Below, piece after piece: positions 1 through 64,000 of a DNA stretch of 64,000 nt. The translations under genes and the position numbers were made by a program. The first letter of the stretch is position 1. Each line of letters begins with the position of its first letter. Location of the stretch: the NCBI GenBank assembly GCA_014905635.1, contig JABVCE010000012.1, forward strand, positions 1,054,001 to 1,118,000. The letters are read 5' to 3'. This DNA is from Scenedesmus sp. PABB004 (lineage: Eukaryota). The notes beneath the pieces were generated by a model that ran no database searches, was not told where the DNA came from, and saw only the letters and a list, made by a program, of their open reading frames with translations.

Positions 1-749
1 AGCCGCCGCCCTGGCAGCCAGCGCGGCCGCCGCGCGCGCGGGCGCCCCGCCGGCGGCGGGCAGCAGCGCCTCCAGCATCGAGCAGTGGGCGGGCTGGCGC
101 GCCACCGCGGCGGAGCTGGCCGCCTCGGCCGCGGGCGGCTCCGATTGCGCGTCGGCCAGCGACGTTGCTGCCGCGCCGGCGGCGCTGCGGCGGCGCGTGG
201 GCGCGGGCGCTGCCGCGGTCGCGCGGGGGCTGCGCCGGCGGCCGCGGCCGGGAGCCCCGGGCCGGCAGCTGCCAGTCGCGCGCGGGCGCGTGCGCCGAGG
301 CGCCCCGCCCCGCGCTGCCGCGCCAGCAGGCGCTGGCGGACCTGGCCAGCCTGCTCGGCGCCGGCTGGCTGCCGCACGGCCGCCCCGGCGCCGGAGCGGT
401 CACCAGCAGCAGCGACACCAGCGTCGGCAGCCCCCGCAGCGCCGCCGCGGGTGCGGGGAGCCCCGCGAGCCAGCCGCGCTCCTCGCCCGCCACGACGCGC
501 GGCAGCAGCGCCGGCAGCAGCCTGCGCGACACCGCAGCGTCGGCGCGCGCGCACCCGGTGCTACCCTGCACGCCGTGGGTGGGGCTTGGCGGCGGCGCCG
601 GCGACGCCGCGGGCAACTACGTGGCCGCCGCGGTCGAGCACCTGCTGGGCGGCGCGGCGTCGGTCGACGAGCGCTGGGTGCGCCAGCAGCGCGCGCGCGC
701 CGCGCGCGCCAAGCTCGGCGCACGCCGCCGCCTGGACTGGGGCGCGTGA
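1..749 (+). CDS. 3' end of a hypothetical Ser/Ala-rich protein (partial, runs off left edge)
   Basis: ORF 165..749 reads with plausible codon usage and ends ...YVAAAVEHLLGG...RRRLDWGA-TGA. No domain recognised. Confidence 0.5.
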   Translation, partial: PPPWQPARPPRARAPRRRRAAAPPASSSGRAGAPPRRSWPPRPRAAPIARRPATLLPRRRRCGGAWARALPRSRGGCAGGRGREPRAGSCQSRAGACAEAPRPALPRQQALADLASLLGAGWLPHGRPGAGAVTSSSDTSVGSPRSAAAGAGSPASQPRSSPATTRGSSAGSSLRDTAASARAHPVLPCTPWVGLGGGAGDAAGNYVAAAVEHLLGGAASVDERWVRQQRARAARAKLGARRRLDWGA

Positions 750-936
750 CGACGGGTCTGGGGTCGAGCATCGTCGTTGTTTTTTAACAGCGCGTCGGAT
801 GCGTGTTGACGCTCAGAACCTAGGGCTGGTCGCCGCCGCGCAGTCCCACACACTCACCGCCGCCGCCAACACGCCGCCGCCAACACGCCGCACTCGCCGC
901 CAGCAGCCGCCGCCGCATTCGCTCCTCGCAGCGCCG

Positions 937-3119
937 ATGGCGCACGACGGCTGCCGCGAGGTCGAATGGAAGGGCCAGCCATTCAGCTACCTCATGCACC
1001 ACCCGGGCTTCAACCGGACGGAGAACTACGGCTCCGCAAAGGCGGAGGGCGGCGGTGCGTGGTCGCGAAGTGTGGAGCAGCAGCGGCCAGCGCCCCCGCG
1101 CGCCTGCGCCGCGGCGAGCCGCCAGCGCGGCTCATTGGCGTCGCGGGCCTCTGACGCGCCCTCCGCGCCGCCCCGCGCCGCCCCGCGCGGCCCCAGGCGG
1201 CCACGGCGGGCCGGCAGCAGCGCGTGGCAGCAGCGACGTCCACCAGCCGGTGAGGCCCCCGCGGCGCGACCGGGCATGCGCAGGCCGCGTGTCGAGGAGC
1301 AGCAGCGCGGTGGCGGCAGCGGCGGCAGCGGCGGCGACGGCGGCGGCGGCTGCCGCAGCGGCCGGCGCGCGTCCCAGCCGCGCGACCGCGCCGCCCTCCC
1401 CTGCCGCCCTCCCGTGCACGCAGGCCGGCACGGGCACCTGGAACGGCCCCGCGCCGCGCGGCGCGGGCGCGGCGGGCGCGGCGGGCGCGGCGGGCGCGGC
1501 GGCCGTCGCGGAGCCGCGCACCGTGCTGCTCAGCAGCGGCGCGCGCATGCCGATGATCGGCCTCGGCACGTACAAGCTCGAGTCGCCGGACGTCATCAAG
1601 ACCGCGCTGGAGCTCGGCTACCGCCACTTTGACTGTGCGCGCCGCGCGGCGCAGCACGGGCCGCGGCGGCCCGCGCAGCGCCGCCGCCTCGCCGCGCCCC
1701 TGCACCCCGCAACCCCGCCGCCGCGCCGTGCGTAGGCGCCGCGTTTTACGGCAACGAGGCCGTCGTGGGTGCGGGGCTCGCCGACTTCATTGCCGCGGGG
1801 CGGCGCGGCGAGCTGTTCGTCACGTCCAAGGTCTGGAATACCCACCACCGCCCCGCCGACGCGAGGTGTGCGCGCGCGCGCGTGGCGCGGCGGCCGCGCC
1901 GCTCACGCGGCCTGCGCGGCGCCTCGCCCCGTGAGCGTCCGCCGCGCCGCGCCGCGCCGCAGGGCGTCCGTGGTGCAGAGCCTGAAGGACCTGGGCCTGT
2001 CGCAGCTGGACCTGCTGCTGGTGCACTGGCCCGAGGCGTGGCTCCCCGGCAGCGACCCCAAGGGCGCCGTCACGCCCGACTCGAGCGTGACGCTGCTGGA
2101 CACCTGGCGCGGCCTCGAGGCGCTCGTGGACGACGGCCTCGTCGCGGCGCTGGGCCTCTCCAACTGCAGCCTCGCGCAGGTGGAGGAGGTGCTGGGCGCC
2201 GCGCGGCACAAGCCCGTCTGCAACCAGGTGCGCCGCGGCGCGGCGCGCCGCGCCTGCGCGCCGCGGGCGCGCGGGGGCTGCGACAGGCCCCGCGCCGCGC
2301 CGCGCCGTGGCTCAGCGCGCCGCGCCGCTCGCCGCGCCGCGCGCTCGCCGCGCCGCGCGCTCGGCGCGCCGCGCGCCAGGTGGAGCTGCACCCGCTGCTG
2401 GCGCAGCGCAAGCTCGTGGGCGTGAGCTTCCGCCGCGGCGTCATCTCCGTCGCGCACAGCTGCCTCGGCCGCCAGCGCGACGAGCTGCAAGGCAGCGCCG
2501 TGCTCGCGGCGATCGCCGCCGAGACGGGCCGCACGGTCAGCCAGGTGCGCCGAGCGCCGCCCCGCGCGCTGCCGCGCCGCAAGCTGCAGCCGCCCCGCCC
2601 CGTGCCGCCCCCGGCCCGGCCGCGCTGGCTGCGCCCTGCGTGCATTGCGGCCGTGGTCAGCAGCGCGGTCACCGCTGGTGACCGCAGCAGCTCGACCCCA
2701 AACCCTGCGTGGTGCTGCTACACCGCAGGTGCTGCTGAAGTACAACCTGCAGCGCGGCGTGCCGGTCATCCCCAAGGCGACCAGCGCGGCGCACCTGGCG
2801 GAGAACATCGAGGGCATGTTTGACTGGCGCCTCACCAACCAGCAAAAGGCACTGCGCGGCGCGCGGCGGCGGCGCACGGCGCGCGGCGCGCGGCGCGGCG
2901 CGGCGACGGCGTGTCGCCGGTGCGGCGACGGCGTGCGGCTTGCCCCTGGCAGACGGCCGCCGCCGCCGCCGCCGGCGCGCGTGCGCACAGGTGCTGCTGG
3001 ACAGCCTGGACTGCGGGCGGCGCTTTGTGGACTTTCCAGCCTGGAAGGACTGGGGCGACGCGGAGGAGGGCGGCGTGGCCAAGCCCAGCCGCGTGCTGGC
3101 GGCGGGCGCGGCAAAGTGA
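937..3119 (+). CDS. Aldo-keto reductase with N-terminal extension (multi-exon)
   Basis: Joined exons give MPMIGLGTY, GYRHFDC/AAFYGNE (catalytic D,Y), ELFVTSKVWN (K), LDLLLVHWP (H), GLSN, NQ/VELHP and LQRGVPVIPK. ATG at 937, TGA at 3117-3119. Confidence 0.9.
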
Positions 3120-3743
3120 GGTTGGGGGGCTGCAATCGCTGCCGAGCACTACGGACGTGGCGCGCCCGCGCGCACGTGCAGCAGCCGGGGCGCGCGGCAT
3201 CAGGGCAGCGCCGCCACCGGTTGCCTTGAGCAGCCGCCGTGTACAGAGCCGGCTGCTCTTGCGCTGCGCACAGAATGACACACTCCGTGAGCCAGCGGCA
3301 GGGCAGAGCGTTAAACTCCATGATGGCGGCTGGCCGACCCGCCACAGCGGCCGCCGCCGTGCACGCGGCGGCACGCAATTGGGCGCACAGATCAGTGCGC
3401 ACCTGGCTGAGTGCAAGCAGCCGGCCGCAGCAACAGCGATAGTACCACAGTGCTCGCATGTCAATTGTGGTTGGGGAGTGCGGAGCCGCTCCGGGGCCGC
3501 CGCCGACTGTTGGCCGGCGGCGCCGGCGCCAATGCGGCGCCACGAGTCAAATCAAAAGCATGAGCGCTGCCGCCTGTTCGAACTCGTGAGCATTGCCCCG
3601 CCTACCGCTTGAGCAGTGCTGCGGTGTGCGTGCGGCTGTGCCATGCAGGACGCCCCCAAACCCTGCGTGGCCATGATACATGTTATGGCGCGACCGACAC
3701 ATCAGCACGTGTGGGCGCCGCTCCGCGAGCAGCGGCTGCGACG

Positions 3744-6700
3744 TCAGCCCCGGCCGACGGGGCGCTCGCACACAAACGGCATCACGACGTGCGGCTGGAA
3801 CACCTCCCACACGCCGACCGTGTCCAGCGGCTGGTTGAAGTCGTTGCGCCACGCAATGAACGCGCCGACCGTGTCCTTGCTGGCATCGTCCCCGGGCTGC
3901 TGCGGGTTGGAGTCGCCCCAAAACCCCTCGCTGCCCCAGGCCTCGTACGCAGAGACCGCGCCGCTGACCCACTGGTAGCTCTCCCTGCGCCGGCGAGACG
4001 TGCCGGGGCGCGCCCACAGGCCGATCCAGACGTAACGAAAGCCCGCGCCCTGCACGAGGCCCCCCAGCGCCGAGTTGACGTCCGCGGACGTCACGCTGAC
4101 CAGGTGGCCGCCCGCAAGGACGCACACCGCCTCGGCGTCCATGGCGGTCAGGGTGCTAGTGTAGAGCTCGAGAGTGCCGCCGCCAGGCCGCGGCACCGAT
4201 GCGGCGGGCACGGCTGCGGGGCGCAGCGCAGTGCAGGCGGCCGTGGCGGCGCTCAGCGCGCCGCGGCGACGCGCTGCCCTGGGCCGCTGGCTGGCTCGGC
4301 AGGCGCGCCAGCGCCCGTCTGCCCGCTGAGGCTGGCCAAGCCACACACGGTCAGGCGCCCCCGGCTCACCCTGCTTGCAGTCTCCCACCGCGTCGTGTGC
4401 CGACACGTCCCTGCCCAGCATGGGCGCGCCCACAGAGGTCAGCATGCCCGCGTTGGGGCAGGGCGTGCAGCCGGCGGAGCTGGTGGCGTCCTTGTAGCTG
4501 CCCTCGGGGCAGAGGTGGCAGCCCCAGCCCACGGGAAAGGTTCCGAGCGGGCAGTCTGCGGCGAGCAGAGCGCCAGCGAGACCCGCCGTACCTTAAGGGC
4601 GCGCGTCAGCGCCCCCCCCCCCCCCCCCGCGTGCTGGCGTGCAGCGCCGCAGAGCGCAGCACCCCACGCAGAGATGCCTTCGCACCTGCCAGCCTGCCGC
4701 CCGAGCCCCGCAGCCACAGCTGGGCGAGGGTGTTCATCCGGGGGTCGTTGAATGCGACGTCCACCCAGAGTGAGTTGGGCGAGAACGCCAGGATGGCTCT
4801 GTTCGACAGCGTTGGCAGCAGGCCGTCGAGCTTGGCCTGAGTGTGCCCTGGCAGCGGTGTGTAGCTCGGCTGCATACGGTTGAGGAACAGGCCGGTCGCT
4901 GGCGCGGTGAAGCCCGAGTCGGCTGAGCCCGACTGGAGGTAGTCGTTGCTGCCGGTCCGGATGTACTCCAAGCTGTTGGGCTCGGAGGACTTGAGGTGAA
5001 TCGTGCCCTGGCTTGTGCGCACGGACAGCCGGAACTCCGAAACCTTGGGCAGCGCGCCCAGGACTTCAGGGCGCATGTGGCCCCACGAGCCGCCCGGGCC
5101 CTTGGACCGGCTCTCGTCCGTGCCCAGCACCGTGCTGTTGAGCAGGGGAAAGCCGTCCGCGAGGCTGCGCATGTACGTGTTGGGCGCGGTGCCGGCGGCG
5201 CGGTTGTAGTTCAGCACCAGCAGCCAGCCGCCGCCGTCGGTGTCCATGTCACAGTATGCCTGCGGCGAGCACCGGCGGCAGCCAGCGGCGGCCGCGCGTG
5301 AAGAGGGAGGAGGGCAGGAGGGCGGCGCGGCGTGGCGCGCGACGCCGACCACAGCGCGCAGCCTCGCCGCGAGCACGCGCTGCGCGCAGTGCGCACGCCG
5401 CCGCTGCCTGCGGAGCCTGCGCCCGACCTGGTAGGTGTTGCCAGCGATGGTGATGGGGAACACGCCGCTGGGCCGGCCCTGGCCGATGAACTCATCGCAG
5501 AGCAGAAACTCGCTCGCTGGTCGCAGGGCGGCAGGCGGTGCGCGGCGCGTCAACGACCAGCCTTGCACGGGCGCTCCGCGGGCTGACGCCTGCGTGCTGG
5601 TCGCAGCCTCAGCCCAGCGCCTGCGCGCGCCCCACCAGGCTTGCAGTCCGAAGCCTCGTCCCGGTCGGCGGCGGTCTGGCCCAGCGTGACGGTGCCCTCG
5701 GGGCAGCGCGTGCAGGCCTGGGCCCCAGTGCTGGGCTTGAAGGTGTCGTCCCCACACACGATGCAGTCGGTGCCGTCGGGGGTCTGGCCGGGCGGGCACT
5801 CTGCGAGCGGCAGCAGCAGGCGCTTGATAGGGCTGCTGTCGCTGAGTCGCCTAGCGTCTTTGCTGGACTGCCCCGCCCCACCCCACACCGCGGGCCACGC
5901 ACCGATCTGCGCCACCTGCTGCAGCCGCGCCGCCGTGATGCCGCACACGCGCACGCGCTTGCCCTCCAGGCTTTGCGACAGGTCGGGCTGCTTGCTCGTG
6001 CCGCCCTGGGCGTCCAAGAACTGGAACGCGCCGCGCTCTGCGTTGTCCCGCACAAACTGCATGATGTCGACGCCAAACCAGTCCACCACGCCGGCGACCC
6101 AGTCGCCTGGCTGGCCTTGGTACCAGAAGCAGCCGGGCGTCGCGTCCGGCTCGACCGACCGCCGCGCAAGCTTGGTCGTCGCCAGCGGCGGCAGCGCGCA
6201 GCCCACGGCAAAGGTCTGCTCCGTGTTGCCCACGCCGGCCTTGCCGTATGCTACGCGCACCAGGCCGCCGCCGGCGAGGTCCTTGTCGGGGAGCTGCACC
6301 CACCAGAAGAGGCCGACGTTGTCATAGCTGCGCAGCGGCGGCAGCACCGGCGGTGCGCGCAGCTGCAGGTGAGCCTGGGCAGGCGACGAGCGCGCGCATG
6401 CCCACGCGCCCGCACGCGACGCGCCTCACCCGACAATCGACACGGCAATCTGCAGCACGCCCCGCGCGCTGGAGTCCACCGTCGCGTTGTAGACGCCGCC
6501 AGGGTTGCGCTCAAAGAAGGGCCTGAAGCTGCCGTCCAGCAGCATGCTGCTCAGCACGGCGCCGCGCACGCGCACAGCGCGCTGGATCGACAGGAATGAG
6601 TCCAGCGCTTCATACGAGCAGCCCAGGACCGGCACGGCAGGCTTGCAGCGGCTGACCACCTCGCTGCACGCCGCGCCGCTCACGACGGGGCCGCTGCCAA

Positions 6701-8055
6701 CGCAGCTGGCGGCCGCCAGGAAGGGCGCCGGCGCCGCGGCCAGCGCGCTGACGGCTGCCTCATTGCTCCAGCCCAGCTCGCACGGGCGCGCTTCCAGCTG
6801 CTCTGGGCTTGCACCCCACAGCGTGTTTGTTGGCGGGGCACAAAAGTAGGCCAGCGTTGGCGACAGCGCCAGCCCCGCCGCTGGCACGGCCTGCGACGAC
6901 GCCAGCGACGCCTCGAGCACGCTGGCCACGGCGCTGCCCACCACGGTGGCGCACGGCGCCCGCGCCTTGGGCACAGGCAACCGGCTGGGCAGGCCCAGCC
7001 AGGGCTCGTCCGCGCGGTACGCTGCGGGCGCGCCTGCGGCGGGGCGGCCAGCCGGCAGCGAGCAGCAGCGCGCGAGGCGACGCGTCAGGCGAGCTGTGGC
7101 CGTGCACGGGCGGGACGAGGGGCTGGCGCAACTGCCAGTCCCTTGAGCGCTCCGCAGCACGCACCTGCCAGGAACGCCTCCGCCGCTGCTGCCTGGGCGT
7201 CCAGCGCGTCGCAGTTGATCATGCATCCGCGCTTGCGCCGCCCGCCGCCCTTGCCCGTGAACGTGCGAGCAAAGTCCAGGCTGTCCTCAAACACCGACAG
7301 CAGGGCCACCACCTGGCCCATGCCCTTTGTCGGCTCCTGCCCCGGCAGCAGCCCGCCTGCGCGAGGCAGCAGCAGCAGTGTCGGCAGCGACCGGCGAGCG
7401 GGCAGCGCCTGGGACTGCCGCGGGGCGGCGGCGCAGCCGCCAGCCGCGCCGGTTGACAAGGCCGGCCGCTGCACGGCCCGCCGCGCCGCCCACCTTGCAT
7501 GCAGTCGCTGGCGGCGTCGCGGTTGGCCGGCTGCTGGCCCGCGGTGAACGTGCCCGGCGCGCACTTAACGCAGCGCGCCGCGCCCGCGCGCGCCTTGAAG
7601 GTGTTGGCCGGGCACGTGCTGCAGCGCCCGCCCGCCAGCTGCTGGCCGGGCGGACATCCTGCGCGAGGTGCGCACGGCGGCGGTCAAGGACGAGCAGCGA
7701 AGGGCGCCAGCGAGCGGCCGCGCGCGGCTCGAGCAGCAGCAGCGGCGCGCCGCGGCCGGTGCCGCCGCGCTGCGTTGCCGCAGCTGGCGCTGCGGGCGCT
7801 CGCCCGCACACCTCTGATGCAGCCCTCGCCCTGGCGCGCGTAGCCGGCGTTGCAGCGCAGCGCGCAGCCCCCCGTGGGCGTGCAGCTGGTGACGCCGTTG
7901 GCCACCGGCGCGCAGGCGCACGATCGCGGCGAGCCGCCGGCACTGGCGCTCGTGCTGCCGGTCGCCGGAGCCTGGGCGACCGCGCAGGTGGCCGCCAGCA
8001 GCAGCAGCAGCGCCAGCGGGGGGCGCGCCCGCCAGCGCCCGCCCCCGGCGCGCAT
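3744..8055 (-). CDS. Secreted mosaic protein copy A: Cys-rich (GCC2/GCC3, ephrin-receptor-like) repeats, inactive papain-like domain, LysM, fibrinogen-like domain, C-type lectin
   Basis: Signal peptide MRAGGGRWRARPPLALLLLLAA; CxxCPxxTFK/CTxCP repeats; LALSPTLAYFC; LysM-like YQGQPGDWVAGVVDWFGV; YCDMDTDGGGWLLV; AEAVC..GGHLVSV..WIGL..FVCERP. No transmembrane segment seen. Confidence 0.8.
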
Positions 8056-8108
8056 GGCCGCCTCCACGCGGACGACCCTGCCACGTCCGCCTAGCGGTCG
8101 ATCATGGT
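4126..8108 (-). repeat. Left arm of a ~4 kb inverted repeat (partner 13779-17735)
   Basis: Reverse complement matches 13779-17735 almost base for base, introns included (e.g. ORF 5641..6327 is identical to ORF 15558..16244). Confidence 0.95.
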
Positions 8109-8871
8109 CTGCGCGGGCGACGGCGAGCCAGGGCCGCGCAGGGGGGCGGACTTGCCTCTCGTTTTGCGGGCCGCCAACCGTGCGGCGGGTGCGGCGGGTG
8201 CTTGATCACTCGCGCCTTGGCAGCAGCGCGCTGTGGGCGGGAGGGGGCCGGCGACGGCGCCCTGTCAGCTGCGGCCCGCTTGACACCGCCCCCCGTGGCC
8301 GCCAAAAAACGGGCACCTGCGCATAAGGCCCACCAAGTCGCAGTGGTCGATCGCCAGCGGCGTCCCGGCGCGGCGACAGGCTCTGCCGCGCCGCCGCCGC
8401 CGCCGCCGCGCCGGCCGCAGCGCGCGCGCGCAGCGCTCGCCCGCGGCCGTGCAGCGCTGCCGTCGCCGCCGCTCGCTGCGCCCTGACATCTCCAAGCTTG
8501 CTGCTGGCGCAGGCCGGCCTCGGTGGGGCCCTCAGTGCTGGCTGCGGCGGGCGGCGGCGCGGTCGATAGCCCCCGCGGCTGGTCACCCGGCAAGGTGGCG
8601 CCGGTGACCCGACCAGGCAGCGCCGCGCCGGCGCCGGCGCGCCGGCTGGCGGTGTTTGCGCCCGCCTGCGGGTCGCCGTGCCCTGCCGTCGCTCCACACC
8701 GCGCGTGATAGCGCCGGCGACCGCGCCCCCTCCGCTGCCAGCCGTCGGCAGGGCCCGCCAACGCGCGCCAGCTTCTCGCGCTGCCGACTCGTGCGGTGGC
8801 GGCCGGTCGATCGGGCAACTTCGGGCCGGCTTACCCCGCGGCGAAGCGGCCGCCTTCCGCGCTCCTTTCTC

Positions 8872-11800
8872 ATGCGGCAGCGTGCGCGCTGCGCGGCGCG
8901 ATGGGCCGCGCTGCTGTTGAGCTTGCTGCTGGCGCCGCCCGGGCGTTCAGGTGCGGGGCCGGGCCGGGAGGGTGCCGGCGAGCAGATGGCGCCCTGCTCC
9001 CGGGTGCACTGGCGCCCCTGGCGTCGGCCGTCCGCGCCGGCCGACGCCCGGCGCCGCCCTGCACGCTCACAGCGGCTCTCGACTGCGGGACGGGCCAGAC
9101 GGCCAGCAAGGACGGCGCGCGGTGCGTGGTCTGCCCTCCCAACACGTACAAGGACGCGCAGGGGGCGGCGCCGTGCACGCCCTGCCCCGACGGCACCTTC
9201 ACGGCCGGCAACTCCAGGGCCGCCCACACCAGCCGCAGCAAGTGCTTGCCAGGTGCGCGCGCCCGAGCGCGGGGGCGCCGGGCAAGGCGGCGGCGGCTGG
9301 CCCGCGCCGCTCGAGCGGCGCGCCAACGTGCGCGGCGCGCGCCGCCTCTCCCCTCGCAGGCGGCCTGTCGAGCAGCGGCGACAAGCCCCGCCGTCCGCTG
9401 CTGCGGCAGTTCCGGGAGCAGCTGGCTGAGGCGCAGCAGTTCCTGGGGCGCGGCGGGCGCGCAGCGGCGGCGCCGTGCACGAGCGGCTGCAGCAACGCGA
9501 GCACGGCCGCGTCGCTGCTGCGCGACCTCTCCCAGGGCGCCGCCTGGCTGGCGGCCAGCCCGCAGGCGTGGTCATCGGACCAGGGGCGGCTGCGGCTGCC
9601 GCCGACCAGGTGCGCGCGGCCGCCGCGACGTGCGCGCGCGTGCGGCGCGCTCACGGCGCAACAGGCAGGAGCGGGCGCGCGCCGGCGCGCCCGGCTGACG
9701 CACGCACGCGCGCGCGCGCGCGCGCGCGCGCGCCGCAGGCCGCGCGTGCTGGACCAGGGCCAGTGCGCGACGTGCGTCAACGCGGCGCTCGCGAGCGCGG
9801 TCGAGGCGGCGGCCGCGGCCGAGGCCGGCAGTGCCGCGCAGGGCGTGTGGGCGCTGTCGCCGGCATACGCCTACTACTGCCAGCCCGCGCTCACGCGCTC
9901 CTGCGGCAGCGGCTGGACCTTCCGGGACGCGCTCGCCGCGGTCGCGGCCGGCGTCGGCAGCCAGCTGCCGGAGCAGGCGTGCCTGCAGGGCGTGGACCTG
10001 GAGCAGGTTCGCAGCGTCACCCCGAGCGCGCTGCAGGGCGAGTGCAGCAGCATCGCGGCGCGCTGCCCCGCGGGGAGCCGCGGCTCGCCCGTGCTCCAGG
10101 GCTGCAGCTCCCGGCAGCTGTCCGCGTTCTGGGACATTCAGCGCGCCATCCGCAGCCGCGGCGCCGTCGTCACGCGGGTGCGCGCGCGCGCGTGCGCAGC
10201 CGGCGGCGCCGCCGCCCGCCCACCCGCCCGGCGCGCGCCGCCGCCGCCGACGCGCGGCCCTCCCGCCCCTGCGCGCCGCGCCGCGCCCGCAGGTGTCGGT
10301 GGACAGCAGCTTCATTGAGTTCTTTGCCACCAGCCCCCGCGGCGTGTTCAACGCGAGCGGCGCGACGCCGGGCGCGTTCCCGCACGCCGTCATCCTGGTG
10401 CGCCGCGCCGCGCCGCGCCGCGCCGCGCGTGCGCCGCGCGTTGGCCTGCGCGCCGCGCCCGCGCCCGCGCGCGCCCGCGCGCCCACGTGCCCGCGCGCCC
10501 ACCCCCCCCCCCCCACACACACAAACACAGATTGGGTACGACAACGAGCGCCAGTTCTGGGTCGCGCAGAACTCGTACGGGCCCGGCTTTGCCGACGGCG
10601 GCGTGTTTCGCATCGCGTACGGCGCCGCCGACGTGGCCAACCCGGACGAGACGTTCGAGCTGCGCTGCAGGCTGCGGCCCGACGTGCCGTCGCCGCCCGC
10701 GATGCGCTGGCCCCTGCGCGCCGCGCCGGCCGGCGCGGGCGGCGGCGGCGAGCGGTGCTACCGCTACACCGCGCGCAACGGCGACTACCTGGCAGGCATC
10801 GCGGAGCACCTGGGCGTGGGCACGCTGCGGCGGCTCGTCGCGGACGCCGCGGAGCGTGGCGCGTTTGCGCTGCTGCCCAGCGGCAGGCCCGACCTGTCCA
10901 CGCCGCTGGCGGGGCAGTCGCTGCTCGTGTGCGGCGTGACGGAGGACCTCACGCGGCGCGGCCTGCAGGGTGCGCGGGCGCGCCGGGCGGGCGGGCGCGC
11001 GGGGCGTGCGGGGCAAGTCGGCGGCCCGGCGTGGGGGAGGGGGCAGCCGCGGCCGGCGCGGCAGGCGCCGGGCCCGCCGCGCACCGCACCGAGCGCGCGC
11101 GCCGCCCGCGCCGCCGCGCCGCAGACTGCCCGGCCGGCCAGGCGGGCGCCAACGGCACGTGCGCGGCCTGCCCCTATGCCACGTACAAGGACGCCGCCGG
11201 GCCCAGCGACTGCCAGCCGTGCCCCGACGGCAGCGGCACGCTGTCCTGCGAGCCGGAAGGGCACGACAGCGCGGCCGACTGCGTGCCATGTGAGTGCGGG
11301 GCAAGGGACGGGGCGGGCGGCGCCCGCGCGCGGTGCGCCGGGCCAGCGCCGCCGCGCCGGCCCCGCGCCCAGCCCCGCGCCGACCCGCGCCTGAGCGCGC
11401 GCCGCCGCCGCCACGCGCGCGCGTCGCCGCCGGCGCCGCAGTCACGGAGCAGTTCATGTGCGAGCAGTTCATGGGCAAGGGCGCCCGCAGCGGCGTGTAC
11501 AACGTCACGCTGCGCTGCCAGACGTTCCAGGCGCGCCCCCGCGCCCGGCCCGACGCCGCGCCCCCGCCGCGCGCCGGCCGCGGGCAGCCGGCCGCCGGCC
11601 GCCGCCCGCGCGGCCGCGCCGCCGCGCCCACGCGCTCGCCCGCCGCCGCTGCTGCGCGCCCGGCAGGTCTACTGTGACATGGAGACCGACGGCGGCGGCT
11701 GGACGCTGATGCTGAGCTACAACCTCGCGCCGGGGTCGCAGGACGCGCCGCCGCCCGACGACTTCAAGCGCACGCGCGCCGACGGCTGGCCGCTCCTGAG

Positions 11801-12207
11801 CAGCAACCCGCTCGGCGTCGACGAGTCGCGCAGCGTCGGCGTCGGCGGGACGTGGGGCCACATGGGCCCCGATGGCATGGGCCTCGTGCCCAACGTCGCC
11901 GAGGTGCGCGGCGAGTTTGAGATGCCCGACGTGCTCTTCGGCTCGGGCGGCGTGCTCGCCGCGCGGTACAAGACGTCGGAGCCCATCACCGTGGACTACG
12001 TGCGCTTCGCCGCGCGCAACCGGGGCGTCAACCTCAACGGCATCCGCCACGACTTCACGCCCCTCCCCGGGCACAACTACTTCTTGCCCAGCGACGGCGA
12101 GGGCGGCTTCAGCAAGTACGATCTCTTCGGCCTCGCCGCGCTCGGCATCCCGCTGCGCCACACCGTCTACTTCCGCGGCCGCCCCAGCACGCCCAAGCGT
12201 GCGTCCC

Positions 12208-12283
<76 letters not shown>

Positions 12284-13136
12284 GCCGCGCGGGCGCCGCC
12301 GCCGCGCGGCGGCGCCGATGCGCCCCCGCCGCCCGGCCGCGCCCCGGCCGCCGCCGCGCAGCGTGCCCGCCCGGCATGCAGCCGCGCGGCATGGGGTGCC
12401 ACATCTGCCCCGACCACACCTTCAAGGCGGTGACGGGCGCCGGCGACTGCACGCCCTGCCCCAAGGGCACCGTCGCCACGACGCCCAAGTCACGTACCGC
12501 CCAAGTCACGTACTCGCGCTCCGCCGCCAACCACGACAGCCCCGACGACTGCGTGCCACGTGCGGCGCCGCGCGCGCGCAGCGCCGCCGCGCGCGAGGCC
12601 GGCCGCGCGGCCGGGCCTGGCTGACTGCCGCCGCGCGCCGCCGCCGCCGCCGCCGCGCAGCCGTGCCGGACGCGGCGTGGAACGTGACGCGCCCCGACGG
12701 CAGCGCGTGGCTCTGGGAGTTTTTCTGGTCGGTGCGCGCGCGCCAGCCGCACGCCGAGGAGCTGTGCGCGTCGCGCGGCGGGCACCTCGTGACGGTGGAC
12801 TCGCCGGAGGTGCGCGACCTCCTCGCCGCGAGCGTCGCCGACGACGCCGCGACGGGGCGGCCGCTCTTCCCCGCTCTCTACCCCCTCAACATTGTCTGGC
12901 TCGGCCTGCACTCGCCCGTGACGTCGGCCGCGCCCGACGGCCCCTGGGCGTGGTACGGCGGCGCGCCCTACCCCGGGCCGTTCACCAACTGGATGGACAA
13001 CCAGCCGGACAACTACCTCGGCCGCCAGGGCCGCCAGGCCGGCCTCCTGCTCGACAACGAGAGCCGGTGGGACGACCTCATGCAGGAGTTCATGCTCGAG
13101 TTTGTCTGCGAGCGCCCCGTCGGCGCGGCGCGCTGA
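8872..13136 (+). CDS. Secreted mosaic protein copy C: Cys-rich repeats, papain-like C1A protease with catalytic residues intact, LysM, fibrinogen-like domain, C-type lectin
   Basis: Signal peptide MRQRARCAARWAALLLSLLLA; VLDQGQCATC (Cys 9773), PHAVIL/IGY (His 10383), FWVAQNSYG (Asn 10570); LysM YTARNGDYLAGIAEHLGV..GQSLLVC; SGVYNV../VYCDMETDGGGWTLM; lectin WMDNQPDN..WDD..FVCERP. Confidence 0.85.
12210..12281 (+). repeat. (GCC)24 intronic microsatellite
   Basis: Uninterrupted GCC run. Confidence 0.9.
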
Positions 13137-13493
13137 CGGCCGCATGGCGCCCGCGCACGCGGCGGCGGCGGCGGCGGCGGCGGCGGGGTGGTCGGGGCGG
13201 GCTGAACTGCATGCATCACACGTGAACAGCTGTGGCTCGGCGTTGGAGTCGATGTGTGTTTGGTTTTCTCCCTTCCTGAACGCGACACCACGGAAGATCC
13301 TTGGCAAATTTCACCCGCCGGCCAGCCGGCCTGCACTGCAGTTGGTCGGCGCATTCGGACTGCTGCCGAAACGGTCTCGTGCTGTCGGGATGCATTTGCA
13401 ACTGATGCATCTGCACCTGCAGCGCAGGCTGCACGCAAGTGAGCACCACTGCTCACCTGTGCTGAGGAAATGAGTTTGGGTGACGGGTGGGCG

Positions 13494-13568
13494 CCAACTG
13501 ACGTGGCGCCAGCCTGGACGAGACCGTTCGCCCAACCGACGTGGCGCCAGCCCGGACGAGACGTTTGG
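13494..13568 (+). repeat. Two imperfect ~38 bp tandem copies containing ACGTGGC, upstream of copy B
   Basis: ccaactgacgtggcgccagcctggacgagaccgttcg and ccaaccgacgtggcgccagcccggacgagacgtttgg. Confidence 0.75.
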
Positions 13569-13778
13569 CGCTGGCGCGCTGTGCGTGAACTGGGCGTGAA
13601 AAGCGAGGTCCGAATCGTTGGCCGCTCAGTTCCGCGCGGCGTCCGTGCCTCCAGGCGAGCCTGTGCACCGCCAGGCGCAGCGTCTCGCAGCCAGCTCTCT
13701 CCAGGTCCCGGAGCAGGCGCAGGTTCCTGGTCACCGGCGGCGGCGGCAGCCGTAGGAGCCGCCCAGGTCCCCGCACCC

Positions 13779-16700
13779 ACCATAATCGACCGCTAGGCGG
13801 ACGTGGCAGGGTCGTCCGCGTGGAGGCGGCCATGCGCGCCGGGGGCGGGCGCTGGCGGGCGCGGCCCCCGCTGGCGCTGCTGCTGCTGCTGGCGGCCGCC
13901 TGCGCGGTCGCCCAGGCTCCGGCGACCGGCAGCACGAGCGCCAGTGCCGGCGGCTCGCCGCGATCGTGCGCCTGCGCGCCGGTGGCCAACGGCGTCACCA
14001 GCTGCACGCCCACGGGGGGCTGCGCGCTGCGCTGCAACGCCGGCTACGCGCGCCAGGGCGAGGGCTGCATCAGAGGTGTGCGGGAGAGCGCCCGCAGCGC
14101 CAGCTGCGGCAACGCAGCGCGGCGGCACCGGCCGCGGCGCGCCGCTGCTGCTGCTCGAGCCGCGCGCGGCTGCTCGCTGGCGCCCTTCGCTGCTCGTCCT
14201 TGACCGCCGCCGTGCGCACCTCGCGCAGGATGTCCGCCCGGCCAGCAGCTGGCGGGCGGGCGCTGCAGCACGTGCCCGGCCAACACCTTCAAGGCGCGCG
14301 CGGGCGCGGCGCGCTGCGTTAAGTGCGCGCCGGGCACGTTCACCGCGGGCCAGCAGCCGGCCAACCGCGACGCCGCCAGCGACTGCATGCAAGGTGGGCG
14401 GCGCGGCGGGGCAGCGGCTGGCCTTGTCAACCGCGGCGGCTGGCGGCTGCGCCGCCGCCCCGCGGCAGTCCCCAGGCGCTGCCCGCTCGCCGGCCGCTGC
14501 CGACACTGCTGCTGCCTTGCGCAGGCGGGCTGCTGCCGGGGCAGGAGCCGACAAAGGGCATGGGCCAGGTGGTGGCCCTGCTGTCGGTGTTTGAGGACAG
14601 CCTGGACTTTGCTCGCACGTTCACGGGCAAGGGCGGCGGGCGGCGCAAGCGCGGATGCATGATCAACTGCGACGCGCTGGACGCCCAGGCAGCAGCGGCG
14701 GAGGCGTTCCTGGCAGGTGCGTGCTGCGGAGCGCTCAAGGGACTGGCAGTTGGCGCCAGCCCCTCGTCCCGCCCGTGCACGGCCACAGCTCGCCTGACGC
14801 GCCGCCTCGCGCTGCTGCTGCTCGCTGCCGGCTGGCCGCCCCACCGCAGGCGCGCCCGCAGCGTACCGTGCGGACGAGCCCTGGCTGGGCCTGCCCAGCC
14901 GGTTGCCTGTGCCCAAGGCGTGGGCGCCGTGCGCCACCGTGGTGGGCAGCGCCGTGGCCAGCGTGCTCGAGGCGTCGCTGGCGTCGTCGCAGGCCGTGCC
15001 AGCGGCGGGGCTGGCGCTGTCGCCAACGCTGGCCTACTTTTGTGCCCCGCCAACAAACACGCTGTGGGGCGCAAGCCCAGAGCAGCTGGAAGCGCGCCCG
15101 TGCGAGCTGGGCTGGAGCAACGAGGCAGCCGTCAGCGCGCTGGCCGCGGCGCCGGCGCCCTTCCTGGCGGCCGCCAGCTGCGTTGGCAGCGGCCTCGTCG
15201 TGAGCGGCGCGGCGTGCAGCGAGGTGGTCAGCCGCTGCAAGCCTGCCGTGCCGGTCCTGGGCTGCTCGTATGAAGCGCTGGACTCATTCCTGTCGATCCA
15301 GCGCGCTGTGCGCGTGGGCGGCGCCGTGCTGAGCAGCATGCTGCTGGACGGCAGCTTCAGGCCCTTCTTTGAGCGCAACCCTGGCGGCGTCTACAACGCG
15401 ACGGTGGACTCCAGCGCGCGGGGCGTGCTGCAGATTGCCGTGTCGATTGTCGGGTGAGGCGCGGCGCGTGCGGGCGCGTGGCCATGCGCGCGCGCTTGCC
15501 GCCTGCCCAGGCTCACCTGCAGCTGCGCGCACCGCCGGTGCTGCCGCCGCTGCGCAGCTATGACAACGTCGGCCTCTTCTGGTGGGTGCAGCTCCCCGAC
15601 AAGGACCTCGCCGGCGGCGGCCTGGTGCGCGTAGCATACGGCAAGGCCGGCGTGGGCAACACGGAGCAGACCTTTGCCGTGGGCTGCGCGCTGCCGCCGC
15701 TGGCGACGACCAAGCTTGCGCGGCGGTCGGTCGAGCCAGACGCGACGCCCGGCTGCTTCTGGTACCAAGGCCAGCCAGGCGACTGGGTCGCCGGCGTGGT
15801 GGACTGGTTTGGCGTCGACATCATGCAGTTTGTGCGGGACAACGCAGAGCGCGGCGCGTTCCAGTTCTTGGACGCCCAGGGCGGCACGAGCAAGCAGCCC
15901 GACCTGTCGCAAAGCCTGGAGGGCAAGCGCGTGCGCGTGTGCGGCATCACGGCGGCGCGGCTGCAGCAGGTGGCGCAGATCGGTGCGTGGCCCGCGGTGT
16001 GGGGTGGGGCGGGGCAGTCCAGCAAAGACGCTAGGCGACTCAGCGACAGCAGCCCTATCAAGCGCCTGCTGCTGCCGCTCGCAGAGTGCCCGCCCGGCCA
16101 GACCCCCGACGGCACCGACTGCATCGTGTGTGGGGACGACACCTTCAAGCCCAGCACTGGGGCCCAGGCCTGCACGCGCTGCCCCGAGGGCACCGTCACG
16201 CTGGGCCAGACCGCCGCCGACCGGGACGAGGCTTCGGACTGCAAGCCTGGTGGGGCGCGCGCAGGCGCTGGGCTGAGGCTGCGACCAGCACGCAGGCGTC
16301 AGCCCGCGGAGCGCCCGTGCAAGGCTGGTCGTTGACGCGCCGCGCACCGCCTGCCGCCCTGCGACCAGCGAGCGAGTTTCTGCTCTGCGATGGGTTCATC
16401 GGCCAGGGCCGGCCCAGCGGCGTGTTCCCCATCACCATCGCTGGCAACACCTACCAGGTCGGGCGCAGGCTCCGCAGGCAGCGGCGGCGTGCGCACTGCG
16501 CGCAGCGCGTGCTCGCGGCGAGGCTGCGCGCTGTGGTCGGCGTCGCGCGCCACGCCGCGCCGCCCTCGCGCCCTCCCCCCTCACGCGCGACCGCCGCTGG
16601 CTGCCGCCGGTGCTCGCCGCAGACATACTGTGACATGGACACCGACGGCGGCGGCTGGCTGCTGGTGCTGAACTACAACCGCGCCGCCGGCACCGCGCCC

Positions 16701-17735
16701 AACACGTACATGCGCAGCCTCGCGGACGGCTTTCCCCTGCTCAACAGCACGGTGCTGGGCACGGACGAGAGCCGGTCCAAGGGCCCGGGCGGCTCGTGGG
16801 GCCACATGCGCTCTGAAGTCCTGGGCGCGCTGCCCAAGGTTTCGGAGTTCCGGCTGTCCGTGCGCACAAGCCAGGGCACGATTCACCTCAAGTCCTCTGA
16901 GCCCAACAGCTTGGAGTACATCCGGACCGGCACCAACGACTACCTCCAGTCGGGCTCGTTAGATCAGGGCTTCACTGCGCCAAGAACTGGCCTGTTCCTC
17001 AACCGTATGCAGCCGAGCTACACGCCGATGCCGGGGCACACTCAGGCCAAGCTCGACGGCCTGCTGCCGACGATGTCCATCCGAGCCATCCTGGCGTTCT
17101 CGCCCAACTCACTCTGGGTGGACGTCCCATTCAATGACCCCCGGATGAACACCCTCGCCCAGCTGTGGCTGCGGGGCTCGGGCGGCAAGCTGGCAGGTGC
17201 GAGGGCATCTCTGCGCGGGTGCTGCGCTCTGCGGCGCTGCGGGCCAGCGCGCGGGGGGCCCGCTGACACGCGCCTGTTTTGTGGGTCTTGCCGCCACGCT
17301 GCTCGCCGCAGACTGCCCGCTCGGAACCTTCCCCGTGGGCTGGGGCTGCCACCTCTGCCCCGAGGGCAGCTACAAGGACGCCACCAGCTCCGCCGGCTGC
17401 ACGCCCTGCCCCGACGCGGGCATGCTGACCTCTGTGGGCGCGCCCATGCTGGGCAGGGACGTGTCGGCACACGACGCGGTGGCAGACTGCAAGCAGGGTG
17501 AGCCGGGGGCGCCTGACCGTGCGTGTGGCCCCAGCAGGCGGACGGGCGCCATCGCACCTGCCGAGCCAGCCGGCAGCCCAGCGCAGCGCCGTCGCCGCGG
17601 TTCACTGAGCGCCGCCACGGCCGCCTGCACTGCGCTGCGCCCCGCAGCCATGCCCGCCGCGTCGGTGCCGCGGCCTGGCGGCGGCACTCTCGAGCTCTAC
17701 ACTAGCACCCTGACCGCCATGGACGCCGAGGCGGT
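13779..17735 (+). repeat. Right arm of the ~4 kb inverted repeat (partner 4126-8108)
   Basis: Identity starts at accataatcgaccgctag (13779) versus the reverse complement of 8091-8108, and falls off inside the C-type lectin exon near 17735. Confidence 0.95.
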
Positions 17736-18099
17736 CTGCGTCCTCGCGGGCGGCCACCTCGTCAGCGTGACGTCGGAGGAGGTCAACGCGGCGCTCGGCG
17801 GGCTCGCGCTCAGCCAGGGGGTGCGCCAGCTTTGGGTCGGGCTGTGGGCCAGCCCTGGGCTCCCGCTGTGGAAGAGGGAGAGCTTCCGCTGGCTGGACGG
17901 CACGACGCTGAGCTACGAAGCCTGGGGCGAGCAAGGGTTCTGGGGCGACACGGTCGACCCCGACGACGTGGACGCGGGCGGTCGCGGCGGTGGGTTTGTC
18001 GGCTGGATCAACGTCCGCAACCAGCGGGGCACGCTCGGCGCCTGGGACGTATTCAAACGGTACGGCTCGATGGCGTTTGTGTGCGAGCGCCGCGGCTGA
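13832..18099 (+). CDS. Secreted mosaic protein copy B (inverted duplicate of copy A, inactive papain-like domain, divergent C-type lectin)
   Basis: Same exon series as copy A. ATG at 13832; ends ...YGSMAFVCERRG-TGA at 18099. Confidence 0.8.
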
Positions 18100-18616
18100 C
18101 GCCGCTGGCGCTCGCGGCTTTGGCAGCCGGGCGGGGTGTGGGGCGGGGCGGCCCACCTGGGCGGCAGCGGCAAGCCTGTTCATTCCGAGCACTGTGGGAC
18201 TTCTCTGTTTTGCCACCGCAAATCGCGGCATCCCTGACCCTGCACATTCTCTTTTCGCGGCTCAGGCCGTTCTCTTTCCACTGCTCAGGCCGTTCTAAAA
18301 CGCGGCGCAGCTGACACGTGTCAGCTTGCAGTACTGCAAGGTCAACTCAGCGATCAACTTCATGCGTGAGACGGGGCGTGAGACGCGCGGCGGACGCTTG
18401 CGGCGGGTTGCGGCGGTGCAAGTCGGCTGTGCGGCCTTCGCGTGCAACCGAACCTGCGGGGATGGTGCAGCCCTTGCCAGTCACTGCCCATTGCGCAGCA
18501 GCAGCCAGCCGCCGCCCCACCGGGCAGCGCTCGCTCTCGCGCCTGCAGCGCCGCTGGTACGGCGCCGCCGGCTCGCCCCCGGGCGCACAGCGGCGGCAGT
18601 CATGACTGCTCGGTGG

Positions 18617-18903
18617 TCACCAATTAAAATCGGACACTGGGCCTGGCCCCGACGCGTCGGCGTAGAGCGCGTGCGCGCGGCAGCGCACGGTCGAGCGCAG
18701 CTCGTCGATGAGGCGGGCCCAGTTTGAGTAGATTGACGCGACGAAGCCGTCGCAGCGCAGCGCGAGGTCCAGGTTGAGCAGGCCGTCCAGGACCTCGTTG
18801 GACATGCCGTGCTGCGTCATGTACAGCAGGTTTGGCACCGCCGCGTCGGGCTTGCGCGGCATGTCGACGTACGACGCCGCCCAGCCGCGCCGCGGCGCGC
18901 TCG

Positions 18904-18964
<61 letters not shown>

Positions 18965-20367
18965 GGCGTCGCTCGCAAAGTACACGACCGTGGCGGGGTC
19001 CTCTGTGCTCAGGAAGAGCTGGCGGCTCAGCGCCGGGTCGTCCGCGAGCAGCCGCAGGACGGCGGCCTCGTACTGCGCGTCGGTGAAGGTGGGCGCCTCG
19101 GTGCCCTTGTCGCCGTGCCGCACGTACAGGCTCACGCAGCCCGGCGCCAGCGCCGCGCCGCGGAACTTGGCCCTGCGCCGCACGGCGGCGGCGGCAGGGG
19201 GCGTTGGCGGGTGGCGGCGCGCGGCGCGTGGCGCGCGGCGCGTGGCGCGCGGCGCGTGCTGCGCGACGGGGCGGCGCCGCACGCGCCGCACCGCTCCCTG
19301 GCGCTGAGCTCCTCCCGCGTGCGCGCGTTGGGGCGAACGATGTACGCGACGCCCTGCGCGCGCCACCAGTAGTAGTGGTTCTTGGCCGGTATCGCTGTCG
19401 CGGCGAGGCGCCCGGCGAAGCGGGTCGGCGCCTTGTCGCGCAGCGCCGCCGCGATCGCGCGCGCGTCGGTCGCCATGACGCGCGGGCCCGCCGGGTCGGC
19501 GAGCGCCGCGGGGTCTGCGCTGAACACCGCGCCCGCCACCTCCTCGGCGCTCAGGCGGCAGTGGCTCAGCGGCTCAAAGTAGCACGCGTCGAGCGTGTCG
19601 CGGCCGGCGCACCAGTCGTCGGCGGCGAGGAAGTGGCCGGGCGCCTCGGCCAGCAGGCGCCCGCTGTCGAGCGCCGCCTGCAGCGCAACGGTCGCCATGT
19701 GCAGCACGCTGCGCGCGCGCGGGCGGGCGGGCGTGTGTGCGGCGGCGGGCGGGCGCTCGGCGGGCGCGCGGCGGTGCGGTGCGGTGCGGGCGCGCGGCCG
19801 CCGCCGTGGCCGGCAGCCCCCGCTGTCGCGCGCGCCTGCCGATGCCGCTCGGCGGCGCGCTGAAGACCAGGAAGCGCGCGCCCTCGCAGCTCGGCGGGTT
19901 CTGGTGCCGCCAGATGTCCTGCTGCGCCTGCGCGCGTGTGCGCGGCGGCAGCACAGCGGCGGCGGCGGCGGCTCGCACGTGCACGGCATCGTGAGCCGCG
20001 CGCGCGCGCGCGGCAGCATAGCGCGGCGCAGCGCGCGCACCTCGGCCGTGAGGGGCAGCACGCCGCCGACGGTGTTGGCGGCGGCGGCGTCGTCGGCGGC
20101 CATCCACGACCCCGGCAGCAGCTGCTGCGGGCAGTCGTCGGTCATGCTGCCCCCGAAGATGTGATTCGTGCGCGGCCGCGCCGGCGCCGGCGCGGCTGGC
20201 CCGCCGGCGCGCACGTGCTGCCAGGCCAGCAGGCTCAGCGCCGCCAGCGCCACCAGCAGCGCGCCGCGCGCCGCGGCGCGCTGCTTGAGGCGGCGCAGCT
20301 GCTGGTTGCGCGGGCTGCCGCCGCCGGGGCCCGGAAGCAGCGCCTCCAGCGCTGCCAGGGACGCCAT
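18617..20367 (-). CDS. GT23/alpha-1,6-fucosyltransferase-like type II membrane glycosyltransferase
   Basis: N-terminal TM segment ALLVALAALSLLAW; IWRHQNPPSC; GIG/SVLH; motif I YVRHGDK, motif II LFLSTEDP, motif III LLNLDLALRCDGFVASIYSNWARLIDELR. Confidence 0.8.
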
Positions 20368-20743
20368 GCTGCTGGTCGCAGCCGGCGCTCTCCAGGCTCC
20401 TGGGACGCGCTCCCGCGCTCCCGACTTTTGGCGCGCGAGTCCTCCCGCCCGCCCGCGCCTGCCTCTCAGCTGGCACGAGCTCCCGGTGCGACGACGGTGA
20501 CCGCACTCGGGCGCGTCTCGCGCGGCGCAGCGCGCTCGCTGCGGAGCGGGTCAGCGGGAGGTAGCGGCTGCTCGCACGCAGCGGCGGCGCGCGCCAAGAA
20601 GGCAGCAGAGCGCCGAGTCTGCGGGTGCGTCCGCGCCGCGAGACGCCGGTTACCAGGGGCACGCGGCGCGCCGCGCGCCGCGGCCGGCCGCCCGCCCGAC
20701 TGCTCCGCTGCCGCTGCCGCGCGCCCGCACCCCCGCCAGCCAG

Positions 20744-23266
<2,523 letters not shown>

Positions 23267-23629
23267 CGGCGCTGCGCCCGCCTCCGCGCCCGCGGGGGCC
23301 GCCCGCACGCTGTCCGGGCGGCCGGCGACGCTCCGGGGCTGGGGCGCGGCCGCTTCGGGGGCTGGTGGTCCGGCAGGGCCCGGGGCGGCCTGCAGGGGCG
23401 GAGCAGCAGCAGCAGACGGCAACCGCACAGCCCCGCTGCGCGAGAGGGGCGGCGGGCACTGGACCGGCTGTGCGGTGTGGGGACGGGCCCGGCGCAGGAA
23501 TGGCGGCGGCGGCAGCGCGGCGCGGGCGCTGGTTGCAGCGCCGCCGCTGTTTGTGACGCTTCGGGCAGCGGTTCCGCGCTCCCGGCGCCGCCGCTGCCCG
23601 CGGGCCGCGCCGCCGCCGCCCGGCGCCGC

Positions 23630-25069
23630 TCAGTCCTCCATGTCGCTGAGGCTGTCGGGTGGCCACGCGACGGGCTCGAGGCGGCCGCCCATGTGCATGC
23701 GCCACGCGACGTCGACGAGCGGCGCGATGTCGGCGAGGTCGTGGCTCACCACGAGCAGCGTGGCCTCCTTCTTCAGCTCACGCAGCAGGCCCACCACCTC
23801 CCTGGCGCACCGTGGGCGAGCGGGCGGGCGGCGCAGCGGTCTAACCGTGAGCCCGGGGGGCGCCGCCGCGGCGCGGCGCCCGCCGCGCGCCGCCAGCCGG
23901 CGGTGTGCAGCGCGGCGCACCTGCGCGCGCGCCAGTCGAGGCCCGCCAGCGGCTCGTCCAGAAGCAGCACGCCCGGCGCGCGCACGAGCTGCAGCGCGAG
24001 CGCGAGGCGGCGCTGCTGGCCGCCGCTGAGCGCCGAGGGGCTGATGTTGAATGGCACGCCGCCCAGGCCGACCGCGTCGATCACCTGCGGCGGCCGCCGG
24101 GCGCGGCGCCAGTCGCGCAGCGCGACGCCCGGCCGTGAGCACGCGCCGCGCGACGCCGCGCCGCCGGTGCGCGCGTCGCCCGCCGCGCGCGCGCCGCGCA
24201 CCCGCTGCATGCGCACGGCCATCGCGCTGCGCTGGCCCCAGAACGCCGTGTCGCGGGGCCAGGTGAAGGTCATCTCCGCCATGACGTCATCCCCCAGGAA
24301 GTGACGCTCCGGGAACTGAAACACCAGCCCCACCTGGCGGGCGCGCCGCGGCGGCGCCGGGCACGGCGGCGCGGGGTGGGCGGCGAGCGGGCGGCGCCCG
24401 GCGGCGGGCGGCGCCCGGCGGCGGGCGGCGCCGCGCAGAGCGCCGCGCAGCGCCGCCGCGCGGCGCGCCGCGCGCCTGCTGCATGCGCTCCTCGATGTGC
24501 GTGGGCAGCAGCAGCCCCGACGCGTGGTCGCCGGGGCGGGGGCGGTGCACGAAGATGTCCCCGCGCGTCTGCTCGCTCAGGCCCGCGAGGAGCTGCAGCA
24601 GCGTCGTCTTGCCGCTGCCGGAGCGGCCGATGATCAGGCCCAGCTGGTTGGGCGGCAGCCGGAAGGACACGCCGTCGAGCAGCGGCGCGTCGGCGCCGGG
24701 CGGGTGGAACGCGAGGTCGCGCACGAGCACGCTGCCGCCCGGCAGGCCGCCGCCGGCGCCGCCGCCGGCGCCCGCCTCGGCCGCCTGCTGCAGCTGCAGC
24801 GCGGCCGCCATGAGCAGCCCCGCGAGGCCGTTGGGGTCGATGCCGCCTGGGCCGAGCCCCGGCGGCGGCCCGCCACCGGCTGCTGCGGCCGCCGCGACGC
24901 CCCGCCGCGGCGGCGCCGCCGCACAGCAGCCCGCTGCGCCCGGCCGCCGCGCCGCAAGCTGCTCGCGCGCCGCGCCACGCGCGGCGAGCCGCTGCCGCGC
25001 GACGCGCGGCCGCGCACTGCCGCTGCAGCCGCCGCCGCTGCAGGCGCGCAGCCGCGTCGCCGCGGCCAT
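23630..25069 (-). CDS. ABC transporter I-family (EcfA/CbiO-like, ABCI11/NAP14-like) ATPase, probably plastid-targeted
   Basis: Ala/Arg-rich transit peptide; Walker A GRSGSGKTT; Q-loop GLVFQFPERHF; LSGGQQRR; LLLDEPLAGLDW; VSHD. Confidence 0.88.
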
Positions 25070-25090
25070 GCTGCTGCTGATAAGGGGCGC

Positions 25091-25476
25091 CTAAAGGTCA
25101 AACAGCTCGTCCTCGGAATCGGCCTGGGGTTGCTCCACGCCCAGCAGCTGCGGAGCAGCGGCGGCAGCGGCGCCGGCGGCGGCTCGGGCGCGGCCGCTGC
25201 GCTGGGGCGCGCCTGCTGCTCGCGCTGCGCGCCGTCGTCGCCCGCGGCGCGCACCTTGCTCATCAGCGCCTGCGTTCCCTCGCTGGCCGCCGCCTGGGCG
25301 CGCAGGCGGGCGAGGTTGGCCTCCCGCGCCACCGCCGCCGTCGCCGCCGCCGTCGCCTTGCCCGCCGCCCGCTTCTTGTGCGCGCGGCGCGTCTTGCGGA
25401 TGGCCTTGGCGATCGCGGGCGCCGGCGCCGTCGACTGCAGGCTCGCGAGCTGCTGCTTGGCGAGCGCCGCGCTCAT
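25091..25476 (-). CDS. Small basic protein (~90 aa, 2 exons), weakly AROS/Rrt14-like
   Basis: MSAALAKQQLASL..RKTRRAHKKR..REANLARL..LMSK, then an intron, then LLGVEQPQADSEDELFDL-TAG. Family assignment is tentative. Confidence 0.55.
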
Positions 25477-25695
25477 TTCTGGCCCGGCTGCTGATCGCAG
25501 GGTGCTCAGCACGTCGCGGAGGCGGCTGTGGGAAGCGCCGCACCGGCTTTTGCGCCGGCCGGCGCCGCAGAACCACCGCGCCCTTGGACGCGGCACTGCA
25601 AAAGCGACGCCGCGGCCGCAGGGGCCAGTTCCCATGCCTCCACCCTGTGCAGAACAGCTCCCCAGACCTCCCAGACCTCCCAGGCACCCGCCACC

Positions 25696-26145
25696 ATGCG
25701 CCGCCACGCCGCGCTGCTGACGCTCTGCGCGCTCGCCGCCGCGTGTGCGGCGGCAGCGCAGCCGCCGGCGGCGCTCCCCGCGCCGCGCGGAGCCGCGGCG
25801 GTCGAGCCCCGCGCGACTGCGGTGGCAGCCCGGAGGCTCGCGGCGTTGGGGCACAGCAGCGTGCTGGGCGGCCTCGCAGAGGCCCTGGCGCGCACGTTCA
25901 CGGAGGCCGCCATCGAGGCGGCCGCGCTGGCCTGGAAGGCGAGCCTCGCCGCGCCAGCGCCCACAGCGGCCCCCGCGGCACCGGCGGTGCAGCTCGTCCA
26001 GCTCCCCGACACGAGCGCCAGCGGCCTCAAGCTCGCCACCGACACGCCCGTCCGCGTGGGCTCGCCTGTCAAGGTCCGCACGCCAGTCGAGCAGGACTCC
26101 TTTCAGAAGAGCGGCTCGCTGCTGGACCTGCTCGTGGGGCGCTGA
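25696..26145 (+). CDS. Hypothetical secreted protein (single exon, ~149 aa)
   Basis: ccaccATG context; signal peptide MRRHAALLTLCALAAACAAAAQ; TGA ending at 26145. Confidence 0.6.
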   Translation: MRRHAALLTLCALAAACAAAAQPPAALPAPRGAAAVEPRATAVAARRLAALGHSSVLGGLAEALARTFTEAAIEAAALAWKASLAAPAPTAAPAAPAVQLVQLPDTSASGLKLATDTPVRVGSPVKVRTPVEQDSFQKSGSLLDLLVGR

Positions 26146-26485
26146 CGGCGCGCGGGCGGCCGCTGGCGCGGGCCGCGGCACCAGTAACCCACCTGGACCG
26201 CCGCGTGACAGTGTCTCAGGGGCTCCGGCCGGCTCGGTGCGGAGCCGCTGCGTTGCCGCGTCGCGTGTGCGAGGCGTGACCGGCAGCCGCCTGCCGCCTG
26301 CCGCGCGCGCACCTCACGCGGCTGCTCGTGAGGCTGATCAGCCGCGGCCCCGCTCGCGCGTCGCGCGTCTAGAGGTCTGCTGATCCGCTGGCTGCGGCCG
26401 GCTCGCACGAAGCCGCGTGGCGCTTGCGGCACGGCGCTGCCCGGCCCACTCTGGGCCCCCGCCAGCCACCGCGCGTGAGGGCGCG

Positions 26486-26490
26486 TTACA
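26486..26490 (-). terminator. TGTAA polyadenylation signal downstream of the CPSF6-like gene
   Basis: ttaca on the + strand, ~35 nt past the stop. TGTAA is the established chlorophyte poly(A) signal. Confidence 0.55.
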
Positions 26491-26524
26491 CGCCCGCCCC
26501 GAGGCTGCGCCCGGCCGCAGCGCG

Positions 26525-28476
26525 CTAACGCCGCTGGCGCTTGAAGTCCTGCTCGTCGTCGCCGCCCATGCCGCCGCCCATGCCGCCGCCCATGCCGCCG
26601 CCGTAGCCGCCGCCGGCCATCATCCCGCCGCCGCCCATGCCGCCGCCGCCCATGCCGCCGGGCATCATGCCGCCGCCGCCGGGCATCATGCCGCGGCCCT
26701 GCTGGGCCATCATCTGCGCCATCATCATTTGCATCATTGCCGGCGTCATGCCGCCGCCGCCCATGCCGCCGCCGCCCATGCCGCCGCCGCCCATGCCGCC
26801 GCCGCCCATGCCGCCGCCGCCCATCCCCCCGCCCATGCCCATGCCGCCGCCGGCCATGCCCATGCCGCCGCCGGCCATGCCGCCGCCCATGCCCATGCCG
26901 CCCGGGCCCGCCATGCCGCCGCCCGGGCCGGCCATGCCGCCGCCGCCGTAGCCGCCGGCGCGCGGGCCGACTGGCCCGCCGCGCGGCCCCGCGGGGCCGC
27001 CGGCCATCATGCCGCGGCCGGGCGCGGGGCCGCCGCGCCCGGCAAAGCCGCCACGGCCGGCCCAGGCCCCGGCGGCCCCGCGCTGGGCGAAGCCGCCGGG
27101 CTGCGACGGCCCGCCGCCAAACGCGGGGCCGGCCGCAAACGCGGGGCCGCGCTGCTGCTGTTGCGGCTGCTGCTGCTGCTGCGCCGCCGCCTTCTGCGCG
27201 AACTGCCCCGGCGCCGCCCAGGTGACCACGACGGCGCGGCCGTCCAGCTCCTTCCTGCGCGGGCGAGCGCAGGCGCGGGCGGCGGCGACTCAGCGAGCGC
27301 AGGCGCGGGCGATGGCGCAGCAGCGAGCCGGCGCGGCCGCCGCCGCGCCCGCCGCCGCCGCACGCACCCCTGCAGCTCCGCCTTGCACTTGCGCGCCGCC
27401 TCGGTGTCTGCGAACTCGACCACCGCGACACCCTTGGACTTGCCGTTCGGGCGGTCCTCCAGGAACCTGGTGGCGGTCGGCGGACGGCGGTCGGCGGTCA
27501 GCGCATGCCCTCGGCGCTCCGCGGCACGGGCCGCGCGGGCCGCGCAGGCCGCGCGGGCGCGCCTGCAGCTGGCGACGGGGCCAAACTCGCCGACCGCGGC
27601 CTCGACCGCCGCGTCGGTGGTCCACCAGTGCAGGTTGGCCAGGTACAGGATGGTGCTGTTGACGTGCGGCGGCGACGGCGCCTGCGCGCGGCGCGGCGCG
27701 GCGCAGGCTGCGTGGGCGGCGCCGGGCGCGGCGGGGGCGGCGGCCCCTGCGCGGGCGCGGCGGGCGCGGCGGCGGGCCGCGCCTTGTGCTGCTCCGCGTC
27801 GCCGTCGTGCGCCGCGCCGCCGTCGGCGCCCTCCGCTGCGCCGTTCTGCCGCGCCGCGCCGCCCGCCGACGGCGCCGAGCCGTCACCGCGCTGCGCAGCG
27901 CGCAGGATGGTGCGCCGCTGCCGCGCGTTGAGGGCGGCGAGGTCCACGGCGCCGCCGCCCCCGTCGCCACCCTGCAACTGCTGCTGCTGCTGCTGCTGCT
28001 GCTGCGCCTGCTGCTGCTGCTGCTGCTGCGCCTGCTGCTGCGCCTGCTGCGCGCCGCCGCCGCCGCCGCCGTCGTCGTCCTCGTCCGCCAGGCCGCTCAG
28101 GAGGTTGTCGTCGGCGGCCTCCGAGTTTTGGAGCGACAGCCGCCGCGCGTCCGCCGCGTCGCTGCCCTGCTGCTGCGCCTGCTGCCCGTCGTCGCCCACG
28201 TCGCCGTAGTCGCCGCGCGCGCCGCCGGCGGGGTCATAGTGGTCGCCGTTGTCTGCGTCGCGTGCGGGCGCAGCAGCAGCAGCGGCAGCGGCAGCGGCAG
28301 CGGCAGCCAGCGGCGGCGGCGGCGACGATGAGCGGCCGCCGCGCCAGAGGCCGTGCCCGCGGGAGTGGGAGCCGCCCCCCGCCACCCAGCCGGCACGCCA
28401 GGCGCGCCAGGCGCCCGGGACGCCCACCATCGTCGAGGCCCTCGAAGGCATCGAACTCCTCCTCCTCCTCTGCCAT
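26525..28476 (-). CDS. CPSF6: CFIm large subunit (CPSF6/CPSF7-like) RRM protein with Gly/Met-rich tail
   Basis: LYLANLHWWTTDAAVEAAV, FLEDRPNGKSKGVAVVEF and ELDGRAVVV match the CFIm68/59 RRM signature; acidic N-terminus MAEEEEEFD. Confidence 0.82.
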
Positions 28477-28826
28477 GATCCGGTCGCTGGGGCAGCTCGG
28501 TCCAGTAGCCAAGCAGCCTGGCCGCGCCCTGAGCGCTTGCGGCCGGCGCTGCGGCGGCGCGGCTGCTGGAGCGAGGGCGAGTGATGGCGGACTCTGTGCG
28601 CGCACAGGCGCGGTCGTGGCGGGCTCGGCGGGCTGGCGTTGAACAGAGGATGCGGTGCACCACGCGCTGGGTTGCCGGCGCGGACCGCCGCGCATCAGGC
28701 GCGGTGAGCCCTGCGACGACAGCAAGCGCCGCTGCTGGCGCGCGCCGCCGCCGCACCACACACTCCCCCGCCGCCCGCCCGCCCGCCGCCGTGCGCCAGA
28801 GCCACGTGGAAGCCAGCCGATCAGAC

Positions 28827-29342
28827 ATGCTGTGCCTGGCGGGGCGCGCGGCGCGGGCCGCGCTGAGCAGCGGCAGCAGCGGCGGCGCGTGGCGGCGGCC
28901 GCTCGTGCCGGCGCGCGCGCTCTCCGCGGCGGCGGTGGAGGCGTCCACCGACGCGGAGCGCGCGATTGCGGCGAAGATCGCGGAGGGCATGCGCTGCAGC
29001 GCCGTGCGCGTGTCCGACACGAGCGGGGGCTGCGGGGCTATGTACAGCATCGAGGTGCGCGCGCGCGCCGGGCCGGGCCGGGGCCTCCGGCAGCGGCGCG
29101 GCGCGCTGGGCGCCATGTACAGCAGCAGCTGGGCGGCAGTGCGCGGCGCGGCGCCGCCGCCGGCGCGGGCCGCCGGCGCGGGCCGCCGACGGGGCGCGGC
29201 GCGCTGCCTTTGCCGCGGCCAGGTCGTGAGCGACGAGTTCAAGGGCCTCAGCATCGTGAAGCAGCACCAGCTCGTCACGCGCCTGCTCAAGGCGGACATC
29301 GCCGAGTGGCACGGCTTCCACCTCACCACCAAGGCGCCGTGA
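28827..29342 (+). CDS. BOLA: BolA family protein (BOLA3-like, organelle-targeted)
   Basis: VSDTSGGCGAMYSIE/VVSDEFKGLSIVKQHQLV..DIAEWHG; one intron at ~29055-29223. Confidence 0.9.
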   Translation: MLCLAGRAARAALSSGSSGGAWRRPLVPARALSAAAVEASTDAERAIAAKIAEGMRCSAVRVSDTSGGCGAMYSIEVRARAGPGRGLRQRRGALGAMYSSSWAAVRGAAPPPARAAGAGRRRGAARCLCRGQVVSDEFKGLSIVKQHQLVTRLLKADIAEWHGFHLTTKAP

Positions 29343-29587
29343 CTCTGAGGGCGGGCCCTCGAGGCGCAGGTCGCCGGCGGCGGCGCAGGCGGCGGCCGCG
29401 CAGCGACGCGCGGCGGCGCAGCAGCTCGCCGGCGGCGGCTGCGCAGCGGGCGGCGTGCGAGGGACGCAGCGGGCGGCACTGAAACCCAACCGGGGGCGGG
29501 CGGCGGCGGGGCGTGGGGGAGCAGTCGGCGGGCTGCGCAGCGTGCGGCGCAGCGTGCGGCGGCCGGGGCGTGCGGCGGCGCTGTCCC

Positions 29588-29592
29588 TGTAA
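29588..29592 (+). terminator. TGTAA polyadenylation signal after BolA
   Basis: TGTAA ~245 nt after the BolA stop. Confidence 0.5.
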
Positions 29593-29957
29593 TTCCATCC
29601 GGAGTCGCGGATGTCACAGGACTGGCGGCATTGCCGCGATCGGAGGACTCACTCACCGCTCCCGGCGCACGCCGCGCGGCGCAGCGGGGCGCCGCAGCGC
29701 GGCGGCGCAGCGGGCGCTCAACCCTCCTGCTGGCGGACGGACGCACCCGGCGGCGCTGGTCCCCGCCACTTGCCACAACACGCGCCCAGGCAGCAGCGCG
29801 TCCGCGCACCCGGTGGCAGCAGCGCGGGACCCCGCAATTCGAACTTTGCGCCGCGCTCGCTGCGCGATGTGCCGCGCCTGACGCCGCACGCGGTGGAAAC
29901 TGGGCCAAAAAATCCCTGGGCGCGGCAGCGGCGGCCAAAGCGCGCCCCACGCGCGGG

Positions 29958-31741
29958 ATGAAGCGGCAATCGGCAGCAGCCGGCGCGCGCCCGCCCCAGA
30001 AGCGCGCCAAGGGCGCCAGCGCCTCGCCGGACGATGTTCGCGTCGCCAAGGGAGGCGACCAGCAGCGCGAGCAGCGCGCGACGGGCGGCGGGCGCGACGG
30101 AGGCGGCGCCGCCGCGCAGCAGCGGGGGCCGCCCCCGCTCGCGCCGCGCGAGTGGGCACAGCGCGAGCTGCCCGCCGAGCTGGTGGCGGAGCTGGAGGCC
30201 CTCTATTCCCAGGCGCAGCAGCCGAGCGAGGACGGCTGCTGGACCTACGTCGGCGCGCCGATGCCGCGGGTGCGCCGCGCTGCCGCGCGCCGCGCCGCGC
30301 AGGGCGGCGGCGCCAAGCACGCGCGCCCGACGGCCGCCGCCGCCGCCGCCACGCGCAGGACGCCGTGCTGGCGCACTATGGCAGCCGGCGGGGCTTCTTC
30401 CAGGACAGCATTGCCTCGCTGGACGCGCTGCGCTACGCGCAGGCGCACCCTCCCGCCGGGGTGCGGCGCCGCGCGGCCGGCGCGCCGCCGCGCGCCGCCG
30501 CGCGGCGCCGCGCGGCGCCGCGCGGCGCCGCGCGGGCCGCGGCCCCAGCCCCGCCACGACCCGCGCCTGCGCGCTTGCTTGCTTGCTTGCTTGCAGGACA
30601 CCGTGAGTGCGAGCCAGGTGCCCCTCTTTCACTTTGAGGCGGTCCGCATGTGCGACGAGGAGAACGGCGAGCACTTTGAGGCGCGTGCGGCCGCCGCCGC
30701 CGCCGGCGCCGCACGGCCGCCGCGCCGCACGCCGCCGCGCCGCATGTGGTGCAATGCCGCCGCCGCGCCCCGGCCGCTGCTGTGCCGCGCCGCGCCGCAG
30801 GTGGGTCTGGGCGAGTATGTGATCATCCGCGAGGAGGTCCGCCGTGCGGCGGGGCCGGGGCACGTGGTCGAGGAGTACGTGGGCCGCGTGACAGAGATCT
30901 TCACAAACGTCAACGTGCGCGCCGGGACGCGCCGCGCCGCGCCGCCGCTCTCCGCGCGCGCCCCGCGCGCCGCGCCGCGCGCGCTGCTGCCCGGCGGGCC
31001 GGCCGGCCCGCGCGCGCGCGCGCCGCGCCGGGGCCGCCCCGCTCCCCGCCGCGCCGCGCCCAAAACCCCGGCCGTCGCCCAAAACCCTGAACCCCGCCCC
31101 CAGGGCGAGCGCATGTTCCGCATCCACTGGATGTACCGCGACATCGACACCCCCGTCGCGGCGGCGCCCAAGGGCGGCGGCCGCGCCGGCGAGACGGTGC
31201 AGCGCGTGCTGCCGACCGTGGGCCACCTCGGGCACCCGCGTCGCCTGTGGCTCTGCGGCAGCGAGGCCGACAACGAGCGCTACGAAAACTGCTACCCGCT
31301 CGAGTCGCTCGACAGGCGCGGCGCGGGGGGTTGGGTTTTATGCTCAAAACCCGCACGGCGCGCGCCGGCGCGGCCGCCGGCCGCCGGCCGCCTGCACCGC
31401 CAGCAGCCAGCAGCCCGCGCTCGCCCACGCCGCTGTGGTGTCGCCGCCGCCGCGTCGTGGTCCGCGCCGTGCGCGCCGACCACGCAGGAAGGTCAACGTC
31501 TTCCATGTGGCGCCGGGCGTGACCGACCCGGCGGAGGTCCCCGAGCTCGCGGGGCGGTTCAACCCGGAGACCGACTGGTTCTACAACCAGTTCACGGTGA
31601 GCTTCTTTTCTTCTTCCGCTCGCATCAGTCAGTCCGTTGGGTTGATTGGTTGATTGGGCGATGAGCCCGGGGCGAGCGGGGGTGGGCGCTCGGGGGCTGC
31701 AGCTCACGCCCTCGCGCCGATCGCTCCCCTCGGCCTCACCC

Positions 31742-31808
<67 letters not shown>

Positions 31809-34800
31809 TGCGGGCGGCCAGGTGCGCGACTACCTGACCTTTGAGGACGCGTTTGAGGACTGGCTGCCCTTCAGCACCGCCTACATGGACGTGTGGCGAC
31901 AGAAGGGCGCGGCCGGCGTCGCGGCGCTGCGCGCGGCCGGCGACCTCACGCACCTCATGCGCGGCCAGGCGGCGCGCAAGCTGCCGCCGCGCGGCGAGCG
32001 GGTGCGGCGCCGCGCGGCGCGGCGCGGCGCGGCGCGGCGCGGCGCGGCGCGGCGCATGCGCGCCCCGCGCGCGCGCCCTGCCCCCGCCGCCGCGCCCGCC
32101 CGCGCCCGCCCACGGTCGCGCCGCGCCGCGCGCCGGCAGACGCTGCTGGTGCTGGAGCTCTTTGCCGGCGGCGGCGGCCTCTCCTACATCTGCCAGTCGG
32201 GCGAGCGCGTGAAGATCAAGCCGGGCTGGGCCAACGACATCAACAACAGCGCCGCCGCGACGTACACGGCCAACCACCCCGACACATACGTGCGCGCGCC
32301 CGCGGCGCGCCGGCGCGGCGGCGCGCGCCGAGAGCGCCAACAGCGCCCGCCGCGCGGCGGGCGCGGCGGCCGCGGCGGCGGCGCGCCTCTGACGCGTGCG
32401 CCTCCCGCAATCGGCTGCGCTCCCTTTGGCGGCGCAGGTGTCGTGCGTGGGCCTGGAGGAGTACACGCAGCTGCTGGTCAAGTGGGGCGCCGAGGTGGAC
32501 CGCTACCTTGGCCCCGGCTGGCAGCGCGTGCTCGCGCCGCTGCGCGCGGCGGCCGACGCGCCGCGGCACGCATTCAGCCGCCGCCACCTGCCGCCGGGCG
32601 TCGGCTGCGTCGGCAGCACGGCCGGCGCCGAGGGCGGCTCGGCCGACGCGGCGACCGCGGCGGCGGCGCGCGCGCACGACGCGGTCACCGCGCTGCGGCG
32701 CAGCCGCGGCGAGGTGCGCCGGGCGCGCGCACCGCGCGGCCGCGGGCCCCCGGCGGCGCCTGCCGCGCGCCGCGCCTCAGCGCCGCGCGCTGTCGCGCAG
32801 GACGTGGCCGCGGCGCCGGAGGAGCCCGACTGGGACGGCCTCATCGCCGCGCTGGCGGTGGTCAAGCCCGTCGCGTCGACGGGCAGCCTGAGCGGCCAGG
32901 TGCGGGGCGCGGCCGGCGGGCCGGGCGGGGCGATTGTCGCTGCTCGGCAGGGCGCGGGGCGCCGGTCGCCTCGTGGCGGGGCGCGCCGCGGACGCTGAGG
33001 GACACCGCCCCGACTCGCGCCGTGCCCCGCAGGACTACCTGGAGCTGCCGTCGGCGCCCGAGTGCGAGGCGGAGGAGCGGCAGGAGACGCTGTCGGCGTA
33101 CGAGCAGGCGCTGCGCGTGCAGCGCGAGCGCATCGACGAGTGCCGCGCGGCCATCAAGCAGCGCCGCCTCGGCAAGGTGCGGCGCGCGCGCGCGGCGGCC
33201 CGCTCGCCCTCGTGCGCCGCGGGCCGCCGCCAGCACGGCGTGTTGGCGCCGACCCCCCTTGCCGGCCGCCGACCCGGCGCCGCCGCGCGCAGGTGCTCGA
33301 GGTGCGTGACGTGCGCATCACCGACTGCGCGGTGCGCGTGAAGCACGGCAGCAGCCGCAACCAGATGGCCGAGGGCCTGACCGACTGGGAGTGCTGGCTG
33401 GAGTACGAGGTCCGCCGCGAGCGGTGAGCCCTCTTCCCTGCGCCGCGGTGGCGTGGCGCCGTGGCCGCGCGCGGCGGCGGCCGCCCCCGGCGCGCCACCG
33501 CGCCGCCGACGCGCCGCGCCGCGCGCGCAGGCTCCCCGCGTCGGACGACGCTGCAGCAGAGGGCGGCGACGCCGCAGCAGAGGGCGGCGGCGCCGACGGC
33601 GGCGCGCCGGAGTGGGCGTGGGAGCACCAGAGCCTGCTTTGGAGCCGCGACGCGGTGCTGCCGATGCGGCGGTTCATGCTGGCAATGCTCGCAGACAAGA
33701 CCATCCCCCTGCCTGGCGACGTCCAGCTCCTCACCGGCGGCCCGCCCTGCCAGGTGCGCCGGCGCTCTGCCGGGCGCCGGCCGGGGGCGCGCGCCTCGGC
33801 GCCCGCGCGCCTCCGCCGCTCACGCGCCCTGCCGCGCCCCGGCGCCCGACCCGCCACGCACGCTCGCCCCGCAGAACGTGAGCGGCCTGAACCGGCACGC
33901 GAAGCACCAGGACGTCCTGCACGACCCCAAGAACCGCCTCGTGAGCGCCGCGCGCTGCCCTGCGCCGCCGCTGCCCTGCGCCATGGCCTCGGCCTGCTGC
34001 GCGCACGCCGCTGCACACCGCCGTCACTTCACACCGCCATCACTCAATCACTCACACCGCCCCGCCGCCGCCGCCCCCACGTGCCAGGTGACGAGCTACA
34101 TGGGCCTCATCAGCTACCTGCAGCCCAACTTCATTCTCATGGAGCAGGCACGGCGCCGCGCCCCCGCAGCCTGCGCCAGCACCCGGCCACAGCGCGCCCC
34201 CGCATGCGCCTGCGCCCGGCCGCAGCGCGCCAAGGGGGCGGCAGGGCCACAGCGCGGCAACGGGGCCGCCCGCGGCGCGGCAGGCCGGCGCGGCAGGCCG
34301 GCGCGGCAGCGGCGCGGCCGCCGCGTGCGTGCGCGGCCGCCGGCGGCCCGCAAAACCACGTGCCCGCGCCGCGCCGCACCGCCGCCGCGCCGCGCCGCGT
34401 CGTCGCCGTCATTGTCGCCGCAGGTGACCGACGTGTTCAAGAAGGAGGCCGCCATCTACGCGCGCTACGCGCTCATGCAGAGCATTCGGCAGAACTACCA
34501 GGCCCGCGCCGGCATCCTCACTGCGGGGCACTACGGCGTCGCGCAGGGCCGGCGCCGCGCGCTCTTCTGGGGTGCGCGCAGCGGCGTGGAGCAGCTCCCG
34601 CCGCTGCCGGGCGCGACGCACGCGGTCAAGCCGTTCAACATGCACTACCCGCGCGGCACGGCAGACTTCTGCCGCGTCGAGTTTGCGAGCGCGGTGCGGC
34701 GCCGGCGCGGGGCGGGCTTGGCGCCTGCGCGCAGCGGGGCTCCGCGCCACGGCGGCTGCTCCCTGACCGCCACGCGCCCGCGCCCGCGCAACGCGCCGCG

Positions 34801-37800
34801 GCGCCGCGCAGGCGTCCGAGGCGGCGGCGCACCCGATGGTGGTCATGGGCGACGTGCTCACCGACCTGCCGCCCGTGGACAACTTTGACGAGGCGCGCCC
34901 CCCGCGCCGCCGCCCCCCGCGCCGCCGCGCTGCCGCCCCCCGCACCGCCGCGCCGCCGCCCGCGCCCAGCCTCCCCGGCGCGCGGGTCCTGGCGCCCGCC
35001 AGCGCCGCAACGCGCGAGCCCACGCGCGCACCCACCTCTGCGCGCGCGCCCGCCGGCCGCCGCCGCGCAGAGCGACCGCAGCGACTATGCGAGCGCGCCG
35101 CAGTCGGTTGCGCAGGCGTGGCTGCGCCGCGCGCCGACCGGGCGCAGCCTGCTCGAGCGCGGCGTGCACGCCGACGCGGCGATGGAGCCGTGGCAGGGCA
35201 TGCAGCGCCGCGCGCGGGAGATCCTGGACGGCGGCGACCACGCGCAGGCGCGGCCCCCGGCGCGCGACCGCCGCCGGCTCGCGCCGCGCCCGCGCCGGGC
35301 CGCCGCGGCCGGCCGGCCGACCGCGCGTGCCGCGCCGCGCCGCTCCGCCGCCCGCCACGCCAGATCTTGGCTGTCGGGCAGAAGGTGCTGTGCAAGAAGG
35401 CGGAGCTGCCGTCCACGACCGGCGGCGCGGGCGCGGGCGGCGGCGGCGACGGCGGCGACGCCGCGGGCACGAGCGCCGCGGCCGCCGCGGCGAGCGGCAG
35501 CACGACGGCGGGCGGCGCCGGCAAGAAGGGCGGCGGCGCCAAGCGCGGCAAGAAGGCCGGCGGCGCTGGCGGCGCCGCCGGCGACGGCTCCGACGCAGGC
35601 GGCAGCGGCGCCGCCGCCGCCGGCGCCGGCGACGACGACGAGGACGAGGCGGACACCGCGGGTGCGCGGCGCGCCCGGCCGCCGGCCCTGGCAGCGCCCG
35701 CTGGCCGCGCTCGCGCCGGCCCTGCACGCACGCACGCACGCACAGCGCCCAGCTCCTGTCCGCACTCGGCGCCGCCGCCGCCGCCGCCGCAGAGCTGGCC
35801 GCTGAGATCAAGGGCTCCAGCAACTTTGCCATCCAGACGTGGACGGCCCACGCCGCCGACGCCGCGGCCGGCGACGACACGGCGCGCGAGCTGCTGCAGC
35901 TCGTGCGCGAGGCGGAGCTGCAGAGCACGGCGTTCACGCTCGGCGTGGTGCGCCCGGGGGAGGGGGGGGGGCAGGCGCTGCTAGCTCCGCACGGGCCGCC
36001 GCCGGCCCGCGCGCGGCCGCGGCGCCGCGTGCAATGCGCGCGGCCCCCGACCGCGGCCGCCCCGCGCCGCACCCCTCCGCGCCGCAGCGCCGGCTCGCGC
36101 TGCAGGCGGCCGCGCGCGACGTGCCGGCGGGCGCGCCGCTGCGCGACCACCGGCCGCTCGCGTGCAACGCCGACGACTACAGCCGCATGTGCGCCGTGGA
36201 CCGGAGCAAGGGCGCCAACTTCCGGGACATGCCCGGCGTGGTCACGCACGGCGACGGTGCGTGCCCCTGTGCCCGCGCCCGTGCCCGCGCCTGCACCTGT
36301 GTGTGCGCAGGTTGGGGGGTGAGCAGCCGCGGCCGGCGCCGACGGCGCTGCCGCACCGCGCGCCGCGCGCCGCACGGCAGGCCGGTGCTGCGCGGGGTCG
36401 TGGCACGCGTCCAAGACCGCGAACCACAAGCAGGCCAAGGCGCTGGAGGCCAACGTCGCGGCGTGGCGCGCGCTCGGCAAGGCGGGGCAGCAGGCCGTGG
36501 CCGACCCCATGAGCGTCCTCTTCGACGGCATCAGCCTCGAGGTGCGCCGGTCCTTGCTGCGGGGACAACGCGCGCGCGGCCGCGCGCCGCACGCGGCGGC
36601 CGCCCGCCGCCCGGCCCCCGCGCGCCGCGCCCGCCGCCCACGCGGTCGCGCCGCGCGCCGCCCGCGCCGCGGCGCGGCGCCCCGCAGTGCTCCTGCCCCG
36701 GCGGCGGCATGCCCCCGAAGCCGCCGCGCGGCTACAAGGGCTCCGACGGCAACGACAAGCACTTCCGGGTCGACTCGTACGGCTCCGCCGCCAAGGGCGG
36801 CTGGCGCGGCAGCCACATGCCCGGCTGCCCCTCGCGCGCGTTCTTCCTCAACACCGGCGACCTCGTCTGCCCGCGGTGCGCTTGCTTGTTTGCTGCGCCG
36901 CACGCACCGCGCTGCGCACGCTGCGCTGCGCCGCGCCGGACGCCGCCCGCGCGCGCGCCGCCTCACTCCTCCTCACCGCCTCGCCCCCCCCCCCCCCTGC
37001 CCGCGCCAGGTGGTGCGTGACGTACAAGGACGGCAAGTCGAGCGGGCGGCACGGCTGCTTCGGGCGCGTGTGGTGGGACGACATCCAGCCGACCGTCGTC
37101 ACGCGCGCGGAGCCGCACAACCTGCAGCTCATCCACCCGGAGCAGGACCGCGTGCTCACCATCCGCGAGAACGCGCGCTGCCAGGCACGCACCGAACCAC
37201 GCCGCCGCGTGTGTGGGAGGCTGCGTCCGTGGGGGCCGCGCCCGCGCGGCGCGCTGCCGCTCACTGGGTGACGCGCGCGCCGGCGGCGCACCGCCCGCGC
37301 GCAGGGCTTCCCCGACTCGCACGTCTTCGTCGGCCTCGCGGGGCCCCGGGCAAGACGGGCTCGTGCGGCAAGGGCGCGGCGACGGTCGACGAGCGCTACA
37401 TGCAGGCGCGCGCCGGCGGCGGCGGCGGCGCGGGGGCGGCGGCGCGGCGGCGCGCCTGGCGCCGTGGCGCTCGGCAGAGGCCTGACGGGGGCACGGGAGC
37501 GCACGCAGCAGACCCGCCGCCGCCGCCGGCCGCGCCGCGCAGATCGGCAACGCCGTTGCGCCGCCGCTCGCGGCCGCGCTCGGGCGCTGCCTGCTGCTGG
37601 CCGCGGAGGAGGCCGCGCCCGTGGCGGTGCCGGTGGTGGACGTGCCGGACCCCGAGTATGAGGCCGTCGCGGCGGCCTGCCGCGCGGCCGGCGTGGGGTT
37701 CTGGTGCGAGGCGCACGACGTCGACCAGGTGCGCCCGCGCCCGTGGCGGCGGCGGCGTGGACCACGCTGGGCGGCGGGGGCCGAGCGTGCGCTGGCGGAG

Positions 37801-38703
37801 GGACGTCCCTCCGCCACAGCCCCTGAGCCCCCGCCGCCGCCGCCGCCGCCGCCGCCGCAGTCCACGCGCAACGCCTTCTACCGCGCGCGACACCGCAAGC
37901 CGGCGGCCGGCGGCGCCGCGGCCGCGGGCGGCGCGCCGCCCGCCTCGGCCAGCCCCAGCGCGGCGACGGCGCCGCCCGCCGCGGCGGCGGAGGCCGCCGC
38001 TGACGGCGAGAGCGGCGGCGCGCCGGCCGCCACGCCGGCCGCCGCGCCGGCCAAGGCCGCCCAGCCGCGCAAGCGCAAGCAGGACGGCGCCGGCACGCCC
38101 GCCGCCAAGCGCGTGCCGGGCGCGACGCCTGGGGGCAGCAGCGCCGCGCGCGCCGACGGCCGCGCGCGGCGCGGCGCCGCGGTGGCTGCGAGCGCCAGGA
38201 TCAGCGACCAGCTCGTGTGCGAGGTGCTGCCCATTGCCGCGCTGGCGGCGGCGACGGCGGCGGCGGCCGTGCCCGCCACGCCGCGCGGGGGCGCCGCCGG
38301 CGCGGCGAGCGCGCGCGGCAGCACAGGCGCTGCCGCGGAGGCCGGCGGCAGCAAGGAGGCGTCGGCGGCGGCGGCGGAGGAGGAGGCGGCGGCCAGCCCC
38401 GCCGCGGTCGCGGCGGAGGAGGTGGAGGCGGCCAGCCACGCCGCGGCCGCGGCGGAGGAGGAGGCGGCCAGCCCCTCGGCCGCCGCCGAGGCGCCGTCGG
38501 CGGGCGGCGCCAGCGCCGCCGCCAGCGCCGCCGCCAGCGCGAGCGCCAGCGCGAGCGATGAGGGCACGGAGGACTCATCTTCCTCGGAGGGCTCCGAGGA
38601 GTCCTCGTCAGAGGAGGGCTCGTCCTCGGAGGGGGACGACAGCGAGCGCCCCGGCAGCGACTCGGCGGACGGCAGCTCGGCGGACGGGAGCGACGACGAG
38701 TGA
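29958..38703 (+). CDS. CMT: Chromomethylase-like DNA (cytosine-5) methyltransferase: BAH domain, C5-MTase with degenerate chromodomain insert, acidic tail
   Basis: BAH ([21 protein letters not shown]); motif [29 protein letters not shown] (motif IV); MEQV (VI); YGVAQGRRR (VIII); [42 protein letters not shown] (IX); [14 protein letters not shown] (X). These are CMT-type signatures. Confidence 0.88.
31750..31806 (+). repeat. (GCC)19 intronic microsatellite
   Basis: Direct observation. Confidence 0.85.
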
Positions 38704-38999
38704 CGGCCGCGCTGACCACGGCCGGGGGCGCATTCTTTGATCTGGGGGCGCGGCTGCGGCTGTGGGGGCTCGGGGGACTCGGGAGTTTCATGCGGGCCGC
38801 GGCCAGCGCCGCACGCGCAGTAGTCAGTGCAACACACCGGACGACGAGCCCGCGCAACACACGCGGCCGCGCGCGCACACAGAGGGTGGCGCGCGCGAGG
38901 GCGCCGCCCAGCCCGAGACCGCCCGCGCGCCCCCGGGCGGCCTCGCTAAAAGTACAGGCCCGCCGCCGCGGCGGGCGGCGCGGGTCTCCTAAACCCCGC

Positions 39000-41142
39000 T
39001 CACAGCCGTCCCTGCTGCTGCGCGGCGTGCGCGGCGGCGGTGGTGCTGAAGAAAATGTCCTTGGCGCTCGCGGCCTCAAAGCCGTCGCGGCGGTGGTGCT
39101 CGCGCAGGCCGCCCGACGCCGCGAGGTGCGCGTGCTGCGGCAGCGGGCGGCGCTCCACAAACTCCATGTACGCCCCCACCACGGGGTGGACCTGCCGCGC
39201 CGCAGTCAGGGCCGCGCGTCCGCGGCAAGTCAGGCGGCCGAGCGCCGGGCCCCGGCAGCGCGCGGCGTCACGCCGGCGCCGCGGCGCGCCGCCGCCGCAC
39301 CTCGCCGCCGGCAAAGGTGCAGTCGACCAGGTCGGCGACGGTGGAGCACTGCAGCAGCCCGCCGTCGGGGCTGACCTGCGCGCGGCAGCGGCGCGCGGGT
39401 CAGCGCCGCGGCCGTGCCAGGGCAGCGGCCGCCGGGGGCCACGGCAGGGGCCGCAGCAGCAGGTCGGCGGCGCCGCGTGCCTTCATTACGCCGCCCTCCT
39501 GGTTGAGGTTGAAGCCCTTCGCCGCCAGCTGCGCGGGCGGCGGCGGCGGCGGCGCGCGGGTCGGCCCCGCGCCGGCGCGGGCCGCGCCCTCACCCCGCCG
39601 CCGCGCCCGCGCACGCGCGGCTGGCGCGCGCGCCGCGGCGGCTGCCCCCGCCCCGGGCCGCCGCGCCGCACGCGCGCGCGGCGCGCCTCGTCGGCAAAGC
39701 TGTGGATGTCGCCGGTGCGCCCCGCGATCGCGTGGACGGACAGGGCGGTGTGGTTCAGGCGGAAGCCGTTGGCCAGCACCCTGCGTCGCACGCGCGCGCG
39801 TGGCCGGAGCCCGCGCCAGGGAGCGTCAGCGCGCCCAGCCCGTGCGGCGCGCCCTGGTCTCTGTGGCCGCGCGGCGCCGCGCTCACCACGCGCCGTACTC
39901 GCTCTCGCGCAGCAGCGCCGTGAAGTCGGCGCGCGACGGGCGCCGCCAGGGCAGCGCGCCGCTCACGGCCGCGCTCCACGCGCGCAGCATCGCGCCCTCG
40001 GGGCTGCTGCTGCCGCCTGCGGGCGCGGCGCGGCGCGTCGTGGGCGTGGAGTCGCGGCGGGGGCGGCCCGCCCGCGCGCCCCGCCCGCGCCCGCGGGCGC
40101 GCCGCCGCACCCGCCGCGGGGTCGACCAGCTCGTCTGTGTATGAGCGGATGAGCGCCTGCGCTGCAGGCGACAGCTTCTCCACCTGCGGCGGGCGCGTGC
40201 AACGCGGCGCAACGTCACGGCGGGGGCCGTCGGTCGGCGGGAGCGCAGCAGGCCGGAACGTGCACGCGGCGGCGGCGGCGGCGGCCGCCGCGCCTGCAGC
40301 TGCGAGACGAACATGCGTGGCAGCACCGCGTAGAGGTGCTGCGGCGGCGCAAACCACGCGGCGAGCAGGTGCGTCGCGGGGAATGTGTAGTAGTCTGGCG
40401 GCGGGCGCGCGGCGCGGCCGGCGAGGTCGGGGCGGCGAGGTCGGGGCGGCGGGCGGCGCGCGCGGGCCGCACCCTGCTGCGTGTACCCAAACGCCTGCAG
40501 CGCCGACCCCAGCGACTCCAGGCCCAGCCCCGGGACCTGCGCGCGGCGGCGGCGCCCCGTCGGCGGCGCGCGGGCCGCCGACGCGCCGCTCCTGCAAGCG
40601 CGCCGCTGCTCGGCCGGGCCGCGCGCGCGGCTGCTCACGCCAAAGGTTCGGAACGCAAAGTGGTCGTGCACCAGCTGCGCCTCGCCGTAGCCCTGCCGGT
40701 ACACGCGCTCGACGACCGCCGCCGCGCTCGGCGTCGCCGCTGCGGGGGTGCGGGGTTGCACGACGCCGCGCGGGCAGCGGTTGGCACGCGCTGGTGCGCG
40801 GGCAGCGGTTGGCGCGCGCCGGTGCGGCGCCGCGCGGGCCCGCGCGGGCGACGCTGCCGGCCGGCGCCGCACCCACCCAGGTAGGCGTCCAGGATCTGCT
40901 GCAGGCACGCCGCCAGGAGGCGGTTGGGCTGCGGCGGGTCGGCCGGCGCGCGTCGGCGCGCGCCAGCAGCAGCGCCGCGGGCCGGCGCCGCTGACGCAGC
41001 GATCCCTCACCTGAGCCGTGGTGCCCTGGGCGGTTGCCGCTGCCGCCGCAGCGGCCAGGCGCCTGCCGCCGACCGGGCGAGGCGGCGCCAGGCGGGCGCG
41101 GGCGCCAGCGGCGCCGCAGCGGGCGCTGGCGCGGCGCAGCAT
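39000..41142 (-). CDS. DUF1338 / 2-oxoadipate dioxygenase-decarboxylase (FLO7/HglS-like), plastid-targeted
   Basis: HDHFAFRTFG, LPRMFVSQL, ESEYGAW/VLANGFRLNH, SPDGGLLQCSTVAD, YMEFVERR, RRDGFEAASAKDIFFST. Confidence 0.88.
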
Positions 41143-41629
41143 GGCTGCTGTGCGGGGATGTCGCCAGTCTGTGAGCGGGGACTCACGGCCAAGGCGGATG
41201 ACGCTCTTCACGCTCTTGAGAGGGAGGGCTTTGGCCTCGCGCGCCAGGACCGCCAACGCGCCCCAGGCCCCGCGTTCCCGACGCACGCCGGGCACACACA
41301 CTCCGGGATCACACCGCCGGGGCCGGCAGGCGACGCGAGAGCTCGGCGTCCCACACACACGCGGCCAGCGCCGTGCCCAGGCACCCGGGCAGCGGGCCCG
41401 CACGCTCCCGAGAACATTCGGGTGTCGCTCGAGGGCCCAGTGCCGGGTTGGGCGCGGGGCGCACAGGTGGGCGCGGGGCGGGCCGCATGCGGTGGAGAGC
41501 GCCTTGCCCTCGTCGCCCTCTGCGTCGCCTCACGCCCGCCCGCCCGCCGCGCGCGCCCCGCAGTCCGTGCGTGCCCCCCAGCGTCTAGCGCTGCTCCTGG
41601 GGCGGCGCGCGGGCCAGGAGCCGCGCGCA

Positions 41630-42900
41630 ATGGCCCCCGCAGCAGCAGAGCCGCAGGGCGCGCAGGAGCAGGAGGCCGAGGAGCTGGAGGAGCAGGCCGG
41701 CGAGCGCGCGCCGCTGCTGGCGGGCGGGGCCGCGCAGCAGGCGCGGCCGCCCACGGCGGCGGCGCCGCCGAGCGCCGCCGCAGCAGCAGCGGCTGCTGCT
41801 GCAGCAGCGGCGCCGCCGGGCGTGGGCGGCGGCAAGCCGGGGAGCGACAAGGCCGCCGCCGCCGCGTCCGAGGGCAAGGACGCGCTGGGCCAGTGCCGCA
41901 TCTGCCTCGAGGAGGAGCAGCTCGGCGCGCTCGAGGCGCCGTGCGCGTGCGCGGGCACGCAGCGCCACGCGCACCGCGAGTGCATCCAAAAGTGGATCAA
42001 CGAGAAGCGGCGCGGGCACTGCGAGATCTGCGGCGCGCGCTACCGCGGCGCGTATGTCGTGCCGCCGCCGCCGCCGCCGCCGCCGCCGCTGCCCGCGGCG
42101 GGCGAGCCGCTCGGCGCGCCGCTCGGGGGGCTCTACCTCACGCTTGAGGAGCAGGCGCGCGGGCACGACGCGCTGTACGACGACTGGGACGACCACCGGC
42201 AGCCCACGCTGAGCTGGGCCTTCTCGCTCGCCATGTTCCTCATGCTCCTCTTCTCCCTGCACACCTCGCTGCCGCCCGGCGGTGAGGTCCCCGGCGCCGC
42301 CGGCCCCGGCGGCGCGGCGCCCGGCGGCGGCGCGCCGGGCGGCGTGCCCGGCGGCGGCGTGCCCGGCGGCCCCGGCGGCCCGGCGCCGGGCCCGGCGGCG
42401 CCGGGGCGCTGCCGGACGGCGCGGTCGCGGGCTTTGCCGCCGCGGCGACGCTGTTCATCGTGTGGGTGCTGACGAAGCTGCTGCTGGTCGTGCTGCCGCT
42501 GCTGGCGGTGATGCGGCTCGCGGCGCGCGCGCAGGAGCAGGCGGCGGCCGAGGCGGCCGCCGCTGCGGGCGCGCCCGGCGGCGGCGGAAGTGTGCCGGAG
42601 CTCGAGCTCGACGTCCTGGCGGCGCGCCGCGCGGCGCTGAGCCGGCTGGGGCGCGACTCGACGTTCTGGGGCGTCGCCGGCGCGCCCGCGGCGGCGGCGG
42701 CGGCGGCCGGCGCGCCGCCCGCGGCGGCGGCGGCCGAGGCGGCGGCGGCGGAGCAGCGCGTGATCGCGGCGATGCGGGCGATGGTGCGCGCGGCGATCGC
42801 CAACGCCGCGCGGCGCGAGCTCGAGACGCGCCGCGGCGCCGGCGACGAGGGCGGCGCTGGGGGCAGCGGCGGCAGCGCGCGGCTGGCAGGCGTGGTGTGA
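41630..42900 (+). CDS. RING-CH (MARCH-type) membrane E3 ligase with an apparent 1-nt frameshift near 42380
   Basis: CRICLEE..LEAPCACAGTQRHAHRECIQKWINEK...CEIC. The two TM segments (WAFSLAMFLMLLF; FAAAATLFIVWVLTKLLLVVLPLL) lie in different frames. Confidence 0.82.
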
Positions 42901-43027
42901 GCGAGGCGGGCGTTGCGGCGCGTTGGCCGGTGCCAGCGCGCGCATCTTATCCCTGTACAGCTTGTGAAGACGAGGGTGCAGGCAGTAGGCAGGCGGCGCG
43001 CGAGCAGGCAGGCGGGCGGGCGGCGTT

Positions 43028-43032
43028 TGTAA
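43028..43032 (+). terminator. TGTAA polyadenylation signal after the RING-CH gene
   Basis: TGTAA 128 nt after the stop. Confidence 0.5.
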
Positions 43033-43127
43033 CGCAACAGGCAGGCCTGCCGCTGACTGCCCAGACCGTAGTCCCGGCGCATCTGCCGCACGCCGGGCTG
43101 GCAGGGCCAGGGCCGCGAGCAGCAGCG

Positions 43128-45185
43128 ATGCTCGCCGCTGCCGGCGCCGCCGCTGCCCCGCGCGCCGCGCCGATCGCCGCCTGCCGCCCCGTGCGGCATG
43201 TGGCGGCTCGGGCAGCGGTGTCGGCTGGTGCGGAGGCGGAGGCGCTGCTGGCAGAGCTGGTGCAAGGTGGGCGCCCGTCGCCGCTGCTCTGCGCCGGGCA
43301 CCGGCAGGCACAGCAGCAGCTCGGACGCGTGCTCTCGGACGCATGCTCTCGTGGCTCTTGCCACAGCCTGCGCAGCTTTCGGTGCAGCGCGCCGGCCGCC
43401 GCTGCCGCCGCGCACGGCGCCCGCGGCCAACGGCGCCGGCCGCCGCTGCCGCCGCGCGCGGCGCCCGCGGCCGACGGCGCGCCTACCGCCGCGGGCCGCA
43501 GACGCGTACGCGGCCGCCGTGCGCTTGTCGCGAGGCCCCGCCGGCCTGGGGCTGACGGCGTCGGCGCCGATCAAGGCGGGCGAGCCGGTGCGCGGGCGAG
43601 GCCCCTGCAGCCAGCGCGCGAGCCAGCCAGCGCTCGGACACGCCGCGCCGCGGCGGCCCCGCGCGCAGGTGCTGGTGCTGCCCGACGCCAACTCGCTCAC
43701 CGTGCCGGAGGGCAGCTCTGTGTACGCCTGGGAGGTCGCGTGGCTGGAGCCGTTTGAGTCGGCGCACGGGCCGCTGCCGCCGGCGCTCAGCTTCTTTGCC
43801 TCGGACCACAGCGTGCCCGCGCTGCACCGCATCTCAGCGCTCATCCTCTGGGCGTGCAAGCAAGGGCAGCCCTGGAAGGCCTGGGCGGCGCTGCTGCCGG
43901 CCCTCGACGCCGCGACGTCGCCCGCGGGGCCGTGGACCGCGGCCGAGGTGGAGGAGCTGCAGCTGGAGCCGCTGAAGGTGGGGGGCGGCGGGGGGGGGGG
44001 GGGGCTGCACGCCTCGCGGCGCGAGGCGTGGCACGCGCGCGGTCCCGGCACCGCCAGGGCTGGCAGCAACCCCCGTGCCGGCGTTGAAACCCCTCTCTGA
44101 AGAGCCCTGGCGGCGCCGCTCGCAGATGATCATGGCAGACAATGCTGCATACTTCCGCGACCAGGCGGCGGCGCTGCACCGCCGCCTCACCGCCGACGAC
44201 GGCAGCGGCCTTGCCGCGCTGCGGCTGTGCGACAGCGGTGAGGCGCCGCGCGCCGCGCGGCGCGGGGCCCGCGCCACCGCGCCGCGCGCGCGCGCGCGCA
44301 CGCCCGCGCCACCACCGCGCCGCGCGCCGCCATGCGCGCCCACGCCGCTGGCGCGCGCGCGGGGCGCCGCAGTGGCGAGCGCTGCGTGGGCGCAGTTCAT
44401 TGCGTCCACGCGCGGCTCCGACGGGGGCAGCGACGACACGTCGGTGCACCCGGTGCACGACCTGCTGAATCACAGCGACGCCCCCAACTGCCGCGCGGGC
44501 GTGAGCACGCAGCAGGGCGGGTGCGCGTGCGCGCCGCGCCTCCCGCCCGCGCCGCCCTCCCGTGCGCGCGCGCGGCGCGGCGCCAGCGGCCGGGGCTGCG
44601 GGCTGACGGCCGTGCGCCGACACCGGCGCAGGTTCATCGTCCTCGCGGCGACTGACATCGCGGCCGGCGCTGAGCTCACCCTCTGCTACGCGGCCCCAGA
44701 GAGGCTGAGCAGCGTCGAGATGCTGCTCAGCTGGGGCTTCACCCCGGGCCAGCCGCGCGTCACCGACTGGGCGCTCGACGCCTGGATCGGCGTGCTGCCG
44801 GCGCTGCCGTGGGCGGCGGCGACGGCCGCCGCGGCGCGACTGAGCCGCGGCGCCGGCGGCGGCGCGCTGCTCGCCGCGGCGGGGAGCCTGCCGCTCGCGC
44901 TGCCGGCGGATGGCGAGCACGAGCTGCCGCGCCTGCTGCGGCGCGCGCCGGGCAGCCCGTCGGCCGACTATGGCCACGCGGCGCGCGCGCTGCAGCGCTT
45001 TGGCGTGGGCAGCGGCCCTGAGCTGCCGCCGCAGCCCGAGCCGCCGTCGCCGATCGCGGCGGAGCGCTTCAGGTCCCCCACCCTCGCGCAGCGCGCCGCG
45101 CTGCAGGAGGCGCTGCTGCAGGAGGTGCTGACGGCGCTCACAGATGGAGGCGGTGGGCCTGACGCCGGCGGCGGCAGACCTGGCA

Positions 45186-45223
<38 letters not shown>

Positions 45224-45970
45224 GGCGACGCGCAGGCTGCGGCGCTCTGCGCGACCGCGGTGCAGCACGAAGCCCTGCTGCAGCTCGCGGCATGCGGCAC
45301 AACGGTGGAGCAGGACGAGGCACTGCTGGCGCAGCTGCGTCAGCAGGCGGCGCCGACACCACACGGCGGAGGCAAGGCCGGACGGGCCCGGGCCAGGGCG
45401 GCGGCCGCGCCGGGCAAGGGCTTTGCGGCCCGCGCGCCGGCGGCAGCCCCGCCGGCGCCGGATCAGCGGCAGGCGCAGCAGGCGCAGCAGGCGCAGCAGG
45501 CGCAGCAGGCGCAGCAGGCGCAGCAGGCGCAGCAGGCGCAGCAGGCGCAGCAGGCGCAGCGCCGCGGCACGGCGCTCGACCGCGCGCGTGCGCTGCAGCG
45601 CCAGGTGATGGGGGGACTGCTGCTGCTGCGCGCCGGCGAGGCGCTGGCGGGCGGCGACGACGCCGATCGCGACGCGGCCGCGCGCGTGGTCGCCGCGGTG
45701 GACGCGCAGCGCCTGTGCGGCCCCGCGGCACCGGCGCAGCTGCTCGCGTTGCCTCGTGCCGCGCAGCTCGGCCGGCTGGCCGAGCTCCAGCGTGGCGTGG
45801 CCGGCGCGCTGGAGGAGGCGGCTGCCCCGGCACCGCCGCCGCTGCCGAGCGGGGCCGGTGGCGCGCGCGTGGCGGCGGCGGTGGCGGCGCGGGCGCAGCG
45901 CAAGCGCCTGCTCGCCGCCACGGCGGCGCTCGCTGGCGGCATCGCGGAGGAGCTGGGCGGGGCCCTGTGA
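43128..45970 (+). CDS. SET-domain lysine methyltransferase (Rubisco-LSMT/SETD3-like class), probable transit peptide
   Basis: GLGLTASAPIKAGEP/VLVLP, PVHDLLNHSDAPNC, DIAAGAELTLCY..LLSWGF, TTVEQDEALL. Confidence 0.8.
45470..45559 (+). repeat. (CAGGCGCAG)10 coding minisatellite encoding (QAQ)n
   Basis: Ten perfect 9-bp units. Confidence 0.9.
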
Positions 45971-46227
45971 TGCGGCCGAGCAAAACAGCAGCTGCGCCGC
46001 GCGGGGCGTCACGCCGGCGCGCAAACTTTTGAGCGAGCCCGCCGTCCCCGCCGCCCCGCCGCCCCGCCGCGCCCGCCCGCTCGCACGCCGCACTGTCGCC
46101 TCGCCCGTGATCGGAAAACCGCGACAGCTCGCCCCGATCGGCGAGCCCGACAAAAGACAGCAGTCGCGCCCGCCCCCCGCCATGCGCGCGCGCTAGGCCC
46201 CCGCAGCAGCGCCCGCAGCCGCCCAGG

Positions 46228-48457
46228 ATGGCGGACGAGGCCCAGGTGCTGGCCGACGCGGCCAAGCTGCCGCTGGAGGAGCGGGCGGCCCACAGCAACT
46301 GGAAGGTCCGCAGCGCCGCATACGAGGCCATCAAGGCCGGCTGCGCCTCCGTGTTCGACGCCTCCGACCCCGTGCTGGGCGAGTATGGTGAGGACCGCGG
46401 CGCACGGGCCGCCGGGCGCTGCGCCGGCAGCCGCGCCGCCCGCGCCAGGCAGCAGCGGCGGGCGGGCGGCGCGCCAACCGCCGCGGCGCGGCGGGCCGCC
46501 CGCCGGCCAGGCTCCGTGTTCCCCAAGGCCACCGCCGACGGCAACGCCGCGGCGCTGGACAAGGCGCTCGAGGCGCTCGCGGCGTTCCTGGAGAAGGCCA
46601 GCGACGGCGCGGCGGCGCGCATCGCGGGCGCGTGCTGCGCCAACATCGTGGCCAAGGCGCTCGGCGCGCGGCCCAGCACTGCCGCCAAGGGCGTGGACTG
46701 CCTCGCCGCGTTCGTGGAGGTCGAGCAGGCGGACAAGGCCACGGTGCGCCGCCGCGCGGCGGGCCGGCGCGGCGGCTGTCGCGGCGGGCGCGGCCGGCCT
46801 CACGCGCGGCGCGCTGTGCCCTGCGCCGCGCAGACCGCGCTGGTGGAGGGCTACAAGCACAAGGTCCCCAAGGTCGTCGTCGGCTCCCTCGACGCCACGC
46901 TCACGCTCGTGCGGTGAGGGAGCGCGGCACGCGCCCGCGCGCAGCTGCGGCGGCACGGCCTCCGCGCGCCGCCGCGGCGGCGTGCCAACCCGCCGCCGCC
47001 GCAACACACACGCACGCGCGCGCGCGCCGCAGCGCGTTTGGCGGGCGCGTGATGCCGGCGCAGGCGCTGCTCAAGGCGATGGCGCCCATGTTTGAGAGCA
47101 AGGACGCCAAGGCGCGCGGCACGGTGAAGGAGATTGTGGTGAGTGGCGCCGTGCGCGGCTGTGTGTCGTTGGTGGTCGCGGCGGCTGCGGGGCGAGGCGC
47201 AAGCGCGCCGCGCGCGTGGGCGGCAGCGCCGCGCGGGCCGGAGGCGCCGACCCGGGCCGTGGCACGCGCCGCCCCGCAGGCGGAGCTCGCGCGCTGGATG
47301 GGGCCTGAGCTCATCCGGGGCGCACTCTTTGAGAAGATGCGCGACGCGCAGAAGGAGGACGTGGAGCGGCTGCTCGCCGACGCGCCCGCGGGGCGGCCCC
47401 GGCCGGAGCGGCTCACGCGGCGCGAGGCGGAGAAGGCGGCGGCCGCGGCGGCGGCCGCCGCCGCGGCGCCGCCGCCCGGCGCCGAGGGCGGCGAGGCGGC
47501 GGCGAGCGGCGGGGGCGCGCCCGCGGCCGCCGCGGCGGAGGAGGAGCCGGAGCAGGTGCGTGCGGCGGCGGCGCGCGGCTGGCAGCGGCCGCGCCAGCGC
47601 GCAGGCAGGCGCGCGCGCCGCCGGCCGCCCGCCGCGCCCGCCGGCGCCGCCGTCACTCTCGCCCTCACGCCCGCGCCGCTGGCAGGTCGACTCGTACGAG
47701 TTTGCCGAGCCCCGCGACATCATCCCCGAGCTCAAGAAGGACTTCTGGGACGGCCTCGCGAGCGCCAAGTGGAGCGAGCGCAAGGCCGCGCTCACGGCGC
47801 TGCGCGAGGCCGCGGCGTACCCGCGGCTGGCCAACAGCGACTGGGGCGACGTGAACCGCGAGGTCAAGAAGATCATCACCAAGGACTCCAACATCCAGGC
47901 GCGGCGCGGCGCGGGCGGCGGCGCGGGCGGCGCAGGCATGGCGGGTGCGGGGAGCTGGCAGGGACGTGCGCGCGCGCGCCGACGCGGCGCGTGCCGGCAC
48001 GCGCGCCGCCAGGTCGTCGCGGAGGCGATCAACTGCACCGCCAACATCGCCAAGGGCCTGCGCCGCGACTACCGGGGGCCCGCCATGACGCTGTGCCCGG
48101 GTGCGCCGCCGCTGTAGCGCGCCACCGGGCGGCGCGGCCGTGCCCGTCACGCCTGGCCTCGCCAGACGGACCTGTGTCCAGCCGCGTGGGCCCGGCCGCA
48201 GCGCGCACGCTGACGTGCCCGCCGCGCCCGCCGCGCCGCGTCGCGCCCCCTGCCCCGCAGTGCTGCTGGAGAAGTTCAAGGACAAGGCCGCCGTGGTCGG
48301 CCGCGCGGCGGGCGAGGCGCTCGACGCGATGGCGCGCTACAGCTTTGCGCTGCCGGTGCGGCGGCGACGCGGGCCGGGGCTGCGCGCCAGCCTCCGCGCG
48401 CGCGGGGCGCGGAGCGCGGGGGGCCTTGGAGCGCGGTAGGGGCAGGGGCGTGGCCGA

Positions 48458-48512
<55 letters not shown>

Positions 48513-51500
48513 TGAGCGCACCCACAGGACGTGGCGGAGGACGTCGCCGCGGCACTGGGGCACCAGAACCCCAAGGTCAAGGAGAGCAGCCTCGCCTGGC
48601 TCGCGGGCTGCACGGCGCGGGAGAGCAAGCAGGGCGTGCTGAAGCTGCTGCCGCTCGTCGTGCCCGCGGCGGTCAAGTGCACCGACGAGGGCGCGCCGGC
48701 CATCCGCGAGGCGGCGCTCAACTTCCTGGTCCAGGCGGCGCTCAAGGCGCGCAGCGCGGGCGCGACGCACCCCGGCCCGGCCTCCCCTGCGCTCCCCCGC
48801 GCACGCGCTGGCGCGTGGGCGCGCTCACGACCCGGCCCGCCGCGCCGCGCCGCGCAGGCGGGCAGCCTGGCGGCGCTGGACAAGGGCCTGGCCAAGATGG
48901 ACGAGGGCAAGCGCAAGAAGCTCGAGGAGATGCTGCAGGACGCGGCCAAGGCGCGGCGCGGCGGCGGCGGCGCGCCCGCGCCCACGGCACCCGCGGCGCC
49001 GTCGCGCGCGTCGAGCGCCCGCAGCATCAAGGCGCCGGCGCCGGTGAGCGAGCGAGGGGGAGGAGGGCGGGGGGCGGGCGCGCCGCGCCGAGCCGCCGCG
49101 TCGCACCGGCGGGCGCGTCGCGCCAGGGCTGACCGGCCTGCCGCGCCGCGCCGCGCAGGGCGGCGCCTCGCCCGCGACCAGCCCGCGCGCCAGCAGCAGC
49201 GGCCCGCCCGGCCGCGCCGGCCCGCCGGCGCGCGCGCCCTCGACGCGCGCCAGCGCCGCGCGGCCGGCCGCGGGCAAGCGCCCCGCAGCGGCGGGCGTGC
49301 CGGCCGCGGCCAGCGGCGGCGGCGGCGGCGACGGCGGCGCCGAGGAGAGCGAGGCGTCGCTCTCGGGCGGCCTGCTGGGCGCGCACGAGGCCAAGGAGCG
49401 CCTGGCGGAGCTGCTCGGCGACGAAGTCGCCGCCGCGCTCGGCGACGCGCAGTGGAAGGCGTGCCGGCCGCCGCCGCGCTGGCCGCCGCCGCGCGCGGCT
49501 CGTGCCGACTGGCGGCGCGCGGCGCCCCCGCCGACGTGCGCGCGCCCGCTGCGCGCAGGTGCGCCTCGAGGCGATGGAGGGCGTCGTGGCGCGCGCGCAG
49601 GAGCCGGGCCTCGCCGAGGCGGCGGGGGCGCTGGCGCAGGGCATGGCGCACCTGCCCGGCTGGGAGGAGAAGAACTTCCAGGCGAGCCGCCGGCGGCATG
49701 GGCGGGCGCGGCGGCGGGCATGTGGGCGCGGCGTGGACGGGCGCGGACGCGCACGCGGGCCCGTGCCGACGACCGGGAGCCAGCGGCAGCCGCCCCGCGC
49801 GGAGCCGGCGCGCGGGCGCTGCCGCAGCCCCGTGCGCGTGCGCGCCCACGCGGCCGCTGCCGCCCGCGGCGCGCCGCCCGCAGGTCATGGCCAAGCAGTT
49901 TGAGGTCGTGCGCGCCTGCGCGGCGCAGCCGGGCTTTGGCAAGCGCGAGGCGCTCGTCGCGGTGGTCGGCGGCGTCGACAAGTGCGCGCCAGGGGCGGCG
50001 GGAGCCAGCGGCGCACCGCGCGCCGCCCGCCGCGCGCCGCGCGCCGCGCGCCGCGCCTGCCGCCGCTGGCTCGGCCGCGCACCTGCCCCGCCGACCACGC
50101 GCCGCCTCACCGTCGCCACCGCCGCCGCCGCCGCCGCCGCCGCCAGGCTGGCCGACCTGAAGCTCAAGGAGCCCGCCTCACTCATGCTGCTCGCCGCGGC
50201 TGAGGCGGCCGGCCCCCAGCTCGTCGCGGCGCTGCTGCACAAGCGCGCGGTGGCGCACAAGAACCCCAAGGCGCGCCCAAGAGAGGGGGGGGGGGGCGGC
50301 TCTGCGCCCCCCGGCCAGGCCGCGCGCCGCTCCGCCCCGCCGCGGCCGCCGCCGCCCACGCGCGCCGCCGCCGTCCGCGCGTCCATGGCCCACCCACGCA
50401 GGTGCTGACCGAGTCGCTCAACTGGACGGCGCGCGCGGTGTCGGAGTTCCTGCTGCCCGCGTTCTCGGTGCCCTCGCTGCTCTCCTGGGCCAAGGACGGC
50501 CTCGCCTCGGCCAACGCGGCGACGCGCACGGCCGGCACGCAGCTGCTGGGCCTGCTGCACGCCTTCCTGGGCCCCGCGCTCGCCGACATGGTGCGCCCCG
50601 ACCTCAAGCCCGCGCTCATGGCGACGGTCGAGGCCGAGTTTGCGCGCCAGCCGCAGCAGGGCAGCTGGACCGCGACGCGCGTGTCGAGGTGCGCAGCCGG
50701 GGGCGCCCGGGGCGGCGCCGAGGCGCGCGGGCACGGGGCCGAGGCGCGCGGCGCGGCCGGGCCGCGACGCGAGCACCGCCGCCGCCGCCGCTGGCTGCCG
50801 CCGCCACGCAGGGCCGCGGCGGCCGCCAAGGCTGCCGGCGGCGGCGGCCGCCCGCCGCGCGGCGGCGGCGCCGGCGGCGCCCGCGGCGCGGCCGCGGCGG
50901 CGGCGGAGGAGCCGGCGAGCATGGAGGACCTTCTCCCGCGCGCCGACATCAGCGCCCAGATCACGGGCGAGCTGGTCGGCAAGCTCGGCAGCGCCAACTG
51001 GAAGGAGCGCAAGGAGGGGCTCGACGAGGTCGAGGCCATCATTGCCGCCGCGGGCGGCCGCATCCAGCCCTGCGTGAGCGCCCCCCGGCGCGCCGCCGCG
51101 CCGCGCCGAGCGGCGGCGGCTCCCGCGCGGCGCCGCGCGCCCGCCCGACGCGCCCCTGCCGCCGCGCAGGTGGGCGACCTGATGCCGGCGCTGAAGGGCC
51201 GCATGGCGGACAGCAACAAGAACCTCATCGCCCAGGTGGGGCGGGGCGGTCGGTTGCACCGCAGCGCTGCGGCGCGGCTGTGCGGCGCCGCGCGACGCCC
51301 GCCACGCCACGCCACGCCCGCGCAGGCGCTGGTGCTGCTGGGCAAGCTGGCGCGCGCGATGGGGCGCAGCATCGCGCGCGAGGCGCGCCCCGTGCTCGCG
51401 CCCGCCGTGCGCTGCATCTGTGACTCGAAGCACACGGTGCGCGCCGCCTGCGCGGGCCGCCGGGAGCGCGGGCGGGGCCCGACCCGCGTGCTGCGCGCGC

Positions 51501-53404
51501 GCCGCCGCCGCTGCCCGCGCGCCGCCGGCCGACGCCCGCGGCGCCGCGCCCGCGCGCCGCGGCCCCGCCAGGTGCGTGGCGCGCTGATCGAGATGCTGGA
51601 CGCCTGGGCCGCGGTCGCGCCGGTGGACGCGCCGTTTGAGGAGCTCGCCGAGGTGCTGCCCAGCCCCAAGTGCGTCTCGGAGGGCATGCAGGCGGGCATC
51701 GCGTGGATGGCGGGCGTGGTCGCGGGCGGCAAGGGCACGAGCGCCGACGCGGTGCGCGCCGCGGTGCGCGCGGCCGCGGTCGGCGCGGCCTACAAGACCG
51801 TGCCCGTGCGCGAGGCCGCGGCGGCGCTGCTCGACGCGCTGCTCGGCGCCGTCGGCGCGGGCGAGGTCTCGTCGGCGGTCGCTGCGCTGAGCGACAAGGC
51901 CTTGCAGCGCAGCGCGGCCAAGGCCCTGGCCAAGGCCGGCGGCGGCGCGGCGGCGGCCGCGCCCGCGGCCGCGCCCCGGCCGGGCGCCGCGCCGAGCCGG
52001 CCGGTGTCGCGGCCGGGCACGGGCGCGGGCGGCGGCCGCGCCGCGGGCGCGGGCGCGGGCGCGCGCCCGGGCACCGCCGGCGCGGCGCCGGCGAGCCGCA
52101 ACGTCGCCGCGAGCGGCGTCGGCAGCCTGCGCGGCGGCGGCGCGGGCGGCGGCGCCGGCGCCGCCGCGGCCGGCGCGCTCGGCGGCGACGAGGGCCCGCT
52201 GCTGGCCCTCGACCGCAACAAGGAGGAGCGCGCGCGCAAGGTGCGGCGCGACCGCCGCCCGCGCCCGCCTGGGCCGCCTAGGCCCTGCGCCCGGGCGCCC
52301 GACTGCACCCCTTTAAACCCCTGCCAACCCCTGCCGCGGTTGAACGGGCCCGCGTCGGCGCAGGCGCGGTTCAAGTCGAGCAAGTTTGAGATCCGCCCGG
52401 ACGAGCTCGCCAGCCTGGAGGCCGAGCTCGGCGCCCTCGCCGCGCCGGGGCTGCGCGGCAACCTGTTTGCCAAGGACTTCAAGCGCCACGTGCTCGCCGC
52501 CGACGCGCTGCGCGCGTGGCTCGCGCCCGGCGACGACGAGGCGCGCGCCGCCGCCGCGCCGCCGCCGCCGCCACGCGCCCCGCGCCGCCGCCGCGCCGCA
52601 GCGCGCGACGCCGCGCCGCCGCCTCCGCACGCCGCGCGCGCCGCAGGCGATGGAGGCGTGCGTGGCGTGCCTCGACCTGCTGCTGCGCTGGGCGGTCGTG
52701 CGCCTCGCGGAGGGCAATACGCAGACGCTCGTCGGCGTCACCGGCATGCTCAAGGCGCGCTGCGCGCTCGCCGCGCCCGCTGCCCCTCCCCGCTCTCTGC
52801 GCGCACCTGCCGTCCCTCCCGCCCCGCCCGTGACCGTGCCACCCCCCCCCCCCCACACACACACACACACACACGCACGCACGCGGGCACGCACGCACGC
52901 ACGCACACACGCACACACGCACGCGCCGTGCAGGTGCTGCTGGAGGGTCTGTCTGACCGCGGCTACCGGCTGAGCGACGCCGAGGTCAAGGCCTTCCTGC
53001 CGGGCCTGGTCGAGAAGTGCGGCCAGCCGACGCCGCAGATGAAGGCGGAGTGCAGGCGAGCGCGCGCGCCGGCAGAGTACATGCGCCGCGCCGGGGGGGA
53101 GGGGGCGGCCACACACCCCTCGCCCTCGCCTGCACACGCGCCCGCGCAGCCCGCCGCCGCGCTGCGAGCCGCGCCGCGCTCCGAGCCGCGCCGCGCGCTG
53201 AGCCGCGCCGCGCCGTGCTGCCGCAGGGACCTGATCCGGCGCGTCGCGTGCATGTACTCAGCGCCCAAGGCCGTGGTCTTCATCCAGGAGGGCCTCAACT
53301 CCAAGAACAACAGGTGTGCCCCCAGCAGCGCGGCGGCGCCGCCAGCGTCGGCGCGCGGGGACGGGGCCGCCCCGCGCCGCGCGCTCGGCGCGCGCGCAGG
53401 CTCA

Positions 53405-53439
<35 letters not shown>

Positions 53440-55014
53440 GGCCGTGTGCGCAGGAGCCGCGTGACGTGCGCGGAGGAGATCGGCTGGCTGGTCGACCGCG
53501 AGGGGCCGCGCGTGTACGCGGGTGAGCCTCAAACCCCGCGCCCGGGGCTCAGGCCTTAAGCCCCGCGGGCGGCGCCTCCCGTCGCTGCCCGCGCGCCCCG
53601 CGCCCCGCCCACCCCGCCCCTGCCTCCCCGCGCCCGGCAGGCCCCAAGTCCGAGGTGCTGCCCGCGCTTGCGCGGCTCGTGGCGGAGCCGGGCAAGGACG
53701 TGCGCGCGGCGGCGCTGGGCGCGCTGGAGGTGGTGTACACGATCGAGGGCGAGGGTGCGGCGCGGCGCGGCGCGGCGGAGGCCGCTGCGGTCCTCGCGCG
53801 CGCCCGCCAGCCCTCTTGACCCAACCCCAAAACCGCACCCCCGCAGGCGTGTGGAAGCGGGTGGGGCAGCTCAACGGGCAGCAGCGCGGCATCCTCGAGG
53901 AGCGGTTCAAGACCCTGGACAAGGATCTCGCCCGCCGCGGCCTCGCGGCCGGCCACCGGCGCGCTGAGTTCGACGGCCGGGCCTCCGACGGCGCCGGCGC
54001 CGGCGCCCCGCAGCGTGGCGCGCCCGAGCCGGCCTGCGCGGCGGCGCCCGGCGGCGGCGGCGTGCTGCCCGGGCTGGCGAGCAGCGCGGGGCTGGTCAGC
54101 CTCGGCGCGGGCGGCGACGCGCCGCGCCGCGCGAGCAGCGGGCGCGCGGGCTTTGCCGGCCTCGCCACGGCCGAGTTTGGCGGCGCCGCCGGCGGCGGCC
54201 AGGCGCTGCTGATGACCGGCGGCGCGCCCGCGAGCCTCGCCACCGCGGCGCACGAGGCGGCCGCCGCGGCGCCGCACGCCGCGGTGCCCGCGGCGTTCCA
54301 GCCCGCCGCGCCGCCGCCGGCGGCGGCGCCGCAGCCGCACGCGCGCGGCGCCGCGCCGCCGCCGCCGCCGCCTGGTGCCGCGGCCGGCGCGCCGCTGCAC
54401 CTGCAGCCGCTGCAGAGCCTCGGCACGCCGGCCGCGATGACGGCGGAGCTCGACAAGTGCCTCGCCGTGCTCGCGGGCGGGCAGACTGAGGACGCCATCG
54501 AGGTCATGAAGCTCCTCTGCTATGAGATGATGGACCTGCAGCGCGGCGCCGCGGCCGCGGCCGCCGGCGCGCCGGGGGCCGGCCCGAGCGCCGCGGCGGC
54601 CGCCGTGACGGTGCTGCTCTCGGGCCAGGCCGACCGCCTCGTCGCGCTGCTGACGGTGCAGACGGAGCAGGTGCGCGCCACGCCGCGCGCTCGGGGCGAG
54701 GGTGGCGCGCGCGCCCCTCCCCATTCCGCACCCCATGCACTCACACCCCACCCCACGCACTGACACCCGCCAGGTCTTTGCCGCCGCGTCGGCGTCGCTG
54801 CGCGGCGGCGGGCTGCCGCCGGGCGGCGGGCGCGCGTGCAAGTACGCGCTCAACACGCTCATGAACGTTTTCAGCGGCCCCACGCTGCCGGCGGGGCTGA
54901 GCGGGGCCACGCTGTCGGGCCTCGTGCGCGTGCTGCTGCTGCGCCTCGTCGACGACGGCCTCGGCCGCGCGCCCGAGGGCGAGGCGCTGCTCAAGGTGGG
55001 CGTGGCTGGGCGGG

Positions 55015-55092
<78 letters not shown>

Positions 55093-57264
55093 GGGCTGGG
55101 GCAGGGGGCCAGCTTGGCCCGCGCACGCACAGGGCTGCTAGCACAGCCCTCCCCCCTTCTCACCCCTCTGCTCTGCTGCCCGCCGCCGCGCATCCCCCTC
55201 TCAGGCACTGAACGTGCTGATGCTCAAGATCCTGGAGAACTCCAACCGCAACCACACCTTTGCCGCGCTGCTCGCGCTGCTGCTCGACGTGCCGCCGGAG
55301 CTCGACGCGCCGGGTGCGCCCCGCTGCGCGCACGCGCGGCGGTCGGCCGGCGCACGCGGGCCGCCCGCCGCCGACACCTCCGCCCGTTGAGCGCGCGCGT
55401 TGCGCGCTGCCGCCGCCGCACGCGCAGGCGGGTCTGACCTGTCGCTGCGCTGGGCGGACCTGGTGGTCAAGTGCCTCATCAAGAGCACCAAGGCGCTGCC
55501 GCAGGTCATCCAGGTGAGAGGGAGGCGCGACGCCGCGGCACAGGCCCTATACCGCGGGCGCCCCTTCCGCCGCCGTGGCGGCGAGCGCGCGCTGCTCATG
55601 CCACGGCGAGCACGCGCTCGCGCGCACCGCCCTCCGCCGCCGCACCCCACCGCCGCCGCACCTCACCGCCGCACCCCGCCGCGCGCGCACCCGCGCGCGC
55701 GCGCGCCGCAGAGCATGGACCTGCGCGGGCTGCTGCTGGCGGTGCACGGCTTCTTCGAGGCGCTCGGCGTCGACGAGATCCGGCGCCGCAGCCACGCGGA
55801 CGACAAGCCGCTGCGCATGGTCAAGACGATCCTCCACGAGCTCTGCAAGCTCAAGGGCACCGACATCTACAGGCGCGCGCCCGGGCGCCGCCGCCGCTGC
55901 GCGGGGGCCGCCGGCCGGCGCCGTTGCCGCCGGCCGGCGCTGCGGGCAGCGTGCAGGGCGGACCGCTTCCCACCCTCAAGCACACGCACACGTTCACGCG
56001 CACACGCACGCGCCCGCGCGCAGGTACACGGCTGACATCCCGCAGCACGGCTCCACGAGCGGCGCGGACGGCAAGCCGGTCATCTTTCCTTACATCGACC
56101 TCAACATACAGACCCTGCAGGCGCGGCGGGGTTTAAGGGGGGGTTTAGGTGGCCCAGGGTTCAAGGTGCTTGACTAGGGTTTTGCCGCTTGCGCCTGGTG
56201 ATTGCATGCGCCGCGAGCTACGACCGAACCGACCGAGCGCGCCGCGCCCGTCCCGCCGCGCCGCGCAGGGCAACGGCGCGATCCGGTCCGGCCTCGCCGC
56301 GGGCGGCGCCGGCGCCGGCGCCGGCGCCGCCGCCGCGCTCGCCGCCGTCACGCCCGTGCGGCCGGGCGCGGCGCCGCGCGGCGGCGCGGGCGCGGCGGGC
56401 ACGCCCGGCAGCGCGCTGCGGGGGCAGCGCGACAGCATCGTGTCGCGCCTGAGCGCGGTCTTCACGCGCCTCAGCGCGCACATGCAGGCGTCGAGCAAGG
56501 ACAGCAGCGAGAAGGTGCGCGCCCTGGGGGCACGCCCGCGCCGCCGCGCTCTGCCGCGCTCTGCCGCGCGCCGCTGCGGTTGCGCCGCCGCCCGCCGTGC
56601 CCGCGCGCTCGCTCACCGCGCCACCGCGCCCGCCCCCGCGCGCCGGCAGCGCGCGGTGTTGCTCGACATCCACGCCATCAGCGCCGAGACGGGGCTGCCC
56701 ATCGACCGGCTCATGGCCACGTACCTCCCCGACACCACGCCCGCGTTCAAGGCCTGGATCGTGGGGGAGATGCGGAAGATCGACGACGGCCTCGCCGCAG
56801 CGGCGGCGGCGGGCGGCGCCGGCGCCGGCGGCGCGGCGGACGCGGCGGCGCAGCGCGACGCGCCCGCGCCCGCGGCCGGCGGCGCGACGCCGGGCGCGCT
56901 GCGCGCGCCCGCGCCCGCGGCGGCGGCGGCGCCGGGCGGGCTCACGGGCGCGCCGGGGTCGGCCGGGCCGAAGGCCGCGCTCGGCGGCGGCGGCGGCGGG
57001 GGGCCCACGATGGAGGCGCTCAAGGCGCGCATGAGCCAGCTGCAGGGCGAGAAGGGCCGCCTGCTCTTGGCCGGCAGCCCCGGCGGCGCCGGGGGCGGCG
57101 GGGCGGGCGTGTGCGTCAAGGGCGCGACGCCGCCCGCCGCGCCGCCGGCGGCGGCGCCCGAGCCGGCGCCGGCGGCCGAGGCGGCAGCGCCCCCGGCGGG
57201 CGGCGGCGGCGGGCGCAACCTGCAGGACCTGCGCAGCCGCATGCGCGGCCTGGCGGGCCTGTGA
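46228..57264 (+). CDS. MOR1: XMAP215/ch-TOG microtubule polymerase (about 30 exons)
   Basis: TOG starts: KLPLEERAAHSNWKVR, FWDGLASAKWSERK, LGDAQWK/VRLEAME, LPRADISAQIT..LGSANWKERKE, LFAKDFKRH; GWEEKNFQV; ALNVLMLKILEN; DDKPLRMVKTILHELCK. Confidence 0.95.
48460..48510 (+). repeat. (GCC)17 intronic microsatellite
   Basis: Direct observation. Confidence 0.85.
55019..55086 (+). repeat. (TG)34 intronic microsatellite
   Basis: Direct observation in a MOR1 intron. Confidence 0.95.
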
Positions 57265-57639
57265 TGTTTTCACGCTGGGGCCGGGCGCGGACGGCGGCGG
57301 CACCGCGCACCGCGCACCGCCGGCGGACGAGGTCTCCGCGCTGCGCCGCCGCGCGCGCGCGCTCGGGCTGTGGCGCGTTGAGGAGGCGCCGCGCTACGAG
57401 GCGGGCGGCGAGCTCGCGGGCTGAGCAGCGCCGCCGGGGGCGCCAGCTGAGCGCCGCCGGCGCCCGGGGGCACGCGCGCGGGCGACCGGATGCGGCTTTT
57501 GCAAAAGGGCCGCAGCGACCGCCGCGGCACACTCCCGGGACCATCGCGCAACGACCTCGCGCGCTCAGCGTGTGCGCCCTGAGCTGCGCGCTCACCGGCG
57601 CGGCGGCACAGCCGTGGCCCCGGGCCCGGCGCCGCTGAG

Positions 57640-58420
57640 CCCGGGCTCAGCACACATGCCCCAAAGGAATGGCAGCGAGGCAGCCCCAAACACACCCCCG
57701 CACGCAACACCAGCTGGCGCCCCGCGCACTGCCGGGCACTGCAGGGCATCACACTGCTGCCTGGCCGCCGCGCGCCAGGCGGTGCTGGTGCATCGCAACA
57801 ATGGACGTGATCATGGCCATACACCAGGACCGCGCTGGCGAGGCAGCGCAGCGCAGCACGTGGTGGTCAGCGGCACCGTGCCGGCGAGGGCGTGCAGCAC
57901 CGTGAACAGGTCGACCACCACCTGTTCACGGTGCTGCACGCCCTCGCCAGAGAGCAGCCGCCCCACGCGTGCGGCAACCGCTCTCGGGGCGGGCAGGACA
58001 CGCTGCCCGCCAAGCGCTCACGCGTGTGAGCTGGGCGTCGCCGCGGCCCGCGATGACAACCGTCGCGTCAGGATGGCCCCGTACACGTGCGGCAGTTACG
58101 CACTGCCGCGCGAAGCTCTCGAGAGCTTCGCGAAGCTCTCACGTGCGGCAGTTACGCACTGCCGCACAAAGCTCTCGAGAGCTTCGTGCGGCAGTACGTA
58201 CTGCCGCACGTATACACGAGCTCGCCGTCCGCGGCAGGTTGCGCGAAGACGGGCGGCGCGGGCGGGCAGCCCCAGCTCGTCGCGCGCCGCCGTCTGTGGC
58301 AGCAGAGGCGAAGCCAGGGCGGGGGCTCCACGCCGGCGGCGGCGGCGTCGCGCAGGGGCGTTGATCTCGTCGACACCGGGCGGATGGGCGAGATCAACGC
58401 CCTCCTGCGCGACGCCGCCG
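57640..58420 (-). pseudogene. Decayed, rearranged paralog of the serine-recombinase-like gene at 62943-64000
   Basis: Shares [35 protein letters not shown]-like and AMHQHRLARGG segments plus 3' flank (cgcacgcaacaccagctggcgcc). Contains frameshifts and local inversions. Confidence 0.8.
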
Positions 58421-58937
58421 GCAACTCGGCGTGGCGGGCGCGTGAGAGCTGCGCGCGAGCAGCGGCGCGAGAGCAGCGGCGCGCGCAGCAGCAGCGGCGG
58501 CGGCGCCCGGGGCCGCCGCACGCGGGGTGCGTACCCACGCCTAGCACGTGCAATTGCGGGCTTGGCGCAGCTGCCGCGCAGCGCAGCGGGCGCGGCGGGC
58601 GCGGCGGGCGCGGCGGGCGCTGCGCGGTGGAGCGCAGCGCGACCGGCGCGTCTTTGGCGCTCCGGTGGAGCGTGAAGCGATCGCAGGTGGCGGCACTGTG
58701 CGGCCCAGGGGCGGGTGGCGCCTTCGTGTGCGTCGTGTCGCGCGTCAGCAGCAGCCGCCAACGTGATGCCGCCCTGCGCACAGCGCCATCAGCGCGCGCG
58801 CCGCGTCCCCGCAGCCCCGTTCGCCTGCGACGAGACGCCGCCCAGGCGCAGCGGCAGCCCGGAGGCATCGCTGCCCTTCGCGCGCTCGCCGCGCGCTGCG
58901 CCGGTCGCCGCCCACCGCGCCGCCCCTGCCGCCTGCG

Positions 58938-60372
58938 ATGGCGGCGCAGCCGACCCGCAAGCGCCCCCTCGCGGTGCGGCAGCCGTGGCGGCAGCGGCGG
59001 CGGCGCGGTCAGGAGCAGCGCAGCGGCGACCGCCGGCGCCCGCGCGCGGCGGCCGCAGACCGACGACGGCGACGCCATGGCCGGCGACGCCGGCGGCCCC
59101 GAGATCGCGACCGACCCGGATTGGAGCAGCGGCGACGAGGTGCGCTTGCGCGCCGGCACGCGTCGGCGGCGCTGCGCGGCGCTGCCCGCGCTCACGCGCG
59201 ATGCGCGCCGCCGCCGCGCCACAGGCCGACGTGGCCGGCAGCACCGCCGTCCTGCCGGGCGGAGAGGTGCGCCGCTGCGCTTGCGGCGCGCGTGGGGGTC
59301 GCAGATCGAGCGCTGCCGACTCGCGCGCGCCGCGCGTCGCACGGCCGCCGCGCTCTGCCGCCGCGCGCACGAGCCCGCCACCGCCGCCGCGACGCAGCCG
59401 ATCGACCTGGCCAGCCTGCCCCCGCTGCTGGCGGCCTGCCTCCCGGCGTTGCAGGGCAGCGCGCCGCTGGAGCTCGGGCTCTCTGGGGCGCGCCGCGCCG
59501 GCGCCGCACCGGCGCGCCGCGTGGCGCAGGTTGCCGGGTGCGAAGGCACGTGCAGCGTGCTCAGCTCCTGTATGGTGCCGGGCTGTGCCGGCTACGTGCC
59601 CGTCCCGGGCCGCGCGGTGCCCACGGCCGCAGCGCAGACGGCGGCGCCGCGCGGCGACCGTGGCCGCGACCCCACGGCGGTGCGGGCCGGCGACGCCCGC
59701 GCCGTCGCGGGGCAGCGCCGCCGCGCCGCGCACGCGGCCGCCAGCGACGCGCGCGCGGCGCCTGCGGGCGTGACGCGCGAGGCGGAGAGCGGCGGCACTG
59801 GAGGAGGCGGCGCGCCGCAGCGTGCCAGGGTCTCTTGCTGCAGCGGCGCCGCGCGGCGCCGCCGCGGCGAGCTGGCCGTGCAGCTGTACGGCGGCCTGCA
59901 GGCCAGCTGGCCGACGCGGCTCGCGCGCGGGCCCGCGCGGGCCCGGGCTCCAGGCCCGGGCCTGGAGCGCCTGCTGGCGCAGCAGGAGCGCCTGCACACG
60001 TCGGCGGCAGAGCTGGCCGTGCAGCTGGATGGCGCGCTGGCCGACGACAACGCCGCGCTCGCCACTGCGCAAGAGCGCGGCTCCGCGCTGGCCGCGCAGG
60101 CTGAGGAGCTGTGCGGCGCAGTGTGCGCCGCGCTGCCGCTGCGCGCGTGCTGCAACAACCCGCGCTGCGCGGCGCTGGCCGGCGCGCGCAGCGAGCTGGC
60201 GGCGGTGGGCGGCCGGGCATGCACGTGCGGTGGTTGTGCCAAGTCGGGCGCGCCCGCGCGCTTTTGCAGCCGCGCTTGCCGGGCGGCTGCGTGGCGCGCG
60301 CACAAGCCGGTGTGCCGCGCGCTGGCCGCCAGTGTGGCGGCAGCGGCAGCGGCAGCGCGCGAGGCGGAGTGA
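58938..60372 (+). CDS. Chlorophyte-type MYND zinc-finger protein (multi-exon; 5' structure uncertain)
   Basis: ALPLRACCNNPRC..SE....CGGC....RFCSRACRAAAWRAHKPVC; TGTAA at 60479-60483. Confidence 0.72.
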
Positions 60373-60651
60373 AGTGGATGGGGGGATGGAGCGACCTCAG
60401 CGAGCACTGGCAGCGCTGGGGCGACCGCGTGCCCCGTGCGTGCCGACGGCTGCCTGCGGCGGCGACAGCCGCGTGCTGTGTAAGATGCAGAGTTGTGCGT
60501 GCCGCGCGCAGCCGCCCCCTGCCGCCACGCCTCGGCCGCCGCTGCCGCGCGCGCTGTGCCGCCGTCGCCGCCAAGGCCCGGGCCCGCCTGGCTGGCCGCT
60601 GCGCGCCCCGCCCGCCGCCGCCTCCAGCCAGGCCCTCCACCGCTGGTCCAG

Positions 60652-61050
60652 CTCCGACGGCACCGGCGCCGGCGCCCCGCCGCGCTGCGGCGCCGCCGGC
60701 GCGCCCGAGCCGGGCGGCGCGGCGGCGCCCGGCGGCTGTGCCCGGCGACTGCTGGCGAGCAGCGCGGGGCGGGTCAGCCTCGGCGGCGGCGGCGGCAACG
60801 CGCCGCGCCGCGCGAGCGGCGGGCGCGCGGGCTTTGCCGGCCTCACCGCGGCCGAGTTTGGCGGCGCCGCCGGCGGCGGCCAGGCGCTGCTGATGACCGG
60901 CGGCGCGCCCGCGAGCCTCGCCACCGCAGCGCACGAGCGGCCGCCTCGGCGCCGCACGCCGCGGTGCCTGCGGCGGGCGCAACCTGCAGGACCTGCCCAG
61001 CCGCCTGCGCGACCGGGCGGGCCTGTGATGTTTTGCAGCTGGGCGGCGGC
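60652..61050 (+). pseudogene. Duplicated, internally deleted 3' fragment of MOR1
   Basis: 60652-60936 matches 53982-54256 (GFAGL.AEFGGAAGGGQALLMTGGAPASLATAAHE). 60970-61050 matches the MOR1 stop region 57206-57300 (gggcgcaacctgcaggacctg...ggcctgtgatgtttt). Confidence 0.9.
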
Positions 61051-61318
61051 GGCACCGCGCGCCGCTGCTGGGGTGCGGGGCGGCCGGCGGGAACCGCGTG
61101 CTCATAACAGTTCCTCGCGCGCTGCCCTGAGGAGCTCGAGCGCGAGCGGCGCCCGGTTCGATCGACCGCGACAGCACCAGAGGAGCGCGGCAGCAGCGCA
61201 GCGGATGTACGCGCCGCCGCGCGCCGCAGCCGCCCGCTCCACCGCGCCTGCGCCTCGTCGAACCCGCTTCCAGCACCTCTGGCTTGCTGCCGGACCCGGC
61301 GCGGGCCGTCTGCGCGGC

Positions 61319-62267
61319 ATGGCCGCGGCGGCGCCGCCGGGCGCGCTGCTGCTGACGCCGCCGCCGCTGGTGGTGGTGGTCATGGGTGTGTGCGGCTGCG
61401 GCAAGAGGTGGGCTGGCCTGCGCGCGACCTGGCAGCTTTGCCGGCGCGGCGAGCGCGTGAGCACGCGGGGGCCTCGGTACGGCCGGGGACTCGCACACGG
61501 GCGCCTTCCCCGCTCGACCCGCCGCCGCCTAACCGCCGCCGCCGCCGCCTGCGACCGCGCCGTGGCACGGCAGCACGGTCGGCGCGGCGCTCGCGCGCCG
61601 CCTGGGCTGCGCGTTCCACGACGCCGACGACCTGCACCCCGCCGCCAACGTCGCCAAGATGCGCGCGGGCACGCCACTCACCGACGCAGACCGCGCGCCC
61701 TGGCTGGCGGCGCTCGCGGAGCTGCTGCGGGGCCACGTGCAGCGGTGCGCGCCGGCGCAGCCAGGCCGGCGCCGGCGCCGCTGCTGCCGCCGCCGCGCGA
61801 CGCCCGGCGCAGCCAGGCCGGCCGCGCGCAGGCACGAGCCCGCGGTGCTGGCCTGCTCCGCGCTCAAGCCGGCGCATCGCGCGGTGCTGCGCGGCGGCGC
61901 GCCGCCAGGCGACCCGGCGGTCGCGTTTGTGAGCGGCCGCGCCGGGCGGCGGCGGGCGACAGCAGCACCGACAGCAGCGCCGCCGGTCAAGCCGGTCAAG
62001 GCGCCCCGGCGCCGCGGCGCGCGCGCGCTCGCCCCGCAGGTGCTGCTGGACCCGCCGCGCGCCGAGCTGGAGGCGCGCCTCGCGGCGCGGGCGGGCGCGG
62101 GGGGTCACTTCATGCCGGCGAGCCTCCTGGACTCGCAGCTCGCGGCGCTCAGCGTCGACCCGGGCGAGCTCTGGCTCTGCCTCGGCGGCGCTGCCGGCGC
62201 CGCGCTGGGGCCGGTGGAGGAGGTCGTGGCGGCCATCCTGGAGCGCCGCGGGCAGGCCGGCGAGTGA
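61319..62267 (+). CDS. GNTK: Gluconokinase (GntK/IdnK family)
   Basis: VVMGVCGCGK/STVG, DADDLHPAANVAKMRAGTPLTDADRAPWL, LACSALK, GHFMPASLLDSQL. Confidence 0.92.
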
Positions 62268-62545
62268 CCCCCGCCCCCGAGAGGGGGGGGGGGGCGTGAC
62301 CTCACGCACTCAGCGTGCGCGCCCTGAGCTGCGCGCTCACCGGCGCGCGGCGGCGCGGCGCGCGGCCGGCGTGTGGCCAGCGAGCTGTCGGCGGCGCCGG
62401 GCGCGCGCGCTCGGAGGCCTGCTGGACTGAGCCGGTGCTACCAGGACCAGCTCCATTGCAGCCGTGGGGAGTTGGGCGTCGTGCCCAGGGCCCTGTGTGA
62501 TGAGGCCATCCACCGAGCGTGCCGGGAAGGGCCCCCCACACCTGC

Positions 62546-62549
62546 AAAA
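62546..62549 (-). terminator. Possible Pol III T4 terminator 13 nt downstream of the tRNA-Val fragment
   Basis: aaaa on the + strand, which is rare in this GC-rich context. Confidence 0.45.
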
Positions 62550-62562
62550 TGGATCCACCATC

Positions 62563-62608
62563 TGGTTCCACCCGGGATCGAACCGGGGACCTCCTCGGTG
62601 TTAACGAG
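62563..62608 (-). tRNA. 5'-truncated tRNA-Val(AAC): positions ~28-73 only
   Basis: Minus strand reads CTCG-TTAACAC-CGAGG (anticodon arm, AAC), AGGTC, CCCGG-TTCGATC-CCGGG (T arm/B box), TGGAACC-A. No matching 5' acceptor strand (GGTTCCA) or D arm upstream on that strand. Confidence 0.85.
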
Positions 62609-62942
62609 CGGCGGCGGGCTGGTCCATGGTTTGTTGCCTCGGTCAAGTGTTACCGACACGCGCACCCGCGAGCGCGGCCCCCACCCAACCACCACCTCAA
62701 CGCGGCCGACGCAGCCAACGCCTCGCCGCCGTCGCCTCGCCTCCACCGCCGGCCTGCCCGCAGCCGCCGCCGCCGCTGAGCCGCCAACACCTCCGTCGCG
62801 CGCAGAGCGCGCCCGGAGGTGCCCCCGGAGCCCAGCACCACACGCGCCCAAACAGCGTCGCGGCGGCCGCACCAAGCACACGCCCGCACGCAACACCAGC
62901 TGGCGCCTCGCGCACTGCCGGGCATCACACACGTACATGCAC

Positions 62943-64000
62943 TCACGCGAGGCGCTGCAGCGTGGGCTGCGCCACGCACAGCGCGACGCCCCGCTCGCGC
63001 GCCCAGGCGCACAGCTGCTCCAGGCCGCCGCGAGCCAGGCGGTCCTGGTGCATGGCCAGGATGACGTTGCAGCCGCCGCTGGCGAGGGTCTGCAGCACCT
63101 TGAACAGGTGGTGGTCGTGCGGCAGCTGCTCGCCAGGCGGGCAGAACACGCTGCCCACCAAGCGCTCCAGGCGCGAGGGCCGCGCGTCGCCGCGGCCCGT
63201 GATGACGACGGTCGCGTCCACGATGGCCGCGTACTGGCGCAGGAAGCTCTCGCCGTCCCCGACCTGCGCCTCGGTCGACACGCGGACGAGCGCGCCGAAG
63301 ACGAGCGGGCCGGCGGGCAGGCGCAGCTCGTCGCGCGCCGCCCGCTGCGGCGGCAGCAGCGCCGCCAGGGGTGGGGCCTGCCCGCCGGCGGCGGCGGCCG
63401 CCGCAGCGTCGCGCAGTAAGGCATTGATGTCGCCCATCCGCCCGCGGCCGACGAGGGCGAGGCGGCTGCTGCCGGCCGCGAGCGCCGCGCCCTCGCTGGC
63501 CGCGGCGGCCTCCGCCGCCAGCAGCGCGGGCATGCCGATGTTGCTCGCGGTGATGAGGAATGGCAGCGACGTCAGCTGCACGGCGTTGGGGTTCGCCTCC
63601 GCGCGCGCCGCGCCGCGCTCGCGCTCCTCCAGCGCGATGGCAAGCCACGCGGCGCGCGCGTCGGCGGCCAGGCTCTCCGCGGCGGGCGCGCCGATGAGCA
63701 GCGCGACAAAGGCGCGGGCGAGGCCGGCGCGGCCGCCCTCCTCGATGCCGCTGAGCTCGCGCGCGCCAGCGGGTGCGCCGGCCTGGCGCAGCAGCGCGTT
63801 GACGACCGGCAGCGGCGCCAGCAGCACGAGCACGTCGAGGCTGTCCTCGCCGACGAGCGCGGCGAGGGCGCCCTCGCAGCGCGACGCGCGGCTGACCTCC
63901 GTCACAGCGACGAGGCCGCGCCCGCCCGCCGCCGGCGGCGGCGGTGGGGCCGGCGGCCGCCGCCGCCGAGCTGCTGCCGGCCGCGCTGCCGGCGCTGTCG
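62943..64000 (-). CDS. Protein with a C-terminal serine recombinase (resolvase/IS607 TnpA-like) catalytic domain; 5' end probably outside the window
   Basis: FGALVRVSTEAQVGDGESFLRQ resembles YxRVSTxxQ...SLxxQ (Ser at 63276-63278). VLQTLASGGCNVILAMHQDRLARGGLEQLCAWARERGVALCV resembles vvv..xDRLaR..l.....GV.l. The frame is open to the window edge. Confidence 0.65.
   Translation of the reverse strand, partial: TAPAARPAAARRRRPPAPPPPPAAGGRGLVAVTEVSRASRCEGALAALVGEDSLDVLVLLAPLPVVNALLRQAGAPAGARELSGIEEGGRAGLARAFVALLIGAPAAESLAADARAAWLAIALEERERGAARAEANPNAVQLTSLPFLITASNIGMPALLAAEAAAASEGAALAAGSSRLALVGRGRMGDINALLRDAAAAAAAGGQAPPLAALLPPQRAARDELRLPAGPLVFGALVRVSTEAQVGDGESFLRQYAAIVDATVVITGRGDARPSRLERLVGSVFCPPGEQLPHDHHLFKVLQTLASGGCNVILAMHQDRLARGGLEQLCAWARERGVALCVAQPTLQRLA

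Follow-up and report, generated by a model that had tools for sequence, protein, structure and literature searches.

Organisation of the cluster

Positions 3744-18099 of the window, that is the whole 64,000-nt stretch of Scenedesmus sp. PABB004 DNA analysed, hold three intact multi-exon genes. Gene 1 lies on the minus strand and genes 2 and 3 on the plus strand, with 10, 11 and 10 exons, respectively. The bounds proposed in the first-pass annotation proved exact, the stop codon of gene 1 being at 3744-3746 and that of gene 3 at 18097-18099. By HMMs and homology, the domain order it had outlined, with a pro-like region in addition, is common to all three, i.e. signal peptide, Ephrin_rec_like Cys repeat, pro-like region, papain-family domain, LysM, Cys repeat, fibrinogen-like domain (YCDMxTDGGGW), Cys repeat and C-type lectin domain. 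Besides, the genes fall into two types, a split absent from that annotation: type A, represented by gene 2, retains the catalytic set Gln/Cys/His/Asn together with a QPD...WDD lectin motif, and in type B, to which genes 1 and 3 belong, none of these four residues remains but five structural cysteines do.

Gene 1
3744..8055, minus: gene 1, type B pseudoprotease, 10 exons, 1037 aa, translation exactly P0003
8055-7812, 7658-7494, 7356-7165, 7033-6430, 6327-5903, 5800-5636, 5516-5428, 5259-4686, 4555-4370, 4213-3744, minus: exons
7812..8055, minus: exon 1, signal-peptide-like segment (hydrophobic window, residues 12-33) and extra EGF-like Cys-rich stretch (residues 29-82)
7494..7658, minus: Ephrin_rec_like repeat 1, symmetric phase 1-1 exon (PF07699, 28.2 bits vs. 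23.1)
7165..7356, minus: pro-like region leading into the pseudoprotease, conserved across relatives (start of profile matches at ~130-190)
6198..7033, minus: putative papain-fold pseudoprotease, residues 203-445, intron 6328-6429 inside, catalytic columns R, V, I, L
5931..6137, minus: LysM module, residues 466-534, placed by hmmsearch
5636..5800, minus: Ephrin_rec_like repeat 2 (PF07699, 25.6 bits)
4686..5516, minus: fibrinogen-like/GGGWT domain, exons 7 and 8 (PF00147 motif, 16.8 bits on the raw frame; family alignment A4)
4370..4555, minus: Ephrin_rec_like repeat 3 (PF07699, 26.8 bits)
3744..4213, minus: C-type lectin domain (PF00059, 28.8 bits vs. 22.6), without QPD/EPN motif

Gene 2
8872..13136, plus: gene 2, type A, active-type protease by sequence, 11 exons, 983 aa
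8872-8950, 9073-9252, 9360-9609, 9739-10177, 10293-10397, 10531-10969, 11125-11289, 11442-11530, 11667-12198, 12362-12559, 12661-13136, plus: exons
9073..9252, plus: Ephrin_rec_like repeat 1, phase 1-1 exon (PF07699, 31.3 bits)
9746..10626, plus: Peptidase_C1, residues 173-383, introns 10178-10292 and 10398-10530 inside (PF00112, 41.8 bits, cut-off 20.7, E 1.8e-10)
9755-9757, 9773-9775, 10383-10385, 10570-10572, plus: catalytic codons Gln176, Cys182, His347 and Asn365
10753..10944, plus: LysM module, residues 426-489, by profile-profile match
11125..11289, plus: Ephrin_rec_like repeat 2 (17.4 bits on the raw frame)
11442..12198, plus: fibrinogen-like/GGGWT domain, exons 8 and 9 with the GC-AG intron 11531-11666 between (PF00147 and NF040941)
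12362..12559, plus: Ephrin_rec_like repeat 3
12661..13136, plus: C-type lectin domain (PF00059, 26.7 bits), QPD at 13002-13010, WDD at 13068-13076

Gene 3
13832..18099, plus: gene 3, type B pseudoprotease, 10 exons, 1031 aa, translation equal to P0004 residues 969-1999
13832-14075, 14229-14393, 14525-14716, 14850-15453, 15558-15982, 16085-16249, 16369-16457, 16623-17196, 17312-17497, 17648-18099, plus: exons
14850..15687, plus: pseudoprotease domain, catalytic columns Trp225, Val231, Ile396, Leu414
15748..15954, plus: LysM module, by profile-profile match
16369..17196, plus: fibrinogen-like/GGGWT domain
17648..18099, plus: C-type lectin domain (PF00059, 24.6 bits), sharing only 73.7% DNA identity with its gene 1 counterpart

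Residues 1-961 of the public protein P0004 match the manual 11-exon model of gene 2 letter for letter, nine introns of which are GT-AG and one GC-AG. In gene 1, seven of the nine junctions were scripted as GT-AG, the exon 2/3 and 3/4 junctions being mirrored from gene 3 and checked only by exact translation. That each set of exons belongs to a single transcript, as first proposed, is supported indirectly by the clean splicing of the models and by a Logan contig of 3435 nt carrying the Tetradesmus type-B orthologue P0010 as an uninterrupted frame of 1028 aa, which leaves no space for introns. Secretion without transmembrane anchoring is likewise upheld by a Kyte-Doolittle scan, where signal peptides are called by hydropathy only: the proteins of genes 1-3 have an N-terminal hydrophobic segment and, apart from this signal-like segment, the only TM-like stretch is Ala-rich and lies inside the protease-like domain, in genes 1 and 3. 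Each protein contains 38-41 cysteines.

The public annotation (P0004, HT031_004108) presents genes 2 and 3 as one gene of 1999 aa, linked via a GT...AG pair at 13067-13809. This fusion is probably wrong, and a single gene very improbable, as the join omits the final 22 codons of gene 2, which complete the lectin domain with its WDD...FVCER end, present in the orthologues P0180 and P0167 as well as in genes 1 and 3. Moreover, it requires an intron of 743 nt against 101-168 nt for the other 28 introns of genes 1-3, translates seven upstream codons and leaves a signal peptide internal, at residue 969. The GC content falls to 55-63% at 13200-13500, as after a gene end, and the Tetradesmus orthologues of genes 2 and 3 are separate genes.

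An active and a dead type of papain-family domain

Under HMM tests, the Ephrin_rec_like, Peptidase_C1, Fibrinogen_C, NF040941 and Lectin_C calls all score above cut-off, Peptidase_C1 doing so in gene 2, where the C-terminal strand of the domain can be aligned to cathepsin C and ananain. The initial view of three papain-like proteases thus stands for gene 2 and fails for genes 1 and 3, in which Gln19, Cys25, His159 and Asn175 are replaced by R/W, V, I and L, so that only gene 2 can be a protease. The catalytic columns read Q/C/H/N in all three type-A proteins and, among 23 aligned C1 relatives from Sphaeropleales used as outgroup, Q is found in 23/23 and C, H and N each in 22/23, the catalytic residues being intact in 22 of these proteins, as in gene 2. 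All four residues are replaced in 4/4 type-B proteins, with the same four substitution classes in the orthologues of two other species. Of the Cys columns, five that are shared by 23/23 outgroups persist in every type-B protein, the sole cysteine lost being the nucleophile.

In genes 1 and 3, the papain-like domain gives no Pfam match on its own and is recognised through homology only, the family profile A1 matching 30 of 33 tested PF00112-carrying relatives. Compared with Tetradesmus P0002, the type-B protease-like domain is 57% identical, i.e. as conserved as most other domains (54-65%, except 34% for the N-terminal segment and 41% for the lectin domain), which argues for constraint; by homology, the papain fold is presumably retained in type B.

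LysM, fibrinogen-like, Cys-rich and lectin modules

Regarding LysM, the first-pass call finds no Pfam match in genes 1-3, even at E<=1, and stands on profile-profile comparison: hhalign returned 91.9-95.5% probability against eight E. coli LysM domains, and in 100 column shuffles the maxima were 13.9% and 2.8%, the real score being reached by 0/100 in either set. The Tetradesmus orthologue of gene 2, P0167, bears the UniRef name "LysM domain-containing protein".

Ephrin_rec_like repeats number three per gene, seven of the nine scoring 25.4-31.3 bits on raw reading frames for a cut-off of 23.1, and P0004 has six such stretches. Repeat 3 of gene 2 contains a perfect 16-nt tandem duplication at ~12481-12513. 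In gene 1, neither the pro-like region nor the EGF-like stretch has a family match, the latter giving none in Pfam, being termed EGF-like by eye only, and missing from gene 2 in the alignment.

The fibrinogen-like domain reaches 50.9 bits over two stretches with Fibrinogen_C and 67.7 bits (vs. 30) with NF040941 GGGWT. Its designation as fibrinogen/intelectin-like is appropriate for the first ~55 N-terminal residues, the remainder of the ~200-residue domain belonging to an uncharacterised GGGWT-type family. With the family profile A4, E is 3e-13 to 2e-11 for intelectins and 4e-9 for tenascin-R; with intelectins and FReDs (XEEL, human intelectin-1, ficolins, tenascin), the cluster shares the N-terminal sub-domain ending in YCDMxTxGGGWTLV, but the alignment is limited to ~55 residues. 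No solved chain resembles the other ~150 residues in sequence, so that a ligand-binding part as in true FReDs is not assured in the cluster; the Atlas clusters closest to these residues are unnamed proteins of bacteria and phages.

Among solved structures, the gene 2 lectin domain is closest to CLEC4F, the asialoglycoprotein receptors 1/2 and CLEC10A, with QPD aligned onto QPD and WDD onto WND, i.e. the Trp-x-Asp of the latter. The motif is conserved in the orthologues P0167 and P0180. Unlike these galactose-type lectins, however, the type-A domain is devoid of the inner disulfide and has Gln and Asp in place of the Glu and Asn at two Ca2+-ligand positions of the asialoglycoprotein receptors, so that sugar binding is not assured. 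Genes 1 and 3 wholly lack the galactose-type motif in their lectin domains, whose alignment reveals no recognisable sugar-binding motif.

Inverted duplication and possible gene conversion

Genes 1 and 3 form an inverted duplication on either side of gene 2, within which inverted repeats and an identity profile delimit one tract:

13770..16955, mirror ~8117-4927: near-identical tract, gene 3 vs. gene 1

Identity in this tract is 99-100% over ~3.2 kb in the 100-nt profile. It is read here as a putative gene-conversion tract inside an older inverted duplication (3742-8117/13770-18110). The dS between genes 1 and 3 is 0.01 in the tract and 0.48 in the lectin exon. Taken alone, the identity of the tract and the loss of every catalytic residue could point to decaying pseudogenes, or to one gene doubled by an assembly artefact, but this is barely credible: the reading frames are intact, with 16/18 splice junctions checked as GT-AG, the type-B substitution classes recur in two other species with the structural cysteines retained, the 1028-aa Tetradesmus protein is encoded whole on its contig, and the 3' parts differ (lectin exon 73.7%, introns 8-9 84-89%) and the flanks are unrelated, which makes genes 1 and 3 two loci.

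Relatives and known systems

Both types and their adjacency were found in three Scenedesmaceae genomes, namely those of the window species, Tetradesmus obliquus and Scenedesmus sp. NREL 46B-D3, all represented in clade A (support 96/94) and in clade B (100/100). In Tetradesmus the genes carry the adjacent locus tags OEZ86_014173(B)/014174(A)/014175(A)/014177(B), and in NREL 46B-D3 both proteins lie on a single contig of 221,695 nt. Among the top 150 profile matches, only P0003 spans the whole profile. More broadly, the LysM-like profile matches 60 of 181 fetched proteins, directly after Peptidase_C1 where coordinates were compared, and this C1+LysM core recurs in Sphaeropleales relatives, where the pro-region, protease and C-terminal LysM-like module are homologous to those of the cluster. 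In contrast to the cluster, these relatives do not present the Ephrin_rec_like, GGGWT and lectin series in that order, and their tails vary: Lectin_C in P0066 (Monoraphidium minutum), two Lectin_C in P0028 (Hariotina), LRRs in P0097, P0102 and P0119, PLAT in P0137 and BTRD1 in P0073 (Chromochloris).

Among green algae, a Volvox carteri pheromone- and wound-induced cysteine protease reportedly carries chitin-binding domains, with a defence role proposed; it resembles the cluster in being an extracellular papain-type protease joined to GlcNAc-polymer-binding modules, but is not known to have fibrinogen-like or C-type lectin modules or a dead paralogue.

The architecture had at first been matched to no named family. 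Its kind is in fact known, Peptidase C1A, LysM and C-type lectin mosaics being tabulated for Chlamydomonas reinhardtii, including proteins with LysM/SRCR/.../Peptidase C1A/C-type lectin(2x) (C. reinhardtii multi-lectin study, Supplementary Table 3). As in the cluster, these proteins combine a C1A peptidase with LysM and with other carbohydrate-binding modules, C-type lectin among them, and in several the peptidase is followed by LysM. By tabulated domain content alone, however, the Chlamydomonas mosaics have two to three LysM against one in the cluster, and SRCR, WSC and galactose-binding-like modules where the cluster has Ephrin_rec_like spacers and a GGGWT fibrinogen-like domain; the terms "Fibrinogen" and "Ephrin" have 0 occurrences in the study's supplements. 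In contrast to these mosaics as tabulated, the cluster also features a conserved catalytically dead paralogue type. For the latter, scabies-mite cysteine proteases offer a parallel in an unrelated lineage, as multicopy C1 paralogues with mutated catalytic sites are described there beside active ones (PMC5956821).

What the cluster may do

It appears reasonably probable that this is a Scenedesmaceae-specific cluster of secreted mosaics in which a chlorophycean C1A-then-LysM core has been combined with further glycan-binding modules, yielding a glycan-docked protease with non-catalytic paralogues. The proteins would be exported via their signal peptide and then dock by their lectin modules on a glycan surface, where LysM would bind GlcNAc polymers and the type-A lectin domain may bind Gal/GalNAc-type sugars, with the Cys-rich Ephrin_rec_like repeats possibly serving as rigid spacers. 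The docked type-A protein would cleave proteins at this surface, and type-B proteins would bind without cleaving, whether simply as lectins or by competing with, or regulating, the active paralogue.

LysM, fibrinogen-related and C-type lectin domains are classic pattern-recognition modules. An innate-immune sensor-effector system, where non-self glycans (chytrid chitin, bacterial peptidoglycan or capsules) would be recognised, gene 2 would attack and type B would act as opsonin-like binders or as decoys for protease inhibitors of the pathogen, could thus be envisaged. Divergence is greatest in the type-B lectin exons (identity 73.7% in DNA; 41% in protein vs. Tetradesmus), the clustered, inverted and gene-converted layout resembles recognition loci, and the Volvox protease would fit as well. 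Nevertheless, this reading stays unlikely: in a crude estimate, dN/dS of the two type-B lectin domains by thirds is 0.32, 0.42 and 0.74, never >1, both types have orthologues in three species with one clade per type rather than a species-specific expansion, and the type-A lectin motif is conserved rather than diversifying.

A self-directed wall or matrix enzyme, docking on the alga's own wall for autospore release (maternal-wall lysis), remodelling or coenobium adhesion, in which type B would be a lectin of structural or adhesive function, is an equally tentative proposal. The family is restricted to Scenedesmaceae and Sphaeropleales, whose distinctive walls of algaenan and cellulose are released at autosporulation (PMC11839794), and is conserved, three copies being kept in a reduced genome (39.8 Mb, 7,092 genes; PMC12571836); the type-A lectin motif is constant and selection purifying throughout. 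Against it, the main text and one supplement of a maternal-wall proteome paper, which concerns another strain and lists few proteins, mention neither the two accessions nor "fibrinogen" (0 occurrences).

Lectin-protease mosaics are thus already catalogued in green algae; what the Scenedesmaceae cluster would add to the Chlamydomonas-type mosaics, as far as these are tabulated, is the Ephrin_rec_like and GGGWT modules and a conserved dead paralogue type.

Gene models and genomic setting

The cluster resolves into three neighbouring genes, each encoding a mosaic protein, as follows.

8055-3744, minus strand: gene 1, 10 exons, whose translation equals the deposited protein P0003 exactly (hypothetical protein HT031_004107, Scenedesmus sp. 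PABB004).
8872-13136, plus strand: gene 2, 11 exons, built by hand from the sequence and matching residues 1-961 of the deposited protein P0004 (HT031_004108) letter-for-letter.
13832-18099, plus strand: gene 3, 10 exons, equal to the second half of P0004.

The deposited P0004 model thus links gene 2 to gene 3, and it does so through an intron of 743 nt (13067-13809), the other 28 introns of the three genes measuring 101-168 nt. Joined in this way, gene 2 loses its final 22 codons, which complete its lectin domain just as they do in all relatives; 7 codons ahead of the gene 3 start are read as coding, and a putative signal peptide comes to lie internally, at residue 969 of P0004. Besides, the G+C content goes down to 55-63 % right after gene 2's own stop codon. 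Considering the lost codons, the 743-nt intron, the buried putative signal peptide and the G+C drop together, the fusion in HT031_004108 is probably an annotation error. The poly(A) signal TGTAA is uninformative here, with 5 occurrences in the window against 3.1 expected and none near the three genes.

The introns of gene 2 are 101-163 nt long and comprise nine of the GT-AG type and one of the GC-AG type. The latter, intron 8 (11531-11666), has the donor CAG|GCGCGC, which is also used by the deposited model, genes 1 and 3 having GT there in the same phase. A microsatellite at 12209-12357, (CGC)n with about 51 copies, takes up most of intron 9, and a GCC-rich repeat resembling it lies downstream of gene 3 (18845-18981). 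Coding exon 10 of gene 2, which encodes the third Cys-rich repeat, contains a perfect tandem duplication of 16 nt x 2 (~12481-12513); although this period is not divisible by three, the frame remains open, the conserved NHD..DC downstream is in frame, and the corresponding loop is 6 residues longer than that of the Tetradesmus orthologue.

The G+C content across the window (72-82 %) agrees with the published figures for the genome of this strain, i.e. 39.8 Mb, 78.5 % GC and 7,092 genes (PMC12571836). As searched by tblastn, the window holds no further paralogous copy outside 3744-18099. The flanking frames 1736-2422, 22441-23629, 23776-24576, 28533-29339, 41015-42469 and 46111-46914 match Aldo_ket_red, Pkinase, ABC_tran, BolA, RINGv and the XMAP215/CLASP TOG domain. 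The neighbourhood thus consists of ordinary nuclear genes, none of which has an evident functional connection with the cluster.

Protease domains with intact and with replaced catalytic residues

The first-pass annotation had given a papain-like domain to all three genes, an assignment that stands in full for gene 2 and has to be qualified for genes 1 and 3. In the gene 2 half of P0004, residues 173-383 match Peptidase_C1 (PF00112) with 41.8 bits against a cut-off of 20.7 (E 1.8e-10) over profile positions 17-206 of 220, which is the single Peptidase_C1 match in that protein, whereas genes 1 and 3 give no PF00112 match at E<=0.1. Both align full length with gene 2 (34 % identity, E 7e-137). 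Among the relatives retrieved by the profile of their family, 33 that cover the protease-like part were scanned, and 30 of these contain PF00112. When Pfam was applied to single exons or raw frames, Peptidase_C1 and LysM were both missed, and exon 4 of gene 2 alone had no match among PDB sequences at E<=10.

In the papain family, Gln19 is the oxyanion residue. The catalytic residues are Cys25, His159 and Asn175 (PMC2474614). The complete set is present in gene 2 as Q176, C182, H347 and N365, and in an alignment with 23 related C1 peptidases the Gln/Cys/His/Asn columns are kept in gene 2 and its orthologues P0180 and P0181, hereafter type A, as they are in 22 of the 23 outgroup relatives. In type B, i.e. 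genes 1 and 3 with their orthologues P0002 and P0001, the same columns read R/W/A, V, I/V/T and L (genes 1 and 3 themselves having R/W, V, I and L). Since the catalytic residues are replaced, genes 1 and 3 are homologous to Peptidase_C1 but are not functional members of it. Five other Cys columns that are invariant in the outgroup are all kept in type B, the nucleophile Cys alone being missing.

Between the window and Tetradesmus, the dead domain of type B is 57 % identical, most other modules ranging from 54 to 65 %, with lower values in the N-terminal segment (34 %) and the lectin domain (41 %). With a dead domain as conserved as most modules, type B is, as far as conservation of the sequence indicates, a maintained pseudoenzyme and not a decaying gene. 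Of note, in P0087, an outgroup relative of the C1 plus LysM-like type, the catalytic Cys, His and Asn have been independently replaced by S, V and I, so that catalysis has been lost more than once in this family.

A cryptic LysM module

The LysM proposed between the protease and the second Cys-rich stretch escapes the Pfam model and is recovered by profile-profile comparison. PF01476 has no match in the window proteins even at E<=1 and is borderline in two relatives, P0128 (20.9 bits, which equals the cut-off) and P0145 (20.4 bits). Because Pfam was silent on the window genes, alignments of the family module were compared by hhalign with eight LysM domains of E. coli K-12, the layout of the LysM being beta-alpha-alpha-beta. 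A set of 14 module sequences reached a probability of 91.9 % over 34 columns, and 45 modules from Sphaeropleales relatives reached 95.5 % (P 1.5e-8) over 44 columns, that is the whole LysM; 100 column shuffles peaked at 13.9 % and 2.8 %, and the reversed alignment gave 0.1 %. Searched against PDB sequences, the LysM profile has the LysM effector Ecp6 as its top match, which is not significant (E 0.12). The LysM-like profile matches 60 of the 181 proteins fetched, and the Tetradesmus orthologue of gene 2 is labelled 'LysM domain-containing protein' in UniRef.

Fibrinogen-like domain

The resemblance to fibrinogen and intelectins, as proposed initially, holds for the first ~55 residues of this module, but the remaining ~150 match no solved structure by sequence. 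PF00147 is matched above its cut-off of 22 bits in P0004 (50.9 bits for two stretches) and in the orthologues P0001 (29.8), P0002 (27.8) and P0180 (26.8), single raw exons staying below it (16.6-18.8). The NF040941 model (GGGWT_bact), which was built for bacteria and has 46 positions only, is matched by P0004 with 67.7 and by P0002 with 37.0 bits (cut-off 30). Sequence matches lie no further than profile positions 5-68 of 221, so that a full Fibrinogen_C of ~220 residues, including the ligand-binding P sub-domain, is not recovered by sequence. Among 19 relatives covering this part, PF00147 is matched at E<=0.001 in 16, of which 14 exceed the cut-off, and always inside the first 58 profile positions. 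By sequence and profile, the solved structures matched are intelectins (E 3e-13 to 2e-11) and also tenascin, fibrinogen and ficolins, over the ~55 residues that end in YCDMxTDGGGWTLV.

Conservation of the ~150 residues after this stretch extends to many proteins, bacterial ones among them, and the Atlas clusters nearest to these residues are unnamed. The whole domain of ~200 residues, YCDMxTDGGGW...HQIWVR, is common in bacterial proteins, has no solved structure by sequence and is named for its first 46 positions alone; the Atlas also indicates phage-linked clusters. The fibrinogen-like exons of the window belong to no PHROGs family and have no tblastn match in the phage collection.

C-type lectin domain, Cys-rich repeats and secretion

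A C-type lectin domain (PF00059, cut-off 22.6 bits) is found in all three genes, as expected from the first-pass annotation, with 28.8 bits in gene 1, 24.6 in gene 3 and 26.7 for the gene 2 exon. In C-type lectins, the Ca2+/sugar motifs are EPN or QPD, plus WND. The QPD...WDD of type A aligns with the QPD...WND of the asialoglycoprotein receptors, CLEC10A and CLEC4F, its best solved relatives, and recurs in the Tetradesmus orthologues of gene 2; two other Ca2+-ligand positions are altered and the inner disulfide is absent. As aligned, the lectin domains of genes 1 and 3 have no motif of the QPD/EPN-WND type.

The Cys-rich repeats are Ephrin_rec_like (PF07699), three per gene. On raw frames, seven of the nine exceed the cut-off of 23.1 with 25.4-31.3 bits, namely all those of genes 1 and 3 and a single one of gene 2, and P0004 shows six stretches, three from each gene, totalling 111.4 bits. 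Type B has an additional Cys-rich stretch after the putative signal peptide. For the proposed signal peptide without transmembrane segment, hydropathy was the measure applied: genes 1 and 3 have an N-terminal hydrophobic core, that of gene 2 is shorter, Leu-rich and under the 1.6 threshold, and none of the three has a C-terminal hydrophobic or membrane segment.

Inverted duplication and exon shuffling

Genes 1 and 3 form inverted arms flanking gene 2. A tract that begins ~60 nt before the start codon and ends halfway through exon 8 (13770-16955) is nearly the same in both: most of its 100-nt windows show 97-100 % identity, most intron sequence included, and windows with intron indels show 92-94 %. 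Beyond this tract, introns 8 and 9 are at 84-89 %, the lectin exon is at 73.7 % and the flanks are unrelated. Silent divergence follows the same course, rising from 0.01 over the first 600 codons through 0.08 (fibrinogen-like domain) to 0.48 (lectin domain), with ~1.1 in the middle third of the lectin domain. Our interpretation is that the duplication is old and that gene conversion has probably homogenised its 5' 3.2 kb.

In thirds of the type B lectin domain, dN/dS is 0.32, 0.42 and 0.74, values that are crude at 78 % GC, and at 0.32-0.74 positive selection in this domain is unsupported. Comparison of types A and B (dN/dS ~0.8-1.1) is unreliable, owing to saturated silent sites and the extreme codon bias at 78 % GC.

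Genes 1 and 2 are divergent, with 816 nt between their start codons (8056-8871), and this spacing makes a shared bidirectional promoter possible. Given that genes 1 and 3 have only ~60 nt of common sequence before the ATG, each of these dead copies probably has a promoter of its own.

Phase-1 introns stand at every module boundary, and the Ephrin_rec_like repeats each occupy one symmetric exon of the 1-1 type. Six of the ten introns of gene 2 match those of genes 1 and 3 in alignment column and phase, five being at module borders and one, of phase 0, within the fibrinogen-like domain. In the protease part, the intron arrangement of gene 2 is not that of genes 1 and 3. This pattern of phases and borders is a classic signature of exon shuffling.

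Relatives, phylogeny and known mosaics

In word-indexed searches of 5.8 billion clusters, full-length relatives were found only in Tetradesmus obliquus, Scenedesmus sp. NREL 46B-D3 and PABB004. When 1.84 billion representatives were searched exhaustively by profile, 992 matched at E<=1e-3, and among the best 150 of these the whole profile was spanned by the gene 1 protein only, the others covering single modules. Named protease relatives occur in Hariotina, Chromochloris, Monoraphidium and Tetradesmus and have in common a core of protease plus LysM-like module, with tails varying between LRR, Lectin_C, PLAT and BTRD1. In the maximum-likelihood tree, types A (96/94) and B (100/100) form separate clades, each with all three species. 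The two types adjoin in Tetradesmus (locus tags OEZ86_014173 to 014177) and lie on the same contig of 221,695 nt in NREL 46B-D3.

A cysteine protease of Volvox that carries chitin-binding domains and is induced by wounding and by pheromone was reportedly described by Amon et al. in 1998. The architecture of the cluster was at first taken to be unrecognised, and a full-text literature search found no paper on the exact combination, nor on a dead/active pair in algae. Mosaics of C1A peptidase, LysM and C-type lectin are nevertheless on record in Chlamydomonas, where six of the C1A-peptidase/LysM/lectin-type are tabulated, one with two C-type lectin domains (PMC6362431, Supplementary Table 3). 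With zero occurrences of 'Fibrinogen' and 'Ephrin' in the supplements of that paper, the fibrinogen-like and Ephrin_rec_like modules set the cluster apart from these mosaics as tabulated there. Accessions of the cluster family were not found in the main text and one supplement of the maternal-wall proteome paper (PMC11839794).

Putative function and significance

While the domain identities, catalytic status, conservation and synteny are directly supported, the present result is a well-supported annotation and evolutionary description rather than a functional discovery. Judging from the modules, the proteins of the three genes are predicted to be secreted and would dock on a glycan surface, using the LysM for GlcNAc polymers together with the GGGWT domain and a lectin domain that would be of the Gal type in type A; the gene 2 protein would then cleave proteins at this surface and the proteins of genes 1 and 3 would bind without cleaving. 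That surface may be the alga's own, with roles in wall remodelling, autospore release or colony adhesion, or it may be foreign, that of chytrids or bacteria. Were this docking model right, it would be, to our knowledge, the first known green-algal case of a papain-type protease aimed by three different glycan-binding modules and paired with a conserved non-catalytic twin.

A more ambitious model, which we consider rather improbable, would make the trio an algal extracellular recognition system, in which an active protease guided by three lectin-like modules is accompanied by dead paralogues acting as decoys or opsonin-like binders, and in which the inverted layout keeps the 3.2-kb 'body' of the dead copies identical by gene conversion while leaving their lectin 'heads' different. 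Such a system would resemble guard/decoy or ficolin-protease logic, with modules of animal type brought together independently in a green alga that is unicellular.

Regarding public resources, a fused gene model is corrected and a Sphaeropleales-wide family of C1 peptidases with a cryptic LysM is defined, where Pfam has no LysM annotation. Beyond annotation, the cluster exhibits animal-style shuffling of extracellular modules in an alga, with a phase-1 intron at each junction, and, if the docking model is right, it would offer a tractable system for studying the recognition and processing of glycan surfaces by unicellular algae, be these surfaces their own walls, parasites or bacteria.
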